From the NCBI GenBank assembly GCA_965224715.1, contig OZ245054.1:1300334-1364333 (forward strand): a stretch of DNA of 64,000 nucleotides, written 5' to 3'. The DNA comes from Spirochaetota bacterium. GTDB taxonomy: Bacteria > Spirochaetota > UBA12135 > COTS27 > CAXSBA01. Of the stretch, positions 1 to 64,000 are shown one piece after another (position 1 is the stretch's first letter; each line of letters begins with the position of its first letter). The notes beneath the pieces were generated by a model. That model was not told the origin of the DNA and made no database searches. It saw only the letters and a list, made by a program, of their open reading frames with translations. The translations under genes and the position numbers were made by a program.

Positions 1-10038: not shown

Positions 10039-10920
10039 TTATAACTGTTTTCTAACCCTTTTGTTCCAAAAAAGCATTAACGGGCCGACAATATAGATAG
10101 AGGAATAAGTTCCAGTAATAATTCCAATTATGAGTAAGAGAGCAAAGTCACGATAAGCTCCTTCAGTGCTAAGAAACAAGGCTAGAACTACAATGAAGGT
10201 AGTGGCACTTGTAATTAGAGTACGAACAAAGACGTTGTTTAAAGAGAGAGTGAGAAGTTGACGGTAGTCATCGTTATGAAAGTAACGAGATTCATCACGA
10301 ACTCGATCAAAGAAAATAATAGTGTCGTTTACTGAATAACCAAAGGTGGTCATAATGGCAACGATCACCAGTACATTCATTTCCATTTCAAATAGGAGAA
10401 CGGTACAGAGCATTATCATGACATCGTGGATCACTGCTATTACCGCTGAAAACCCATAAAGGAATTTAAAGCGAAAAGTAAGATAAAGGATAATAGCAAT
10501 GATCACTGTGAGAGATAGGAGGATAGCGTTAATTTTATTTTCTTCACCTACGGTCGCTCCAATTAATGTAGTTTGAGTGATTTCATGAGTATCTGGAAAG
10601 ACTTCGTTTAATCTAGTAATGATAGTTTCTTCAGTTTCAACTGCATTGTCTTCAATAAGAGGATGACGAATCACAAATGTGTTTTTATCGCTACTGGTGA
10701 TAGCTTCAGCACTTATGTTCAAGTTAGACCCATCATTGATTTGAGAAATGATAGCACTTGTGTTAAGGTTTTGGTTTAAATTGACTCGCACTTCAATACC
10801 TCCTGTAAACTCTGTCCCGAAATTGAAACCACGGATAAAGATTAAAATTAAGGCAAATAGAATAATTAAAACAGAAAAAATAATGGCAGGAATATTGAAT
10901 TTATAAAAATTGATTTTCAT
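10039..10920 (-). CDS. secF: Protein translocase subunit SecF
   Basis: GIDFTGG-like GTEFTGG and the multi-TM C-terminal half (GYSVNDTIIFFDRVRE) support the call. It abuts secD. Confidence 0.85.
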   Translation of the reverse strand: MKINFYKFNIPAIIFSVLIILFALILIFIRGFNFGTEFTGGIEVRVNLNQNLNTSAIISQINDGSNLNISAEAITSSDKNTFVIRHPLIEDNAVETEETIITRLNEVFPDTHEITQTTLIGATVGEENKINAILLSLTVIIAIILYLTFRFKFLYGFSAVIAVIHDVMIMLCTVLLFEMEMNVLVIVAIMTTFGYSVNDTIIFFDRVRDESRYFHNDDYRQLLTLSLNNVFVRTLITSATTFIVVLALFLSTEGAYRDFALLLIIGIITGTYSSIYIVGPLMLFWNKRVRKQL

Positions 10921-12425
10921 TAAATAAAGATTTTATGAAGTTTTGAATATTTTTTTGATTTAGCAAGAAGAACATTATAAACAAATCTAGTACAAAAAAG
11001 AGAGGTAAACATACTAACGATAATTCCAACCAATAAAGTGGTAGCAAATCCTTGGATAAACCCGAAGCCATAGTAAAACAATACAAAGGTAGAAATAAGA
11101 GTGGTGGTATTAGCATCAAAGATTGTCCAAAAAGCCTTATCATAGCCAATGTTGATAGCTTCCACCAAGGATTTTCCTTTTTTGAGTTCATCCTTGATTC
11201 TCTCGTTGATAATCACATTTGCGTCTACTGCCATACCCGCGGTGAGGAGAAGACCAGCTAGACCTGGCAACGAAATAGTCAATCCAAAAGAGGAAAGGAA
11301 GGCAACGACAATGAAGCCGTTAAAAAGCATAGCTGTCGAAGCGATAATGCCACTGGCTCGATAACGGATAAGCAGGAAGAGAAAAATAAGCACTAAACCT
11401 AAGGTAAGTGAGTTGACCCCCTTTTGTCTTAGATCTTCTCCAATCTTAGGACCAATTAGCTCTTTAGAGATGATCTTAATCGGAACTGGCAAACTTCCTG
11501 ACTTCAAAATCAAGGCAAGGTCTTTCGCTTCTTCAACAGTAAAACTACCACTGATTTCTCCTCGACCCCCTGGAATAGGTTGATTGATATTTGGTGCAGA
11601 CATTACTTGTCCATCCAAGACAATAGCCAAACGTTTTCCTTGGTTGGTTCTGGTAATCTCAGCAAATGCTGGAGTTCCATTCCCATCTAATTGAAAAGTA
11701 ACCACTGGTTCCCCATATTGTCCGAAAATTTGTTGAGCCGTAGTTACTACTGATCCATCCAGGAGAGGTTCCTTAATCATAGCCAAAGGATAACTTTCTT
11801 TACGTTTGCCCAGTATGTCTTTGACATAGAGGAAAGAAATATCATAGTTAGTAAATTCATCAATATTATTTATTTTTTTGGTTTCTGTATCATAGTCGAT
11901 AAGATCAGTGTTTTCTTCATCTACTATTTTAAATTCGAGATTGCCAGTGGTTGAAACGATATCCTCAATGCGTTTGGATGAGGTTTCTCCAGGAAGTTGG
12001 ATATTAATTCGGTAGTTCTCTAATTTTCGTATCACCACTTCAGAAACCCCCAGAGTGTCTAAACGATTATTAAGCTGATTAATAATTCTATCAATCCCTT
12101 CAGTACGTTCTTCTGTAGTAATTTGATTAGCATTACGAGCGGTAAGTTCAGCTAGTTTATCAAAATCTGCTTCGATAAAAATATTGAGGCCTCCCTTGAG
12201 ATCCAATCCTAACTTGATACTCTTTTCACGGTATTTGTCCGCTTCTAAAGCTAAAGTTAATTCTTCTTCGCTATATTCGGTATCTGAGCGAAACGCTATT
12301 TCGGTTTCAGAGATTTTACGAATAGTATCGTTATAGAAAAAATAATAAATGATAGAAGGATGAAGGAGGTAATAAGTAAACCCTATAATACATATAATGA
12401 TAAAACCGCGAAAAGAATTTGACAT
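10920..12425 (-). CDS. secD: Protein translocase subunit SecD
   Basis: LGLDLKGG, a periplasmic domain and the C-terminal 6-TM block (GMAVDANVIINERIKEE) support the call. It lies downstream of yajC. Confidence 0.85.
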   Translation of the reverse strand: MSNSFRGFIIICIIGFTYYLLHPSIIYYFFYNDTIRKISETEIAFRSDTEYSEEELTLALEADKYREKSIKLGLDLKGGLNIFIEADFDKLAELTARNANQITTEERTEGIDRIINQLNNRLDTLGVSEVVIRKLENYRINIQLPGETSSKRIEDIVSTTGNLEFKIVDEENTDLIDYDTETKKINNIDEFTNYDISFLYVKDILGKRKESYPLAMIKEPLLDGSVVTTAQQIFGQYGEPVVTFQLDGNGTPAFAEITRTNQGKRLAIVLDGQVMSAPNINQPIPGGRGEISGSFTVEEAKDLALILKSGSLPVPIKIISKELIGPKIGEDLRQKGVNSLTLGLVLIFLFLLIRYRASGIIASTAMLFNGFIVVAFLSSFGLTISLPGLAGLLLTAGMAVDANVIINERIKDELKKGKSLVEAINIGYDKAFWTIFDANTTTLISTFVLFYYGFGFIQGFATTLLVGIIVSMFTSLFCTRFVYNVLLAKSKKYSKLHKIFI

Positions 12426-12485
12426 TAGGGATTTAAGTAATAATGATTTAAAGTATTTATTTTATTATTATACTACAATAATGTA

Positions 12486-12842
12486 TTATTTCTTTTTTTC
12501 CTCTCTTTTTTTGAAAGCCTCTTCGGTAACTAGGACTTCAGTAATAGCATTAAGTGATATTTCCATCTTGACTTGTCCGTCTATGGTTATAGTAACCACT
12601 CCCTGTTCACGGTCAATACTAACAACTTTACCATAAATACCACCTGAGGTAAGAATCTTATCTCCTTTTTCCATAAGACGTCGCTTTTTTTCAATTAACT
12701 TTTGTTTCTTACTTTGAGGACGAATCAAGAGAAAATAAAATATAAAAATAATGAAAATTATAGGTAGAAATGAAGTTAGAGGGGAGGGGTCTGCTTGGGC
12801 TAAATAAATTGTAATATCGGGGTTTAACCAATGATTTTTCAT
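12486..12842 (-). CDS. yajC: Preprotein translocase subunit YajC
   Basis: A single TM segment is followed by RPQSKKQK...L.KGDKILTSGGIYGKVVSI, the YajC signature. It lies upstream of secDF. Confidence 0.8.
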   Translation of the reverse strand: MKNHWLNPDITIYLAQADPSPLTSFLPIIFIIFIFYFLLIRPQSKKQKLIEKKRRLMEKGDKILTSGGIYGKVVSIDREQGVVTITIDGQVKMEISLNAITEVLVTEEAFKKREEKKK

Positions 12843-12900
12843 AAAGTTCCTATATTTAAATTGAGTTATTGTAAGTTTATTTCAGCATCCATTTACAAGA

Positions 12901-13272
12901 TTATTTCTTATTTTTTTCTGCTATATTTTTTGCTTCTATAGCTACTTGCTTAAAACCATCAAGGTCATTTACAGCTAAAAAAGCAAGAACCTTACGATCC
13001 AATTGAATGTTAGCGAGTTTCATGTATTGAATCAGTTTGGAATAGGGATAAAGTTCTAATTCTCTCAAGGCTGCATTAATTCGAATCTGCCATAGGACAC
13101 GATAATCACCCTTTTTTTTACGTCGATGAGCAAAGGCATACATCCCCGAACGAAGAACACTTTGTTTGGCGACACTTAAGATATTTTTTCTATGCCCATA
13201 ATATCCCTTAGATTGTTTTAATATCTTCTTAGTGCGAGCTCGGTGAGTGACACTGCTTTTACTTCTTGGCAT
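12901..13272 (-). CDS. rplT: 50S ribosomal protein L20
   Basis: MPRSKSSVTHRARTKKILKQSKGYYG...RRKKKGDYRVLWQIRINAA matches L20. Confidence 0.95.
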   Translation of the reverse strand: MPRSKSSVTHRARTKKILKQSKGYYGHRKNILSVAKQSVLRSGMYAFAHRRKKKGDYRVLWQIRINAALRELELYPYSKLIQYMKLANIQLDRKVLAFLAVNDLDGFKQVAIEAKNIAEKNKK

Positions 13273-13298
13273 GATAAATCCTTAAAATAATATTTAAA

Positions 13299-13505
13299 TT
13301 ATATATCAATAACTTTGGCAATTCGATCGCTATTGGTTTTGTTCAGAGTGGTTAGCTCTCGTTTCTGACGTTTTCCCTTACTGCTTTTTTTAGTAAGAAG
13401 ATGGCGATTGCCAGCACGTTTTGCTTTAACTTTTCCTTTAGCAGTTAATTTAAACCTTTTGGCAGCTCCACGATGGCTTTTAAGCTTTGTTCTAGCATTT
13501 GGCAT
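13299..13505 (-). CDS. rpmI: 50S ribosomal protein L35
   Basis: [31 protein letters not shown] matches L35, and the gene lies between infC and rplT. Confidence 0.9.
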
Positions 13506-13542
13506 TAATATATGTTCCCTTTAAATAATATTTTTTTAAATA

Positions 13543-14154
13543 TTATTTCTCCATATTAGAAGAAGTATTTTTGGATTGTTCTTTTGGTTTAACTTTTTTT
13601 AAGGGAGAAAGAGTAACATGAATGTTCCTTCCTTCCAAGCGAGAGGGAATTTCTACCTTAGCTACATCCTGGGTATCATTTATTATTTTTTCCATCCTTT
13701 CTTTACCTAGATTAATAAAAGCCATTTCTCGCCCTTTGAATTGGATAGTAATTTTAACTTTATTTCCTTTGGCAATAAATTCTTTAACATGTTTAATTTT
13801 GAAGTTGTAGTCATGAACATCGGTTTTTGGTCTCATCTTGATTTCTTTAAGTTGGACATTTTTACGATTCTTCTTATTTTCTTTATTTTTCTTATCTAAT
13901 TGATAAATAAATTTACCATATTTTACTAGTTTACATACTGGAGGATTGGATTCGGGAACAATCTCTACAAGATCTACTTCCAAAATCGATGCCTTTTCCA
14001 TCCCTTCAGCAATTGACATGACTCCAAGAACTTTTCCTCCTTCATCGATAACCCTAACTTTTTGAGCTGTAATTTCATTGTTAATCTTGTGTTTTCTTTT
14101 AGGTGGCTGCTTGTTTCTTCTAAATCTGCCTCTAAAGTTAAATCTTGTTCTCAT
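13543..14154 (-). CDS. infC: Translation initiation factor IF-3
   Basis: INNEITAQKVRVIDEGGKVLGV, VDLVEI....PPVCKLVKYGKF.Y and LKEIKMRP.TDVHDYNFK match IF-3. The order infC-rpmI-rplT is the conserved operon order. Confidence 0.9.
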   Translation of the reverse strand: MRTRFNFRGRFRRNKQPPKRKHKINNEITAQKVRVIDEGGKVLGVMSIAEGMEKASILEVDLVEIVPESNPPVCKLVKYGKFIYQLDKKNKENKKNRKNVQLKEIKMRPKTDVHDYNFKIKHVKEFIAKGNKVKITIQFKGREMAFINLGKERMEKIINDTQDVAKVEIPSRLEGRNIHVTLSPLKKVKPKEQSKNTSSNMEK

Positions 14155-14405
14155 TCATTTCGGGGAATTCCGAATCCTTATAATAATAAATTTACATCAT
14201 TTAAGAATGTTATGATAATTATAATATAAATACAAATATTTTCAAGTATATTTTTTTGAAAACTATGATTTTAACGTCTGAGTTTAAGAAGTAAACTTAA
14301 ATAGATTTCTTTTCTTTATTTAAACTAATAACTTTGATCTAGATATTTTTACTTATGAACTTTAGTAAATTTTTTAATTATCCGGTTAGAACGTTGAATT
14401 TAGAC

Positions 14406-14434
14406 TTGATTTTTTTAACTATATATGCTATAAT
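14406..14434 (+). promoter_or_regulatory. Candidate sigma-70 promoter for rpoD (TTGATT-N17-TGcTATAAT)
   Basis: TTGATT is at 14406-14411, followed by a 17-nt spacer and an extended -10 TGcTATAAT ending at 14434, about 130 nt upstream of the rpoD ATG. Confidence 0.5.
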
Positions 14435-14563
14435 AGATAGTACAGGCAGTTGTTGTAAATTCTAGATTCATTAAAATTTTTAATAAACTTTTATTTTTTT
14501 CGTTTAATTTTGTCTATTTTATTTATAGTAGCCAAACATATATAATTTTGTAAGAGGTAATTT

Positions 14564-16330
14564 ATGGCTGATTCATTAAAGAATGTTGTAGATATCAGAA
14601 AACATCCCGATGTGATAAAACTTTTTAAGTACGGTCAGAAAAAGAAGAAAATTAACTTTGCTATCATTTTAAAGACCCTTCCTCCTAAGATACAAGAAGA
14701 TGAGGAGTTATTGGATAATATTTTTATCTTGCTCAATGATAATGGTGTAGAGATTATTGATGACTATAATGAAGGAGAAGAAAAAGATATCAAAAAGTAT
14801 AACCAAATTTTAGAGAAATATATCGAAAGCAATCGTGTTCTTAATGACCCCATCCGTATCTATCTTCGAGACTTAGGAAAAATTAAATTACTGTCCAAGG
14901 TAGATGAAAAAAAACTAGCTATGGAGATGGAGTCTGGAGAAAAAGATATTATTAATGTAGTCCATGAAAATCAGATTCTCTATGATGAAATGGCTAGGAG
15001 GGTTAATATTGCTGATGAGACTTACTTGGAAAATGATGAGACTATATTCCAGGTTTTAACTCCACTAAGGTTTTACAATATGGCTGCTGTGGAGAAAGTT
15101 AAATTAAAAAAACGTTATATTAAGTTTTCCAAAGTATATAAAGAGTTATATAGTAAACTCAAAAAAAGCTATAAATCACCAAGTAGTAGTAATACTAAGA
15201 AGATTAAACAATCTAATCGCTATTATGAGTATCGAAAAAGAATTGTCAAACTTTTTGTCAAAGAAAGGGTATATGAAGGAATTTACAAGGACATTTCAGA
15301 TAAATTGTTTGAAAGCTTTCGGGAAGTTGAAAGGTATCGAAAAAAAATTAATAATTGTGAAAATAATTACAAACTTAATAAGAAAGACTTCAAACAAATA
15401 GCGTCAGAAAGTTATGATAAGGATTTTATAGATAAAATTAAGAAGAAAAGTAAAGTAAAAAATTGGCATAACTTATTACGTGTTGCTGGCGATTATCAAA
15501 ATTCAGTCAATGCACTTAAATTAGCTCTTAAAAAAATTAAGCTTACTGAACAAGAACTCTGTGATTATATTGCTCGTATTGAAAAAGCGAACCATTTAAT
15601 CCACGAGTGTCGAGATGCTATTATCCGGTCCAATCTTCGTTTAGTTATCAGTATTGCTAAAAAGTATATGTATCGGGGGCTTCATTTCTTTGATTTAATT
15701 CAAGAGGGAAATATCGGTTTGATGAATGCGGTTAAGAAATATGATTATCGTAAAGGTTTCAAATTTTCAACTTATTCAACTTGGTGGATTAGGCAAGCAA
15801 TTATGCGAAGTATTTCTGATAAATCTAGAAATATTAGGATACCAGTTCATATGATTGAACAAATCAATAAAATGTCCAAAGAAATTGTGGCCTATATGCA
15901 AAAAAATGGACGAGAGCCTACTAACGAGGAACTGTCTAAGATTATCGGTTGGAAGATTAAAAAAATTAATTTGGTCAGAGGGGTTTGTCGTGATCCAATA
16001 TCTCTAGAAACTCCAATCGGAGAAAAAGGAGAAAGTTATTTAGGAGATTTTGTCGAAAGTAAAGAGGCGGTTAATCCTAGGAAGGTTGCCAGTTATAACA
16101 TGTTCCGACAGAAAATGCTCCAGACCTTAGACAAACTCCCAGAGCGAGAAAGAGAAGTGATCAAAATGCGATATGGTTTGGTTGACGGATGTCCGCATAC
16201 CTTAGAAGAAACTGGTTATATTTTCAATGTGACCCGTGAAAGGATACGACAAATCGAAAATAAAGCTCTGACTTGTTTGAAGAAACCAGAAACCAGTAAA
16301 ATATTTCAAGATTATACTAATGGTGCTTAA
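14564..16330 (+). CDS. rpoD: RNA polymerase primary sigma factor (sigma-70 family)
   Basis: Region 2 is FFDLIQEGNIGLMNAVKKYDYRKGFKFSTYSTWWIRQAI, region 3 is RIPVHMIE, and region 4.2 is LEETGYIFNVTRERIRQIENKAL. A long acidic N-terminal region is also present. Confidence 0.9.
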   Translation: MADSLKNVVDIRKHPDVIKLFKYGQKKKKINFAIILKTLPPKIQEDEELLDNIFILLNDNGVEIIDDYNEGEEKDIKKYNQILEKYIESNRVLNDPIRIYLRDLGKIKLLSKVDEKKLAMEMESGEKDIINVVHENQILYDEMARRVNIADETYLENDETIFQVLTPLRFYNMAAVEKVKLKKRYIKFSKVYKELYSKLKKSYKSPSSSNTKKIKQSNRYYEYRKRIVKLFVKERVYEGIYKDISDKLFESFREVERYRKKINNCENNYKLNKKDFKQIASESYDKDFIDKIKKKSKVKNWHNLLRVAGDYQNSVNALKLALKKIKLTEQELCDYIARIEKANHLIHECRDAIIRSNLRLVISIAKKYMYRGLHFFDLIQEGNIGLMNAVKKYDYRKGFKFSTYSTWWIRQAIMRSISDKSRNIRIPVHMIEQINKMSKEIVAYMQKNGREPTNEELSKIIGWKIKKINLVRGVCRDPISLETPIGEKGESYLGDFVESKEAVNPRKVASYNMFRQKMLQTLDKLPEREREVIKMRYGLVDGCPHTLEETGYIFNVTRERIRQIENKALTCLKKPETSKIFQDYTNGA

Positions 16331-16434
16331 ATCAATAACTTTCTTATAGTTTATAAAAATGAATTGTCGGAATGATTACCCGTATCATGGATTATCCAGA
16401 CAATGTTAATTTAAGTATGAAAGGTTTTATTAAA

Positions 16435-19400
16435 TTATTTCTTTATACTACGGATTAATCCGTAGAATTCATCATTTAATTTTTTATCTGAAAATGCGTA
16501 TCCGATTTCACTCCATTGAGTCTTAAGGATTTTAATCTCATCTCGGATTTTCTTACTTATTGTCTTTTCTCCTTGACTACTTAATTGTCTATTCATTTCC
16601 CAAATAATTTTCAATTTTTCATGAGAGTCAAAGATTGCTTTATCTGTTTTATATTTACCTAGATTTTTCATTAAATAACGAACACGAGTAAGAATTTCTT
16701 GTTTTTTGTCATAATTTTTCTGTCGTATATCTTTAACTTTCTTGTAATTTTCACGTCTTTGTTTAAAAAACCAGTGAATTTTTTGATAAAAAGATTTTTC
16801 AATAACTGAGTACCCTTTGAAAGGGATATGGCCAATATTTTTCCATTTCTGTTGGAGATCAATAACCTTTTTAGCAGTTTCTGAAACAATTTCTTGGTCT
16901 AAAATATTTTCCAGTTGTTTAAGTAAGTCTTTTTTTTCTTCTAGACTACGTTTTCTTTCTTCCCGAAAAGTATTAATCTCTGATTGATGTTCATCAAGTA
17001 TTTTTTTATAATGTAAAAAAAAGTTATCGTTGATCTTACGATTATTCTTGGAAAAAATAGGAAAAATCTTATCCCATTTCTGTTTAATATCAAATAATTT
17101 TCTAATCTGGGTTTGGGAATAGGCAGGATCTTTATTTTCTTGTAATAATTTATTAATTGTATGAAGTTCAACTAAGAGGCTTTCTTTTTGCTGTTTACGA
17201 TTTTCCAAAGATTCACCATGGTGGTTGAGAAAATTTTCAACGGTATCATAGAACTGCATATCTAAAGATCTATTTTCGGAAAAAGGGAATGCCACTCCAA
17301 ATTTTTGCCATTGATTAACAAAGCTTAGAAGCTTTTTTCTTAATGAAATCCAATTGGTTTTTTTGTTTGATTTATCTTTATTTTTAGAATCACTGGTATC
17401 CTCTCCACTAAGTTCCTTGAAAGATAAGAGTTCTTCTAATAAAGTTTTTTTTTTATTAAGTTTATTACTTCTTTCTTTATTGAGTTCGTGGTAGTATTGA
17501 TCACGATGATCATAAAAGCTGTCTAATTGGTTTTTGAAATCTGAATTGAGTTGCCGATTATCTTTATCAGAGAGAATTTTAATTTCCTTCCATTCATCGA
17601 TAATAGTTTTAATCTTAGAGGTCAGTTTTTTCCAATCTGACTCTTTAAAGTTTTGGGAATTAATGGAACGATCAATAATTTCTTTTACCTGATCAATAAG
17701 GTTTTGTTTTTGTTGTATTTGATTTTGAATTTTATCTTCTACTACCTTAACAGCGGCACTGTTATCACTTAAAATTTTTTGACAAATCTTTTTAAATTTC
17801 TCATTACTTTCGAGAAAATCTCTTTTTGATACAAATCCGATTATTGACCATTTTAATTGGGACTCCTTGACTAACTCAACTAGCTTTTCCTTATTTTCTT
17901 CAACAACGGCAGACTCTTCTAAAGCTTTACAAAGTTTTATTCTTTTATCTAAATTGATGGATTGTTCGCGATTGATATTTTCTTGAATTTCCAGTGTTTT
18001 ATTGTTTAATTCATCTAACCGTTTAAGGTAATTATCAAATAGTTCAGGATTGAGTTCATCACGATATTGAGCGATTTTTTTTTGGAAGTCTATATAGAGT
18101 AATTGTCTGCGATTGGAAATATGGTTAGGATCTTTTTTGAGTAGGATGACTTCATTTTCTAGCTCTCCAATTTTGCTCTTGATTTCTTGATTGAGTTGGC
18201 TGATAAATTTTTTATGCTCTATCACTTTTTTTTGAACGCGTTTGTTAATTTTTTTCTTACATTGAGAAATTAAATCAATAAATTGCTTTTCCTGTTCATG
18301 AAAAAGGTTGCTTGAAAAATTATTGGATATATACTTCTGTAAGGTATCCCATTCATCCTTAAGGGTATTTAGTTGAGAATTAAGTGATTCTATGGCTAAT
18401 ACCTGATCAATATTATCGAAAAACTTACTTAATTTAGCTAAAAGCACGTTTAGCTCTTTTTGGTTTTTTTCAAAATACTCTTTTTGTTTTAAGAGATTAT
18501 TTTTGATCTCTTGGATTTGATGAAATGCACGATTTTTTTTTGCAATATATTTCTCTCGGCTATGACTGATAACTGGTATGGAATACATATCTTTTGGAAT
18601 ACTGGCAATGAGTTCTTCTGCCTGGGTAAGAAGAGTTTCAATCTTATGTTGTAGCTGTTTAGAAAAATCATTAATATTCTCTTCAGTGAGTTCTATAGTG
18701 TTGGGGGGGACTGCTAAAGATTCAATATTATCGATGATTTTTATAAGCTGGGTAGCCAAGGAATAGCTGTGATCATAATTTAACTTTTTTCTTTGCCATT
18801 CATGGAAAACATTTTTTAAGTCGATCAACTTTTGTTCAAAAGCTTTAACCATCTCCTCAGTAATTGCCGGGGAGGACTTTAAAGAATCATAGTTTTCAGA
18901 AAAAAACTCAGGGGTAAGAGAAGAGCTCATAGCAAAGTCATTTTGATGTAATCTATTCTTAAATTCATTAACAGTTGTTTCTAAAGTAGTGAAAAGTTTA
19001 CTCCATTTCTCTGTTTGTTTTCGGACTTCTAAATCACTTTTGTACTCTGGGAGAGATGATAGTTTATTTTGAATATTTAGTAAGAGGTCGGGGAAAATAT
19101 AGGGAGAGCTTTGGTAGGCTATAAAGATAGATTTAAGAACAGAATATCCTTGAACATAATCAACTAAAAATTGAAGCTGGTTTTTATCTTGTCTATTTAA
19201 TGACAATTTGAAAATATCACAGAGAATATCTTCATTTTTAATTTTTTCTATACCTTGTTCCCATAGTTCTGGTTCTCTAAGGATCAGTTCTTTTATCAAC
19301 TTCTCATCTTTAAGGATTTTTAGAAATTTTACTTTGTCATTGACATTTAAATCCCAACCCCATTCATTAAAATTTTTTTCAATTTCTTTTAATATAAAAT

Positions 19401-19647
19401 TCTTAGCTGAGGCTGATTTAGAAAATAATAGTATTTCTTTAAAATCTTCAGGTTTGCGGATAAGGGATAGAGCCTTAGTTATAATTCGCTCATCACTATC
19501 ATTAATTGCCAGTTTTTTAATTATAGTAATGACTTTAGTGTCACCTTGTTTATATTTTTCTGTTTGAGAAAGAAAGATAAGGTGGTCAAGACGAACTTCA
19601 GAATTACTATTTTTCCAAATTGGTTTAAATAAATCACCAAGACTCAT
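16435..19647 (-). CDS. Large DUF349-repeat protein (1,070 aa, coiled-coil rich)
   Basis: A module is repeated, e.g. QQKWKNIGHIPFKGYSVIEKSFYQKIHWFF, NQWQKFGVAFPFSENRSLDMQFYDTVENFL, KQKWDKIFPIFSKNNRKINDNFFLHYKKIL and KTQWSEIGYAFSDKKLNDEFYGLI. These match the W..iG.vp....lw.rF pattern of DUF349. Confidence 0.7.
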   Translation of the reverse strand: MSLGDLFKPIWKNSNSEVRLDHLIFLSQTEKYKQGDTKVITIIKKLAINDSDERIITKALSLIRKPEDFKEILLFSKSASAKNFILKEIEKNFNEWGWDLNVNDKVKFLKILKDEKLIKELILREPELWEQGIEKIKNEDILCDIFKLSLNRQDKNQLQFLVDYVQGYSVLKSIFIAYQSSPYIFPDLLLNIQNKLSSLPEYKSDLEVRKQTEKWSKLFTTLETTVNEFKNRLHQNDFAMSSSLTPEFFSENYDSLKSSPAITEEMVKAFEQKLIDLKNVFHEWQRKKLNYDHSYSLATQLIKIIDNIESLAVPPNTIELTEENINDFSKQLQHKIETLLTQAEELIASIPKDMYSIPVISHSREKYIAKKNRAFHQIQEIKNNLLKQKEYFEKNQKELNVLLAKLSKFFDNIDQVLAIESLNSQLNTLKDEWDTLQKYISNNFSSNLFHEQEKQFIDLISQCKKKINKRVQKKVIEHKKFISQLNQEIKSKIGELENEVILLKKDPNHISNRRQLLYIDFQKKIAQYRDELNPELFDNYLKRLDELNNKTLEIQENINREQSINLDKRIKLCKALEESAVVEENKEKLVELVKESQLKWSIIGFVSKRDFLESNEKFKKICQKILSDNSAAVKVVEDKIQNQIQQKQNLIDQVKEIIDRSINSQNFKESDWKKLTSKIKTIIDEWKEIKILSDKDNRQLNSDFKNQLDSFYDHRDQYYHELNKERSNKLNKKKTLLEELLSFKELSGEDTSDSKNKDKSNKKTNWISLRKKLLSFVNQWQKFGVAFPFSENRSLDMQFYDTVENFLNHHGESLENRKQQKESLLVELHTINKLLQENKDPAYSQTQIRKLFDIKQKWDKIFPIFSKNNRKINDNFFLHYKKILDEHQSEINTFREERKRSLEEKKDLLKQLENILDQEIVSETAKKVIDLQQKWKNIGHIPFKGYSVIEKSFYQKIHWFFKQRRENYKKVKDIRQKNYDKKQEILTRVRYLMKNLGKYKTDKAIFDSHEKLKIIWEMNRQLSSQGEKTISKKIRDEIKILKTQWSEIGYAFSDKKLNDEFYGLIRSIKK

Positions 19648-19747
19648 ATGATTTAATGAAATTTAATTATATAATAAATCTATCTGTTGATGTTCAGTAA
19701 ATAAATTTACTATATGTTATAATAATTAAAGGCTGAACAAGGTTAAT

Positions 19748-20908
19748 ATGAAATCCTATCACATCATCACGTACGGTTGCCAGATGAATAAGAATGACAG
19801 TGAGCGTATGGCAGGCCTATTGGAGAATATTGGGTTTGATCCTAGTGATATTTGGGAGAATGCAGATTTAGTTCTTATCAATACATGTTCTATCCGTGAT
19901 AAGGCTGAAAGGAGAGTTTCTGGAAAATTTCATCAACTCAATCATTATCGCAGAAGCCATAACAGAGATATGAAGTTGGGTATCATGGGATGTATGCCCC
20001 AACATGCAAAAAAATTTATTTTGGAAAAACTGTCTTTTCTTGACTATGTAGTAGGAGTAAACAATATGGAAGATCTCCCCAACTTAATTGGAGAAGGGAG
20101 AAAAACTTTGAATGAACAATTAAAGTTGTTACGAATTAAAAGAAGAGAAAAAGATATTTCATCTTTTGAAAAAAAAATGGAGTATCAAGTAAGGAGCCCT
20201 GGAAAAAAGGCCTGGGTGTCGGTCCAGTTCGGTTGTAATAAAGTTTGTAGTTATTGTATCGTTCCTTTCACTAGGGGAAGAGAAATATCTAGGAAGAGGG
20301 AAGCAATTTTTACTGAGATTGCCAACTTAAAGGAAAAGGGCTATGACCAGGTTGTCCTTCTGGGACAGAATGTTAATTCCTATGGACTTACAATTTACGA
20401 AAATTATAGTTTTGCTAATCTTTTGGAAGATATAGCAACGATGTTCCCTTGGCTTCGGAAGATTGATTTCCTTACTTCTTATCCTAGTGATGTGACAGAT
20501 AATCTTATTGACGTGATTTATAACTATGACAATATTACCAAGGAAATCCATTTCCCTATCCAACATGGGGATGATGAAATATTAAAAAAGATGGATCGAC
20601 ATTATACTGTAGATGAATATTTGATGAAGGTTGAAAAGCTTCGTAATAGGATACCTGGAGTTCGTTTAGGAACTGATCTTATAGTTGGTTTTCCCGGAGA
20701 AACAGAAAAACATTTTAAGAACCTAATAAAAATATTAAGAGTTATACAATTTGATTTTGCCAATACTGCCGCTTTTTCTCCCAGGCCAGGAACAAAAGCA
20801 GCACAAATGAGTGGGCAGGTTTCTGAAGAGATTAAGAAAAAACGATTACATATTCTTAATCACACTCTCCAAGAAATCTATCAAGAAAAGAAGAAATTAG
20901 TTTCTTAG
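19748..20908 (+). CDS. MiaB/RimO-family radical-SAM methylthiotransferase (short form)
   Basis: The N-terminal UPF0004 domain has YGCQMN...NTCSIRDKAE, and the radical-SAM box is GCNKVCSYCIVP (CxxxCxxC). No obvious C-terminal TRAM domain is present. Confidence 0.7.
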   Translation: MKSYHIITYGCQMNKNDSERMAGLLENIGFDPSDIWENADLVLINTCSIRDKAERRVSGKFHQLNHYRRSHNRDMKLGIMGCMPQHAKKFILEKLSFLDYVVGVNNMEDLPNLIGEGRKTLNEQLKLLRIKRREKDISSFEKKMEYQVRSPGKKAWVSVQFGCNKVCSYCIVPFTRGREISRKREAIFTEIANLKEKGYDQVVLLGQNVNSYGLTIYENYSFANLLEDIATMFPWLRKIDFLTSYPSDVTDNLIDVIYNYDNITKEIHFPIQHGDDEILKKMDRHYTVDEYLMKVEKLRNRIPGVRLGTDLIVGFPGETEKHFKNLIKILRVIQFDFANTAAFSPRPGTKAAQMSGQVSEEIKKKRLHILNHTLQEIYQEKKKLVS

Positions 20909-20996
20909 TTTATTATCGGAAACATCTGTAATGAAGTATTCCATATAAAGTATATTTAAGTGGTAAGAAAACATGAATTGAGTATTATTTATTTCA

Positions 20997-22043
20997 ATGG
21001 ATTATTTTACTGGTTTAAGTTTTATTATTTGTTATCGTAATAAGGATGATATAAGGCCAACCTTGTCGTCTATTCGTGAGAGTTTTGCAAAGCTAAATAC
21101 AAATAATGTTAATTATGAGATCATAACAGTTAGCGGAAATCATCCTTCATTACAGAGAAATAATGCGGTTAATTTTGCTCGTTACTCACACTTGTATTTT
21201 CTAGATAATGATTCGATCATCAATCATGAAAGTTTAGAATGTATCATTTTAAAATTAAATTCTTCAGAGGGAAAGAAAATAGCTATTATAGGAGGGCCGG
21301 CACTCCTTCCTAGTCAAGCTAGCAACTTTGAATTTTGTATTGATGGATTATTAGGAAGCTATCCTGTAGTAGGTCGACGCTCAGCTCGTTACTCTCGAAA
21401 AGGGAAAGAGATTATTACAAGTGGAAGTGAACTGATTTTATGCAATATGGTTGTTAATAAAAGATGTTTCATTGAAATTGGACGTTTCGACTACCGCCTT
21501 TATCCTAATGAAGAAAACGAATTTATATCTAGAGTGTATAAATCTCAGGGACGCATCCTTTATTCACCTATGATTAATGTTGAACGACATCAGCGAAAAA
21601 GCTATATAGCTTTTATTCAGCAGATGATCAATTATGGGAGAGGAAAAGCAGAAGAACTAAAAATTAAATGGTCTCAAATCCAATTATTTGGTTTACGTGT
21701 ATTTTGTTTATTATTTTTAATTTTATTACTGACTTTGTTAGTTAGTTTTTTGATGAATTTAGATATAATCTCTTATAAAAAAGATGATATAGGAATATTT
21801 GTTGGCAACGTCGGGGAATGGTTGCAGCATATTGTTTTATGGTATTTTATTTATTTAGTCTGGGTAACGACTCGTACTTCTGCTATAAAAAAGAAAATTT
21901 TATATCATGTTCCTATTTTGTTATTTCTACTACATACATGCTATGGGTTTGGGTTTAGCTATTATCTTTATAAAAGATATTTTTTTAGTAAAAAAAAACT
22001 TTTTTGGTTTAAAATAACGTCATGTAATGATGATGTTCGATAA
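20997..22043 (+). CDS. GT2-like glycosyltransferase with C-terminal transmembrane region
   Basis: LSFIICYRN...YEIITVSG....QRNNA and YFLDNDS form a DxD-like GT-A core. The C-terminal ~100 aa are hydrophobic helices. Confidence 0.55.
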   Translation: MDYFTGLSFIICYRNKDDIRPTLSSIRESFAKLNTNNVNYEIITVSGNHPSLQRNNAVNFARYSHLYFLDNDSIINHESLECIILKLNSSEGKKIAIIGGPALLPSQASNFEFCIDGLLGSYPVVGRRSARYSRKGKEIITSGSELILCNMVVNKRCFIEIGRFDYRLYPNEENEFISRVYKSQGRILYSPMINVERHQRKSYIAFIQQMINYGRGKAEELKIKWSQIQLFGLRVFCLLFLILLLTLLVSFLMNLDIISYKKDDIGIFVGNVGEWLQHIVLWYFIYLVWVTTRTSAIKKKILYHVPILLFLLHTCYGFGFSYYLYKRYFFSKKKLFWFKITSCNDDVR

Positions 22044-22148
22044 TTTTTGAATCTTAAGTTTATTTATTTTAAGGATCTATGATATCTGTATCAAGATCAT
22101 ATTCATCATTACTACCATATTGGCTAATTCTATCTAAATAGGCTTCCA

Positions 22149-23705
22149 CTAGGGGTTGATTGGGATCAAGATATATAGACTCTTGCCAATAGCGTTGAGC
22201 GAATTCATAAAAACCAATCTTATAATAAGTGCTACCGATAATATTTTAATTCTAGTATTGTAAGGATCAATTTCCTCTAACTGATGTAATTTTTTCAATA
22301 CCAAGCTGTATTCTTTTTTCAAAAATAGTTTTCGAATTTGAGCTAACTCTAAACCAATATTGTAGTTATATTTTTTTCTAATTTTCTCAAACTCCTTTTG
22401 ATATCGTGAATCTATTCCATTATAATAGTCAGTCAGTCCTTTATTATTATTACTGTCTTTAGATGTCTCTTCATTTTTACGAGGGGAAATTTTCTCCCCG
22501 ATATTAGTAATGATGATTACATTAACAGTATTCTTATTAATGTCAGGAAAGGACTTTAAAATACTTTTCAGTAATCCTACAGATTTTTTATAGTATCCCT
22601 CATCATCTTTTTGGCTGTCATATGGTTGACTTTCTACAGGTTTATCGGGTGGACGAATCTTTCTATCGCCATAAATTAAATCATAAAGTAAAGGGAGCTT
22701 GATAATAAAATCATGAAAAAAGTCTGAATTTTTATTAGTTATATAGTTATTAGACGGTTTTTTAATAATACGAAGTGCTTCTTGATTGAGAATACTTCTA
22801 TAAGTATCTTCCCAGTCATCGGTTTTTATCTCATTTTTTTTTATTTCCCTTTTTTTAGAATTATTTCTTTCTTTAGAAAAGAACTGATCTAAAAGATTGG
22901 TTAAATTGTAAAGATTAAGATTGATATTGTTGTTATTGATGTTACTAGTATCTTGTGTATTCAGTCTGCTACTTGGAGCACTATCTTGAGGATTGAAATT
23001 ATTGTTGGGGTTCTGGTCTGTCTTTAGGGAATCAATATCAAAAGCTTGGGTATCACTTTTTGGTGACTGTTTGTGGGGATTATTATCATAATAAAGTGGT
23101 GGTTTTTTTGAAATATCGTCTATTTCTAAACGATTGGACTTTGAGCTATAACTACCTCTCAATGAACTGTCAGTTGGAGTACGTAATGATTGATTGACTG
23201 GAATAGGTGAAGGAATGTATGCTTGAGATTGCTCATAAATAATAATATTAATAGGAAAACTTTTTAGAGTCTGATTAATGGGAGTTTCACGGAATGATAG
23301 AGAATCACTATTATCTCTTAGAAATAAAGAAGTGGAAGTATTGCGGAGGTTTTGGTTATTAGGAATTCCTCTTGAATATTGATTGTAGTACCCTATATTT
23401 CTTTCTTCTTCAATACTATTATTTAAATTAATAGATTCCTTTTCATTATTGTTTTTATTTGATTTATTGTGAAATAAATTATCATTCTTTTGATGATTTT
23501 TATTGGCCTTAAATCTTTTGTCAGCCTTAAATTTAAATGTAAAGTCGTTTTGATTTTGAGATACTTTTGACAGTTTATTGTATTTAATAATCTTCTCATC
23601 ACTAGGTTTAATTAAATTCCCATTCCTTTGAAGGGTTTGGGCAAAAACTAGACTAATAAAAAGTAGCAATAGTAAATAATTTTTTATATTATGTTTTGAT
23701 TTCAT
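22149..23705 (-). CDS. Secreted Asn/Ser-rich low-complexity protein with C-terminal TPR-like region; apparent frameshift near its 3' end
   Basis: The N-terminal signal-like segment is LLLLFISLVFAQ, followed by a long N/S/Q-rich region. The TPR-like reading continues in another frame to a stop at 22069-22071 (see findings). Confidence 0.5.
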   Translation of the reverse strand: MKSKHNIKNYLLLLLFISLVFAQTLQRNGNLIKPSDEKIIKYNKLSKVSQNQNDFTFKFKADKRFKANKNHQKNDNLFHNKSNKNNNEKESINLNNSIEEERNIGYYNQYSRGIPNNQNLRNTSTSLFLRDNSDSLSFRETPINQTLKSFPINIIIYEQSQAYIPSPIPVNQSLRTPTDSSLRGSYSSKSNRLEIDDISKKPPLYYDNNPHKQSPKSDTQAFDIDSLKTDQNPNNNFNPQDSAPSSRLNTQDTSNINNNNINLNLYNLTNLLDQFFSKERNNSKKREIKKNEIKTDDWEDTYRSILNQEALRIIKKPSNNYITNKNSDFFHDFIIKLPLLYDLIYGDRKIRPPDKPVESQPYDSQKDDEGYYKKSVGLLKSILKSFPDINKNTVNVIIITNIGEKISPRKNEETSKDSNNNKGLTDYYNGIDSRYQKEFEKIRKKYNYNIGLELAQIRKLFLKKEYSLVLKKLHQLEEIDPYNTRIKILSVALIIRLVFMNSLNAIGKSLYILIPINP

Positions 23706-23723
23706 AGTAAATGACTTTTTTTC

Positions 23724-24737
23724 TTAAAATTCAAATCGATAGAAAAAACCACAATAGATAGCTTTCTCGTCTGTTCCTAATCCAGTAAAATCGAATTCTG
23801 TGAATATTGCGTAGTCTCTATTGATAATCACAGCAATACCGGGTCGACCAGTCATACTAATGAGAGGAGTATTGGCCGCATAACTTAGAATATGATTAAT
23901 GTTGTAGTTAAAATTTATTCCGGTTCGAACATATAAAGGTAGTTCAACGTTTTTATATAATACATTAAATATGTTAATCAAGTCAATAGCAATCTTTATT
24001 CCTCCAGCCAAACCAAAGCCAAGAATGTTGTCAGTTGAATCGTTTGGATATAATATATTAGCACTGGGATCAGCATAAAAACCAAAATCAACAAAGTTAA
24101 AAATTTTCCAGTCAAAGCCAAGATGGATGTTAAGTGGATACATATTATTTTGAACCGATGTCCCACCAAAGGTGATACCTTGATAAAATCCCAAATTAAA
24201 TGATGTTGTTCCCTTCCTTAAAATTGTTGACCATTTTTTACCCCATATAATATTATGTTCTTTAGCATTTTTTATAATTAGAGTTAAAGCTATGGTTTTT
24301 CCCACTACAGATAAGTTGATAATGGCATAGTAGTCGGAATAGAGTTCGGTGCTGAATCTTTCCATTTCTGCTAATTGTTCAGGAGTGTACAACTCTAATC
24401 CGGAATCTACGGGGATAGTCTTATTTAAAGCTTCAATTGAACCAACTAGATGAAAAAATTTGTTCTCTAGTCTTATCTCTTCAAAACTTTTGAGAATTAG
24501 AGTTCGGTACTTATCGTCAACTGTAATTCCGGTTGATTCAAAACGAGTGATAGCCACTCGTTCATTGAGTTTGTTATCCAATATAACTTCTTTGATATCT
24601 TTTTTTGCTCTTTTAATTAGAATCTGTAAATATGGGAAAAGATCAACAGTGACTTCTTGGGTGGGGATTTGTGACCATAAAGTTGATGCTAAAATAAATA
24701 ATGATATTAATAAATATTTTATTGATACTTTTAGCAT
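23724..24737 (-). CDS. Hypothetical exported protein, possible outer-membrane beta-barrel
   Basis: A signal peptide (LLISLFILASTLWSQ) is present. The C-terminal half has alternating aromatic/glycine beta-strand-like segments and the protein ends ...GFFYRFEF. Confidence 0.4.
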   Translation of the reverse strand: MLKVSIKYLLISLFILASTLWSQIPTQEVTVDLFPYLQILIKRAKKDIKEVILDNKLNERVAITRFESTGITVDDKYRTLILKSFEEIRLENKFFHLVGSIEALNKTIPVDSGLELYTPEQLAEMERFSTELYSDYYAIINLSVVGKTIALTLIIKNAKEHNIIWGKKWSTILRKGTTSFNLGFYQGITFGGTSVQNNMYPLNIHLGFDWKIFNFVDFGFYADPSANILYPNDSTDNILGFGLAGGIKIAIDLINIFNVLYKNVELPLYVRTGINFNYNINHILSYAANTPLISMTGRPGIAVIINRDYAIFTEFDFTGLGTDEKAIYCGFFYRFEF

Positions 24738-24768
24738 TGTTATTTTATCGACATGATTTTTTTTTAAA

Positions 24769-25587
24769 TTAGTGTTTTTTGTTTATTATAAAATATGTTA
24801 ATACTTTAAATAGGTATTCTGGTTGTTCATAGTGAAGCCAATGCCCTGAATTTGGAATCATTTTTATATTAACCTTAGAAAAATTTTCAAAAATCTTTTT
24901 TTTATCAGCATCGCTAATATATACACTATTTTCACCACCAACAAAGAGGGTGTTGATATCTACTTTTGATATTAGATCTATTTTTTTACCTAGAAAGTTT
25001 ATTTTTTCTTTTAAAATTTTCATGTTGCATCGCCACTTCATTTTTGGGAATATGATCAAATTCTTTAGCAAGAAGTCAACTAAAAGAGGATGATTTAAAT
25101 GGGGTAGAACTTCATGCTTTACTTCTTCACGCGACTTATAATCCTGTAGATTGATTTGAGACAAAATTTTAATTATTTTGTGGGCTTCTTTTATATCTCG
25201 ATGACTGGGAGTCATATCTAAGATGATCAGTTTCTTCACTTTTTCAGGATAGTTGACAGTGAATTGTATGGCGGTCTTTCCTCCCATTGAATGTCCACAG
25301 AGTATGACTTTATCAATACCCCTTGTTTCAAGCATTTGATAAATATCACTGGCCATAATAGAGTAACTTATCTCTTCACTATGTGGAGATTGCCCGTGGT
25401 TTCTGAGATCAGGGAGAAAGACATTGTATCCTATTTTTGTGAATTTCCTAGCAAATAACTTTAAGTTGGTGCCAGAGCCTAGAAACCCATGAAGAAAAAC
25501 TATTTTATTACATACTAAGGTAGCTAAATTCTTCCCTGGACTTTGCTTTGAGAGTTCTGCGGGCAAGTATTCGTAAAATAAATCCAT
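24769..25587 (-). CDS. Alpha/beta-fold hydrolase (YbfF-like esterase)
   Basis: The motifs are HGFLGSG, DLRNHGQSPH, the nucleophile elbow GHSMGG and a C-terminal GHW.H. Confidence 0.7.
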   Translation of the reverse strand: MDLFYEYLPAELSKQSPGKNLATLVCNKIVFLHGFLGSGTNLKLFARKFTKIGYNVFLPDLRNHGQSPHSEEISYSIMASDIYQMLETRGIDKVILCGHSMGGKTAIQFTVNYPEKVKKLIILDMTPSHRDIKEAHKIIKILSQINLQDYKSREEVKHEVLPHLNHPLLVDFLLKNLIIFPKMKWRCNMKILKEKINFLGKKIDLISKVDINTLFVGGENSVYISDADKKKIFENFSKVNIKMIPNSGHWLHYEQPEYLFKVLTYFIINKKH

Positions 25588-25643
25588 GCTATTGAGTTAT
25601 CTTTAGAAAGATCGCTTTAATTCAAATGCCGTACTTTTTATGC

Positions 25644-27254
25644 TTAGAAACAGGTAGCTATTAAACCACGGGTATAGGGACTTTGAGGATTCTGGAAAAT
25701 GTCCTCTTTAAAACCACTTTCAATAATTTTGGATTTCTTTATCACGATTACCCAATCAGAGATAGCTTTAATAACTCGAAGGTCATGGCTAATAAAAATA
25801 TAAGACAGTCCTCTTTTTTCCTGAAGTTGGAGAAGAAATTCTATTACTTGTTTTTGTAAGGCCACATCTAATGAGGAAGTGGGTTCGTCAAGAAGAACAA
25901 TGTCTGGTTTCAAGATCAAAGTCCGGGCAAGATGGATCCTTTGGCGTTGCCCTCCAGAAAATTCATGAGGATAACGTTTCCGGGCACTAAGGGGCAATTC
26001 AACTTCTGTCATTACCGCTTCAACTTTTAAACGTTTTTTTTCAGAGTTCATGTTTGGATAATGAATTTCTAACCCCTCACCGATAATCTCTTCTATCTTC
26101 AAACGAGGATTCAGTGAAGAATAAGAGTCTTGAAATACTACCTGGATATTTTTCCTGATTTTCTTGAGTTCAGATTTGTTCAATGAATTGATTTTTACTC
26201 CATGGTAAAGAATGTCGCCACGAGAACGGATTAGTCTAAGAATGGCCATTAAAAGAGTACTTTTCCCAGATCCCGATTCACCGATAATACCTAAGGTTCT
26301 TCCTTTAATCAGGGTGAAAGATGCACTTGTCACTCCGGGATTTTCACGTATAATCCTTTTAAGAAATGGAGACTTCACAGGATAGGTTGCGGTGAGCTGA
26401 TCTACTTTAAGAATGGGTTCACCATCATAGCTTCTCTGAGGAAGGGGAAATGGCATATTGTGAAATAGTTTTCGAGTATAAGCATCCAGTGGTCTTTCGA
26501 TAATTTCCTTAGTCTTACCTTGCTCAATGATTATTCCATCCTTCATCACCACAATATAATCAGCAATTTTTCGAATCAAGGTTAAATCATGAGTAACAAA
26601 AAGCAAAGAAAGTTTAAAGGTTTGCTTCAACTCCTTAAGAAGGTCAATGATTCGACTTTCTACAGTGGCATCCAAGGCGGTTGTAGGCTCATCGGCTATA
26701 AGGAGACGAGGGCGATTGACCAAAGCCATCGCTATCATGACCCTTTGTCTTTCACCTCCAGAGAGTTCATGGGGGAAACGACTTAAGAAATTCTCTGAAC
26801 TCTTCATGCCAACCTTGGTTAAAATATCAATAGTTTTCTTCACTTTTTGAGAATTAGTGACTGAACTTTTTTTCCCATTACGGATATTCTCACTTATCTG
26901 TTTTAAGATGGTATGAGTGGGATTTAGTGATGTCATAGGATCTTGGAAAATCATCCCTATTTCCTGACTACGGATTTTACGTAGTTCCTTTTCAGAAAGG
27001 TCGATAATATCCTTTCCCTGGAATAGTATTTTTCCAGAAAAATTTAATAGTTGATTAGAGTTAATAAGTCGAAGGATCGAGAGGGCAGTCACAGATTTTC
27101 CAGAACCGGATTCTCCCACGATACCTACAGTCTGATAGGGGAAAATGTTAAAACTGATATTTTTCAACTGCCAATTATTTGATTGTTGAGTATTATTAAA
27201 GCTGAGGCAGAGTTTGCTTATTTCTAACAAAGGAGAAGAAGAATCAGTAGTCAT
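25644..27254 (-). CDS. ABC transporter ATP-binding protein with duplicated ATPase domains (YejF-like)
   Basis: There are two Walker A sites (GESGSGKS twice), two ABC signatures (LSGGERQR, FSGGQRQR) and two Walker B sites (LLIADEPTTALD, VLLDEPTSSLD). Confidence 0.85.
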   Translation of the reverse strand: MTTDSSSPLLEISKLCLSFNNTQQSNNWQLKNISFNIFPYQTVGIVGESGSGKSVTALSILRLINSNQLLNFSGKILFQGKDIIDLSEKELRKIRSQEIGMIFQDPMTSLNPTHTILKQISENIRNGKKSSVTNSQKVKKTIDILTKVGMKSSENFLSRFPHELSGGERQRVMIAMALVNRPRLLIADEPTTALDATVESRIIDLLKELKQTFKLSLLFVTHDLTLIRKIADYIVVMKDGIIIEQGKTKEIIERPLDAYTRKLFHNMPFPLPQRSYDGEPILKVDQLTATYPVKSPFLKRIIRENPGVTSASFTLIKGRTLGIIGESGSGKSTLLMAILRLIRSRGDILYHGVKINSLNKSELKKIRKNIQVVFQDSYSSLNPRLKIEEIIGEGLEIHYPNMNSEKKRLKVEAVMTEVELPLSARKRYPHEFSGGQRQRIHLARTLILKPDIVLLDEPTSSLDVALQKQVIEFLLQLQEKRGLSYIFISHDLRVIKAISDWVIVIKKSKIIESGFKEDIFQNPQSPYTRGLIATCF

Positions 27255-28333
27255 AATTTTTTTTTCAAAGGGCTTTTTAGAAAGTTTCTTTTATGCGGGT
27301 CAAGACAATCTCTAATCCCCTCACCAATAAAAATCAACATAATTAAAATAGAGGCGGTTACTGTGAATCCGATAATACCAAGCCATGGGGCATGAAGATT
27401 TTTTTTACCTTGAAAAATTAGCTCGCCAAGGGAGGGGGAAGAAGCGGGAAGGCCCAGTCCAAGAAAGTCCAAACTAGCCAGGGTTATAATAGCTCCACTC
27501 ATGTTAAAAGGGAGGAAGGTTAGGGTTGCAACCAAGGCATTAGGAAGGATGTGTTTCATCATAATTCGAATATTTGAAGCTCCCAGGGCTCGAGCCGAGC
27601 GAACATAATCGAAATTTCTCACTCGGAGCACTTCAGCTCGAACTATACCAACATAGCTCATCCATCCGAAACAACTAGTAATAAGCAACAGCCACCAGAA
27701 GTCTGGAATTATCACTGTTGTTAAAATAATTAGGAGATAGAGAATGGGAATGGAGTCCCAAATTTCCAAGAATCTTTGGAGGATAATATCAGCCAAACCC
27801 CCAAAATAGCCTTGAATCAAGCCGGCTGTAATACCAACAATTAAAGATATAGTACTTAGAATTAGGGCAAAGAATACTGAAAGACGGAATCCATAGACTA
27901 CTCTGGAAAGGATATCACGAGACTGATCGTCAATCCCTAACCAATGTTTCCAGGAAGGGGGGGAGGGAATTTGAGAATCTGGATTTTTGATAATCGTATC
28001 ATAGTAATAGGGAAATGGAGCCCAGACAATATACCCATGTTGTTCGATTTGATCCTTAACGAAAGGGTCTTTGTAAACAGCCTCAGTTTCAAAAAAACCA
28101 TCGAAGGTAGTTTCGGAATAGGCCTTTACTACAGGGAAATAATAGTTATTTTTATATTTGATCAAAAGGGGTTTTTCGTTGAAAATAAATTCTGCTCCCC
28201 AACTGAAAACAAATAGGCTGGTGAAGATATAAAGAGAGAAATAGGCTCTTCGATTACTCCTAAAGTTTTTCCATTGGGTGGGGGTAAGGAGTCGGGTGAA
28301 TATAAATTTAATCATATCAGGGGGTTTTGTCAA
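27251..28333 (-). CDS. Peptide ABC transporter permease (YejE/OppC-like)
   Basis: The multi-TM protein carries the binding-protein-dependent transport EAA-like loop (VRSARALGASNIRIMMKHILPN). It overlaps its neighbours, consistent with an operon. Confidence 0.8.
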   Translation of the reverse strand: MTKPPDMIKFIFTRLLTPTQWKNFRSNRRAYFSLYIFTSLFVFSWGAEFIFNEKPLLIKYKNNYYFPVVKAYSETTFDGFFETEAVYKDPFVKDQIEQHGYIVWAPFPYYYDTIIKNPDSQIPSPPSWKHWLGIDDQSRDILSRVVYGFRLSVFFALILSTISLIVGITAGLIQGYFGGLADIILQRFLEIWDSIPILYLLIILTTVIIPDFWWLLLITSCFGWMSYVGIVRAEVLRVRNFDYVRSARALGASNIRIMMKHILPNALVATLTFLPFNMSGAIITLASLDFLGLGLPASSPSLGELIFQGKKNLHAPWLGIIGFTVTASILIMLIFIGEGIRDCLDPHKRNFLKSPLKKKL

Positions 28334-29393
28334 AGTGGATTCGAGGATCGACTAGGGTATAGGTTAAATCGGTAATGATTCGGAGAGATAGACCCAATAG
28401 TGAAAAAAAGAAGAGACTGCCAAAAACGACGGGATAGTCATGTTTTAAGGCAGATTTATAACCTAATAGGCCTAATCCGTCTAGAGAGAAGATTACTTCA
28501 ATGATAAGGGATCCTGTAAAGAGGATGGAGACTAGAGCTCCAGGAAAACCGGCAATAACAATAAGCATTGCGTTTCTAAAAACATGTCCGTAAAGGATCC
28601 GTTTTTCTGTGAGTCCTTTAGCTCTAGCTGTAATGACATATTGTTGAGAAATTTGATCGATGAAGGAATTCTTGGTGAGCATGGTGAGGGAAGCAAAACC
28701 AGAAACAACCATAGCTATGATGGGAAGAGTTAGATGGTGAAAATAGTCGAAAATTTTTCCATACCAAGGAAGTTCCATGTAATTTTCCGAGAAAAGACCA
28801 CGAAGGGGAAACCAACTAAAGTATTCTCCTCCGGCAAAGAAGACAATCAATAATACTGCAAAAAGGAAATTGGGAATGGCATAACCGATAGTAAGGATAG
28901 TACTGGTATAAACATCAAAGTGACTTCCATCCCGAATCGCTTTGCTTATACCCAAGGGGATGCTTATCAAGTAAATAAGTAAGGTAGTCCATAGTCCCAG
29001 TGAGATTGATACCGGAAGCTTGGAAATTACTAAGGAGGCCACCGTATAATCGCTAAAAAAACTGGTACCGAAATCAAAAAAGAAATAATCTTTAATCATA
29101 TTAAGGAATCTTATATGGGCGGGTTGATCTAATCTGAAACGTTTAGTAACCTCTTCCAAGATTTCCTGTTCTAAGCCAGCCCCACCTTTATAACTTGAAT
29201 CGGATGTATTCCCTAATTCATCGAAACTGTTACTGAGTCTCTCTAAATTTCCGCCGCCGGTATGATTGAGTTGAGCCATAAATTGCTCCACTGGTCCTCC
29301 GGGAACGAATTGAATGATAATAAAATTGATCAGCATGATTCCGATCAGAGTTGGAAAAATAAGAAGTATTCTCTTAATTAGGTAGGCAAGCAT
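28317..29393 (-). CDS. Peptide ABC transporter permease (YejB/OppB-like)
   Basis: The start MLAYLIKRILLIFPTLIGIMLINFIIIQFVPGGPVEQ is OppB/DppB-type, and an EAA loop YVITARAKGLTEKRILYGHVFRNA is present. Confidence 0.8.
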   Translation of the reverse strand: MLAYLIKRILLIFPTLIGIMLINFIIIQFVPGGPVEQFMAQLNHTGGGNLERLSNSFDELGNTSDSSYKGGAGLEQEILEEVTKRFRLDQPAHIRFLNMIKDYFFFDFGTSFFSDYTVASLVISKLPVSISLGLWTTLLIYLISIPLGISKAIRDGSHFDVYTSTILTIGYAIPNFLFAVLLIVFFAGGEYFSWFPLRGLFSENYMELPWYGKIFDYFHHLTLPIIAMVVSGFASLTMLTKNSFIDQISQQYVITARAKGLTEKRILYGHVFRNAMLIVIAGFPGALVSILFTGSLIIEVIFSLDGLGLLGYKSALKHDYPVVFGSLFFFSLLGLSLRIITDLTYTLVDPRIHFDKTP

Positions 29394-29406
29394 ACCTTCT
29401 TTTTGA

Positions 29407-31236
29407 CTATTTTAATTTTTTTTCTAAATTTTTATCGATGGACCAAGTTTCAAGTTTAAAACCATACTCTGGACGAATTTTCGGGATAGAGAATTTATTC
29501 CAATAGAGGATTCGATAATAGGGATAATACCATTGAGGAATAACATAGTGTGCCCAAATCAATGCTCGATCTAAGGATCTCACTCGGGCAATTAGATCTT
29601 CACGAGTTTGGGCCTTAACGACAAGATCAATTAGAGAGTCGATGACGGGTTCTTTAATACCGATAAAATTATGAGAATCAGGTTTATCTGCTGCCTTGGA
29701 ACCCCAAAAGTCATATTGCTCATTTCCAGGGGAAGAGGATTGCCCGAAGGCCCCTTGAAGCATATCATAATCGAAGTTTCTTACTTTATTTTCAAATTGG
29801 GAAGGGTTTAACACTTGAATATTGGCATGGATACCGAGAATTTTGAGGTTACGAACGAAGGAAGTCAAGATGCTTTCAAATTGTGAACTATTTACCAAAA
29901 TGGTAAATTTCATTCTCTCTCCGGTTTTCTCATGAGTTAAAATTTGATCTTTCACTTTCCATCCTTCACGAAAAAGAATTTGCTGAGCAAGACGAAGGTT
30001 TTTTCGGGCATTACCGCTGCCATCATTTTTGGGTGGAGCATAAATCTTAGTAAAAACCTCTGGAGGAAGTTTTCCTTTAAACCGGTTAAGGACTTTCAAT
30101 TCCTTTTTATCTGGAAGTTTATTGGCTGCCATTTCGGAATTGTTGAAATAACTACTGGAACGGATATAGCTACCGAAGAAAAAATTCTTATTCAACCATT
30201 CAAAGTCAAAGGCATGGATGATAGCCCATCTCACTTGTGGATTTTGAAAGATCTTTTTACGTGTATTAAAAATTAGAGCTTGAAGTCCTTGAGGATTTTT
30301 GTGTGGTATCAATGCCTTAATGAGCTGGCCTTTTTTTACTGGTTTGATATCATAGGAGTTAGCCCATTCTTTAGCAGTATTCTCACTAAAAAAATCGATC
30401 TTTCCACCTTTGAGTGCTTCACGGATAATATTTTGATCGCGGTAATATTCATAGGATATTGCATCGAAATTATAGGTACCAGCATTGACGGGAATATTCT
30501 TTCCCCAATAATTTTTAACTCTCTCAAAGACGATTTGGGAGCCAGGGACGATCTTTCCTATTTTATATGGACCACTCCCTAGGGGTGGAATAAGATCAGT
30601 TTTATAAAAGTTATTTTTTTCCCAATAATGCTTAGGAAGGACATAGATTTGACCCAAAATATAGGGCATCTCTTGATTAGCCTTCTTGAAATCAAACTTT
30701 ACAATATGGGAGGTTAGTTTTGTTACCTTCTTAATATCCTGATAGTAATAACGATAAAAAGGTGTCCCTTTTTCAATCAAAGTATTGAAAGTCCAGATAA
30801 GATCATCAGCGGTTACAGGTTTGCCGTCATGCCATCTTGCTTGTGAATGGATTTTGAAAGCTGTCCAAGTTCGCTTATCATCATAGTATATTTTTTCTGC
30901 CAATCGGGTATATGAGACATTCTCCTCATCTAGTGAAGGAACCATTAAACTGTCATAGATGAGAGCCATGTTATCAGCAGGGCTTCCTTTATCAATGAAA
31001 GGGTTTAAACTGTTGAAAGTGTCCAGAGCAGCTAAAAAGACTTTCCCGTATTTTGGAGAGTTTGGGTTGGTATATTTAAAGTGAGTGAAATTTTTAGAGT
31101 ATTTTGGTTTGGTTTTGGTATCGATAGTAACATAATGTTTTTCCTTACCCATTAAACTATTGATAGATTTTTGACCAACGAGTTCTGTAGTAGCTAGACA
31201 GATGATTATTAGAAAAAAAGTTGTGATTGTTTTCAT
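29407..31236 (-). CDS. Family-5 extracellular solute-binding protein (YejA/OppA-like)
   Basis: The ~609-aa protein has a signal peptide and heads the permease/ATPase operon. Its size and blocks (WHDG.PVTADD, GPYK...) are typical of SBP family 5. Confidence 0.75.
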   Translation of the reverse strand: MKTITTFFLIIICLATTELVGQKSINSLMGKEKHYVTIDTKTKPKYSKNFTHFKYTNPNSPKYGKVFLAALDTFNSLNPFIDKGSPADNMALIYDSLMVPSLDEENVSYTRLAEKIYYDDKRTWTAFKIHSQARWHDGKPVTADDLIWTFNTLIEKGTPFYRYYYQDIKKVTKLTSHIVKFDFKKANQEMPYILGQIYVLPKHYWEKNNFYKTDLIPPLGSGPYKIGKIVPGSQIVFERVKNYWGKNIPVNAGTYNFDAISYEYYRDQNIIREALKGGKIDFFSENTAKEWANSYDIKPVKKGQLIKALIPHKNPQGLQALIFNTRKKIFQNPQVRWAIIHAFDFEWLNKNFFFGSYIRSSSYFNNSEMAANKLPDKKELKVLNRFKGKLPPEVFTKIYAPPKNDGSGNARKNLRLAQQILFREGWKVKDQILTHEKTGERMKFTILVNSSQFESILTSFVRNLKILGIHANIQVLNPSQFENKVRNFDYDMLQGAFGQSSSPGNEQYDFWGSKAADKPDSHNFIGIKEPVIDSLIDLVVKAQTREDLIARVRSLDRALIWAHYVIPQWYYPYYRILYWNKFSIPKIRPEYGFKLETWSIDKNLEKKLK

Positions 31237-31601
31237 TGTTCCTCTTTAGCGATTAAATCTTGAATGCAAATCAATTATAACACAAATAAATACTATTATA
31301 AGAAATAAGAAGATATTTAGAACTAGATTATGCAGTTTTTTAGCATTTAAAACTAGAAATAAATAGGTAAGAATATTTTAAACAGATTGATAAATTCAAA
31401 GTCCTAGCAGCGGATAAAGCGGATAACGAATAATAAAATTATTAAAATTTATGAACAAAAAGACTGATTATCCCATCCAAAACCCCTTACTTTTAATAAA
31501 ATCACTTGTTTTTGTTGTTATATATAATCTAGTTGTAGAGTTTTTTTGATAAAAGAAAATTTTTTTTATTGCTCTACTAATCTAAATAAGGATTCAGTAT
31601 A

Positions 31602-33546
31602 ATGAAGAAAACAAATCAAGTAAAATTATATAGAAAGTTGCATAAAAACAGCATAGAGCCCTCTACTCTATGATCTGTTTACTGCTGATCGGGCTTCTCC
31701 TATCCTGTGGGGAATCAAATAATGTAGGCACTATTCTCCCAGCAGAGATTATGATTCTCTGGAGGTCCCGTCTTTTTCTGTTTTAGATGGAAGTTAAAGT
31801 CAAATTAATGAAAGTGACACCGATGCCATACCGGTGGATGCCTCATTTTTATTAGCATTTGAACAATCACTAGGGAATATGGCTAATCATGTCAACTCTT
31901 TAGCTAATCAAATAGAACTCCTAGGCATTGAAGGAGGAGGAGAAAGGGACACTGTTTCGTTTTTAGCTTATCAAGCAGAACCCGTAAATGACAAACACCG
32001 GAATCATGAGAGAAGAGAGAGTACCCCCATTACTTTTTAAAGGTTGTACCTACTGAAATATCTAATCAGGTAAGAATAGTTCCAGACGGTTATTTAAGAG
32101 GCAATACTACCTATCAATTAACTTTAAAGAAAGGCTTAATCATCGGTAACTTTCAGATTACTAATGATATAACCTACTCCGTCACCACTGGCATTGGCAA
32201 GCAGTATCAGGTTAGATTTTACCAGGGAAACAGTCTCCCGGGAACTGTTCCGATTGATAATTTGACTACGATCCCCGCATCGAACTATCCTGTTTCCTCT
32301 ATATCAGGAAAGGCGTATAGGTGGTATAGTGATGATGCTTTAACTCAAGTCTACGATATAAGTGCCCAAGTGACTAGTAATCTTGATCTTTATGCTAAGA
32401 TTATTTCAGGTTTCCAGAAAATCATCGAAGATGGAACCATTCCCTCTGATCTCGCTAATTATGGAGAAATGAGTGAGCTGATTTTCTCTAGATATACTGA
32501 AGGAGCTAGTGTGATCGCCCGTTATGTTAAGGAAACTACATCTGGTAATTGGCAATGGAAGTTCTTGGGCTAATGCTGCTAACGATATAAAGGCGATGAT
32601 AAATGGGATCAATGATGCTGGAGCAAATAAAGTTTATGTGGTACTGGTGGCATCAGGAACTTATAAGCCGGATACTAGTTATCCTATGAAGAACCATGTA
32701 GCCTTAGTAGGTGGCTTCATGGCTGATAGCTACCATCAAGCAGAAGAAACTCGGCTTGATGGTAGTGGAACTCACGGGAGCGTGTTCAGACATGTAGAGT
32801 ACGGTAACAACAGTAGTTTGAATAGCACAGTTCTTCTCTATGGAGTGTCCATTGTCAATGGTATTGGGAGAGGAGCTGGAATGAATACTTATAACTTTTC
32901 CCCCACCTTGATCAATGTTACTTTCTCAGGCAATAAGGCCAATAATGGTGGAGGAGGGATCTATCATGATGGTAACGGACGGCCACTTACCCTGATAAAT
33001 GCGATCTTGTGGAATAATAATGGACAGATTTATTTGAAAAATGGTACCGTCGATAAAGAAACTTTGAATTTGTATTACTCCCGTATTTCTGGAGGGGTTA
33101 ATGCTTCTGTCACTATAAGAGGAATTCGTTTGCATGCTAGTAGAGGTTCCCATCCGGTTATCATCAATAGTGAGTAGGTTATTGGTGAAGGTCCCATACT
33201 AGGTATCTTGGCTGATAATGGAGGTGAAATCAACATCATCTCCATCGGCAACAATAGCCCGGCCAAGGATAAGGGAGTCTATGTGAGTAGGAGGGGGGGG
33301 GGGGGGGGGGCTGAAAATCCTTATCCGGAAGCCAATCTTTATTACAGTATAGACAATGCTGACTGGCATAGCGATCCCGGTTTGACGACACAAGAGAGTC
33401 CGCCAAACAATGCCGATGATCTTACCTCCACCGATGCCCGTGGATATGGTCGGGTAGGTCGCCCAGATATGGGAGCCTATGAAGCGGGGTACACAGTAAA
33501 TTTTCTCTTGTTCTTTGAGAGAAGTAGGAGAAGGATAGGGGATTAG
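31602..33546 (+). pseudogene. Decayed paralog of the 38716..41835 surface lipoprotein (frameshifts, nonsense codon, ~1 kb internal deletion)
   Basis: ORF fragments 31834..32040, 32262..32573, 32524..33177 and 33208..33546, plus untracked pieces, align colinearly with the 1,039-aa protein. The signal peptide/lipobox region is frame-broken at about 31670. Further shifts lie at about 32035 and about 32550, and an in-frame TAG is at 33175-33177. The middle Ig/Flg_new region is missing (TNDITYSVTTG joins directly to KQYQVRFYQG). Confidence 0.85.
33293..33310 (+). repeat. Homopolymeric G18 tract inside the pseudogene
   Basis: I counted 18 consecutive G directly. The tract replaces the RGVKNEIG-coding segment of the intact paralog. 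Confidence 0.95.
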
Positions 33547-33682
33547 CTCTCAATTACGGGAGTGGCGGGAGTGATATTTTTATTCAATTTGTAGTCTTCT
33601 CTGACCCCCTTTGACTTCATTGGGGAGTTAGAGGGAAATCTGCGAATATTTTGACTGGAGCCATAATTGTATAATAATTGGC

Positions 33683-33895
33683 ATTTACTTAAAAATCAAG
33701 AAACAGAAAGTCAGATTTATATAATATGTCAATTCTCTGCGTATCTTCCGCATTCTTTACAGTTATACCTCCAGTACCTCAAAATTTTTTTATTTCTTCT
33801 TTCCTTTAGTGATTTTCATTAATCGCAGAGATCGTTGAGTTTTCGTTATACCACAAGATAATATTTATTTCCTAGAAAAATTCTAAATTATTTTA
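33683..33895 (+). repeat. Intergenic repeat family, copy A (core 33805-33894)
   Basis: It aligns with 42407-42597 over its whole length and with 38411-38630. The conserved core is TTTAGTnATTTTnATTAAnCGCAGnG...TGAnTTTT..AC.GTATCACAAGATAA...CTAGAAAAATTCTAAATTATTTT. Confidence 0.8.
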
Positions 33896-33971
33896 TTTTT
33901 TTATTTTTTAAAATTTTATTCCAATAAATTTGTCTAATTTGTTTTTTGGAATCAGGACTTTATTTTTATCA

Positions 33972-34000
33972 TTTACATGTTATTCATTTTATGATATAAT
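33972..34000 (+). promoter_or_regulatory. Candidate sigma-70 promoter of the liv-like operon (TTTACA-N17-TGaTATAAT)
   Basis: TTTACA is at 33972-33977, followed by a 17-nt spacer and an extended -10 ending at 34000, 50 nt upstream of the ATG at 34050. Confidence 0.5.
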
Positions 34001-34049
34001 TTAGACCAAATTTTTTGAATATATTTTCGACTTTATTTTGGAGGAAAAA

Positions 34050-35105
34050 ATGAAAAAACATTATTTAATTTTTGCGTTGGTAATAATATTATTAATTGCT
34101 GGATGCGGAAGTTCTAAAAAAAACAAAATTGGAGTAATGTTGCCGACATCTGGTGATGTTGCTGAATACGGTAAAGGTGCCTTAGGTGGTGTTGAACTTG
34201 CTCATAAACTGATTAATATGGATAATATTGAGCTCGTTTTAGAAGATTCCCAATGTGATGGAAAAGCTGCAGTTAACTCAATCAATAAGTTGATTTCTGT
34301 TGAAAATGTTGTGGCTATTATTGGTGAGCTTTGTTCTAGTGCAACTTTGGCTGCGGCTCCCGTAGCAGAAGAAAATCATGTGGTGCTTGTTTCTCCCGCT
34401 TCTACGAGTCCTAAAATTACAGAAGCAGGTGATTATATTTTTCGAACCATTCCCACTGATGCTCGTCAAGGGGTTTTTGCAGCTGAACTTATAAGTGATG
34501 AGGGTTATGATAAACTTGCTACCCTATATCCCAACGAAGATTATGGTAAGGGATTTAGTGAAGTGATTGAAAAGTCTTTCATTGAAATGGGGGGGGAGGT
34601 TGTTCGTTCCGAGTCTTTTGAAAGAGGGTCTACCGATGTTCGTTCCCAGCTTACCAAGATCAAAAAATCTAATCCGGATGTTCTTTTCTTGATCTCGAAT
34701 TCCCCGGATGCTGCTATTGCGGCTTTAAGGCAAATCAAAGAACTCGGAATAACTGCGGCGATTTATGGTTCGGAAGGACTTAAAGCAGATAGTATTGCCC
34801 AAGCTGATGGAGCCGAAGGCCTTATTATCACTTCAGTGAATCCAGGTAGTATCGAATTTAGCGATAATCATAATGCAGAGTTTGGTAGAGATCCGGGACC
34901 ATTTGCAGCTCAGGGTTATGATGCCTATATGGCTTTAGCAAAAGCGATTGAAGATGGGGCTACTACCGGTGAAGAAATTAAAAACAAACTTTACGAAATG
35001 TCATTTACCGGGGTAACCGGTGAAGTCGAATTCGACGAAAACGGAGATGTAGGCGGTTCCTATGATATTTATAAAGTCATAGATGGACAATTTGAGAAGT
35101 TATAA
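34050..35105 (+). CDS. Branched-chain/amino-acid ABC transporter substrate-binding lipoprotein (LivJ/LivK-like)
   Basis: I prefer the ATG at 34050, which is preceded by GGAGG, over the track start at 34038. The lipobox is LIAGC, and the type-I periplasmic binding fold blocks are IGVMLPTSGDVAEYG and IIGELCSSATLA. Confidence 0.8.
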   Translation: MKKHYLIFALVIILLIAGCGSSKKNKIGVMLPTSGDVAEYGKGALGGVELAHKLINMDNIELVLEDSQCDGKAAVNSINKLISVENVVAIIGELCSSATLAAAPVAEENHVVLVSPASTSPKITEAGDYIFRTIPTDARQGVFAAELISDEGYDKLATLYPNEDYGKGFSEVIEKSFIEMGGEVVRSESFERGSTDVRSQLTKIKKSNPDVLFLISNSPDAAIAALRQIKELGITAAIYGSEGLKADSIAQADGAEGLIITSVNPGSIEFSDNHNAEFGRDPGPFAAQGYDAYMALAKAIEDGATTGEEIKNKLYEMSFTGVTGEVEFDENGDVGGSYDIYKVIDGQFEKL

Positions 35106-35173
35106 ATTTAGTTTACTTTTTATAATTTGTTTTCTTATTCCCTAAATAATTTAGGGAATAAGATACCTTTACT

Positions 35174-36055
35174 TTGGAATACTTATTTCAATTTATCATT
35201 AATGGTGTTATAGCGGGTTCTCTTTATGCCTTGATCGCTACCGGGTTCTCAGTTATTTATAATACAAATAAATTCATTCACTTTGCCCATGGAGTGGTAT
35301 CTATCCTTGGGGGATATTTCTTCTATTCACTTAGTCAGGGATTAGGTTGGCATTATGGATTATCTGGATTAATGGCATCACTGATAACTGGAGGTATTGG
35401 AGTAGTGCTTTTTAGGGTTATTTACCTTCCCCTTAGACGGAAAAATGCAAGTAATGTTATTATGCTTCTTTCCAGTATCGCTCTTCTCATCGTTTTGCAG
35501 AATTTGATTCAGTTGATCTATGGAGAGCAGGTTAAGGTTATCGATGTGACTGCATTCAACCGATCCTATGATGTGCTTTCTGGAGTGATTACAACCGTTC
35601 AAATAATAATTATCTTTATTTGTGTTGTATTGTTTATTGGTCTTTATTTTTTAGTAAATAAAACCAGATTTGGACGATCTATGCGAGCAGTTGCTAGTAA
35701 TGAAGAATTGGCTAGTATCATAGGGATAAATGTTGAGTTGATAAAAAGTTTTTCCTTCTTTGTCGGCTCCTTTATAGGTGGGTTAGGTGGGGTTTTGATC
35801 GCTTTAGACCAAAGCCTTACTCCAACTAAGGGAGCCTTTTTTATTTTAAAAGGATTCACTGGAGCGATTATCGGAGGTCTAGAATTTGTTCCCGCTGCTA
35901 TTCTAGGATCTTATTTTCTTGGTTTGGTGGAAAATCTTTCTATCATCTATCTCCCTTCGGAACAGAAGCTGACGGTTTCCTTTTTGCTTCTTTTTATTTT
36001 TCTTATCTTCCGTCCTCATGGGTTTATGGGCTTTAATGCCGGAGGAAGACGATGA
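35174..36055 (+). CDS. Branched-chain amino-acid ABC transporter permease (LivH-like)
   Basis: The start FQFIINGVIAGSLYALIATGFSVIY is the LivH-type N-terminus. The protein is multi-TM and sits in the expected operon position. Confidence 0.8.
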   Translation: MEYLFQFIINGVIAGSLYALIATGFSVIYNTNKFIHFAHGVVSILGGYFFYSLSQGLGWHYGLSGLMASLITGGIGVVLFRVIYLPLRRKNASNVIMLLSSIALLIVLQNLIQLIYGEQVKVIDVTAFNRSYDVLSGVITTVQIIIIFICVVLFIGLYFLVNKTRFGRSMRAVASNEELASIIGINVELIKSFSFFVGSFIGGLGGVLIALDQSLTPTKGAFFILKGFTGAIIGGLEFVPAAILGSYFLGLVENLSIIYLPSEQKLTVSFLLLFIFLIFRPHGFMGFNAGGRR

Positions 36056-36963
36056 GCAGTGGTTTCTTGATTAACCTCGCTATCCTCATCAATATTTATT
36101 GCATTCTTTCGGTGAGTTTCAATCTAACTTTAGGATATACTGGGCTTATTAACCTAGGTCATATCGCATTTTATGCTTTGGGTGCCTATACTTCAGCTCT
36201 ACTTACCAAAGATGTTGTTCCTCTTTTAATGGAAGGGGGCTGGAAGGATTATCCTCAAGAAATATTTCTTCTCCTTACTATTTTTTTGGGTGGTATTTTT
36301 GCGATGTTGGTCAGCTATGCTCTTACTTATTTTATTCGTAAACTTAAAGGAGACTATCTTGCTATGGCTACTTTGAGCTTTGCTTTGGCTCTTCATAACA
36401 CCCTTCTTACATTTGACTTTCTTACTTATGGAACTTTGGGAGTTACCAATATAACCCGTCCACCCTTATTTAAAAATAATTTAGTTTTTTTATTATTTGT
36501 AACTTTGATTACAGTATTCTGTTTTGTTTTTATAAAGAAGATAGTCGATTCTCCTTTCGGTAATCTCATTCAAGCGGTGAGGGATGATGAAGTACTTTTA
36601 CGAAGTTATGGAAAGGATAGTTTTCTATTAAAAATCAAGGTTATGGGAATCTCCGCATTCTTTGCTGGTGTGGCAGGGGCTCTTTTTTCATATTATATCA
36701 GCTATATTCATCCCGATTTTTTTAATCTAAACGAAATTATCATTGTTCTCACTATTGTTATTATTGGAGGATTGGCTTCAATTAAAGGTACGGTAGTGGC
36801 AGGATTCATTGTTGTATTACTTCCAGAAATGATTCGTCTTTTAGATATTCCCCAAAACATTATGGGCCCTACTAGACAGGTGATCTATGGGCTTCTTCTG
36901 CTTATTATTCTACGTTTTTATTCACGGGGATTATTTGGTAAAGTAGACCTCCATGATTATTGA
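36052..36963 (+). CDS. Branched-chain amino-acid ABC transporter permease (LivM-like)
   Basis: LGYTGLINLGHIAFYALGAYTSA matches the LivM signature. It overlaps livH-like by 4 nt. Confidence 0.8.
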   Translation: MSSGFLINLAILINIYCILSVSFNLTLGYTGLINLGHIAFYALGAYTSALLTKDVVPLLMEGGWKDYPQEIFLLLTIFLGGIFAMLVSYALTYFIRKLKGDYLAMATLSFALALHNTLLTFDFLTYGTLGVTNITRPPLFKNNLVFLLFVTLITVFCFVFIKKIVDSPFGNLIQAVRDDEVLLRSYGKDSFLLKIKVMGISAFFAGVAGALFSYYISYIHPDFFNLNEIIIVLTIVIIGGLASIKGTVVAGFIVVLLPEMIRLLDIPQNIMGPTRQVIYGLLLLIILRFYSRGLFGKVDLHDY

Positions 36964-37687
36964 GATTAAGAATATTCACAAACAATTTGGAGGCAATGTT
37001 GCGGTGGGAAATGTATCTCTTGGAGTAGAGTTGGGAAGGATCACCTCAATCATTGGTCCTAATGGATCTGGAAAATCCACATTATTTAATATTGTTGCAG
37101 GTTTCCTCAATTCTGACTCTGGCCAAGTTAAGCTTCAAGGGTTAGATATAACAGGACTCAAAGACTTTCAAACTGCACGAAAAGGATTAGCAAGGACTTT
37201 TCAGGAAATTCGTACCTTCACTTATCTTACTGTTCGTCAACATTTTGACATTGTTTGTGATATCGATAATGAAAAGCTTATGAAGAATTTGTTGATAAAA
37301 GTAAATAATGACCGAGATGACTTTTATAAAGATCAATTAAAAAGAGTAGGACTTGAAGTTGATCTGGATACTCTTGGTAGTAATTTGAGTTATGGGCAGA
37401 GTAAACTCCTTAATCTAGCCATGTGTCTTGTCACGAGACATGAGGTCATTCTTCTTGATGAACCGGTAGCCGGTGTTAATCCACTTCTTAGGAAGCAAAT
37501 AAAGAGCATTTTACTTAAACTTCGTGATGAGTCGGAGAATATCCTTATCATTGAGCATGATATGAATTTTGTTACTGCTATCTCTGATTGGATTGTGGTG
37601 ATGGATTCAGGTAATATCATTACTGAGGGTACAGTTGATGAAATCCTTAATAATCATGATGTACTACAGGCCTATTTAGGAAGGTAG
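36953..37687 (+). CDS. Branched-chain amino-acid ABC transporter ATP-binding protein (LivG-like)
   Basis: Walker A is GPNGSGKSTLFN, the signature is LSYGQSKLLNLA and Walker B is ILLDEPVAGVN. Confidence 0.85.
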   Translation: MIIEIKNIHKQFGGNVAVGNVSLGVELGRITSIIGPNGSGKSTLFNIVAGFLNSDSGQVKLQGLDITGLKDFQTARKGLARTFQEIRTFTYLTVRQHFDIVCDIDNEKLMKNLLIKVNNDRDDFYKDQLKRVGLEVDLDTLGSNLSYGQSKLLNLAMCLVTRHEVILLDEPVAGVNPLLRKQIKSILLKLRDESENILIIEHDMNFVTAISDWIVVMDSGNIITEGTVDEILNNHDVLQAYLGR

Positions 37688-37690
37688 AAT

Positions 37691-38407
37691 ATGAGTTCAA
37701 AAAAACTTCTTTCGATCAATAGTCTTACTGCTGGATATGGAGAGGCGATCATTATTAGAGATGTTTCTATTGATCTTTATGTTGGGGAAATCGTTTCGCT
37801 TATCGGACCTAATGGTGCAGGAAAAAGTACTGTGATTAAATCGATTTTTGGAATAACTAAGGTTGAATCCGGTGATATCTTTTATCAGGGTGAGTCAATT
37901 TTGGGACTTGATTCTTTTTCTTTAGTTAAACGACGTTTGATTTATCTTAATCAAGGCCGGGTAATATTTGGCAACTTAACTGTCAAAGAAAATTTGATGT
38001 TAGCCGGTGAAATTCTTTTTCCGACAGAAGAAATCAAAAAAAAAATAGAGGATGTTCTGGAAACGTTTCCAACGCTTAAGCCTAAGTTAGATCAATTCGC
38101 ATTGTTTTTAAGTGGGGGGCAACGTCAACAGTTGGCATTAGCACGGGCATTGATTCAATGTCCGAAGATACTGTTACTTGATGAACCTACCCTAGGGTTA
38201 AGTCCAATGTTACAGAAGGAATTATTTGACAATATCGTTTTACTTCGTAAGCGAAATGTAGCTTGTTTAATGGTGGAACAGAATACCCGGACAGCGGTAA
38301 ACATTTCTGACCGTACTTATCTATTGGAAAATGGGATTGTTGCTCTTGAGGGCAGTAAGGATATTTTAGAAAATCCTATGATTAAAAAGGTGTATTTAGG
38401 CGGCTAA
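37691..38407 (+). CDS. Branched-chain amino-acid ABC transporter ATP-binding protein (LivF-like)
   Basis: Walker A is GPNGAGKST, the signature is LSGGQRQQLALARAL, Walker B is LLLDEPTLGLSP, and the C-terminus KKVYLGG is typical of LivF. Confidence 0.85.
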   Translation: MSSKKLLSINSLTAGYGEAIIIRDVSIDLYVGEIVSLIGPNGAGKSTVIKSIFGITKVESGDIFYQGESILGLDSFSLVKRRLIYLNQGRVIFGNLTVKENLMLAGEILFPTEEIKKKIEDVLETFPTLKPKLDQFALFLSGGQRQQLALARALIQCPKILLLDEPTLGLSPMLQKELFDNIVLLRKRNVACLMVEQNTRTAVNISDRTYLLENGIVALEGSKDILENPMIKKVYLGG

Positions 38408-38410
38408 TGA

Positions 38411-38630
38411 CTACATAAAAAAGAAAGATGTAAAAGTTAAAAGATTTGGAGAATTACCTTTTTCTAAAGGATATAATTTGAAGGAGGGTTTAGTATGAGC
38501 TATTCCTTTCATTATTTTTTCTATTTCTATTTTTTTAGTAATTTTCATTAACCGCAGGGCTCTCTGAGTTTTTACCGTATCACAAGATAAATTTTACTAC
38601 TTAGAAAAGATCTGAATTAATTTCATATTT
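38411..38630 (+). repeat. Intergenic repeat family, copy B (core 38534-38623; more diverged)
   Basis: The core TTTAGTAATTTTCATTAACCGCAGGGCTCTCTGAGTTTTTACCGTATCACAAGATAAATTTTACTACTTAGAAAAGATCTGAATTAATTT matches copies A and C. Confidence 0.7.
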
Positions 38631-38715
38631 TACTTGTAAAAATGTTAAAAGCATAGTATTATTTAAGTAAATATCAAAATTTAAATAAATGAAACAATTT
38701 TTTTGAAGGAAAAAC

Positions 38716-41700
38716 ATGTATATAAAAAGCAATCCAATCAAATTATATAAAAATAATATGTCTAAAGTCATTTATTCTATGCTCTGTTTACTGTTGATCG
38801 GACTTTACTTGTCCTGTGGAGTAACAGATGACGGAGGCACTGCTCCCAGTATAAGTTATGATCCTCTGGGGATCTCATCTTTTTTTGTTTTGGATGGAAC
38901 TCAAAATCTAATTAGTGAAAACGACACCAATGCCATACCGGTGGATGCTTCATTTTTATTGACATTCGATCAATCACTAGGAAATATGGATAGTTATGTC
39001 AATTCTTTAACCAGCCAAATAGAGCTACTGGACATGGGGGGGGGGGGGGGTAATCCCATCACTTTAAAGATTGAACCTACTCAAACAGCTAATCAAATAA
39101 AAATAACTCCAATAACTGATCTAAGCTACCACACCACCTATCAACTAACTGCAAAAAAAGGTTTAACTATCGGTAACTATCGGGCTACTAATGATATAAC
39201 CTACTCCATCACCACTGAAAAGAACTCCGACAGTTCTCTTATTGTCCTTCATAGCAATCAAGAGTTCTTTCCTAACGGAAACAACATTACCATGCTCTTT
39301 AAAGGAGCTGATGTAAGTAGTGTTATGTTCACTCTGGAAGTAGGTAAGGGAGCTACCCTCCAGGATGGTAATAACAAAGATCTATCATTAAATGAAAACA
39401 GACAATACACTACCAATATGGATTTCAGTGGTAATGCTACCCATAATTTTACCGTAACAGCCCAGGATGGAACTACCTCTGCCACTTATACCGTAGGAGT
39501 ATTAGAGCAACAGATGGGCAGCAAAGAGATTATCTCGTTTGCTTTTCGAGAAACAGATAATCCACTCCTGAAAGAGAATATTGCAATGGATATTGATTCT
39601 AATAATCGGGCTATAACTAAGACGGTTACCAATGTGGAAGGGATTACCGGTTTAATTCCAACTATTGTTCATAGTGGATCGAATATCTCTCCGGCATCGG
39701 GAGTGGCTCAGAACTTCTCCACGGCTAAAACCTATACAGTAACCGCAACTGATAATACTACATCCGACTACACGGTAACCCTAACCGGTTACTATGGGGC
39801 AACCTTCTATCTTAACGGGGGGGAAATTATAAACGCAGCTCCTACCACAGAATATATCCTTTATGGAGAGAAAGCTTCCCCTCCATCAGATCCATCTCAG
39901 CGACACTATGGATTCAAAGGATGGTATGATGCTCCTAGTGGAGGCAATGTTTTTGACTTCGATACTCCCATTACCACCCAAACCATAATCTATGCTCAAT
40001 GGACTAATGAGCAATACAAGGTGAGCTTTGAAACATATGCAGGAACTCCTATCCCCTCCGTAACGGTGAATAGCTTAACCCCTGTAGACAGGCCTGTTGA
40101 TCCTACCAGTGAGCATTATTATTCTTTGGAGGGTTGGTATAACAGAGCTTTCACTGACCGATATGATTTTAACTGGGTGGTAAGCAATAACTTTACCTTG
40201 TATGCGAAATATATCCACAAACAATATCAGGTTAGGTTTTACCAAGGAACTGATCTCTTAGACACTGTCTCAGTTGACGGTGTAACTACGATCCCTGCAT
40301 CGAACTATCCTACTTCTACTACTGCAAAACAATTGTATAAGTGGTATAGCGATAGTGGTTTAGCAAATGTTTACGATAAGAGTTCCCCGGTAGTCGGCAA
40401 TCTTGATCTCTATGCTAAGGTTCTTACTACAGATGGTACATTTAAGAGTATTATTGAAAATGGAGTTATCCCCTCTGATCTTGCTAACTATGATGATATA
40501 AGTAAGATGATCTTTTCTAATTATATAGCAGGAGCTGATGTGATGGCCCGTTATGTTAAGGAAACTGGTACTGGTAACAGTGACGGGAGCTCTTGGGCTA
40601 ATGCCAGTGGAGATATACAGGCGGTGGTTGATGGGATTGGTAATGCTATCGATAGTAAGATTTATGTGGTATTGGTGGCATCGGGGACTTATAAACCTAG
40701 TAGTAGTTATGCTATGAAGAACCATGTAGCTCTGGTAGGTGGTTTCACTGCTGGAAGTTCTGGAGACTATGGCCGATTGAAAGAAACCCGCCTTGATGGT
40801 AATAATGACAAGAGGGTGTTTAATAATAATCGTAATGACCTTGACAACGCTCTTCTCTATGGAGTGGTCATTACCAATGGTAATAGTATTTTTGGAGGCG
40901 GGATGTATAATTATTTTTCCTCCCCCACCTTGATCAATGTTACCTTCTCGGATAATGAGGCTAACTCTGTTGGAGGCGGGATGTATAATTATTTTTCCTC
41001 CCCCACCTTGATCAATGTTACCTTCTCAGAAAATACAGCTAGTGAGGGAGGCGGGATCTATAATGAAAATTCTTCCTCTACTTTGATCGATGTTACCTTC
41101 TCGGATAATGAGGCTAACTCTGTTGGAGGCGGGATGTATAATAATGGTTTTTTCTCCTCCACCTTGATCAATGTTACCTTCTCAGATAATGAGGCTGATT
41201 GGGGAGGCGGGATGTTTAATCGGGATTCTTCCCTCACCTTGATCAATGTTACCTTCTCGGGTAATACTGCTGATAGAGAAGGAGGCGGGATATCTCATGA
41301 TGGTAATGGACAACCACTTACCCTAATCAATACGATCTTGTGGGGTAATAATAATGGGAATATCTATTTATTGAATGATACTTCCGATACAGAAACTGTG
41401 AATTTGTATTACTCCGTTATTGAGGGATGGACTACTCCTTCCACCGCTGCAACAGGAATTCGTTTAGAAAGAGCTAATACTAGCACCTATCCTATTGAGA
41501 TTAACAGTAAGGAGGCTATTGACGATGATCCCGGACTAGGCCCCTTAGCCAATCATGGAGGTGGAATCAACACCATCTCTATCGGTAACAATAGCCCGGC
41601 CAAGGATAAGGGAGTCTATGTGAGGGGAGTGAAAAACGAAATAGGAAATCCTTATCCGGAAGCCAATCTCTATTACAGCATAGACAATACCGATTGGTAT

Positions 41701-41835
41701 AGCGATCCCGATTTGACCACACAAGAGAGTCTTCCGAACAATGCGGATGATCTTACCACCACTGATGCCCGCAGATATGGTCGGGTAGGTCGCCCGGACA
41801 TGGGGGCCTATGAAGAGGGGGGGACTGCACCGTAA
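38716..41835 (+). CDS. Large multidomain surface lipoprotein: Ig-like domains, Listeria-Bacteroides (Flg_new) repeats and a C-terminal right-handed beta-helix
   Basis: The signal peptide ends in the lipobox LYLSCG. The N-terminal Ig-like module is IPVDASFLLTFDQSL...TTYQLTAKKGL. Three Flg_new-type repeats are present (e.g. ATFYLNGG...YGFKGWYDAPSGGNVFDFDTPIT..T.IYAQW). Five tandem approximately 26-aa beta-helix coils follow (GGGMYNYFSSPTLINVTFSDNEANSV). An alternative start lies at 38758. Confidence 0.8.
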   Translation: MYIKSNPIKLYKNNMSKVIYSMLCLLLIGLYLSCGVTDDGGTAPSISYDPLGISSFFVLDGTQNLISENDTNAIPVDASFLLTFDQSLGNMDSYVNSLTSQIELLDMGGGGGNPITLKIEPTQTANQIKITPITDLSYHTTYQLTAKKGLTIGNYRATNDITYSITTEKNSDSSLIVLHSNQEFFPNGNNITMLFKGADVSSVMFTLEVGKGATLQDGNNKDLSLNENRQYTTNMDFSGNATHNFTVTAQDGTTSATYTVGVLEQQMGSKEIISFAFRETDNPLLKENIAMDIDSNNRAITKTVTNVEGITGLIPTIVHSGSNISPASGVAQNFSTAKTYTVTATDNTTSDYTVTLTGYYGATFYLNGGEIINAAPTTEYILYGEKASPPSDPSQRHYGFKGWYDAPSGGNVFDFDTPITTQTIIYAQWTNEQYKVSFETYAGTPIPSVTVNSLTPVDRPVDPTSEHYYSLEGWYNRAFTDRYDFNWVVSNNFTLYAKYIHKQYQVRFYQGTDLLDTVSVDGVTTIPASNYPTSTTAKQLYKWYSDSGLANVYDKSSPVVGNLDLYAKVLTTDGTFKSIIENGVIPSDLANYDDISKMIFSNYIAGADVMARYVKETGTGNSDGSSWANASGDIQAVVDGIGNAIDSKIYVVLVASGTYKPSSSYAMKNHVALVGGFTAGSSGDYGRLKETRLDGNNDKRVFNNNRNDLDNALLYGVVITNGNSIFGGGMYNYFSSPTLINVTFSDNEANSVGGGMYNYFSSPTLINVTFSENTASEGGGIYNENSSSTLIDVTFSDNEANSVGGGMYNNGFFSSTLINVTFSDNEADWGGGMFNRDSSLTLINVTFSGNTADREGGGISHDGNGQPLTLINTILWGNNNGNIYLLNDTSDTETVNLYYSVIEGWTTPSTAATGIRLERANTSTYPIEINSKEAIDDDPGLGPLANHGGGINTISIGNNSPAKDKGVYVRGVKNEIGNPYPEANLYYSIDNTDWYSDPDLTTQESLPNNADDLTTTDARRYGRVGRPDMGAYEEGGTAP
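39036..39050 (+). repeat. Homopolymeric G15 tract, in frame (encodes Gly5) in the intact lipoprotein gene
   Basis: I counted it directly as gacatGGGGGGGGGGGGGGGtaat. It is translated as LLDMGGGGGNPI. Confidence 0.95.
40894..41289 (+). repeat. Five tandem ~78-bp coding repeats (beta-helix coils) with near-identical DNA
   Basis: Units start with GGAGGCGGG at 40894, 40972, ~41048, 41126, 41205 (and 41281). The first two units are almost identical at the nucleotide level. Confidence 0.85.
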
Positions 41836-41850
41836 TAGCTTTTAATCCTG

Positions 41851-41883
41851 GATTTCCCCTTTAAGAAAAAGGGGAAATCTTTT
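41851..41883 (+). terminator. Rho-independent terminator of the lipoprotein gene
   Basis: An 11-bp stem GATTTCCCCTT/AAGGGGAAATC with a 7-nt loop is followed by TTTT, 16 nt after the stop codon. Confidence 0.75.
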
Positions 41884-41923
41884 GCATACAATTAAATTCA
41901 AGTTTTATAATGATTGTTTAAAC

Positions 41924-41952
41924 TTGACAAAATTATTTTTTCATGATATATT
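41924..41952 (+). promoter_or_regulatory. Orphan consensus-like sigma-70 promoter (TTGACA-N17-TGaTATATT) with no annotated gene downstream
   Basis: TTGACA is at 41924-41929, followed by a 17-nt spacer and an extended -10 TGaTATATT ending at 41952. The next ~800 bp have no ORF of 60 aa or more on this strand, apart from the repeat artefact. Confidence 0.45.
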
Positions 41953-42259
41953 TTATGTAGAAAACAAAATTGATGTTTCCTTTGATGTACCTTAGGGAGA
42001 ATTCAAGAATTTTCCCTAAGGTTAGTTTCGCTAGGTATCCTAAATATTTGTGTCTCGCTTATAGCATAAAGAATGGTTCTAGTTGTTACAGGGATTTCCC
42101 ATGTAGGTTTCGCTTACGTTGGAGCATGGTATTGAGTTTATGTTAATGATTGGCAGACGAATAGAGGACTAGTTTTCAATCGTAAGAATAGATATTTTCA
42201 TTTGTTCAGTTTATCGCCTCCCCCTGACCCTTCAATTTCACTTGGGGGATTGGGGGAGG

Positions 42260-42368
42260 AAATCACAAATCACAAATCACAAATCACAAATCACAAATCA
42301 CAAATCACAAATCACAAATCACAAATCACAAATCACAAATCACAAATCACAAATCACAAATCACAAAT
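42260..42368. repeat. Heptanucleotide microsatellite (CACAAAT), ~15.5 units
   Basis: A perfect 7-bp periodicity runs over 109 bp. It generates the artefactual ITNHKSQ x5 ORF at 42202..42405. Confidence 0.95.
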
Positions 42369-42406
42369 ATGTTGGCCGAAGTCTATGAATGATATAAATT
42401 ATTAAT

Positions 42407-42597
42407 ATTTACTAAAAATAAAGAAATAGAAAGCCAGATTTATATATGATATGTAAATTTTTGTGTATCTCTGCAGTTCTATCTCCATTCAAAATTTTTC
42501 TATTTTTTAGTAATTTTTATTAACCGCAGAGGTTGTTGATTTTTTTTACTGTATCACAAGATAAACTTTATTATCTAGAAAAATTCTAAATTATTTT
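42407..42597 (+). repeat. Intergenic repeat family, copy C (core 42506-42597)
   Basis: It aligns end to end with copy A (33683-33895) and ends with the same CTAGAAAAATTCTAAATTATTTT. Confidence 0.8.
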
Positions 42598-42757
42598 GTA
42601 TTTGAGAACTGTCAATAATTTATAATAATCAAGTATCTATTGAAGTCATGGAAGTATTTCCATGAGGATTATTACAAGCTAATTACAATTAAAACATATT
42701 ATTTCTCTATGTGATATTTTTTTGTATAGTTCTATACAGAAACTCATAACTTCAAAA

Positions 42758-43303
42758 CTAAAAGTAATAGTCCCAAACTGCAGAGATAAAGTAATAGATA
42801 GTTATCATGGTCAATATTATTTTGAATAAAAACATGGCTATGTTTAGGAGAGTAGCATATCCCGTAGCTTTAAGAGAATAGCCAATAGAGGAGAGGTTGA
42901 GGGTTTTTCTATGATATAGTTCGCCAGTGAATGTACCAATGATTCCACCGATAATAACTCCGATTGGCGGGAAGAAAAAAAGACCGATGAATATCCCGAT
43001 AAACGCCCCCCAAACTCCTGAGGATGAAAATTTGAAAACTTTGCTACCAATGACCGGGAGAATAAAGTCGCTGATCAGGGATAGTAGATGAATACTACCT
43101 AAGACAATTAATAATGTTATAGTGATAGTAAAGGGATCTTCATCACCCGGTAAGTTGGAAATTTTATTAGGAACTAATAGATACCAAAGCAAAATACTAA
43201 TATAGGATAAGATCGGACCGCCAGGTATGACAGGGATTATTATGCTAATTAAAGCGATAAAGATCAGTAATGAACCGGCGATAACAACTATTTCTGGAAT
43301 CAC
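42758..43303 (-). CDS. Small integral membrane protein (DUF456-like)
   Basis: The 181-aa protein has 4-5 hydrophobic helices, the N-terminal IIPVIPGGPIL motif and glycine-rich helices. The family assignment is by eye only. Confidence 0.45.
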   Translation of the reverse strand: MIPEIVVIAGSLLIFIALISIIIPVIPGGPILSYISILLWYLLVPNKISNLPGDEDPFTITITLLIVLGSIHLLSLISDFILPVIGSKVFKFSSSGVWGAFIGIFIGLFFFPPIGVIIGGIIGTFTGELYHRKTLNLSSIGYSLKATGYATLLNIAMFLFKIILTMITIYYFISAVWDYYF

Positions 43304-43305
43304 AT

Positions 43306-45060
43306 TTAATACATCTTCTTTATTTCATGGGAATACTTTTCTAATAAAAATTTACGGCGAATGTTCATTTTTGGGGTAATCTCACCTTCTTCAATAGAAA
43401 GCCGTTTCCAAATAGGTTTGAATTTGACGATCTTTTCCCATGAATTCAACTCGTCATTAATCTTTTTGATGTATTCTTTTAGATTTTCTTCACAGCTATC
43501 TCGATTTTCCTGTTCGGTATTCATAAAAAAAAGAGCACTGACATATTTCTTATTATCTGCTACGATTAGGGCAGTATCCACATAGAGATTTAATTCTAAT
43601 TTCTGCTCCAAGGGTAGAGGGGCAATATATTTTCCATTAGAGAGTTTATAGAGGTCTTTTATTCTTCCGGTGATTATCAAATTACCTTCATTATCCAGTT
43701 TTCCCTGATCACCAGTTTTAAACCAACCATCCCGGGTTATAACTTCTTTGGTCAATTTGGGCTTTTTATAATAACCTTCCATTACTGAAGGACTTTTAGT
43801 TAGAATTTCTTCATCTTCAATTTTTACCTTAATTCCGGGAAAGAGTGGCCCTACGGTATAAGGTTTATTATAGGTTAGATGATTGGTGGAAATGATGGGA
43901 GAGGTTTCAGTAAGTCCATAACCTTCTACCACATTGACTCCAATGTTTATAAAAAATCTCAGAATTTGATGAGGTAAAGCTGCTCCTCCATTGACGATTA
44001 CCTTAAAATTATCTCCTAGGGCTTGACGGAATTTTTTATAAACTAATTTTTCAAAAATAGGGTAAAGAATACTATGTTGAGGGTTGTCTTTAGACGATTT
44101 GGGAAGTGAATGGCTCTCTGCATACTCTATTGCTTTTGTTATCAGTATCTTTTTGATTCCTTTTTGTTGTTTAGAGGCAGAACTCATCCTTTCATATACT
44201 TTGCCTAAGATTCTGGGAACAACGGTCATTATTGTGGGACGGATCTCTCTAATGTTGTCTCCTAATTGATTGAGATTGGGAGAAAAATAAATAGAAATAT
44301 TTTGAGCCAAAAAAAAGTTGATAATAGTATGCTCAAAGATATGAGCAAGAGGAAGACAGCTCACAGCATAATCCTGACCAGATATTAACGGAAACCTTTT
44401 GGGGATTCCATTGGTTTGATGAAGAAGATTGTGGTGGGTAAGCATGACTCCCTTAGGTTCACCCGTAGAACCACTGGTATAGATGATTATTGCTATTTGT
44501 TTTCTTGGAATTTTTTTTAAATCAGTAATAAAACTATCTCTTTTAGTTTTTTTTGATTGAAGTGACTTCTTTCCTAATTCGATAATTTCTGTAAATGAAA
44601 TAAACTTTTTTTTATATTTTTTTGGAATATTGCTGACTTTGATATCGTCGTAAACAATCCTTTTAAGTTTTTCTAGAAACGGTTTTATGGTGATTAACGC
44701 CTCTTGGCTACAAATGAAAATATATCGCATGCCAGTTTCTTTGATCTGATATCGGAGATTGGTTTGAGAAATATTAACAAATGCAGGCACTGGAATTAAT
44801 CCACTTGCCATAATACTTTGGGAATAGAATAGCCAAGTAGGGTTAGAAGGAGAGATGAGCCCAATTGGCTCTTGTTTTTTGAAAGTCATTTTTCTTTGTG
44901 AATGAAGTTTGTCCAATCCTAAAGTAGCTTCTTTTACGATACTAAGGAATTCACTTCCAGAGTAACTTATCCAAGTATTATTTTTCTTAATGTTAAGTAG
45001 CCGAGGATTAGTCAGTTTACTTGTAAAAAAAAGATAAGGAATGTTCAAATTCAATCTCAA
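43306..45060 (-). CDS. Long-chain fatty acid--CoA ligase (AMP-forming)
   Basis: The AMP-binding motif is IIYTSGSTGEPKGVMLTHHNL. Other matching blocks are GYGLTETSP, TGD.G..D..G.L.ITGR.KD and KLSNGKYIAP. Confidence 0.85.
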   Translation of the reverse strand: MRLNLNIPYLFFTSKLTNPRLLNIKKNNTWISYSGSEFLSIVKEATLGLDKLHSQRKMTFKKQEPIGLISPSNPTWLFYSQSIMASGLIPVPAFVNISQTNLRYQIKETGMRYIFICSQEALITIKPFLEKLKRIVYDDIKVSNIPKKYKKKFISFTEIIELGKKSLQSKKTKRDSFITDLKKIPRKQIAIIIYTSGSTGEPKGVMLTHHNLLHQTNGIPKRFPLISGQDYAVSCLPLAHIFEHTIINFFLAQNISIYFSPNLNQLGDNIREIRPTIMTVVPRILGKVYERMSSASKQQKGIKKILITKAIEYAESHSLPKSSKDNPQHSILYPIFEKLVYKKFRQALGDNFKVIVNGGAALPHQILRFFINIGVNVVEGYGLTETSPIISTNHLTYNKPYTVGPLFPGIKVKIEDEEILTKSPSVMEGYYKKPKLTKEVITRDGWFKTGDQGKLDNEGNLIITGRIKDLYKLSNGKYIAPLPLEQKLELNLYVDTALIVADNKKYVSALFFMNTEQENRDSCEENLKEYIKKINDELNSWEKIVKFKPIWKRLSIEEGEITPKMNIRRKFLLEKYSHEIKKMY

Positions 45061-45142
45061 AACATTTTAGAGTGTTTTAATAATTATATCATAGTAATTT
45101 CAGTTATAATGTAACTAGTTTTATTTCTAATTTTTTTTATCA

Positions 45143-46129
45143 TTGTTTTTAATTAGAATGGGGCATGTATCCATTAATCACTTTTTACTTCTAATAACTT
45201 CCATAATTTGGGGGAGTGCCTTTATTTTTCAAAAAACCGCTATGGACAACATTGATCCCTATTTATATTCTTCACTCCGTTTTTTTGCTGGAGCTTTTTC
45301 TCTCATCCCGATTACTCTATTTGTCCAACGAAGAGATCTTTTTTTCAGAGTAACTGTAAAAAAAAAATCTACACCAAAATTAAGAGTTAAATGGGCATAT
45401 TTAAAAAATTTATTTTTAAAAAGGAATATACTTAGAAGTGGATTTATAGCTGGGATTATTCTTACCTTAGGAGTGAATCTTCAACAAGTGGCTCTATATT
45501 ATACTCAGGTTGCTAAGGTGAGTTTTATTACTAGTTTTTATATTCTTTTTGTCCCTTTCATTGGAATATTTTTAGGTAGAAGTCTATCTAAAAATATCTT
45601 TATCGCTGCTATAGTAGCTGTCATGGGCTTTTATTTTCTCAGCCATAAGGATACAGGTTATAGTGGATTAGGAGGATTTTTAGCTAGTTTTCAAAGAGGT
45701 GATGTTATAACATTGATTTCCTCTTTTTTCTGGGCTCTACATATCGTTTATATCGATACATGTTCCAAGAAATTGGATAATTTTATTTTTTCTTTTCTAC
45801 AGTTCTTTTTCTGCGGGCTTCTTACTCTAACTTTTGTGATTACATCTGGTATTGAAATATCTTGGAACCAAATTAATGCGGCTAGTACGGAAATTTTATA
45901 TGGTGGAATAGTTTCTGTAGGTATTGGATATACTTTACAAGTTTTTGGTCAACAAAAGGTAGCCCCACATATGGCAGCTTTAATTGTTAGTCTAGAAGCA
46001 ATTTTTGCAACTTTTTTTGAAATGATTATACTGAAAGCTTTTCTTTCGTGGATAGAAGTTTTTGGATGTTTTTTATTATTTTTATCAGTGATTTACTCAC
46101 AACTCTCTGACAAAAAAGTTGATATTTGA
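45143..46129 (+). CDS. EamA/DMT-family transporter
   Basis: The protein has ten predicted helices and the start IIWGSAFIFQKTAM is EamA-type. The true start is possibly the ATG at 45158. Confidence 0.65.
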   Translation: MFLIRMGHVSINHFLLLITSIIWGSAFIFQKTAMDNIDPYLYSSLRFFAGAFSLIPITLFVQRRDLFFRVTVKKKSTPKLRVKWAYLKNLFLKRNILRSGFIAGIILTLGVNLQQVALYYTQVAKVSFITSFYILFVPFIGIFLGRSLSKNIFIAAIVAVMGFYFLSHKDTGYSGLGGFLASFQRGDVITLISSFFWALHIVYIDTCSKKLDNFIFSFLQFFFCGLLTLTFVITSGIEISWNQINAASTEILYGGIVSVGIGYTLQVFGQQKVAPHMAALIVSLEAIFATFFEMIILKAFLSWIEVFGCFLLFLSVIYSQLSDKKVDI

Positions 46130-46446
46130 AGTTATTTTGAATTGTAAATTCAAAGAATGAAATGATCCGTAAAGAAAAATTAACGTTTAAAAATAAAGAA
46201 AATCATAGTTCTAAATAGATTAGAGTAAAATTTATTTATATAAATCTGAATAGAAAAATACCTTTTTCCTGTTTCAAAAAAGGAAATCAGAGAAAAACTT
46301 CTTTTATCTTTTAAATATTAGCTAAATCAATATCTTTCAGAGAAGTGAAATATTAATCGTATTTTTAAAGAATTTTTTTCTAAAAAGATAATAATTATGA
46401 TAAATATTCTTCCGTTTACTTAGAGAAATCAACATTAAACTTTTTA

Positions 46447-46556
46447 CTTGGAAAAATCTTAAATAACTTTAACTTTTTACTTTTTTAAAGATTTATCTTA
46501 AAAAATCTATTCAATTTGTTTTTTGAACTCAGAGTTTATTTATTTTATGTTATAAT
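46447..46556 (+). promoter_or_regulatory. glnA upstream module homologous to the liv upstream region, plus extended -10 (TGtTATAAT, 46548-46556)
   Basis: 46447-46541 aligns with 33871-33965 at ~70% ungapped identity, including the 13-nt identical AATTTGTTTTTTG. The -10 lacks a good -35. Confidence 0.5.
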
Positions 46557-46676
46557 GATATAAAAGGTTGAAGATTTTTATGAAATTTAATTTTTGTATT
46601 TTAGCTATATATATCTAAATATTGGAAGCCTTTAATAATATTAAATAGATTATATGAGAGGTAAACTTAAAAGAAA

Positions 46677-48089
46677 ATGAAAATTAAAACTCATTCTGAC
46701 TGTCTTGCTTTAATTAAGCAAAACAATATCATGTTTGTTGATATCCAGTTTGGAGATCTCTATGGTAGATTACATCATTTTACAATACCAGCTAGTCAAT
46801 TTAGTAAAGAAGTTATTGAGAATGGTATTCCTTTTGATGGCTCCTCTATTCGTTCATGGAAGGGAATAGAAAAGTCAGATATGCTTCTTGTTCCTGATCC
46901 ATCATCTATCTATACTGATCCTTTTAGGGAAGTACCAACCGCTTGTCTTTTTGGAAATGTATTGGATCCTAGAACTAGGCAAAAGTATGATAAGGACCCC
47001 CGATCAGTCCTTGGCAATGCTATTGAGTATATGAAATCATTGGGTATTGGAGATACTTTTTTTTGTGGACCAGAGCCAGAATTCTTTATTTTTGATTCAA
47101 TTCGATATTCCTCTGAAAAAAATATGTCTTTTTATCAAATCGAAAGCAATGAAGGTCCTTGGACTAGTATGGATGAGGGAAGCCTTGGAAATAAGATAGA
47201 GTATAAAGGTGGATATTTTCCTGTTACACCTGCGGATAGTTTGATGGATATTCGGAATGAAATTGCTTCCCATATCGATAATATGGGGATGGTTTGTGAA
47301 GTTCATCATCATGAAGTGGCAACTGCTGGGCAATGTGAGATTGATTTTAAATTCGATAGTGCTATTCAAAGTTGTGACAATATTTATAAGTTGAAATATG
47401 CGGTTAAAAATACTGCTCACAAATATGGTAAGACAGCTACCTTTATGCCAAAACCGATTTTTGAGGATAATGGGAGTGGGATGCATGTCCATGTATCGAT
47501 TTGGAATAATGGGAAAAATACTTTCTATGGTGATGAATATGCTTCACTCAGTAAAAATGCATTATATGCTATTGGTGGAATACTCAAGCATGGGAGATCT
47601 ATTCAAATTTTTACAAATCCGACTTGTAACTCTTATAGACGACTAGTCCCTGGTTATGAAGCACCAGTTCGTTTGGCATATTCTTCTACTAATCGTTCTG
47701 CAACAATCAGAATCCCTTATTCTGAAGGTGAAAATTCAAAACGAATTGAATTTAGATGTCCTGACTCTTCCGGTTCGCCTTATTTAGGAGTTGCGGCTAT
47801 CCTTATGGCTTGTATTGATGGGATTACCAATCAGATTGATCCAGGTGACCCGATGGATAAAAATATTTACGATCTTCCACCTGAGGAGTTGAATAATCTT
47901 GAATCAACCAGTGAAAGTTTAGAACATGCTATTCGTGAATTTGAAAAAGACAATGAGTGGATTAAGAAAGGTGGTGTTTTTACTGATAGCTTAATTTCTT
48001 CTTATATCGAATATAAAATGGAAAATGAAATTGAGCCATTGAAGTTAAGACCCAATCCATATGAATTTAGTCTTTATTATAATTTATGA
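46677..48089 (+). CDS. glnA: Glutamine synthetase, type I
   Basis: The 470-aa protein has an FVD.QF.D..G-type N-terminus and the blocks FDGSSI and GSGMHVHVS (Mn/ATP site). The NSYRRLVPGYEAP and RIE.R.PD..GSPYL blocks are also present. Confidence 0.9.
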   Translation: MKIKTHSDCLALIKQNNIMFVDIQFGDLYGRLHHFTIPASQFSKEVIENGIPFDGSSIRSWKGIEKSDMLLVPDPSSIYTDPFREVPTACLFGNVLDPRTRQKYDKDPRSVLGNAIEYMKSLGIGDTFFCGPEPEFFIFDSIRYSSEKNMSFYQIESNEGPWTSMDEGSLGNKIEYKGGYFPVTPADSLMDIRNEIASHIDNMGMVCEVHHHEVATAGQCEIDFKFDSAIQSCDNIYKLKYAVKNTAHKYGKTATFMPKPIFEDNGSGMHVHVSIWNNGKNTFYGDEYASLSKNALYAIGGILKHGRSIQIFTNPTCNSYRRLVPGYEAPVRLAYSSTNRSATIRIPYSEGENSKRIEFRCPDSSGSPYLGVAAILMACIDGITNQIDPGDPMDKNIYDLPPEELNNLESTSESLEHAIREFEKDNEWIKKGGVFTDSLISSYIEYKMENEIEPLKLRPNPYEFSLYYNL

Positions 48090-48113
48090 AGATTTGTTGA
48101 ACCCGTTCCACAG

Positions 48114-48148
48114 CCTCCCGCATAACTCCTTTAGCGGGAGGTTTTTTT
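48114..48148 (+). terminator. Rho-independent terminator of glnA
   Basis: The stem is CCTCCCGC/GCGGGAGG (8 bp) with a 12-nt loop, followed by T7. Confidence 0.8.
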
Positions 48149-48282
48149 ATAATTTCTCTTAAATTTTTTTTGACCTAATCTATCCGTGGGCTAAAGCCAG
48201 ATAAACTGTACTGGCAACTAATCTCTGATAAATTTTAGGAATTTATAAAGTTGGAAATGAAAAACTAAAATTTGAGATTGTA

Positions 48283-49965
48283 CTATTTTTCGTAAATTAA
48301 TTTCTCAGTAAGTTTTAGATTTTCAGCTGAAGCCTCTTTTCCCATCATCCGAGTAAACTCAGTAAGGAGTTCTTTCTTATCCAATAAGTTTATTTTTGTC
48401 TGAGACTTGCCGGTTGTATTTGTTATTTTTTCGATACGAAAATGACGGTTAGCAAATTTAGCGATTTGAGGAAGATGAGTGACAACGATAACTTGTTTAG
48501 TATTACTGATTTCTTTGATCTTTTTTCCGATTTTTACTGCAGCTATTCCCCCTACACCAGTATCGATTTCATCAAAGATGATTGTTTCATTAGGAAGAGA
48601 TTGATTGAGGAGATGTTTGATAGCCAACATAATTCGAGATAATTCCCCTCCAGATGCGATCTTCTTTAGAGGTTTGGCATCTATTCCTTTGCCAGGCGAA
48701 TAAAGGAATTCCAATTTATTGAGTCCTCTATCATTAAAATACTCTATCCAAGAGTCATGAGATATACTGTCTTTTAATTCAGGGGTTAATGCTACAAGAA
48801 AATTGGCATTTTTAATTTCGAGATCTTTAATTTCTTTATTGATGCTATCTTCAAAAGACTTGATTCCGTCTTGGCGGATACGATGTAACATTAAAGCGGC
48901 TTCCCAGCATTGTATTTCTACCTGTTTTAGATTGGTGAGTATTTTCTTTTTTTCATATTCAGCATTTTCCAATCGATTTAGTTTAGTTTTGAGTGATTCA
49001 TATTTATTGATTAAGGTAGAGTGATTGGTATTATATTTGCGAAGTAGTTTTTCGGTACCTGATAGTTTTTGATTGAGTTGGTCGATTTCATAGAGATAGT
49101 TGTGATTGTATTGATAATCATAATTTTGAAGTATAGTCTCGCCAAGTTCCTGGATTTGATCGATAAGAGATAAAAGTTCTTTTGATTTTATTTTAAGAGT
49201 TTCTGATAATGAAAGTTTTAGTAGGGTTGAAGAAGCTTTTTCCATACCGGCAACTGTTTTATCAATCGATTCCTTGAATTCAGTAAGAGTATGATAGTTT
49301 TTTTCAGAGGTTTCGACTTCTTTAAGACGATTTTTGAGTTCACTATATTCTTTTTCATTCAAAAACTTTCCTTCAAATTCCTTCATAGAGTAGAGAATAA
49401 ATTCTTTCTCTTCTTTAAGTTGGGCTTCTTCAATGTCAACTTCATTGAAAAGTTTTCGGAGTTCTTTTAACTGAAAAAAACACTTTTTGTAATGAGTTAA
49501 TTCTTCTTTAAGATTAAGGGTCTGATCAAAAAAGAATAGGTGATAATCACTATTGAAAAGATGTTGGTTTTGGTGTTGAGAATGAATATCTATAAGTTTT
49601 TCAGAAATTTCTTTTAATAGTGAGAGATTAGTAGGTTGCCCATTGATTAAACATCGGCTTTTGCCATCCTTGGAAATCTCGCGCTTGAGTATAATTTCCT
49701 CTTCTTCTCCAATACCCAGATGTGAATATTTTTTCTTAATCATAGTATTTTTGTGGATATCGAAGATGGAGGTAACTTCAATTTTGTTTTTACTAGGACC
49801 AATCAAATTTAAATCAATTTTATTTCCTAGAGTAATGCCTAGGGCATTGAGTAGGATTGATTTTCCAGCTCCAGTTTCACCAGTGATTACATTGAAACTT
49901 GGTGAAAATTTCAAGCTAGCATCATTGATGAAAATGAAATTTTTAATAATCAATTGTTTTAGCAT
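48283..49965 (-). CDS. recN: DNA repair protein RecN
   Basis: I moved the start to the internal ATG at 49965 (MLKQLIIKNFIFI...), the canonical RecN N-terminus. This removes the 90-nt overlap with the upstream gene. Walker A is GETGAGKSILLNAL, the middle is coiled-coil, and the C-terminal blocks are ASGGELSRIMLAIK and IFDEIDTGVGG. Confidence 0.9.
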   Translation of the reverse strand: MLKQLIIKNFIFINDASLKFSPSFNVITGETGAGKSILLNALGITLGNKIDLNLIGPSKNKIEVTSIFDIHKNTMIKKKYSHLGIGEEEEIILKREISKDGKSRCLINGQPTNLSLLKEISEKLIDIHSQHQNQHLFNSDYHLFFFDQTLNLKEELTHYKKCFFQLKELRKLFNEVDIEEAQLKEEKEFILYSMKEFEGKFLNEKEYSELKNRLKEVETSEKNYHTLTEFKESIDKTVAGMEKASSTLLKLSLSETLKIKSKELLSLIDQIQELGETILQNYDYQYNHNYLYEIDQLNQKLSGTEKLLRKYNTNHSTLINKYESLKTKLNRLENAEYEKKKILTNLKQVEIQCWEAALMLHRIRQDGIKSFEDSINKEIKDLEIKNANFLVALTPELKDSISHDSWIEYFNDRGLNKLEFLYSPGKGIDAKPLKKIASGGELSRIMLAIKHLLNQSLPNETIIFDEIDTGVGGIAAVKIGKKIKEISNTKQVIVVTHLPQIAKFANRHFRIEKITNTTGKSQTKINLLDKKELLTEFTRMMGKEASAENLKLTEKLIYEK

Positions 49966-51215
49966 GATTGATTGAGAATTTGCTTCTGTAATTGTGTCGT
50001 ATGATGATGTCCAGAATAATGACCAATTACTCGACCATGGAAGGTACATCCACAGAGATACAAGTCACCGATGATGTCTAGAATTTTGTGCCGGGCAAAT
50101 TCATTGGGATAGAGAAGCTCAGTATTAATAACTTGACCTTTATCGATAAGGATACCAGTTTTTAGGTCAGTCCCTTGTGCAAGTCCGTGATCATATAATT
50201 GCTTTATTTCATCAAGAAAACCAAAAGTTCGGCAGGGAGCAATTTCTTTAATAAATGTTTCCTTAGGATTATTTTTGAAATCAATATCATATTTCTGTTC
50301 TCCAAACTGTTCAGGAAAGTTGAGAGTATAAGATATCGATAACCCATCATAGGGGATAAATTTGATCCAGATATCTGAATTTTCTTGGTCATGAAAGATA
50401 TATTCTTGATTGATTTTTAATATTTTCTTTGGGCTATCTTGTGTTACTAGACCAACTTTATCGATAGTCCGACAAAAAGCGATAGCGGATCCATCAAAAA
50501 TTGGAATTTCTTCGCTAACTTTGATATGAAGATTATCTACTCCATACATATGGAGAACTGAAAGGAGATGTTCTACTACCGTTAAACTGAAATTTTTTTT
50601 TCTAAGAGTAGTTGCATAAAAGTTAGCTTCAACTAGATTATCTATATGAGCTTCTAGTCTTTGTTCAGATGCAATATCTTCAAAAATAATTCCAGTATTA
50701 GCAGGGGCTGGAAGGAGAATAATCCCAGTATTTTTTCCCTTATGTAATCCTTTCCCAGTTAACACAGTACTACTGGCAATAGTTTTTTGTTTCTCATCAA
50801 TTTCATGAATAAATTTTGAAGTGTTTATCTCTGAGAAATGTTTATATTTCTCTTCTTGGTTAAGAAGGATAGCAATCTTTTGAATTAGCTGATCAATTTG
50901 AAAGGGTTTTTCAATAAAATCACTAGCCCCTTTTTTTAGCATTTCAACTGAAGTAGCAATATTTGCATGTCCAGACATGATAATGATAGGGGTGTCAGTA
51001 TTAAGTTCACGGATTTCTTTTAATATTGTAAAACCATCTTTTCCTGGCATCCATATATCAAGTAGAATTAAATCTATTGATTTGCTGAAATATGATTGCC
51101 AGGAATTCTGATCCAAGCAAATATGAATATTAAATTTATCTTTTAAGGCGTTTTTTATAGCCTTACCAATGTTTTCTTCATCATCAATGACAAGTAGGTG
51201 GTGTTTTTGTGACAT
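49959..51215 (-). CDS. lpxC: Response-regulator receiver domain fused to UDP-3-O-acyl-N-acetylglucosamine deacetylase (REC-LpxC)
   Basis: Residues 1-125 form a complete receiver: VIDDEE, the phospho-acceptor context LILLDIWMPGKDG, IIMSGH and IEKPF. Residues ~140-418 form LpxC, with TVVEHLLSVL (Glu-His), EIPIFDGSA and ARHKILDIIGDLYLCG (His...Asp zinc ligands). The YSGHHH block is also present. Confidence 0.85.
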   Translation of the reverse strand: MSQKHHLLVIDDEENIGKAIKNALKDKFNIHICLDQNSWQSYFSKSIDLILLDIWMPGKDGFTILKEIRELNTDTPIIIMSGHANIATSVEMLKKGASDFIEKPFQIDQLIQKIAILLNQEEKYKHFSEINTSKFIHEIDEKQKTIASSTVLTGKGLHKGKNTGIILLPAPANTGIIFEDIASEQRLEAHIDNLVEANFYATTLRKKNFSLTVVEHLLSVLHMYGVDNLHIKVSEEIPIFDGSAIAFCRTIDKVGLVTQDSPKKILKINQEYIFHDQENSDIWIKFIPYDGLSISYTLNFPEQFGEQKYDIDFKNNPKETFIKEIAPCRTFGFLDEIKQLYDHGLAQGTDLKTGILIDKGQVINTELLYPNEFARHKILDIIGDLYLCGCTFHGRVIGHYSGHHHTTQLQKQILNQSC

Positions 51216-51351
51216 TCATGAGTCCTATAAAAGTGAGTCACTTAAAAAAATTAGCAAAGAAAATGAAAGAATAATATCATTCATTCATGATAAAAAAGTT
51301 AATATCAATTTCATTACAAAATTAATTGATTTTGATCAGTAGATAATCAAT

Positions 51352-51597
51352 TTATTTAAGCTTGAATTTCTTTTTGAATTTTTCGACTCTACCCTCAATG
51401 TCTATAATTTTATCATCTCCAGTAAAAAATGGATGTGAGGCACTAGATATCTCCATCTTAAAAAGGGGATACTCCTTTCCATCATCCCATTTAATTGTTT
51501 CATTAGTTTTTACACTAGAAAATTCTTTAAATGAGAAATCACAGGAGATATCTTTAAAAACCACTTCTCTATAAGTAGGATGAATCTTTTTTTTCAT
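51352..51597 (-). CDS. rpmE: 50S ribosomal protein L31 (type B, no CxxC zinc motif)
   Basis: MKKKIHPTYREVVF.D......F...S...T...I.W.DG.EYP...MEISS.SHPFFTG matches L31, and the cysteine pairs are absent. Confidence 0.85.
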   Translation of the reverse strand: MKKKIHPTYREVVFKDISCDFSFKEFSSVKTNETIKWDDGKEYPLFKMEISSASHPFFTGDDKIIDIEGRVEKFKKKFKLK

Positions 51598-51757
51598 TTC
51601 AAAACTTTCCTATCAAAATATAGTATAATTTTAACATAGATTCCTTAAAGATTAATAATATAATCATTTTTAATATTTTAAATAATTGATTATAATATTA
51701 TCCGAGTTAGCATTATTTTTTGACTGAGACTGGAATTTACTGTATTTATCTAATTAT

Positions 51758-52216
51758 GTGAGTAAAGCTATGAATGAAGAAGGTTTAGAAGCGATTTACA
51801 GATGTATTGATAAAACAAATATTAAAGAGATTTATATTAAAACTGGGAAAGGTACGGAAATTAAGATTACCAGAAGTTCTGACTCTGTTCAGAATGTTGC
51901 CCGTAAAAATAATAATTTGACTTTTAAGTCAGATAAATTAGTAGAGGATTCTTCTACATCCAATCAATTTGATATTATTTCTCCAGAAGTTGGTTTTTTT
52001 AATCGGTTTGATCCCAAGACAAAACAACAATATCAGAAACTTCGAGATATAGTAGAAAAGGGAGAAATTGTAGCTACCGTTGTCTCCTTACATACTCATC
52101 ACAATATTGTTGCAGATAAGACGGGTAAGATTATTGAGTTTTTAGTGGAGCAAGACCAACCAGTGGCTTATGGTCAGCCTCTAATTCGTTTAGAAAAAAT
52201 AGATTCGGGGAACTGA
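51758..52216 (+). CDS. Biotin carboxyl carrier protein-like protein lacking the biotinyl-lysine motif
   Basis: It lies immediately upstream of accC with BCCP-like size and layout. The C-terminal biotinyl-domain fold GEIVATVVSLHTHHNIVADKTGKIIEFLVEQDQPVAYGQPLIRLE aligns with E. coli [41 protein letters not shown]. The E-A-M-K-M segment is replaced by V-S-L-H-T. Confidence 0.7.
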   Translation: MSKAMNEEGLEAIYRCIDKTNIKEIYIKTGKGTEIKITRSSDSVQNVARKNNNLTFKSDKLVEDSSTSNQFDIISPEVGFFNRFDPKTKQQYQKLRDIVEKGEIVATVVSLHTHHNIVADKTGKIIEFLVEQDQPVAYGQPLIRLEKIDSGN

Positions 52217-52217
52217 T

Positions 52218-53570
52218 ATGGGTAAGAAAGTTATTAAAAAGATTTTAATAGCAAATCGTGGGGAAATCGCCCTTCGCGTTATTCGAGCGTGTAAGGAGAT
52301 GGGTATTCAAACTGTATCGGTTTACTCTAAAGTTGATGAAAAATCTCTTCATAAAAATTTTGCTGATGAAAGTGTTTGTATTGGAGAGGCTCCATCCATA
52401 TCTTCCTATCTCAATATTCCGCGTATTATCGCTGCTGCTCAGATTACTGGGGCGAATGCTATCTATCCTGGTTATGGATTTTTATCTGAAAATCCTATTT
52501 TTGCAGAGGTCTGTGAGCAAAACAATATTATTTTTATTGGCCCTGATAAAAAAACCATGGAAATGATGGGTGACAAAATTACTGCTAAAGAGACTATGAA
52601 GAAAGCAGGAGTTAATCAACTACCTAGTAGTGGTAATCTATCCAATCGGGAAGAAGCGCTTAAAGAAGCTAAAAGAATTGGTTATCCTGTAATACTTAAA
52701 GCCACTGCAGGAGGTGGAGGTAAGGGAATGAGAATTTGTGAAAATAAGAAGGATATCCTCAAATATTTTGAAGTTACCAAAACCGAAGCGATGGTATCCT
52801 TTGGGAATCCAGATGTTTATATGGAAAAATATTTGAAGGATCCTTATCATGTGGAAATTCAAGTGATAGGGGATTCCCATGGAAACTATATTCATTTAGG
52901 AGAAAGAGATTGTTCCATACAAAGGAATCATCAAAAATTGATTGAAGAGACTCCATCTATTCATGTTGACCAAAAACTTCGTGAGGAGATTTTCTCTGCT
53001 TCTTTACGGGCGGTTAAATTGGTGAATTATGAGGGCACTGGTACCCTTGAGTTTTTAGTCGATAAGAATAATTATTATTTTATGGAAATGAATACTCGCA
53101 TCCAGGTGGAACATACCATTAGTGAGCTTTACACTGGAATCGATATTATTAAAGAACAAATCCGAGTTGCGATGGGAGAAAAGTTATCCTATCAACAAGA
53201 TCAGATTATTTATCGTGGACATGTTATTGAATGTCGTATCAATGCTGAAGATCCTGAAAATGGATTTATTCCTAGCCCCGGTAAGATTAACCGTTATCAT
53301 ATACCACAAGGTTTAGGGGTTAGAGTTGATTCTCACGTCTTTGATGGCTATGAAATACCATCCAATTACGATTCCATGATTGCTAAACTTATTGTTTGGG
53401 GTTTGAATCGTGAAGAAGCGATAAGCCGAATGAAACGTTCTTTGGATGAAATTGTTATCAGTGGGGTTAAAACAACTATCCCTCTGCATTTCCAGATAAT
53501 CACAAGTAATGATTTTAAGACTGGTAAGTTTTCTACAAATTTTTTAAATAAGTTTTCATTTAAAAAATAA
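52218..53570 (+). CDS. accC: Acetyl-CoA carboxylase biotin carboxylase subunit
   Basis: KILIANRGEIALRVIRAC, PGYGFLSEN, the ATP-grasp block GYPVILKATAGGGGKGMR, and EMNTRIQVEHT all match biotin carboxylase. Confidence 0.9.
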   Translation: MGKKVIKKILIANRGEIALRVIRACKEMGIQTVSVYSKVDEKSLHKNFADESVCIGEAPSISSYLNIPRIIAAAQITGANAIYPGYGFLSENPIFAEVCEQNNIIFIGPDKKTMEMMGDKITAKETMKKAGVNQLPSSGNLSNREEALKEAKRIGYPVILKATAGGGGKGMRICENKKDILKYFEVTKTEAMVSFGNPDVYMEKYLKDPYHVEIQVIGDSHGNYIHLGERDCSIQRNHQKLIEETPSIHVDQKLREEIFSASLRAVKLVNYEGTGTLEFLVDKNNYYFMEMNTRIQVEHTISELYTGIDIIKEQIRVAMGEKLSYQQDQIIYRGHVIECRINAEDPENGFIPSPGKINRYHIPQGLGVRVDSHVFDGYEIPSNYDSMIAKLIVWGLNREEAISRMKRSLDEIVISGVKTTIPLHFQIITSNDFKTGKFSTNFLNKFSFKK

Positions 53571-53581
53571 GATCGTTTGAC

Positions 53582-54931
53582 TTGCAATATCCTTCCAATA
53601 ATCAATCCTACTGGCAAAATGAGGAACGTAGTGATCAAATCAGAGTTATTAAGGATTTAAAAAAAGGTAGGTATACATCCGCCCTAAAGACTTTATCCCA
53701 TTATCCCAAGCAAAAGACAATATTAAAAGATGATATTGAGGGTTCAATAGGGGAATACTTTGTTCATATCCATAGTGCTTATGCTTATTTTCTTCTTAAT
53801 CAGCATACCGAAGCAAAAAGATGTTTGGAGAATATTCTTCATCAGCAACCTCTTGATGGTCAGACAAATTTATTTTTAGCTTATATCTACCTACTAGAGG
53901 GCAGTAAGACTGAAGCGATTCATCGTTATACGATCTTATTAGAGAATCCATTTTATCGTTCTAAGTCCAAAGAAATTTTAAATAGTATTCGTCATTCCGA
54001 ATCTATAATCGCATTATTGGGTGAGAGACCCATTAGATTTTTCTATCGACATCAATTTCCTAATTTCATATACGAGGAGTGGAAATTGTTAGGTATTGAA
54101 ATATTGCAAAAGTTAAAAGGATATACATGGAAGTGTTTATTTTTTTGTTTCAGCTTATTTAAATATTTTTATAGATTCAATATCTTAAGCCTTTTTTCTG
54201 TTCCATATAAAAATCGATTAATTACTTTTTTTTTAAAACGTTCGACACAATTGATTCTATTATTAATATTTTTCGGATTATTGTTTTTTTGGAAGCAGGA
54301 AATTATCCATTGGCTTTCAAGTGAAAGCTATTTTGATATTAGAAAAAATGATTCACAAATATTCTCCCAAGTTATTATGGATAAATATGGGAAAGATGCC
54401 ACAAGGTGGTTAGGTATTTATCGAGATATGGAACAGCTAATCAAGCGACGACAATTCAATCAAGCCCTTAAATTATATAATACAATTAATACTAGAGAAG
54501 ATTACCCGATTGAGGTAAAAAATAAATTTTATATATTGTCCACTTTTATTTCTCCACCTCATTTTGATGAATTGGTTCCTATCTTATCTTTTCATGACAT
54601 CAGTCAAAGTGAGCTTGATAATTACAAAAATTCCAATCATCCAATAGGACTCTATTATAAGATTGCATTTCGGGTATTACAGATGAATTCAATTAATTCA
54701 AATAAATTCTTGATTGAATTGTTAAATGATGTACAAAAAACAAAAAATGGAAGTGAAACTCGTAGAGCATTCTCTGCTAATCGAGCTATTCTTATTATCG
54801 AAGATAATGATAGTAGTTTAGAAGTTGGAAATAGTTATGAAGCCATTATCCAACTTGAAATCCAAGAAAAAAAATATTTGGTATTCACTTTGGTGGTAGT
54901 ACGTTCTCCTGTAAGGGTTCCACGTGAATAA
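53582..54931 (+). CDS. Hypothetical membrane protein with N-terminal TPR-like repeats
   Basis: TPR-like helices (AYAYFLLNQHTEAKRCLENIL..., LFLAYIYLLEGSKTEAIHRY) are followed by 2-3 hydrophobic helices. No family was recognised. Confidence 0.35.
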   Translation: MQYPSNNQSYWQNEERSDQIRVIKDLKKGRYTSALKTLSHYPKQKTILKDDIEGSIGEYFVHIHSAYAYFLLNQHTEAKRCLENILHQQPLDGQTNLFLAYIYLLEGSKTEAIHRYTILLENPFYRSKSKEILNSIRHSESIIALLGERPIRFFYRHQFPNFIYEEWKLLGIEILQKLKGYTWKCLFFCFSLFKYFYRFNILSLFSVPYKNRLITFFLKRSTQLILLLIFFGLLFFWKQEIIHWLSSESYFDIRKNDSQIFSQVIMDKYGKDATRWLGIYRDMEQLIKRRQFNQALKLYNTINTREDYPIEVKNKFYILSTFISPPHFDELVPILSFHDISQSELDNYKNSNHPIGLYYKIAFRVLQMNSINSNKFLIELLNDVQKTKNGSETRRAFSANRAILIIEDNDSSLEVGNSYEAIIQLEIQEKKYLVFTLVVVRSPVRVPRE

Positions 54932-55814
54932 AATCAGTATTTTTATTTTCTTCCAAATGGTGGTTGCTATATATTCCCCTGTTTATTCTGCGGTAGGTTT
55001 TTTTAGTCAAACTTTAGATTTTGACTATCAGTTGGTTGAAGAAAATATTTATTACTATGATGGATACCTCAATAATGAATTAGAGAATTCTACTATTAGT
55101 AACGATCACTCAGAATATGGCATGAATTATTTGATAAAATCAAAAACAGGCTTTCATCATAGGTATTTCGCTTTATTGTTTGAATATGTTTTAGCTATTG
55201 AAACAGAGAAACGTTATAATCATATTGATAGCAACCTCGAGACATTGAATAAAAAAATACTAAGTCATCAATTAAATCCTATAGTGTTTTTTCAATGGAA
55301 ACCTTTCCGATTGGGAATGGGGTACCGTTTTGACATTCGCAGTAAACCTATAGCCAACAAACAACGACAAAGTATACGTCCTTATGATGTTCTCTCATTT
55401 TATTTTCATATCCATTTTCCGGAGCTATGGTATCGTTCTCCGATTGGACTAGGTGCCTATTATGAATTATCATTTAATCCAAAATATTCCTTTGGAGAAA
55501 TTCCCAATCATCTTTTCCATAATGCTGCGTTTAGTTTTCATATCAACTTTAACTATTTGAGTCAATTCCAGATTATGTTCACATATCAACGATCGGAGTC
55601 GCAAGTCACATTATATAAGGTTAAAAATGATTCTGATTACTCTGCAATTCCCAGAGATTTTTTAGCCCGTTACTATATTGACTATTCCTTTACCCATCAG
55701 ATTCTTAAAGAAGTAGCTCTTCGAATTGGAATAGGGAATTTAATTTATTCTAGCTTTGAATCTCCTGTTTTGAACTTTAATATTGGAATCACTTATTCTT
55801 TTTTTCGAATTTAA
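54924..55814 (+). CDS. Hypothetical exported protein, possible outer-membrane beta-barrel
   Basis: A signal-like N-terminus is followed by alternating aromatic-rich strands, and the protein ends ...GITYSFFRI. It overlaps the upstream gene by 8 nt. Confidence 0.35.
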   Translation: MNKISIFIFFQMVVAIYSPVYSAVGFFSQTLDFDYQLVEENIYYYDGYLNNELENSTISNDHSEYGMNYLIKSKTGFHHRYFALLFEYVLAIETEKRYNHIDSNLETLNKKILSHQLNPIVFFQWKPFRLGMGYRFDIRSKPIANKQRQSIRPYDVLSFYFHIHFPELWYRSPIGLGAYYELSFNPKYSFGEIPNHLFHNAAFSFHINFNYLSQFQIMFTYQRSESQVTLYKVKNDSDYSAIPRDFLARYYIDYSFTHQILKEVALRIGIGNLIYSSFESPVLNFNIGITYSFFRI

Positions 55815-55820
55815 ATAACT

Positions 55821-56489
55821 ATGCTGAATATTAAAAAAAAGAAAAGTATTTTTTTTCGTGAAAAGATAAAAACTGTATTTCATAAAAGGTTCTTTATTAT
55901 TTTCTTTATACTAATATTAGTGTTCACCTATGTCATTTATGAGCGTTTTCTGTTTTCTGTTCATATTCCAGATGAAAGTATGAGTCCCAATGTATCTATT
56001 GGAGATTTATTATGGTTTAAAAAAGTTGATGATAACATAAAGTCAGATTTGATTGCTAATTTAGACAGAGGAGCTATTATTGCGATTAAGAAACCAGGTG
56101 TTACAGAATCAATGATTTTAAAGAAAATATTTGATTTTCCAGTTTTTTTCCTCACTTTGGGTTGGGTTAAACTTAACCATCATAAAATTATTGCTCGTCG
56201 TTTATTAGCTTATCCTGGAGATAAATTAGAGATTAAGAATAAGGTGATATATATTAATGATAAAATTTTTATGCCGGAATGGATTATAAAGTATACTGAT
56301 GTAGAAATTTTTCCCTCAAAAGTTACCCCTCGAGATAATTTGGAAGTTAGATACATCGATAATAATCATATTTTTGTTATCAATGATAATTGGGATCGGC
56401 TTGGTGACTCTAGATTGTTTGGTGAGGTCAGTATAGAAGATATTGTGGGAGTTCTCATTTATAATCATTCTTCGGTGAAGAATAAATAG
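55821..56489 (+). CDS. Signal peptidase I (S26)-like protein
   Basis: An N-terminal TM segment is followed by the Ser box ESMSPNVSIGDLLWFKK, box D RRLLAYPGDKLEI and box E NDNWDRLGDSRLFG. The residue aligned by eye with the catalytic Lys is Arg (see findings). Confidence 0.6.
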   Translation: MLNIKKKKSIFFREKIKTVFHKRFFIIFFILILVFTYVIYERFLFSVHIPDESMSPNVSIGDLLWFKKVDDNIKSDLIANLDRGAIIAIKKPGVTESMILKKIFDFPVFFLTLGWVKLNHHKIIARRLLAYPGDKLEIKNKVIYINDKIFMPEWIIKYTDVEIFPSKVTPRDNLEVRYIDNNHIFVINDNWDRLGDSRLFGEVSIEDIVGVLIYNHSSVKNK

Positions 56490-56522
56490 TTTTATTTTTA
56501 TTTTATTTATAAAAAAATAGCT

Positions 56523-57278
56523 TTATAAAGACAGAGTTAATATCTCAACTCCTGTCTCAGTAATTAATACTGTGTGTTCGAATTGGGCTGAAAGAGAATT
56601 ATCTTCAGTTCTGACCGTCCATTTATCATCCTTATCAACAAAAATTCCATAGGAGCCAGCATTGATCATTGGTTCAATAGTGAATACCATTCCTGGCTTG
56701 AGTTTGGTTTTTAGATGAGGGTCGTAATAATGGGGTACAAATGGATCTTCGTGAAAAAAACGACCTGTACCATGTCCTCCCAGCTCTTTTACCACTCCAT
56801 AGGAAAATTTATTTGCATAAGATTCAATAGTTTTACCTATCGAATTTAAATTGTGGGATTTTTCAAGAACGGAAATTCCATATTCCATAGCTTGCTTAGT
56901 TCTTTCTACTAGTAGTTGGGCTTCAAGAGATGGTCTACCTATCAAGAATGTTCTACAAGAATCAGCATAATAGCCATTTTTTATAAGAGCAATATCTATA
57001 CTGATAATATCTCCATCTTGAAGAACATCCTCTTTTTTGGGGATACCATGACAAACTACATTGTTAATAGAAGTACAAATGCTTTTGGGATAACCACGAT
57101 AGTTGAGAGTGGCTGGTTTAAGTCCATGACTAACCATCCAATCATGACAGAATTTATCTAACTCTAAGGTATTCTGTCCAGGAATAAGAAGAGGTGGTAA
57201 TGCCTCAAACAACTGGGCTACATAACTACCCGCTATTCTTATTTTTTGTATTTCTGATGGACTTTTAATATAGATCAT
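56523..57278 (-). CDS. map: Methionine aminopeptidase, type I
   Basis: Matching blocks are CHGIP, DIVNID-like DIISIDIAL, the GHG.G...HE metal ligands (GGHGTGRFFHEDP), FTIEPM and AQFEHTVLIT. Confidence 0.9.
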   Translation of the reverse strand: MIYIKSPSEIQKIRIAGSYVAQLFEALPPLLIPGQNTLELDKFCHDWMVSHGLKPATLNYRGYPKSICTSINNVVCHGIPKKEDVLQDGDIISIDIALIKNGYYADSCRTFLIGRPSLEAQLLVERTKQAMEYGISVLEKSHNLNSIGKTIESYANKFSYGVVKELGGHGTGRFFHEDPFVPHYYDPHLKTKLKPGMVFTIEPMINAGSYGIFVDKDDKWTVRTEDNSLSAQFEHTVLITETGVEILTLSL

Positions 57279-59485
57279 GAATGTTGAGAGATAATGTTTG
57301 CTACTTCTTCTTGAGACTTTGATTCGATTAATCGATTTTTGATATTAGTGCTCATAAATAACTGAGAGATTGTAGAAATAATCCAGACATGTCTATCTGG
57401 GTCACCGCTGGGACTTATTAATACAAATAATATTTTACAGAAAAGTTTATCATAACTGTTGATATCAAAACCATTTTTTGAAATGACTACTCCTAAGATC
57501 GGTTTTGTGACTTTACTATCCAGTAAATGCATAATACCTGCTTCTTTGCCTAGAGCTATGGAGCCATCTTCATGTTTGGCTATCATCCCTTTTAATAAAC
57601 TTTGAGAATCAATTTTTTCGAACTGTTCTAATTGATTAGCTAAATGACTATAAAGGTGGTGAGGATGGGTGGATTCATTAAAAATAACTAAATGAGTTTT
57701 AAAAAAATGATGAAGCTTAAATCCTTCACGACAGAAGAATAAACATTGGACTTTTTTAGCTTCTTCAGGATTATCTAGGATATCTTGATCAAGCTTTAAT
57801 TCCACTTGATTATTATAAAAATATAATAAAGAGATGTTTTTTTCATCTCGTTCGGAGTATGGTTTTTCTATCAACTGCACCTTACTTTCGATGATTTCTG
57901 AAGATATAATTGAAGGACTAGGAAGAGTATCCCAAATAGGCTGACCGATTAAACTTTCTTCCCCATCCTGACTATTTCCTTTTTCCCAGCGGAAAAGATT
58001 TTCACGGTGAATTAGATTTCGCCAATGCTGACAAATAAGAGCATTAAGATCTTGGTTATCAGTTAAACTTATTAAGGTTGAGGAATTAAAAAATCTCTCA
58101 TCACTATAAACATTTGAGGAGAGGACATCACGATTAATGGCATTAAGACCTTTTCGTTTTAGCCAATCCACACGATTAATGTTGTTATCCACAATAATGA
58201 CCTCATAACCTTTAGTGATAAGGTATCGATATAATACTTCGCTGAACTCATGAGCCCCAATAATAATCCATTCTCTGTTTTGTTGTTGCTTAACTTGAAG
58301 AATACGAGCGACTGGCCCAACTGTTAGTCCCTGGATAAGGACAGTTGTAAAAATAACTGAAAAAGTAAGAGCTTCCGCAAACCAAGCTATATTATTGTAT
58401 TGACTTTCATTAGAAAGGTAAAATGCAAAAAGTGTGGACATAGAAGCAGCTACAATACCACGTGGTGCCACCCAAGAAATAAATAGTTTTTCTCTTAAAT
58501 TTAAACCACTGTTTATGCTGCTGCAGAAAACATTGATGGGACGAATGACTAGGATAATGATCACTAAAAGTAATATTCCCTTTCCTCCAAGTACAATAAT
58601 TTTACTAAAATCTAAGCTTGAGACAATCAAGATGAACAGTAGGGCAACTGAAAGATGGGTGATTTCTAATTTGAATCTTTTCACTTCTTCTGTAACAATA
58701 TTTTTCTGATAGCCAGTGATAGTTCCCGCAATAACTGTAGATAGAAGACCTGATTCAGAAACAAAAAAATCACAAATGCTGAAAGTGAAAATGGCCATAA
58801 CTAGGACAAAAATATTTATGTAATCTGTAGGTATCCATTTTCTTTTTATACATTGACTAGCTAAAAAACCAGAACTGATCCCAAAAATAGTACCAAAAAA
58901 TATTCTCAATAATAGGTTTGCTCCAACTGTAATACCTCCTCCACTGGGCCAATAAAGAAGTACTTCAAAAGAAAGGGTAGCAATAAATACTCCTATAGGA
59001 TCAATCAAGACTCCTTCCCAATGTAAAATATTGAATATCTTTTTATTGACTTGGATCCTTCTTAAAATTGGTATAATCACAGTTGGTCCGGTTACAATTA
59101 TAAGGCTGCTGGCAAAAATGGAAAAACTGAAAGGAAGATCGAAAATGAAATATATTGCTAATGCATTGCCTATCCAAGTAATTGCCACACCAAGAGTAAG
59201 AAGTTTCCAGATTATTTTACTAGTTTTACGGTAGACCGAATAATCTAATGTGAGTCCAGCTTCGAAAAGGATAATAGCTATACCTAGGGAAATAATTGTT
59301 TTGAATGAACTGCCAAACTCTTCAGTATATATCCAGTGAAGACCCTCAGGTCCAAAGATATAACCGAAGAAAAGAAAAAATAAAATTGGAGTCAGATGCA
59401 ACTTTTTAGCCAAGAGATGGGATAATAATCCCAAGCCGAGAGCTAAGCCGATACTCCAAAGTATTGGATCAAAGTGTGATGACAT
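57275..59485 (-). CDS. NhaP/CPA1-type cation:proton antiporter fused to a degenerate RCK/TrkA-N domain and a C-terminal PTS EIIA(type 2)-like domain
   Basis: The ~390-aa multi-TM Na_H_exchanger region is followed by IIIGAHEFSEVLYRYLITKGYEVIIVDNN, which is TrkA-N-like without GxGxxG. The C-terminus KHEDGSIALGKEAGIMHLL...KILFVLISPSGDPDRHVWIISTISQLF resembles PtsN/EIIA-2. Confidence 0.7.
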   Translation of the reverse strand: MSSHFDPILWSIGLALGLGLLSHLLAKKLHLTPILFFLFFGYIFGPEGLHWIYTEEFGSSFKTIISLGIAIILFEAGLTLDYSVYRKTSKIIWKLLTLGVAITWIGNALAIYFIFDLPFSFSIFASSLIIVTGPTVIIPILRRIQVNKKIFNILHWEGVLIDPIGVFIATLSFEVLLYWPSGGGITVGANLLLRIFFGTIFGISSGFLASQCIKRKWIPTDYINIFVLVMAIFTFSICDFFVSESGLLSTVIAGTITGYQKNIVTEEVKRFKLEITHLSVALLFILIVSSLDFSKIIVLGGKGILLLVIIILVIRPINVFCSSINSGLNLREKLFISWVAPRGIVAASMSTLFAFYLSNESQYNNIAWFAEALTFSVIFTTVLIQGLTVGPVARILQVKQQQNREWIIIGAHEFSEVLYRYLITKGYEVIIVDNNINRVDWLKRKGLNAINRDVLSSNVYSDERFFNSSTLISLTDNQDLNALICQHWRNLIHRENLFRWEKGNSQDGEESLIGQPIWDTLPSPSIISSEIIESKVQLIEKPYSERDEKNISLLYFYNNQVELKLDQDILDNPEEAKKVQCLFFCREGFKLHHFFKTHLVIFNESTHPHHLYSHLANQLEQFEKIDSQSLLKGMIAKHEDGSIALGKEAGIMHLLDSKVTKPILGVVISKNGFDINSYDKLFCKILFVLISPSGDPDRHVWIISTISQLFMSTNIKNRLIESKSQEEVANIISQHS

Positions 59486-59488
59486 GGT

Positions 59489-60034
59489 TTATAATTTATT
59501 TATTTTAATTGCTAAAATGTGTAGTAAATTGAAAGTATTTTTTACTAAATAAATAATAATGATAATAATAATAACTGACAAAAAATTCATGGCAAACTCT
59601 ATTAGACCTATTTTTGGAAAAAATGCATAGAGGTAATCACTATCATAAATATTGGTTAGAAGTAGAGTACTAAGAGTTAATTTCAGTAATCCAGTTGTCA
59701 TAATAAAAGTGATAAAAACAGAAAAATTTATTTGATAAATATGTTTCCGAATAAGGTAAACAGGTCCAATTAATGACAGAGTATAAATAATGATATAAAA
59801 ACCCAATGGAGCTCCCGCAATCATTTCTTGAAAGATGGAAAAAATTGACACTAATGTTAGATAGATTACGAATTTTATACGAAAGGAAATAAATTGAAAT
59901 ACTAGAAATAGGACATCCAACTTTACTTCGTTTATTGTTAGAGGATGTGGAGTAGTGGATAAGGCTAATGAAAATCCTAAAAGGAATATAGCAAAAAAAT
60001 TAAATGAGGAGATTAATTTGAATTGAGACAGCAT
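59489..60034 (-). CDS. mreD: Rod shape-determining protein MreD
   Basis: This small polytopic membrane protein lies directly downstream of mreC. I moved the start to the ATG at 60034 to avoid overlapping the mreC stop at 60045. Confidence 0.65.
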   Translation of the reverse strand: MLSQFKLISSFNFFAIFLLGFSLALSTTPHPLTINEVKLDVLFLVFQFISFRIKFVIYLTLVSIFSIFQEMIAGAPLGFYIIIYTLSLIGPVYLIRKHIYQINFSVFITFIMTTGLLKLTLSTLLLTNIYDSDYLYAFFPKIGLIEFAMNFLSVIIIIIIIYLVKNTFNLLHILAIKINKL

Positions 60035-60044
60035 GATTGAATTG

Positions 60045-60920
60045 TTAATGAGTCGTTTCAGGAATAATGACAAAAACATGCCTCAATGAAGTAAAATCAA
60101 TGGTGGGTTTGATTGTAGCGTTTTTAAATGTACCATAGAGTGAGTCGTCAACAACCATGATTTTTCCGACCTGAATTCCTGAAGGGTACCGTTCTCCAAG
60201 CCCCAGGGTATAAACATATTTCCCTTCCAAATTTGTGAAGTCATTGTTAATGAAGTCCATAAATAAAAGACGTTTTAAATTAATGTCTCCCCTCATTATA
60301 GCTTTTGTTTCATAGCCTTCAATTGAGACTCCTACGTAGGTTTGAGGATCAAGGATACTTTGAACCAGGCTACTATCTTTAAGAATTTCTATAATAAAAC
60401 CAACAAGTCCTTGCTCGCCATTATGATTAAAAGCAATGACTGGTAATTTATTTGTCAACGATTGTTTTTGCCCAACATCAATCCAAAAAAAATAAAAATG
60501 GTTCTGTGGTTGATAAGAAATTATCTCTGCAGGGATAATAGTAAAGGTCAAATTAGAACGATAATTCAGTAGAGATCTCAACATTTTATTTTCATCCTTT
60601 ATATGATTAAGTTGTTGGATGAGATAATTTTTTATTTTTAATTGTCTTTTAAGATTAATCACTTGATTTTGCAGTTCTTCCATTCCTTGATTATCTTGGG
60701 AATCAGTTAATGTTTTTTCTATACTATTGAATTTTTTATTTACTGGTAAAATAATATAGTCTAATATAGCATCAATACTATACCTTTTAGTAATATTGAT
60801 AAACGAATCAAAAAACTTATCTTCACGAATAAGTGGAAAGACAAAATAGATTAGAGCAAGAAGTAATATACCTATACTGATAAGATAATATTTATTCCAT
60901 CTGCCTTTTTGTTTTGTCAC
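60045..60920 (-). CDS. mreC: Rod shape-determining protein MreC
   Basis: An N-terminal TM segment is followed by a coiled coil (ELQNQVINLKRQLKIKNYLIQQLNHIKDENKMLRSLL) and a C-terminal beta domain with G.YPSG..VG. It lies between mreB and mreD. Confidence 0.8.
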   Translation of the reverse strand: MTKQKGRWNKYYLISIGILLLALIYFVFPLIREDKFFDSFINITKRYSIDAILDYIILPVNKKFNSIEKTLTDSQDNQGMEELQNQVINLKRQLKIKNYLIQQLNHIKDENKMLRSLLNYRSNLTFTIIPAEIISYQPQNHFYFFWIDVGQKQSLTNKLPVIAFNHNGEQGLVGFIIEILKDSSLVQSILDPQTYVGVSIEGYETKAIMRGDINLKRLLFMDFINNDFTNLEGKYVYTLGLGERYPSGIQVGKIMVVDDSLYGTFKNATIKPTIDFTSLRHVFVIIPETTH

Positions 60921-60923
60921 CGA

Positions 60924-61943
60924 TCACACAATCTTTTTTTTGTTTTTAAAATTTCTAAGTTCCTTAAGGTAAGTACCTACTCCTTTTACAACACAGAAAA
61001 GGGGATCCTCAGCAATAATAACCGGCACTCCGGTATACTTGCTGAGATATTCTTTTAAGCCTTTGATCATGGCACCCCCACCACTTAACATGATTCCTTG
61101 GTCAATGATATCAGAAGCAAGTTCAGGAGGAGTGCGATCTAAAATTAGCTTAATTCCATTGACTATTTTCTCTATTGGGCTTTTTATGGCATTGTAAAGG
61201 TCAATTTTAGTTATCTCTTGGCTCCGGGGAAGACCAGTGATGGAATCACGTCCTTTAGTTACATAGGTTTCCTTACTATTGACATACCAAACATCGGCAA
61301 AATTAATTTTAATATTCTCTACCGTTCTTTCTCCAAGAATAATATTATGTTCATTTTTTATATGTTCAATGATAGAACTGTCTATCTCATTACCACCAAC
61401 ACGAATACTATTTTCCAAAACAATACTACCCAAGGAAATAATAGCGATTTCAGTTGTTCCACCGCCAATATCAACAATCATATTACCGATGGGCTGAGAG
61501 GTAGGCATATTGGCACCTATAGCTGCTGCTAAAGGTTCTTCAATTAAAAAAATATCTCTGGCTCCTGCTTGTTCACAAGACTCATTTACGGCTCTTCTTT
61601 CAACTTCAGTGATTCCAGTAGGCACACCTATAGCTACTTTGGGTTTGAATAGAGTGGGGGTTTTATTAACTTTTTGAATAAAAAAGCGAATCATCTTTTC
61701 AACAATTTCAAAGTCAGCAATGACTCCATCTCGCATTGGTTTAACTGCAATAATATTACTAGGGGTTCTTCCTAACATTTCTCTGGCTTCGTTACCGATT
61801 GATAAAATTTCACCGGTTTTTTTATTTACTGCTACTACACTAGGTTCGTTAAGAACGATACCTTCATTTTCTACATATATAACAGTGTTAGTTGTTCCTA
61901 AGTCGATTCCGATATTCTTAGAAAAAATTGAAAATAAACTCAT
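60924..61943 (-). CDS. mreB: Rod shape-determining protein MreB
   Basis: IGIDLGTTNTVIYV, EPSVVA, MRDGVIADF and DIGGGTTEIA are the actin-like ATPase motifs, and GGGA.I.GL is also present. Confidence 0.95.
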   Translation of the reverse strand: MSLFSIFSKNIGIDLGTTNTVIYVENEGIVLNEPSVVAVNKKTGEILSIGNEAREMLGRTPSNIIAVKPMRDGVIADFEIVEKMIRFFIQKVNKTPTLFKPKVAIGVPTGITEVERRAVNESCEQAGARDIFLIEEPLAAAIGANMPTSQPIGNMIVDIGGGTTEIAIISLGSIVLENSIRVGGNEIDSSIIEHIKNEHNIILGERTVENIKINFADVWYVNSKETYVTKGRDSITGLPRSQEITKIDLYNAIKSPIEKIVNGIKLILDRTPPELASDIIDQGIMLSGGGAMIKGLKEYLSKYTGVPVIIAEDPLFCVVKGVGTYLKELRNFKNKKKIV

Positions 61944-61963
61944 AAGGTTCCTTTAATTAGATT

Positions 61964-62938
61964 TTAAGATTTCAGATACTGTTCAAAATGATATTTGGCA
62001 TCTTTAACTTTTCTTTTAGCATTAAAAATAAGATATGATGACTTCCATAAATCTACAGCCTCTTCCATTTCCTTTTTTTCAATTAAGTATTTGGCATAGG
62101 TTGAGAGAAGAATATCCTTTTCCTCTTGACTTGAATGAATTGTTGCCATATACTTTAAATAAAAATCAATTTTATCATATAATCTCAGTTCGTTTAAGAC
62201 ATCAATAAGATTAAAAAAAACTTCATGCTTTAGTATATGCTTAAAAGAAGAATAGATAAGTTTTTCTAACTTTAGACGAGCTAAGGTAAATTGTTTATTT
62301 AAGATATAACTTTGTGTCAATTTGAAAGACCAACCAAGATCGTTAGGAATAACTTTCAAAATGTTTTGGGCACTTATAATACTTTTCTTATAGTCCCCTG
62401 TTTTCATTGTAATGTTATACAACAGGGTATAACTTTCTACTATTTCATTAGTAGAAGTTTCTTTGTTATTTGCCATATATATTTCCATATTTCGAAGTGA
62501 TTCATGATTATAGTTCATTTCATAAAAAATTTTAGCTAATCTTTTATAAAGAGATGGTTCTGGTGTCCATGAAGAGTTAAGAAGAATTTTAACAATTCGA
62601 ATCTTTTGTATCTGAATTTCAAATGTACTTTCAGATAGTCTGTCAAGGGTATTGAGCTTTACTTTTAGGAGTCTTGATCTAGGAAAATAATTTTCATAGA
62701 AATTACTTATTTGTATGAGTGTTTGTGCAGGTGGAACAATATCTATATTTTTCTCTATATCAGATAGATGAAGAACTCCAACTGTTTTTAAAAAGACTGT
62801 ATAAGTAAAAAAGGGAAGTAAAGCAAAGAAAAGTAAAAAAAATAATATCAGGAAAGTACTTTTTCTTCGAGAGAAATGTTTTTGAGATGATACTTTAATC
62901 GGAACAAAAATAGAGTTTTTGTCTTTATTAAAACCCAT
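61964..62938 (-). CDS. Hypothetical membrane-anchored TPR-like protein upstream of mreB
   Basis: A single N-terminal TM segment is followed by a helical-repeat region. No family was recognised. Confidence 0.3.
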   Translation of the reverse strand: MGFNKDKNSIFVPIKVSSQKHFSRRKSTFLILFFLLFFALLPFFTYTVFLKTVGVLHLSDIEKNIDIVPPAQTLIQISNFYENYFPRSRLLKVKLNTLDRLSESTFEIQIQKIRIVKILLNSSWTPEPSLYKRLAKIFYEMNYNHESLRNMEIYMANNKETSTNEIVESYTLLYNITMKTGDYKKSIISAQNILKVIPNDLGWSFKLTQSYILNKQFTLARLKLEKLIYSSFKHILKHEVFFNLIDVLNELRLYDKIDFYLKYMATIHSSQEEKDILLSTYAKYLIEKKEMEEAVDLWKSSYLIFNAKRKVKDAKYHFEQYLKS

Positions 62939-63017
62939 ATGTATATTTTATTATAAAATATAGTAAGTTTTTGTTTAGTATTTTTAAATAAATTCTTTTT
63001 CAAGATTCACCAGATTA

Positions 63018-63764
63018 ATGATATCCTTAAAAGATAAACTTGATTACCTTTTTATTGGTGCTCATCCCGATGATTGTGAAATTATGGCAGGAGGGACTTT
63101 ATTGTCTTTAGTAGCTCAAAAAAAGCGTGTAGGAATTTTGGATTTAACCTACGGGGAATTAGGTTCCAATGGAAACATAACAACTCGTAAGAAGGAGGCT
63201 AAGCAGGCAACCAAAATTGCTGGTATTGATTACCGTGGTTGTTTAGGATTAAAGGATGGTAGTTTGTCTTTAACAGATACAAATATAATAAAAGTTGTAA
63301 GGATTATTAGAAAATCTCAACCCGATATTATTTTTACATTCAAGGCTAATAACCGTCATCCCGACCATGAGGCTACACATTATTTGGTTAAACAGGCAGC
63401 TTTCCTTTCAGGATTGACAAAATACCATACTGATAGTTCCAAATGCGTTTTTCGTCCATCAGCCCTTATTTTTTTTGGTGAGCCTTATTACCTTCATGAC
63501 CGTCCAGATTTTTTTGTTGATGTGACTCTTTTTTACAATAAAAAAATTCAATTGATCAATTGTTATAGTAGTCAAGTTAAGGTAGGGCGTATTAGTCCCC
63601 AACATAAGACCCTTCTTGGATCCGATTTTTTTTGGAATGCCCTTCAAGGTAGAGAAAGTTGGTACGGATCATTAATTGGTAATAAGTATGCAGAAGGATT
63701 TTGGAGTGATAGTCGTCCTAAAATTAGTGATCCGATTCTACATTTTAAAAAAGCTGTTAATTGA
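63018..63764 (+). CDS. bshB: PIG-L/LmbE-family deacetylase, probable bacillithiol biosynthesis deacetylase BshB
   Basis: GAHPDDCEIMAGGTL, DLTYGELGSNG and HPDH are the metal-ligand motifs of the LmbE family. The gene lies directly upstream of a BshA-like gene. Confidence 0.7.
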   Translation: MISLKDKLDYLFIGAHPDDCEIMAGGTLLSLVAQKKRVGILDLTYGELGSNGNITTRKKEAKQATKIAGIDYRGCLGLKDGSLSLTDTNIIKVVRIIRKSQPDIIFTFKANNRHPDHEATHYLVKQAAFLSGLTKYHTDSSKCVFRPSALIFFGEPYYLHDRPDFFVDVTLFYNKKIQLINCYSSQVKVGRISPQHKTLLGSDFFWNALQGRESWYGSLIGNKYAEGFWSDSRPKISDPILHFKKAVN

Positions 63765-63776
63765 TAATAATCTAAT

Positions 63777-64000
63777 ATGAATATCGCGGTTCTCCATTTT
63801 CACCGAATCGGTGGATCAGGTATAGTTGCCTATGAAATTGCAAAACAGATGGTTAAAAGAGGGCATAGTATTCACTTTGTAGGTTTGGATAAACCTTTTC
63901 GACTTATTAATGAAAGTTTTGATCCGGAAAAACAGATCTGTATGTTTTTTCATAAAGTCAATATGTTTGAATATCCTGTATTTGATTATCAGCCTTATGT
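63777..64000 (+). CDS. bshA: N-acetyl-alpha-D-glucosaminyl L-malate synthase BshA-like GT4 glycosyltransferase (partial, runs off window)
   Basis: Not in the ORF track. My translation MNIAVLHFHRIGGSGIVAYEIAKQMVKRGHSIHFVGLDKPFRL... closely resembles the BshA N-terminus (..GGSGI.ATELGK.LA..GHEIHFI....PFRL). Confidence 0.65.
   Translation, partial: MNIAVLHFHRIGGSGIVAYEIAKQMVKRGHSIHFVGLDKPFRLINESFDPEKQICMFFHKVNMFEYPVFDYQPY

Follow-up and report, generated by a model that had tools for sequence, protein, structure and literature searches.

A poly-G tract proposed as a translational switch in a lineage-specific family of PMP-like lipoproteins of an uncultured spirochaete

In the 64-kb stretch of spirochaete DNA analysed here (the window), a gene for a predicted surface lipoprotein carries a run of 15 G's within its coding sequence. 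This raises the question of whether the run acts as a slipped-strand ON/OFF switch of the gene, as the first-pass annotation of the sequence had suggested, or owes its presence to something else. The proposal gains support from the frame of the tract, from the quick stops in both off-frames, and from the tract lengths of paralogs whose downstream ORFs remain open. As judged from the sequence, we think it likely that the tract is a slipped-strand-mispairing translational switch, one of some 14–15 equivalent switches in a lineage-specific PMP-like family of more than 30 genes. What is new is not this textbook mechanism but the gene family and the host lineage. The main features of the gene are as follows.

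38716..41835, + strand: intact family gene of 1,039 codons, predicted surface lipoprotein (ORF list and translation)
38716..38817, + strand: putative signal peptide with a lipobox-like end, ...LLLIGLYLS-C34 (by-eye reading of the translation)
38857..39216, + strand: first Ig-like (Big_5-type) domain, holding the tract loop (weak Pfam Big_5 match at residues 68–156; AlphaFold2 model)
39036..39050, + strand: G15 homopolymer, the proposed slipped-strand switch; last base of Met107 plus Gly108–112, now in frame (ON)
40892..41265, + strand: tandem 78-nt (26-aa) PMP-type repeats, GGGM..N...LINVTFSxN, 4.8 copies, with copy number varying between paralogs

Both the sequence and the ORF confirm the tract as first described, an in-frame Gly5 about 107 codons into the gene. 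Read directly, it is a pure run between GACATG and TAATCCC, whose first G serves as third base in the ATG of Met107 and whose remainder (GGG GGG GGG GGG GG, completed by the T that follows) encodes Gly108–112. At codons 107–112 of 1,039 it has the length (at least about 8 nt) and the position near the 5' end that are looked for in a homopolymer switch.

The window has a GC content of 33.3% and a G fraction of 0.177, and its base counts predict only about 7e-7 runs of 15 or more G or C by chance on both strands, for which reason we rejected a chance origin of the run. G runs of lengths 1 to 8 number 6685, 1591, 337, 79, 16, 1, 4 and 1, respectively, and only two outliers are longer, the G15 and a G18 in a decayed paralog. 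An Illumina-type poly-G artefact was likewise rejected, because the run is internal and in frame and the homologous codon bears it in 15 paralogs. Codon usage points away from such runs: GGG makes up 14.5% of Gly codons in the window's 44 other ORFs, the tract uses this rare codon four times, and all six Gly-Gly-Gly triplets in the PMP repeats of the same gene are spelled GGA-GGC-GGG, that is, with G runs avoided.

When tract lengths from G12 to G19 were simulated, G12, G15 and G18 gave read-through, and the other lengths ran into one of two stops.

39051..39053, + strand: TAA, reached instantly by G13, G16 and G19; the short ORFs P0241, P0250, P0251 and P0252 (MGGGGG-stop) and P0249 (MGGGGGG-stop) end identically
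39065..39067, + strand: TAA, reached five codons on by G14 and G17 with the tail VIPSL-stop; P0245 ends MGGGGGVIPSL-stop

Length changes that are not a multiple of three thus truncate the simulated product, with both off-frames closing at +0 or +5 codons. It had been claimed that a change of one or two G would truncate the protein just after the first Ig-like module; the truncation stands, and its place shifts, since the structure model puts it inside that domain.

At the N-terminus of the predicted product lie two Ig-like domains; the protein further comprises a DUF5018-like region, three Flg_new repeats and PMP-type beta-helix repeats, which agrees with the earlier description of Ig and Flg_new repeats and a beta-helix. 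Pfam matches were clear for Flg_new (69 bits) and Chlam_PMP (PF02415; 30.6 bits against a cut-off of 20.6) and weak for Big_5 and DUF5018, and the protein contains seven GG[GA][MIVL] and five TF[SL]xN motifs with a 26-aa period. It ends ~150 aa beyond the last PMP repeat, and neither a PMP middle domain nor a C-terminal autotransporter beta-barrel gave a Pfam match at E <= 0.01. An AGGA Shine-Dalgarno-like motif lies 6–7 nt upstream of the ATG at 38716, and from Met15 (38758) onward the gene is identical to the database protein P0248, encoded on a contig of 2,112,975 bp. The N-terminus, read by eye as K..K..KNNMSKVIYSMLCLLLIGLYLS-C34, is non-canonical for a lipobox at positions -3 and -2 (Y, L), and the motif LLLIGLYLSC(G/T) is kept in more than 20 paralogs. 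Surface exposure and lipidation of the family's proteins are predictions only. In an AlphaFold2 model (mean pLDDT 86.8; beta strands across model residues 13 to 132), the tract residues form a hairpin loop between strands 102–106 and 113–121, the block scoring a pLDDT of 77 against 88 and 91 for its flanks. A loop between two strands should, on this model, tolerate one Gly more or less. Foldseek matched the Ig-domain model to generic tandem Ig folds only, e.g. the S-layer protein SbsC and Fabs.

Upstream of the gene we identified a conserved family element.

38500..38625, + strand: conserved family upstream element, possibly a promoter region, repeated at ~42470–42600 and ~33790–33900

A promoter and terminator scan of the window gave matches no more numerous than in shuffled sequence, and the upstream region 38408–38715 contains no long G run.

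If the tract is a switch, its paralogs might be expected in different states. The genome of the window (2,112,975 bp) contains more than 30 genes of the family, with proteins of 795 to 1,328 aa, and 15 of these genes have the tract site, each after ...QIELL(D/N)M: in five a pure Gly run is read through, in one the run is interrupted (GGRGG), and the other nine are split. The same tract occupies the same codon in at least 14 paralogs. The ON paralogs P0001 and P0007 (...LLDMGGGGGNP), P0002 (MWGGGGGNP) and P0008 (MGGGGGCNP) all come from the 2,112,975-bp contig, as does P0009, whose MGGRGGNP is the interrupted run. In each split gene, a short upstream ORF stops at the tract and is followed by an intact downstream ORF (P0004, P0006, P0011, P0014, P0253, P0016, P0019, P0020 and P0021) of 821–957 aa, free of stops, that starts at the tract or at the first ATG beyond it. 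The annotation thereby lists two ORFs for each of these nine genes. The start of P0016, MGNPITLK, is at odds with a pure tract.

The short ORFs end as the simulation predicts: MGGGGG-stop, MGGGGGG-stop and MGGGGGVIPSL-stop are what the window gene would yield at G16, G19 and G17, respectively, and three further short ORFs (P0244, P0243 and P0246) also end at the tract, in variant 3' contexts. Across 14 copies the tract lengths are G15, G16, G17 and G19, nine of them out of frame; these are inferred from protein tails rather than from DNA, so the variation is at the level of paralogs only. P0241 and P0249 each show a single difference from the window gene in 92–93 upstream residues, yet their inferred lengths are G16 and G19. 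Among the nine OFF copies, a +1 offset from an in-frame length is found in eight and a -1 offset in only one. The ON fraction among pure tracts, 5/14, is close to the value for random lengths and thus gives no sign of selection on state.

Two further features belong to the decayed copy of the gene within the window.

31602..33546, + strand: decayed paralog (pseudogene) with several frameshifts and stops and ~1 kb of the gene middle missing; its tract site is GGAGGAGGAGAAAGGG plus ~78 extra bases
33293..33310, + strand: G18 tract in the pseudogene at another site, the variable loop RGVK(x)nGNPYPE near the C-terminus; locally in frame (SRRGGGGGAENPYPE)

From an interrupted run at the pseudogene's tract site it had been argued that the pure run is derived. 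The GAAGGAGGAGGAGAAAGGG sequence is indeed present, but ~78 extra bases follow it, so that the site differs from the run by more than an interruption; comparison of the window gene with the pseudogene would not by itself establish the pure run as derived. Riddled with stops and deletions, the pseudogene is unlike the nine uninterrupted downstream ORFs of the OFF copies.

In the mechanism that we propose, the run would gain or lose G's at replication. Lengths of 3n (15, 18) would be read through to the full 1,039-aa protein, and within the first Ig-like domain the tract would form a hairpin loop of Gly5–6; other lengths would all meet a stop 0 or 5 codons on and leave a lipoprotein stub of ~112–117 aa lacking the Ig, Flg_new and beta-helix ectodomain. 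Each paralog would switch independently, which would produce a population with many combinations of expressed members. We infer that such switching takes place within the living population at a useful rate, and its role may be evasion of host or phage, or a change in adhesion.

Could the frame differences instead lie in the assembly? The tracts would then be real and all truly in frame (e.g. G15 or G18), with one G over-called, and the run would be a mere Gly loop spelled with G's. The single 2.1-Mb contig implies a long-read assembly, in which runs of 15–19 are the hardest bases, and the excess of +1 among OFF copies could be a systematic over-call rather than biology; the same doubt has been voiced for the poly-G tracts of chlamydial pmp genes (PMC3323650). 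An assembly error at long homopolymers could therefore misassign some ON/OFF states. However, the inferred lengths run from G15 to G19, with two G19 and two G17, a wider spread than a +1 error throughout would produce from one true length. Each of the 40 homopolymers of 8–10 nt within the window's ORFs leaves its ORF intact, so homopolymers in general are not a weakness of the assembly, and a need for glycine does not explain the purity of a run of rare codons. Moreover, pure runs of G15–18 are unstable in every bacterium measured (PMC3401435), and an artefact would alter the present states rather than the mechanism. We regard this explanation as unlikely. In practical terms, tract lengths in long-read assemblies need checking at the level of reads.

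Neutral decay would cast the tracts as slippage-prone accidents in a small, AT-rich and probably host-associated genome, and the OFF copies as young pseudogenes, with no adaptive reversibility, in a family on its way out. The family does contain genuine pseudogenes (31602–33546 in the window, and the fragments P0242, P0247 and P0259), the G18 lies in a dead copy, and an ON fraction of about one third is what random lengths predict. The downstream frames speak against decay: all nine OFF copies keep 821–957 open codons at 33% GC although they differ from one another by 15–35%, for which either the frame must still be under selection or all nine must have been inactivated very recently. In addition, AT-biased mutation should soon break runs of G15–19, while interruptions are seen only in P0009 and perhaps in P0002 and P0008, and the identical codon bears the tract in 15 copies. 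Decay alone is, in our judgement, quite unlikely.

A G15 is the shortest run able to form an intramolecular G-quadruplex (GGG-G-GGG-G-GGG-G-GGG), and DNA able to form G4 structures has been connected with pilin variation in Neisseria; a similar role has been proposed at the vls locus of Borrelia and at tprK of T. pallidum. The runs might accordingly be mainly sites of recombination or structure, promoting gene conversion among the 30+ paralogs, with the frameshifted copies as silent donors for segmental antigenic variation. When the two window paralogs are aligned, the match is disrupted at precisely the two long G runs, each at an indel junction, and the family has a mosaic look, with signal peptides of different types (MKQIFR..., MPRVTYF..., MNIKN...) joined to the same mature N-domain. 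Both junctions are, however, also simply variable surface loops, and the arrangement is not that of one expression site plus promoterless cassettes: each OFF copy still has a start, a signal peptide and an upstream ORF of its own. Recombination as the main role thus seems very unlikely, and it would be compatible with frameshift switching in any case. A combination of the two is a speculative and rather improbable extension: with 14–15 unusually long tracts (G15–19), all in the same Ig-domain hairpin loop, a 2.1-Mb genome could command up to ~2^14 surface states through a combinatorial switchboard, and these runs could also be G-quadruplex or recombination hot spots that shuffle modules of the 30+ paralogs, one element thereby giving both phase and segmental antigenic variation.

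Least probable of all is transcriptional slippage, in which RNA polymerase, stuttering on a run of 15–19 nt, would yield mixed-frame mRNAs so that DNA length set the level of expression rather than ON or OFF; such slippage is an established phenomenon on long homopolymers and in some endosymbionts rescues frameshifted genes, and it could occur on tracts that here exceed the RNA-DNA hybrid in length, but it is best documented on A/T runs and weaker on G/C runs, and would come on top of DNA-level switching, not in its place.

The slipped-strand reading has several precedents, each with its own points of difference. In Neisseria, the Opa proteins are multicopy surface adhesins each of whose genes is switched on its own by a repeat in the 5' coding region, giving combinatorial expression as proposed here; unlike the spirochaete family, they comprise 4–12 copies of beta-barrel outer-membrane proteins, and the repeat is a pentamer, CTCTT, in the signal-peptide coding region. 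The chlamydial pmp genes form a large paralogous surface-protein family of GGA(I/L/V)/FxxN beta-helix repeats, several members of which have long poly-G tracts that set the frame and that differ by frameshifts between sequencing efforts (PMC3323650). The spirochaete proteins lack the PMP middle domain and C-terminal autotransporter barrel, have a predicted N-terminal lipid anchor and additional Ig-like, DUF5018-like and Flg_new modules, and bear the tract at one conserved codon in ~15 copies. In Campylobacter jejuni, many independent intragenic G/C homopolymers (29 polyG/C contingency loci in NCTC11168) toggle surface-related genes by 1-nt slippage, at rates that grow with tract length (PMC3401435, PMC4965091), from 4e-4 to 4e-3 per division for G8 to G11 (PMC3401435). 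Those loci are unrelated genes, in contrast to a homologous site within one paralogous family, and their modal tract is G9, with long tracts tending to shrink (PMC3401435). The present tracts, at G15–19, are much longer, a point against the reading proposed here. Finally, in the spirochaete T. pallidum, poly-G length varies within isolates at tpr subfamily II, tprL and tp0126 and alters the expression of putative outer-membrane proteins (PMC7864442). There, tracts of G7–G13 lie in promoters of unrelated proteins and act on transcription, whereas the present tract is intragenic, 320 nt inside the ORF, and would act on the reading frame.

If confirmed, the slipped-strand switch would mean that an uncultured, deep-branching spirochaete gives ~4% of a 2.1-Mb genome to one PMP-like lipoprotein family, about half of which is under identical poly-G frameshift switches. 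This would be strong genomic evidence for a life exposed to hosts, phages or predators with stochastic variation of the surface, and the association of PMP repeats with poly-G known from Chlamydia would have been re-invented independently.

How far does the family extend beyond this genome? Exact-protein look-ups with the window gene, its alternative start, P0001 and the neighbouring LivF-like gene returned no record, and neither these look-ups nor scans of sequence collections revealed other copies of the tract locus. GTDB genomes scanned with the tract-gene protein gave one unrelated 28% match only, and JGI metagenomes scanned with a tract-flank DNA pattern and with the family alignment gave no matches. 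In a full HMMER scan of 1.84 billion representatives, matches to the N-terminal module came from this genome alone. The closest relative found, a contig from the Logan collection (L002; SRR14371711, a run that a literature search found mentioned in no paper), stops short of the tract locus and contains no long G run; it is syntenic and 91% identical at the nucleotide level. The RpoD of the genome is only ~50% identical to that of other Spirochaetota MAGs.

The window gene, which encodes a predicted PMP-like surface lipoprotein, contains a pure homopolymer within its reading frame:

38716..41835, + strand: ORF with the tract, 1,039 codons
39036-39050, + strand: G15 homopolymer inside that ORF, read from the sequence

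Positions 39030-39055 read GGACATG, then G's, then TAATCCC, with exactly 15 G; the first G completes the ATG of Met107, and the other 14, with the following T, spell GGG GGG GGG GGG GGT (Gly108-112) in frame. The in-frame, Gly5-encoding G15 described in the first-pass annotation was confirmed directly from the sequence. In this window (33.3% GC, G fraction 0.177) about 7e-7 runs of at least 15 G or C are expected, as calculated from run counts, and the G run-length spectrum declines smoothly to length 8 before two outliers, the G15 and a G18 at 33293-33310. GGG is a minor glycine codon (14.5% of Gly codons in 44 other window ORFs), and 6/6 Gly-Gly-Gly triplets in the PMP repeats of the window gene are spelled GGA-GGC-GGG; thus the purity of the run is not accounted for by a requirement for glycine. 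The sole further window G run above 7 is a G8 (34589-34596), in frame in the periplasmic binding protein gene of a branched-chain amino-acid ABC transporter operon (34038-38407).

Slippage was simulated by swapping the window run for G12 to G19 and following the reading frame. Both off-frames end fast:

G12, G15, G18: read-through, product of 1,038-1,040 aa
G13, G16, G19: immediate stop at TAA 39051-39053, giving MGGGG-stop, MGGGGG-stop and MGGGGGG-stop
G14, G17: stop at TAA 39065-39067, tail ...VIPSL-stop

A protein search returned 27 relatives of the window gene (48-86% identity), all on the single 2,112,975-bp contig and nothing close outside it; cluster look-ups added further members, among them P0248, which is the window ORF from Met15 onward and so places the window in that genome. 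The tract site is conserved, with the context ...QIELL(D/N)M plus a Gly run common to 15 copies. The window gene and paralogs P0001 and P0007 read through as MGGGGGNP, P0002 as MWGGGGGNP, P0008 as MGGGGGCNP and P0009, with an interrupted run, as MGGRGGNP. With the N-terminal 192 aa as query, we found nine short ORFs ending at the run, with tract lengths inferred from protein:

P0241, P0250, P0251, P0252: end MGGGGG-stop, G16
P0249: end MGGGGGG-stop, G19
P0245: end MGGGGGVIPSL-stop, G17
P0244: end …GGGGGESHHFKD-stop, G17, then AATCC
P0243: end …GGGGGQPHYFKG-stop, G16, then CAACC
P0246: end …GGGGGGQSHYFKG-stop, G19, then CAATCC

The first three kinds of ending are the exact products simulated for the window gene, and the tails of P0244, P0243 and P0246 are NPITLK(I/V)E read out of frame. 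Nine other protein calls lack the N-terminus, each running 821-957 aa with no stop: eight start at the first ATG past the tract (MLFKG... or MFTLEVG...; P0004, P0006, P0011, P0014, P0253, P0019, P0020, P0021), and P0016 starts at the tract itself. Together these indicate nine genes split at the tract and, judged by the proteins, only there. Upstream of the tract P0241 and P0249 each differ from the window gene at one of 92-93 residues, with inferred lengths of G16 and G19, so the tract evolves much quicker than its flanks. The remaining members have short non-G loops at the site (VDN, MEGSLID, TGNTGNGILPLPF) or no N-domain; thus the tract is the mark of one subfamily.

The decayed paralog at 31602-33546 is unlike the split genes: several frameshifts and also in-frame stops break its coding sequence, and ~1 kb is deleted. 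Its G18 lies at a site other than that of the G15, where it is locally in frame (SRRGGGGGAENPYPE) and the intact gene reads GAGGGGAGTGAAAAACGAAATAGG (loop RGVKNEIG); no retrieved paralog protein has a Gly run there.

The proposal that the tract is an ON/OFF phase-variation switch is supported by the conserved site, the fast off-frame stops and the split paralogs with intact downstream ORFs, and widens from a single gene to a family-wide set. As judged from their proteins, the paralogs differ in how long the tract is and in which frame it is read, with downstream ORFs that remain open. The best explanation is slipped-strand mispairing, with reversible translational switching at ~14 independent loci, where changes in tract length would turn each gene ON or OFF independently. 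Rates measured in C. jejuni climb from 4e-4 per division at G8 to 4e-3 at G11 (PMC3401435). Extrapolated to G15-19, this trend predicts no less instability here, although the repair system of this organism may differ. Switching would occur inside populations at a useful rate, and the selective agent may be host, phage or a need for varied adhesion.

The OFF states could instead be assembly errors from over-call bias in long G runs. That the genome is assembled as one 2.1-Mb contig points to long reads, for which runs of 15-19 are the hardest to call, the OFF copies are +1 in 8/9 cases and -1 in 1/9, and a like doubt has been raised about chlamydial pmp genes (PMC3323650); however, the inferred lengths cover G15 to G19, and 40/40 homopolymers of 8-10 nt inside window ORFs are frame-correct. 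The runs are also candidate G-quadruplex or recombination sites, given that both long window runs sit exactly on indel junctions between the two window paralogs and that the family looks mosaic, but these sites are simply variable loops too. Transcriptional slippage might blur ON and OFF. Neutral decay of tract-bearing copies fits poorly, since the nine OFF copies retain >820 open codons despite the AT-richness of the genome, and their G runs are still pure.

The window gene has an AGGA motif 6-7 nt 5' of its ATG, and its leader is basic, then hydrophobic, ending ...LLLIGLYLS-C34; the protein is predicted to be lipidated and surface-exposed. Pfam scores three Flg_new repeats at 69 bits and Chlam_PMP at 30.6 bits, against a cut-off of 20.6; Big_5 and DUF5018 match weakly, and no autotransporter domain is seen. 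Residues 36-260, modelled with AlphaFold2 from 16 aligned family members (mean pLDDT 86.8), fold into two tandem beta-sandwich domains, for which Foldseek returned only generic tandem Ig folds, e.g. S-layer protein SbsC and Fabs. In this model MGGGGG forms a tight loop joining strands IELLD (102-106) and NPITLKIEP (113-121); thus the tract lies inside the first Ig-like domain rather than just after it, as first annotated.

The switch mechanism is well known; the family and host lineage are new. The locus would work like the Neisseria opa family, in which many copies switch independently. It likewise resembles Campylobacter polyG/C contingency genes (PMC3401435, PMC4965091). By protein type the closest parallel is the chlamydial pmp family, where PMP repeats occur together with intragenic poly-G (PMC3323650), but Pfam found neither the PMP middle domain nor the barrel in the window protein, which is not a Pmp autotransporter. 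T. pallidum shares poly-G, yet there it sits in promoters (PMC7864442) rather than within the gene.

For RpoD, three Logan contigs carry matches of 97%, 85% and 77% identity, compared with ~50% for Spirochaetota MAGs and 38% for Brachyspira. The closest contig (L002, SRR14371711; RpoD 97%; 22,307 bp, from a related species) is syntenic with the window and 91% identical in DNA, aligning to 10020-25845; its extrapolated end, near 31,400 and just short of the pseudogene, is what one would expect if a repeated family gene had broken the assembly there. Outside this genome, the family N-terminal module was not found among 1.84 billion representative proteins, GTDB genomes or JGI metagenomes.

Paralog proteins span 795-1,328 aa, and most of the difference comes from how many repeats they carry and whether Ig and Flg_new modules are present, a second layer of family variation; in the window gene the tandem 78-nt (26-aa) PMP-type repeats lie at 40892-41265. 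An upstream ATG (38689-38715) is open in several paralogs, where it gives the extension MKQIFR(R/S/G)KNM, but in the window gene a stop closes it (ATGAAACAATTTTTTTGA, which includes a T7 run), so that the gene start may also vary among copies. Downstream of the window gene, a perfect intergenic heptanucleotide array, (AAATCAC) x 15.6 at 42260-42368, may be a further hypermutable repeat; the homologous region 3' of the pseudogene (~33560-33640) lacks it. Upstream of the intact gene (38500-38625) lies a ~100-130-nt element (…TTTAGTAATTTTCATTAACCGCAGAG…TATCACAAGATAAA…TAGAAAAATTCTAAATTATTTT) that recurs downstream of both family copies (42470-42600, 33790-33900); it could be the family promoter region, a remnant of earlier tandem arrays.

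Follow-up and report, generated by a model that had tools for sequence, protein, structure and literature searches.

An NtrX-like receiver domain fused to LpxC, with predicted phosphorylation control of lipid A synthesis, in a Spirochaetota bacterium and its relatives

The 64,000-nucleotide stretch of Spirochaetota DNA that we analysed (the window) includes a minus-strand gene at 49959..51215 in which a response-regulator receiver (REC) domain and an LpxC are joined in one protein of 418 amino acids, followed by a stop codon. It is present in the ORF list, matches both Response_reg and LpxC in Pfam, and is above the cutoff for TIGR00325. We think it fairly probable that the product is a catalytically competent LpxC with a phosphorylatable, NtrX-derived receiver at its N-terminus, and that it is gated post-translationally by phosphorylation of that receiver. 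LpxC carries out the committed, flux-controlling and usually essential step of lipid A/LPS synthesis and is a major antibiotic target, and what is understood of its regulation comes almost entirely from enterobacteria and a few other proteobacteria, in which proteolysis is the means.

The gene and its junction

The initial annotation described a single ORF with a complete receiver and a complete LpxC, and a Pfam domain search indeed finds both at near full length. The receiver is at 50874..51194 (minus strand, aa 8-114; E=1.5e-24, profile 2-110 of 111) and the LpxC (UDP-3-O-acyl-GlcNAc deacetylase) domain at 49974..50789 (minus strand, aa 143-414; E=1.8e-79, profile 1-267 of 268). Between them is a linker of about 25 residues (aa 118-142; 50790..50864, minus strand), of which residues 122-130 are disordered by prediction, with AlphaFold pLDDT below 50. 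On direct reading of the sequence there is a ribosome-binding site, AGGA, at 51223..51226 (minus strand), 7 nt ahead of the ATG at 51215-51213.

The region is AT-rich with homopolymer runs of A5-A8, which are error-prone in long-read assemblies, and one could therefore propose an assembly or sequencing artefact in which a frameshift or the loss of a stop codon joined the gene of a single-domain response regulator to an adjacent lpxC. However no start codon could serve the LpxC part, as the sole in-frame ATG, GTG or TTG in aa 100-175 is a GTG at V151, 8 residues into the LpxC domain, and both alternative frames are closed, being rich in stops over aa 110-150. Furthermore REC and LpxC are continuous in all of the 120 best database matches, which come from independent projects and assemblies and include contigs of more than 1 Mb; there is no exact copy of the window protein on record. 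The alignment of the two-domain family also shows no gaps across the junction, and the distance from the conserved receiver lysine, K103, to LpxC varies little, at 37-58 residues (38 in the window protein). The frameshift is discounted because the LpxC part lacks its own start codon and 120/120 best matches carry REC, and the artefact, to which we give almost no weight, is effectively refuted already. The continuity of the ORF that had been claimed is confirmed, and the junction is genuine and within one gene.

The LpxC domain

The protein scores 231.5 bits with TIGR00325, the NCBIfam equivalog for lpxC, for which the cutoff is 187.25, and a phmmer search of the PDB gives 1e-48 to P. aeruginosa LpxC. 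The LpxC part of the model can be placed on P. aeruginosa LpxC with 1.4 A rmsd, and TM-scores to the P. aeruginosa, E. coli and A. aeolicus LpxC structures among the matches listed are 0.85-0.94 (both from Foldseek). On alignment to E. coli LpxC, E215-H216 (50568..50573, minus strand) correspond to E78, the general base, and H79, a zinc ligand; H376, K377, D380 and D384 in HKILDIIGD (50064..50090, minus strand) correspond to H238, K239, D242 and D246, which are zinc ligands and substrate-binding residues; and H403 in SGH (50007..50009, minus strand) corresponds to the catalytic H265. The motifs VEHL, HKILDIIGD and SGH, named earlier as those of the active site, are all present and are invariant in 69 homologues. 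These are aligned two-domain proteins with 37-63% identity to the query, and the LpxC catalytic residues are the same in 69/69. In the 53-member fused clade described below H216, H376, D380, E215, H403, K377 and D384 are all invariant, E215 and H216 being so in the 100 other LpxCs (100/100) as well as in the clade (53/53), while T330, the equivalent of E. coli T191, is T in 50 of the 53 and S in 3. We predict that the encoded LpxC is catalytically competent, which is one component of the explanation as a whole to which the confidence given at the outset applies.

At the C-terminus there are 15 residues after the catalytic His, as against a median of 17 in the fused clade and 34 in other, stand-alone LpxCs. 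The stand-alone LpxC of E. coli, which is controlled by FtsH/LapB(YciM)/YejM proteolysis, has 40, and by this count the window protein does not have the E. coli-type extension with the C-terminal FtsH degron but has in addition the N-terminal receiver. There is also no C-terminal FabZ: the match to PRK13188 covers only positions 3-220 of the profile, and its score of 207 bits is below the cutoff of 465. The LpxC-FabZ proteins of Bacteroidota and relatives (PRK13188) are likewise a natural LpxC fusion, with a partner relevant to lipid A/phospholipid balance, but there the partner is a C-terminal enzyme whereas here it is an N-terminal signalling domain.

It could be argued that the protein is an LpxC paralogue with an accessory role under particular conditions, or a substrate-shifted deacetylase, and that a stand-alone housekeeping lpxC is elsewhere, since the 64 kb examined is part of a genome and a Pfam scan of its ORFs finds no other lpx gene within it. 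However the protein is above the lpxC equivalog cutoff with catalytic and substrate-binding residues invariant, it is in a conserved housekeeping neighbourhood (accB-rpmE-REC-lpxC-recN-glnA, common to relatives at 40-62% identity), and the genome is apparently small (2.11 Mb contig). We regard a paralogue of this kind as distinctly unlikely.

The receiver domain

The receiver has the complete quintet of D11 and D12 (acidic pocket), D53 (in LLDIWMP), S81 (in IMSGH) and K103 (in EKPF), all of them correctly assigned in the initial annotation. D53, with its codon at 51057..51059 (minus strand), is the predicted phospho-acceptor. D11, D12, D53 and K103 are each conserved in 69/69 of the aligned two-domain proteins, and S81 in 68/69. 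The (beta-alpha)5 topology is visible in the AlphaFold model. The active sites of both domains are, but for the one exception at S81, invariant in proteins with as little as 37% and at most 63% identity to the query, and both the receiver and the LpxC functions are therefore under purifying selection.

The signature of the receiver is LLDIWMP ... MSGHANIATSV ... GASDFIEKPF. The top match in the PDB is to the Brucella NtrX receiver (4d6x/5m7n), with 70.9 bits for 4d6x, and DrrD is at 70.3 bits, and the top REC match in NCBIfam is NtrX at 86.1 bits, with the next at 84 bits, so that the lead of NtrX over RprY, FixJ and DrrD in these searches is only 0.6-3 bits. The family consensus, SGHGNIxTAV..GAxDFIEKP, agrees with Brucella NtrX, and the elements DIW.P, SGH.NI.T.V and GA.DFIEKPF are shared by the window receiver with the NtrY/NtrX systems of Brucella, Caulobacter and Rhodobacter (4D6X, 5M7N). 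The match to NtrX (NCBIfam NF051870) covers the REC part only, with no AAA+ and no Fis-type HTH, and from its sequence we take the window protein to be a derivative of NtrX and not a member of NtrX. NtrX is a transcription factor, whereas the window protein, without an AAA+ or DNA-binding domain, cannot be one and the output is the enzyme itself.

A clade of NtrX::LpxC fusions

A search of 1.84 billion representatives with the LpxC domain only gave about 41 best matches that are nearly all N-terminally extended, and stand-alone LpxCs start only at about 1e-47. In a neighbour-joining tree of 153 LpxC domains, a crude one from our own numpy implementation, all 44 of the REC-bearing domains (representatives at 50% identity) are among the 53 leaves that one split sets apart with bootstrap 70/100, and G164, Y224, K232 and C248, which are in LpxC domain I, are residues specific to the fused clade. 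One orthologue is from an isolate, Desulfopila sp. IMCC35006 (locus L033). The fused LpxCs are apparently monophyletic, as one clade of NtrX::LpxC fusions. We find the clade in Spirochaetota, Acidobacteriota, Binatia, Desulfobacterota-type lineages, Thermodesulfovibrionia, Nitrospinota and Schekmanbacteria; the REC-LpxC architecture is thus not rare, as this one clade covers at least six phylum-level groups.

The initial annotation knew of no characterised REC-LpxC, and held that the finding would be weakened if the architecture were common and already characterised. It is common, but we found no paper that describes it: the term 'REC-LpxC' is in no searchable paper, and two reviews dedicated to LpxC regulation, of 2025 and 2026, do not use the words 'receiver', 'fusion' or 'fused' at all. 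The grouping of the fused LpxCs, their spread over phyla, the series of architectures, the NtrX-like nature of the N-terminal part and the linkage to NtrY are new.

The architectures are REC-Sigma54_activat-AAA_lid-HTH_8-LpxC, REC-degenerate AAA-LpxC, REC-about 120 aa-LpxC, and REC-LpxC as in the window. The long forms hold a whole NtrX-like REC-AAA+-HTH module. For the N-terminal 370-450 aa of five of them the best NCBIfam match is NtrX, at 253-361 bits, which is below the equivalog cutoff of 600; four (P0023, P0137, P0125 and P0064) align with NtrX over its whole length, at 314-361 bits, and P0037 matches at profile 4-391 of 452, without the HTH_8 part. GAFTGA is absent from 17/17 AAA modules, as is expected of NtrX, an atypical EBP (PMC6158489). 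In the intermediates the middle segments, of about 100 aa, share homology with the HTH part of the long forms (in one case 67% identity over 58 aa, 2e-22).

The short forms nest among the long forms in the neighbour-joining tree, in which the basal branches are REC-LpxC, and we infer the direction of domain loss from the intermediates and not from the tree, with its bootstrap of 70. The reverse, insertion of an AAA+/HTH module into an ancestral REC-LpxC, is less parsimonious, as the REC-HTH-LpxC intermediates keep HTH sequence homologous to that of the long forms and the short forms are nested among them, if in a weak tree. Loss, with reduction to REC-HTH-LpxC and to REC-LpxC, probably occurred more than once.

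Neighbouring genes and the kinase

Downstream is recN (48283..49965, minus strand, with SMC_N from aa 29 of the long ORF), the likely start of which, ATG at 49965-49963, overlaps the lpxC stop in ATGCTAA. This suggests that REC-lpxC and recN are co-transcribed or translationally coupled, and the REC-lpxC-recN adjacency is kept in five related loci (L001, L002, L089, L090 and L091). The upstream neighbour is rpmE, for ribosomal protein L31 (51352..51597, minus strand, identified by Pfam), and the order is the same in L002 and L090. Matches to promoters and terminators over 48000-51800 are at or below shuffle expectation, and searches of the window for Rfam families and for tRNAs gave no match.

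There is some variation in the neighbourhood among relatives. In L089 a single-domain REC gene is directly upstream of REC-lpxC, and in AP019861.1 a gene for a protein with a LON_substr_bdg domain is between rpmE and REC-lpxC, which is missing from the window and from L090. In L088 a 540-aa gene overlapping the start of REC-lpxC was suspected to encode a sensor, but with a CN-hydrolase-like N-terminus and the SGGIDS of NAD synthetase it is probably NadE and not a kinase.

With regard to a kinase partner, the statement that the window has no histidine kinase holds: neither HisKA nor HATPase_c is present in any of the 48 ORFs that were searched with Pfam (rpmE and 47 ORFs of 150 aa or more, REC-lpxC being included). 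However, among the 43 fused loci with at least 2.5 kb of upstream sequence, 16 have an NtrY-type kinase gene directly upstream and on the same strand, and in these it encodes a full-length NtrY_N-HAMP-PAS-HisKA-HATPase_c protein. L004, with the linked NtrY at 5795-8083, and L017 are examples. There is no adjoining kinase in the six spirochaete-type loci (the window, L001, L002, L089, L091 and, within its 1-kb upstream flank, L090), and none in Acidobacteriota or Nitrospinota loci with enough flank. The similarity to NtrY/NtrX systems thus extends to the gene order of the 16 relatives, but there is no ntrY near the window gene. We predict that the kinase of the window genome is NtrY-like, because we read its receiver as what is left of an NtrX-type regulator, and for this genome the NtrY partnership is an extrapolation from the relatives.

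With no linked kinase in any spirochaete-type locus, the receiver could be only a structural remnant in a kinase-orphaned lineage, serving as a dimerisation or solubility module and not phosphorylated, with LpxC constitutive. Pseudo-receivers are indeed known in other families, but they are usually without the phospho-acceptor residues, whereas here the full set of D11, D12, D53, S81 and K103 is kept both in the spirochaete lineage and across the family. The single-domain REC gene of L089 also hints at an active phosphorelay. A purely structural role is in our judgement distinctly improbable.

Proposed mechanism

For a phosphorylatable receiver that gates LpxC we suggest the following course. 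An ancestral REC-AAA+-HTH regulator would have been joined to lpxC downstream of a ntrY kinase gene, and then trimmed to REC-HTH-LpxC and REC-LpxC. A sensor kinase, of NtrY type where the genes are linked and encoded elsewhere in the spirochaete-like genome of the window, would pass phosphate to D53. Phosphorylation would then alter the packing of the receiver on LpxC domain I, or drive receiver dimerisation, and either could raise or lower deacetylase activity or protein stability. The earlier proposal that a histidine kinase controls LpxC through the receiver is strengthened by the conserved quintet and by NtrY upstream in 16 loci, while that the receiver is phosphorylated, that this affects LpxC and in which direction, and which kinase of this genome is responsible are still matters that we infer.

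AlphaFold gives the window protein a pTM of 0.82 and P0071 from Binatia one of 0.87, despite the disordered linker. By our own estimate about 0.64 would be expected if the two domains, of 283 and 120 residues, were placed independently of each other, and because the values exceed this a defined REC-LpxC contact is predicted. The closest mechanistic template is CheB, in which the unphosphorylated receiver occludes the active site. CheB has the same plan of an N-terminal receiver, a short flexible linker and a C-terminal enzyme, and in the window protein the contact is by prediction a fixed one. Other response regulators with enzymatic output are PleD and WspR (REC-GGDEF) and RpfG (REC-HD-GYP). 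The outputs of all of these are signalling enzymes, whereas that of the window protein is, by sequence, a zinc amidase of envelope biogenesis.

The receiver might instead set the abundance of LpxC, with phosphorylation exposing or hiding a signal for degradation by Lon, Clp or FtsH that replaces the C-terminal degron. The fused clade does not have a C-terminal tail of the E. coli type, a review names Lon as a suggested LpxC protease in some alphaproteobacteria (PMC12444477), and there is the Lon-domain gene of AP019861.1. However that neighbour is missing from the window and from L090, and the high pTM suggests direct contact between REC and LpxC that would be able to act on catalysis. We think control by abundance unlikely, and it is in any case a sub-variant of the main explanation and not a true alternative.

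There is functional precedent for a link between such regulators and lpxC that is independent of the fusion. NtrYX controls lpxC transcript (8.8-fold) and LPS level (2-fold) in R. sphaeroides (PMC7240162), and lpxC transcript/LPS levels in C. crescentus (PMC12444477). In D. vulgaris lpxC is the only mapped target of DVU2934, an NtrC-family regulator, and in S. fumaroxidans lpxC adjoins an operon orthologous to that of DVU2934 (PMC3333781). DVU2934 is like the fusion in being an NtrC/NtrX-family two-component regulator dedicated to lpxC, but its control is transcriptional and the proteins are separate. The unfused order lpxC-ntrY-ntrX is found in locus L086.

Beside FtsH/LapB proteolysis and PbgA/YejM sensing, receiver-based control could be a third way of regulating LpxC, one that had not been recognised before, and we put this forward tentatively, as a serious possibility that falls a little short of being probable.

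Significance

LpxC control beyond the well-studied proteobacteria is poorly understood, according to recent reviews (PMC12444477), and the fused clade provides an answer that can be tested directly for Spirochaetota, Acidobacteriota, Binatia, Desulfobacterota, Nitrospirota and Nitrospinota. It suggests that many bacteria may control lipid A synthesis through direct phosphorylation, and would extend the known outputs of response regulators to an enzyme of envelope biogenesis. The family also preserves a rare stepwise series of domain reduction from regulator to enzyme.

The fusion ties together scattered observations of NtrYX-type systems that affect lpxC. If our reading is true it would serve as a 'Rosetta stone' for a partnership of NtrYX with LpxC that is ancient, and the altered LPS of alphaproteobacterial NtrYX mutants would have a mechanistic explanation. 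For the genome of the window the prediction is that outer-membrane lipid A synthesis would respond to a sensor kinase encoded outside the window.

Gene and domains

The REC-lpxC gene (49959..51215, minus strand) is a single uninterrupted frame of 418 codons, with an AGGA ribosome-binding site 7 nt before its ATG. The initial annotation had described a complete receiver (REC) and a complete LpxC in one ORF, and Pfam indeed finds both in full, Response_reg at aa 8-114 (E=1.5e-24) and LpxC at aa 143-414 (profile positions 1-267 of 268, E=1.8e-79). The protein scores 231.5 bits against the NCBIfam lpxC equivalog TIGR00325, for which the cutoff is 187.25, and its top solved structure is P. aeruginosa LpxC (1e-48). 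The functional residues that had been named for the receiver (D11/D12, D53, S81 and K103) and for LpxC (E215/H216, H376/K377/D380/D384 and H403) were all found and had been assigned correctly. The LpxC residues align to E78/H79, H238/K239/D242/D246 and H265 of what we take to be the E. coli LpxC sequence, all of them landing on the expected numbers. The receiver quintet is invariant in all 69 two-domain sequences, except for S81 (68 of 69), and the LpxC catalytic set is also invariant in the family alignment. Both active sites are intact and under purifying selection, and on every criterion that sequence can address the protein belongs to the LpxC and REC families.

An assembly error that merged two genes is effectively excluded. 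The only in-frame ATG, GTG or TTG in codons 100-175 is the GTG at V151, within the LpxC domain, so there is no usable start for a separate LpxC, and the other two frames across the junction are shut by several stops. In addition, all 120 best matches in a collection of 5.8 billion proteins carry both PF00072 and PF03331; these come from NCBI, ENA, JGI and Logan assemblies, some on contigs of 1.7-3.9 Mb. The distance from K103 to the LpxC start varies only from 37 to 58 residues in the 69 two-domain proteins.

Distribution and origin of the fusion

The distribution was drawn from the best matches in the protein collection and a scan of GTDB species genomes. Among the matches listed, full-length REC-LpxC proteins are present in Acidobacteriota (Thermoanaerobaculia, Holophagae, Terriglobia and Aminicenantes), Binatia/Binataceae, Thermodesulfovibrionia, Spirochaetota, Syntrophobacter(aceae), Syntrophorhabdaceae, Desulfocapsaceae, the isolate Desulfopila sp. 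IMCC35006 and other 'Deltaproteobacteria', and longer proteins of 650-736 aa in Nitrospinota, Schekmanbacteria, Thermodesulfobacteriota-labelled MAGs and Desulfomonile. The architecture is not rare. Of the two circumstances that the initial annotation named together as weakening its case, common and already characterised, only the first applies, as no characterisation was found in the literature searched.

When the LpxC part alone (aa 136-418) was compared with 1.84 billion 50%-identity representatives, 4289 proteins matched at E<=1e-10. The best 41 or so are almost all N-terminally extended, and ordinary LpxCs of 280-310 aa appear only from about 1e-47. A distance-based neighbour-joining tree was built from 153 LpxC domains; it has a 53-leaf split (bootstrap 70/100) that takes in every one of the 44 REC-bearing LpxCs, and the remaining nine leaves are three short LpxCs and six N-extended ORFs with no detectable REC, which are probably truncated. 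Residues G164, Y224, K232 and C248 (window numbering) mark the clade: 96% of its members have them, against 1-8% of other LpxCs. Because of this shared split and these clade-specific residues the fused LpxCs, roughly 1% of LpxC sequence clusters, appear to stem from one fusion event.

Pfam recognises four architectures in the family: REC-Sigma54_activat-AAA_lid-HTH_8-LpxC (P0023, 730 aa), REC with a weakened AAA-lid region and LpxC (P0037, 661 aa), REC and LpxC separated by about 120 aa (P0036, 505 aa), and REC-LpxC with no intervening domain. The middle segment of the 491-505-aa proteins is homologous to the HTH region that directly precedes LpxC in the long ones (P0136 and P0147, for instance, are 67% identical across 58 aa, 2e-22), so the shorter proteins are REC-HTH-LpxC forms without the AAA+ module, which has been deleted. 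In NCBIfam the N-terminal regions of five long proteins score highest with NtrX (253-361 bits), ahead of AtoC and NtrC, and all stay under the NtrX equivalog cutoff of 600 bits; the profile is covered end to end in four of them and only over positions 4-391 of 452 in P0037. GAFTGA is present in none of 17 AAA modules and Walker A is kept in 15; the absence of GAFTGA fits NtrX, as NtrX is an atypical enhancer-binding protein (PMC6158489). The family receiver consensus, LLDIWMP...SGHGNIxTAV...GAxDFIEKP, mirrors the Brucella NtrX receiver, which is also the top PDB match of the window receiver (4d6x/5m7n), only marginally ahead of DrrD.

Short forms appear in two kinds of place in the tree, at its base (the spirochaete group, to which the window protein belongs) and in between long forms. 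With the intermediates also taken into account, our reading is that an ancestral NtrX::LpxC was reduced repeatedly; the tree by itself does not fix the direction. The window protein is not a member of NtrX, as the AAA+ and HTH modules are absent, and would be a derivative of it. At locus L039 (3173-5670) a REC-containing ORF of 399 aa comes first and then one of 410 aa, whose final 270 residues are LpxC; the pair resembles a long NtrX::LpxC gene that was divided by a frameshift or by true fission.

Possible kinase partner

The initial annotation proposed that a histidine kinase acts through the receiver to gate lipid A synthesis, and that none is encoded in the window. Indeed no histidine kinase is present among the Pfam-annotated window ORFs (those of at least 150 aa plus rpmE). 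The first proposal gains support from related loci and none from the surroundings of the window gene itself. We searched all ORFs in the fetched loci by phmmer with the NtrY proteins of L004 and L006 (NtrY_N-HAMP-PAS-HisKA-HATPase_c). Of the 43 fused loci in which the upstream sequence reaches at least 2.5 kb, 16 have a gene for a full-length NtrY-like kinase immediately upstream of the fusion gene and in the same orientation (L004, L006, L009, L010, L012, L013, L016, L017, L023, L025, L027, L031, L035, L038, L041 and L043). Among them are all four from Binatia, the majority of the Syntrophobacter-type ones and the one locus each of Thermodesulfovibrionia and Schekmanbacteria. Where the flank was long enough, the loci of spirochaete type and those of Acidobacteriota and Nitrospinota had no such kinase gene. 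On the strength of the 16 loci, the cognate kinase of the family is predicted to be NtrY-like. A kinase partner of the window protein would be unlinked to its gene.

Two other loci may be mentioned. In L086 (9986-14705, a 'Deltaproteobacteria' MAG) unfused genes for a 311-aa LpxC, a 753-aa NtrY-like kinase and a 456-aa REC-containing protein give the order lpxC-ntrY-ntrX, a possible picture of the gene linkage outside the fused clade. In L089 a gene for a 123-aa single-domain receiver (7606-7977) is immediately upstream of REC-lpxC-recN, which hints at a more complex relay with several components in that lineage, or at a phosphate sink.

Structure model and possible mechanism

With 69 homologues as input, AlphaFold gives a model of mean pLDDT 90.3, in which the LpxC part fits crystal structures of P. 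aeruginosa LpxC to 1.4 A rmsd. The linker is disordered over 9-17 residues in the models of both the window protein and the Binatia orthologue P0071 (39% identical). The pTM values of 0.82 and 0.87 respectively exceed the value of about 0.64 that we estimate for domains of 283 and 120 residues with no defined mutual position, and the predictor is thus confident that REC and LpxC pack in a specific arrangement. Most of the clade-specific LpxC residues are in LpxC domain I, beside the N-terminus that bears the receiver.

That REC and its phospho-site were repeatedly kept after loss of AAA+ and HTH argues that REC acts on LpxC itself. We infer that phosphorylation of D53 would change LpxC activity or stability, in either direction: it would alter the REC-LpxC packing, or the receiver would dimerise via the usual alpha4-beta5-alpha5 face, with an effect on the enzyme as in CheB-type response regulators with enzymatic outputs, which are the closest functional likeness. 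The protein is not of the LpxC-FabZ kind. It also differs from enterobacterial LpxC, which has a degron tail: there are 15 residues after the catalytic His (clade median 17) and 40 in E. coli, and the fused clade is without the C-terminal extension that holds the FtsH degron there.

Genomic neighbourhood

The window (GC 30-38%) has housekeeping content: suf genes, secDF, infC, rpoD, two ABC transporter clusters, glnA, recN, rpmE, accBC, lepB, map and mreBC. There are no other lpx genes among the ORFs annotated with Pfam, and no tRNA genes or Rfam families at gathering threshold in the 64 kb. The closest named relatives of the protein are in Spirochaetes/Spirochaetota MAGs, and L001 has fliD and a TP0873-type gene. 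The DNA most likely belongs to an uncultured spirochaete of low GC, with about 2 Mb of genome. The order accB / rpmE - REC-lpxC - recN / glnA - EamA recurs in L090 (62% identical relative) and is largely kept in L002 (AP019861.1, a complete Spirochaetota bacterium genome, 40% identical); recN also adjoins REC-lpxC in L001, L002, L089, L090 and L091. The two genes overlap by 7 nt, from the likely start ATG of recN to the stop of REC-lpxC (ATGCTAA, 49959-49965), which implies that a lipid A enzyme and the DNA-repair protein RecN are expressed in a coupled manner.

The accB and accC genes (51758-53570, plus strand), for biotin carboxyl carrier protein and biotin carboxylase of the first step of fatty-acid synthesis, are divergent from rpmE-REC-lpxC, and as the accB-rpmE-REC-lpxC order is also in L090, acyl-chain supply genes lie beside the lipid A commitment gene in both. 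In L088, a Spirochaetes GWF1-type relative, a Wzy_C gene (O-antigen ligase/polymerase-like, 3001-4233) directly follows REC-lpxC, which fits an LPS-related role of the fusion. In L002 a gene for a 265-aa stand-alone LON_substr_bdg-domain protein (9015-9812), absent from the window, lies between rpmE and REC-lpxC; it may be relevant if LpxC stability is under a Lon-type pathway.

Elsewhere in the window, a 736-aa protein (57275-59485, minus strand) joins a Na+/H+ exchanger membrane domain to TrkA_N and to a PTS EIIA(2) domain; it is one more fusion of a transporter with phospho-signalling. A probable surface protein of 1039 aa (38716-41835, plus strand) carries Listeria-Bacteroides (Flg_new) repeats together with a Chlamydia PMP repeat. 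Three ORFs at 20997-24737 and two at 53582-55814 have no Pfam match. GC is 0.36-0.38 over 24001-44000, which spans the oligopeptide and branched-chain amino-acid ABC transporter clusters, and 0.30-0.33 in most of the remainder, with one 4-kb block at 8-12 kb reaching 0.37. A 150-aa ORF (781-1233, minus strand) aligns with positions 102-232 of the 232 in the SufBD core profile, its C-terminal half only, and may be a fragment or have a mis-called start; intact sufB/sufD-like genes are also present at 6412-9934.

Relation to known systems

There is independent precedent for a connection between NtrYX and lpxC. Deletion of ntrYX in R. sphaeroides raised the lpxC transcript 8.8-fold and LPS about 2-fold (PMC7240162), lpxC is repressed by NtrYX in C. 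crescentus too (review PMC12444477), and lpxC is the sole mapped target of an NtrC-family regulator of D. vulgaris (PMC3333781).

We found no description of the architecture in the searchable full-text literature, which misses most subscription papers; the term 'REC-LpxC' is in no searchable paper, and the words receiver, fusion and fused are all absent from the 2025 and 2026 JBC reviews on LpxC control. This agrees with the initial annotation, which knew of no characterised REC-LpxC enzyme. The domain pair does show up in databases, where it is plainly called 'UDP-3-O-acyl-N-acetylglucosamine deacetylase', so that as far as we can tell the architecture is visible yet unstudied. REC-LpxC offers a concrete, testable route into LpxC regulation outside the model proteobacteria.
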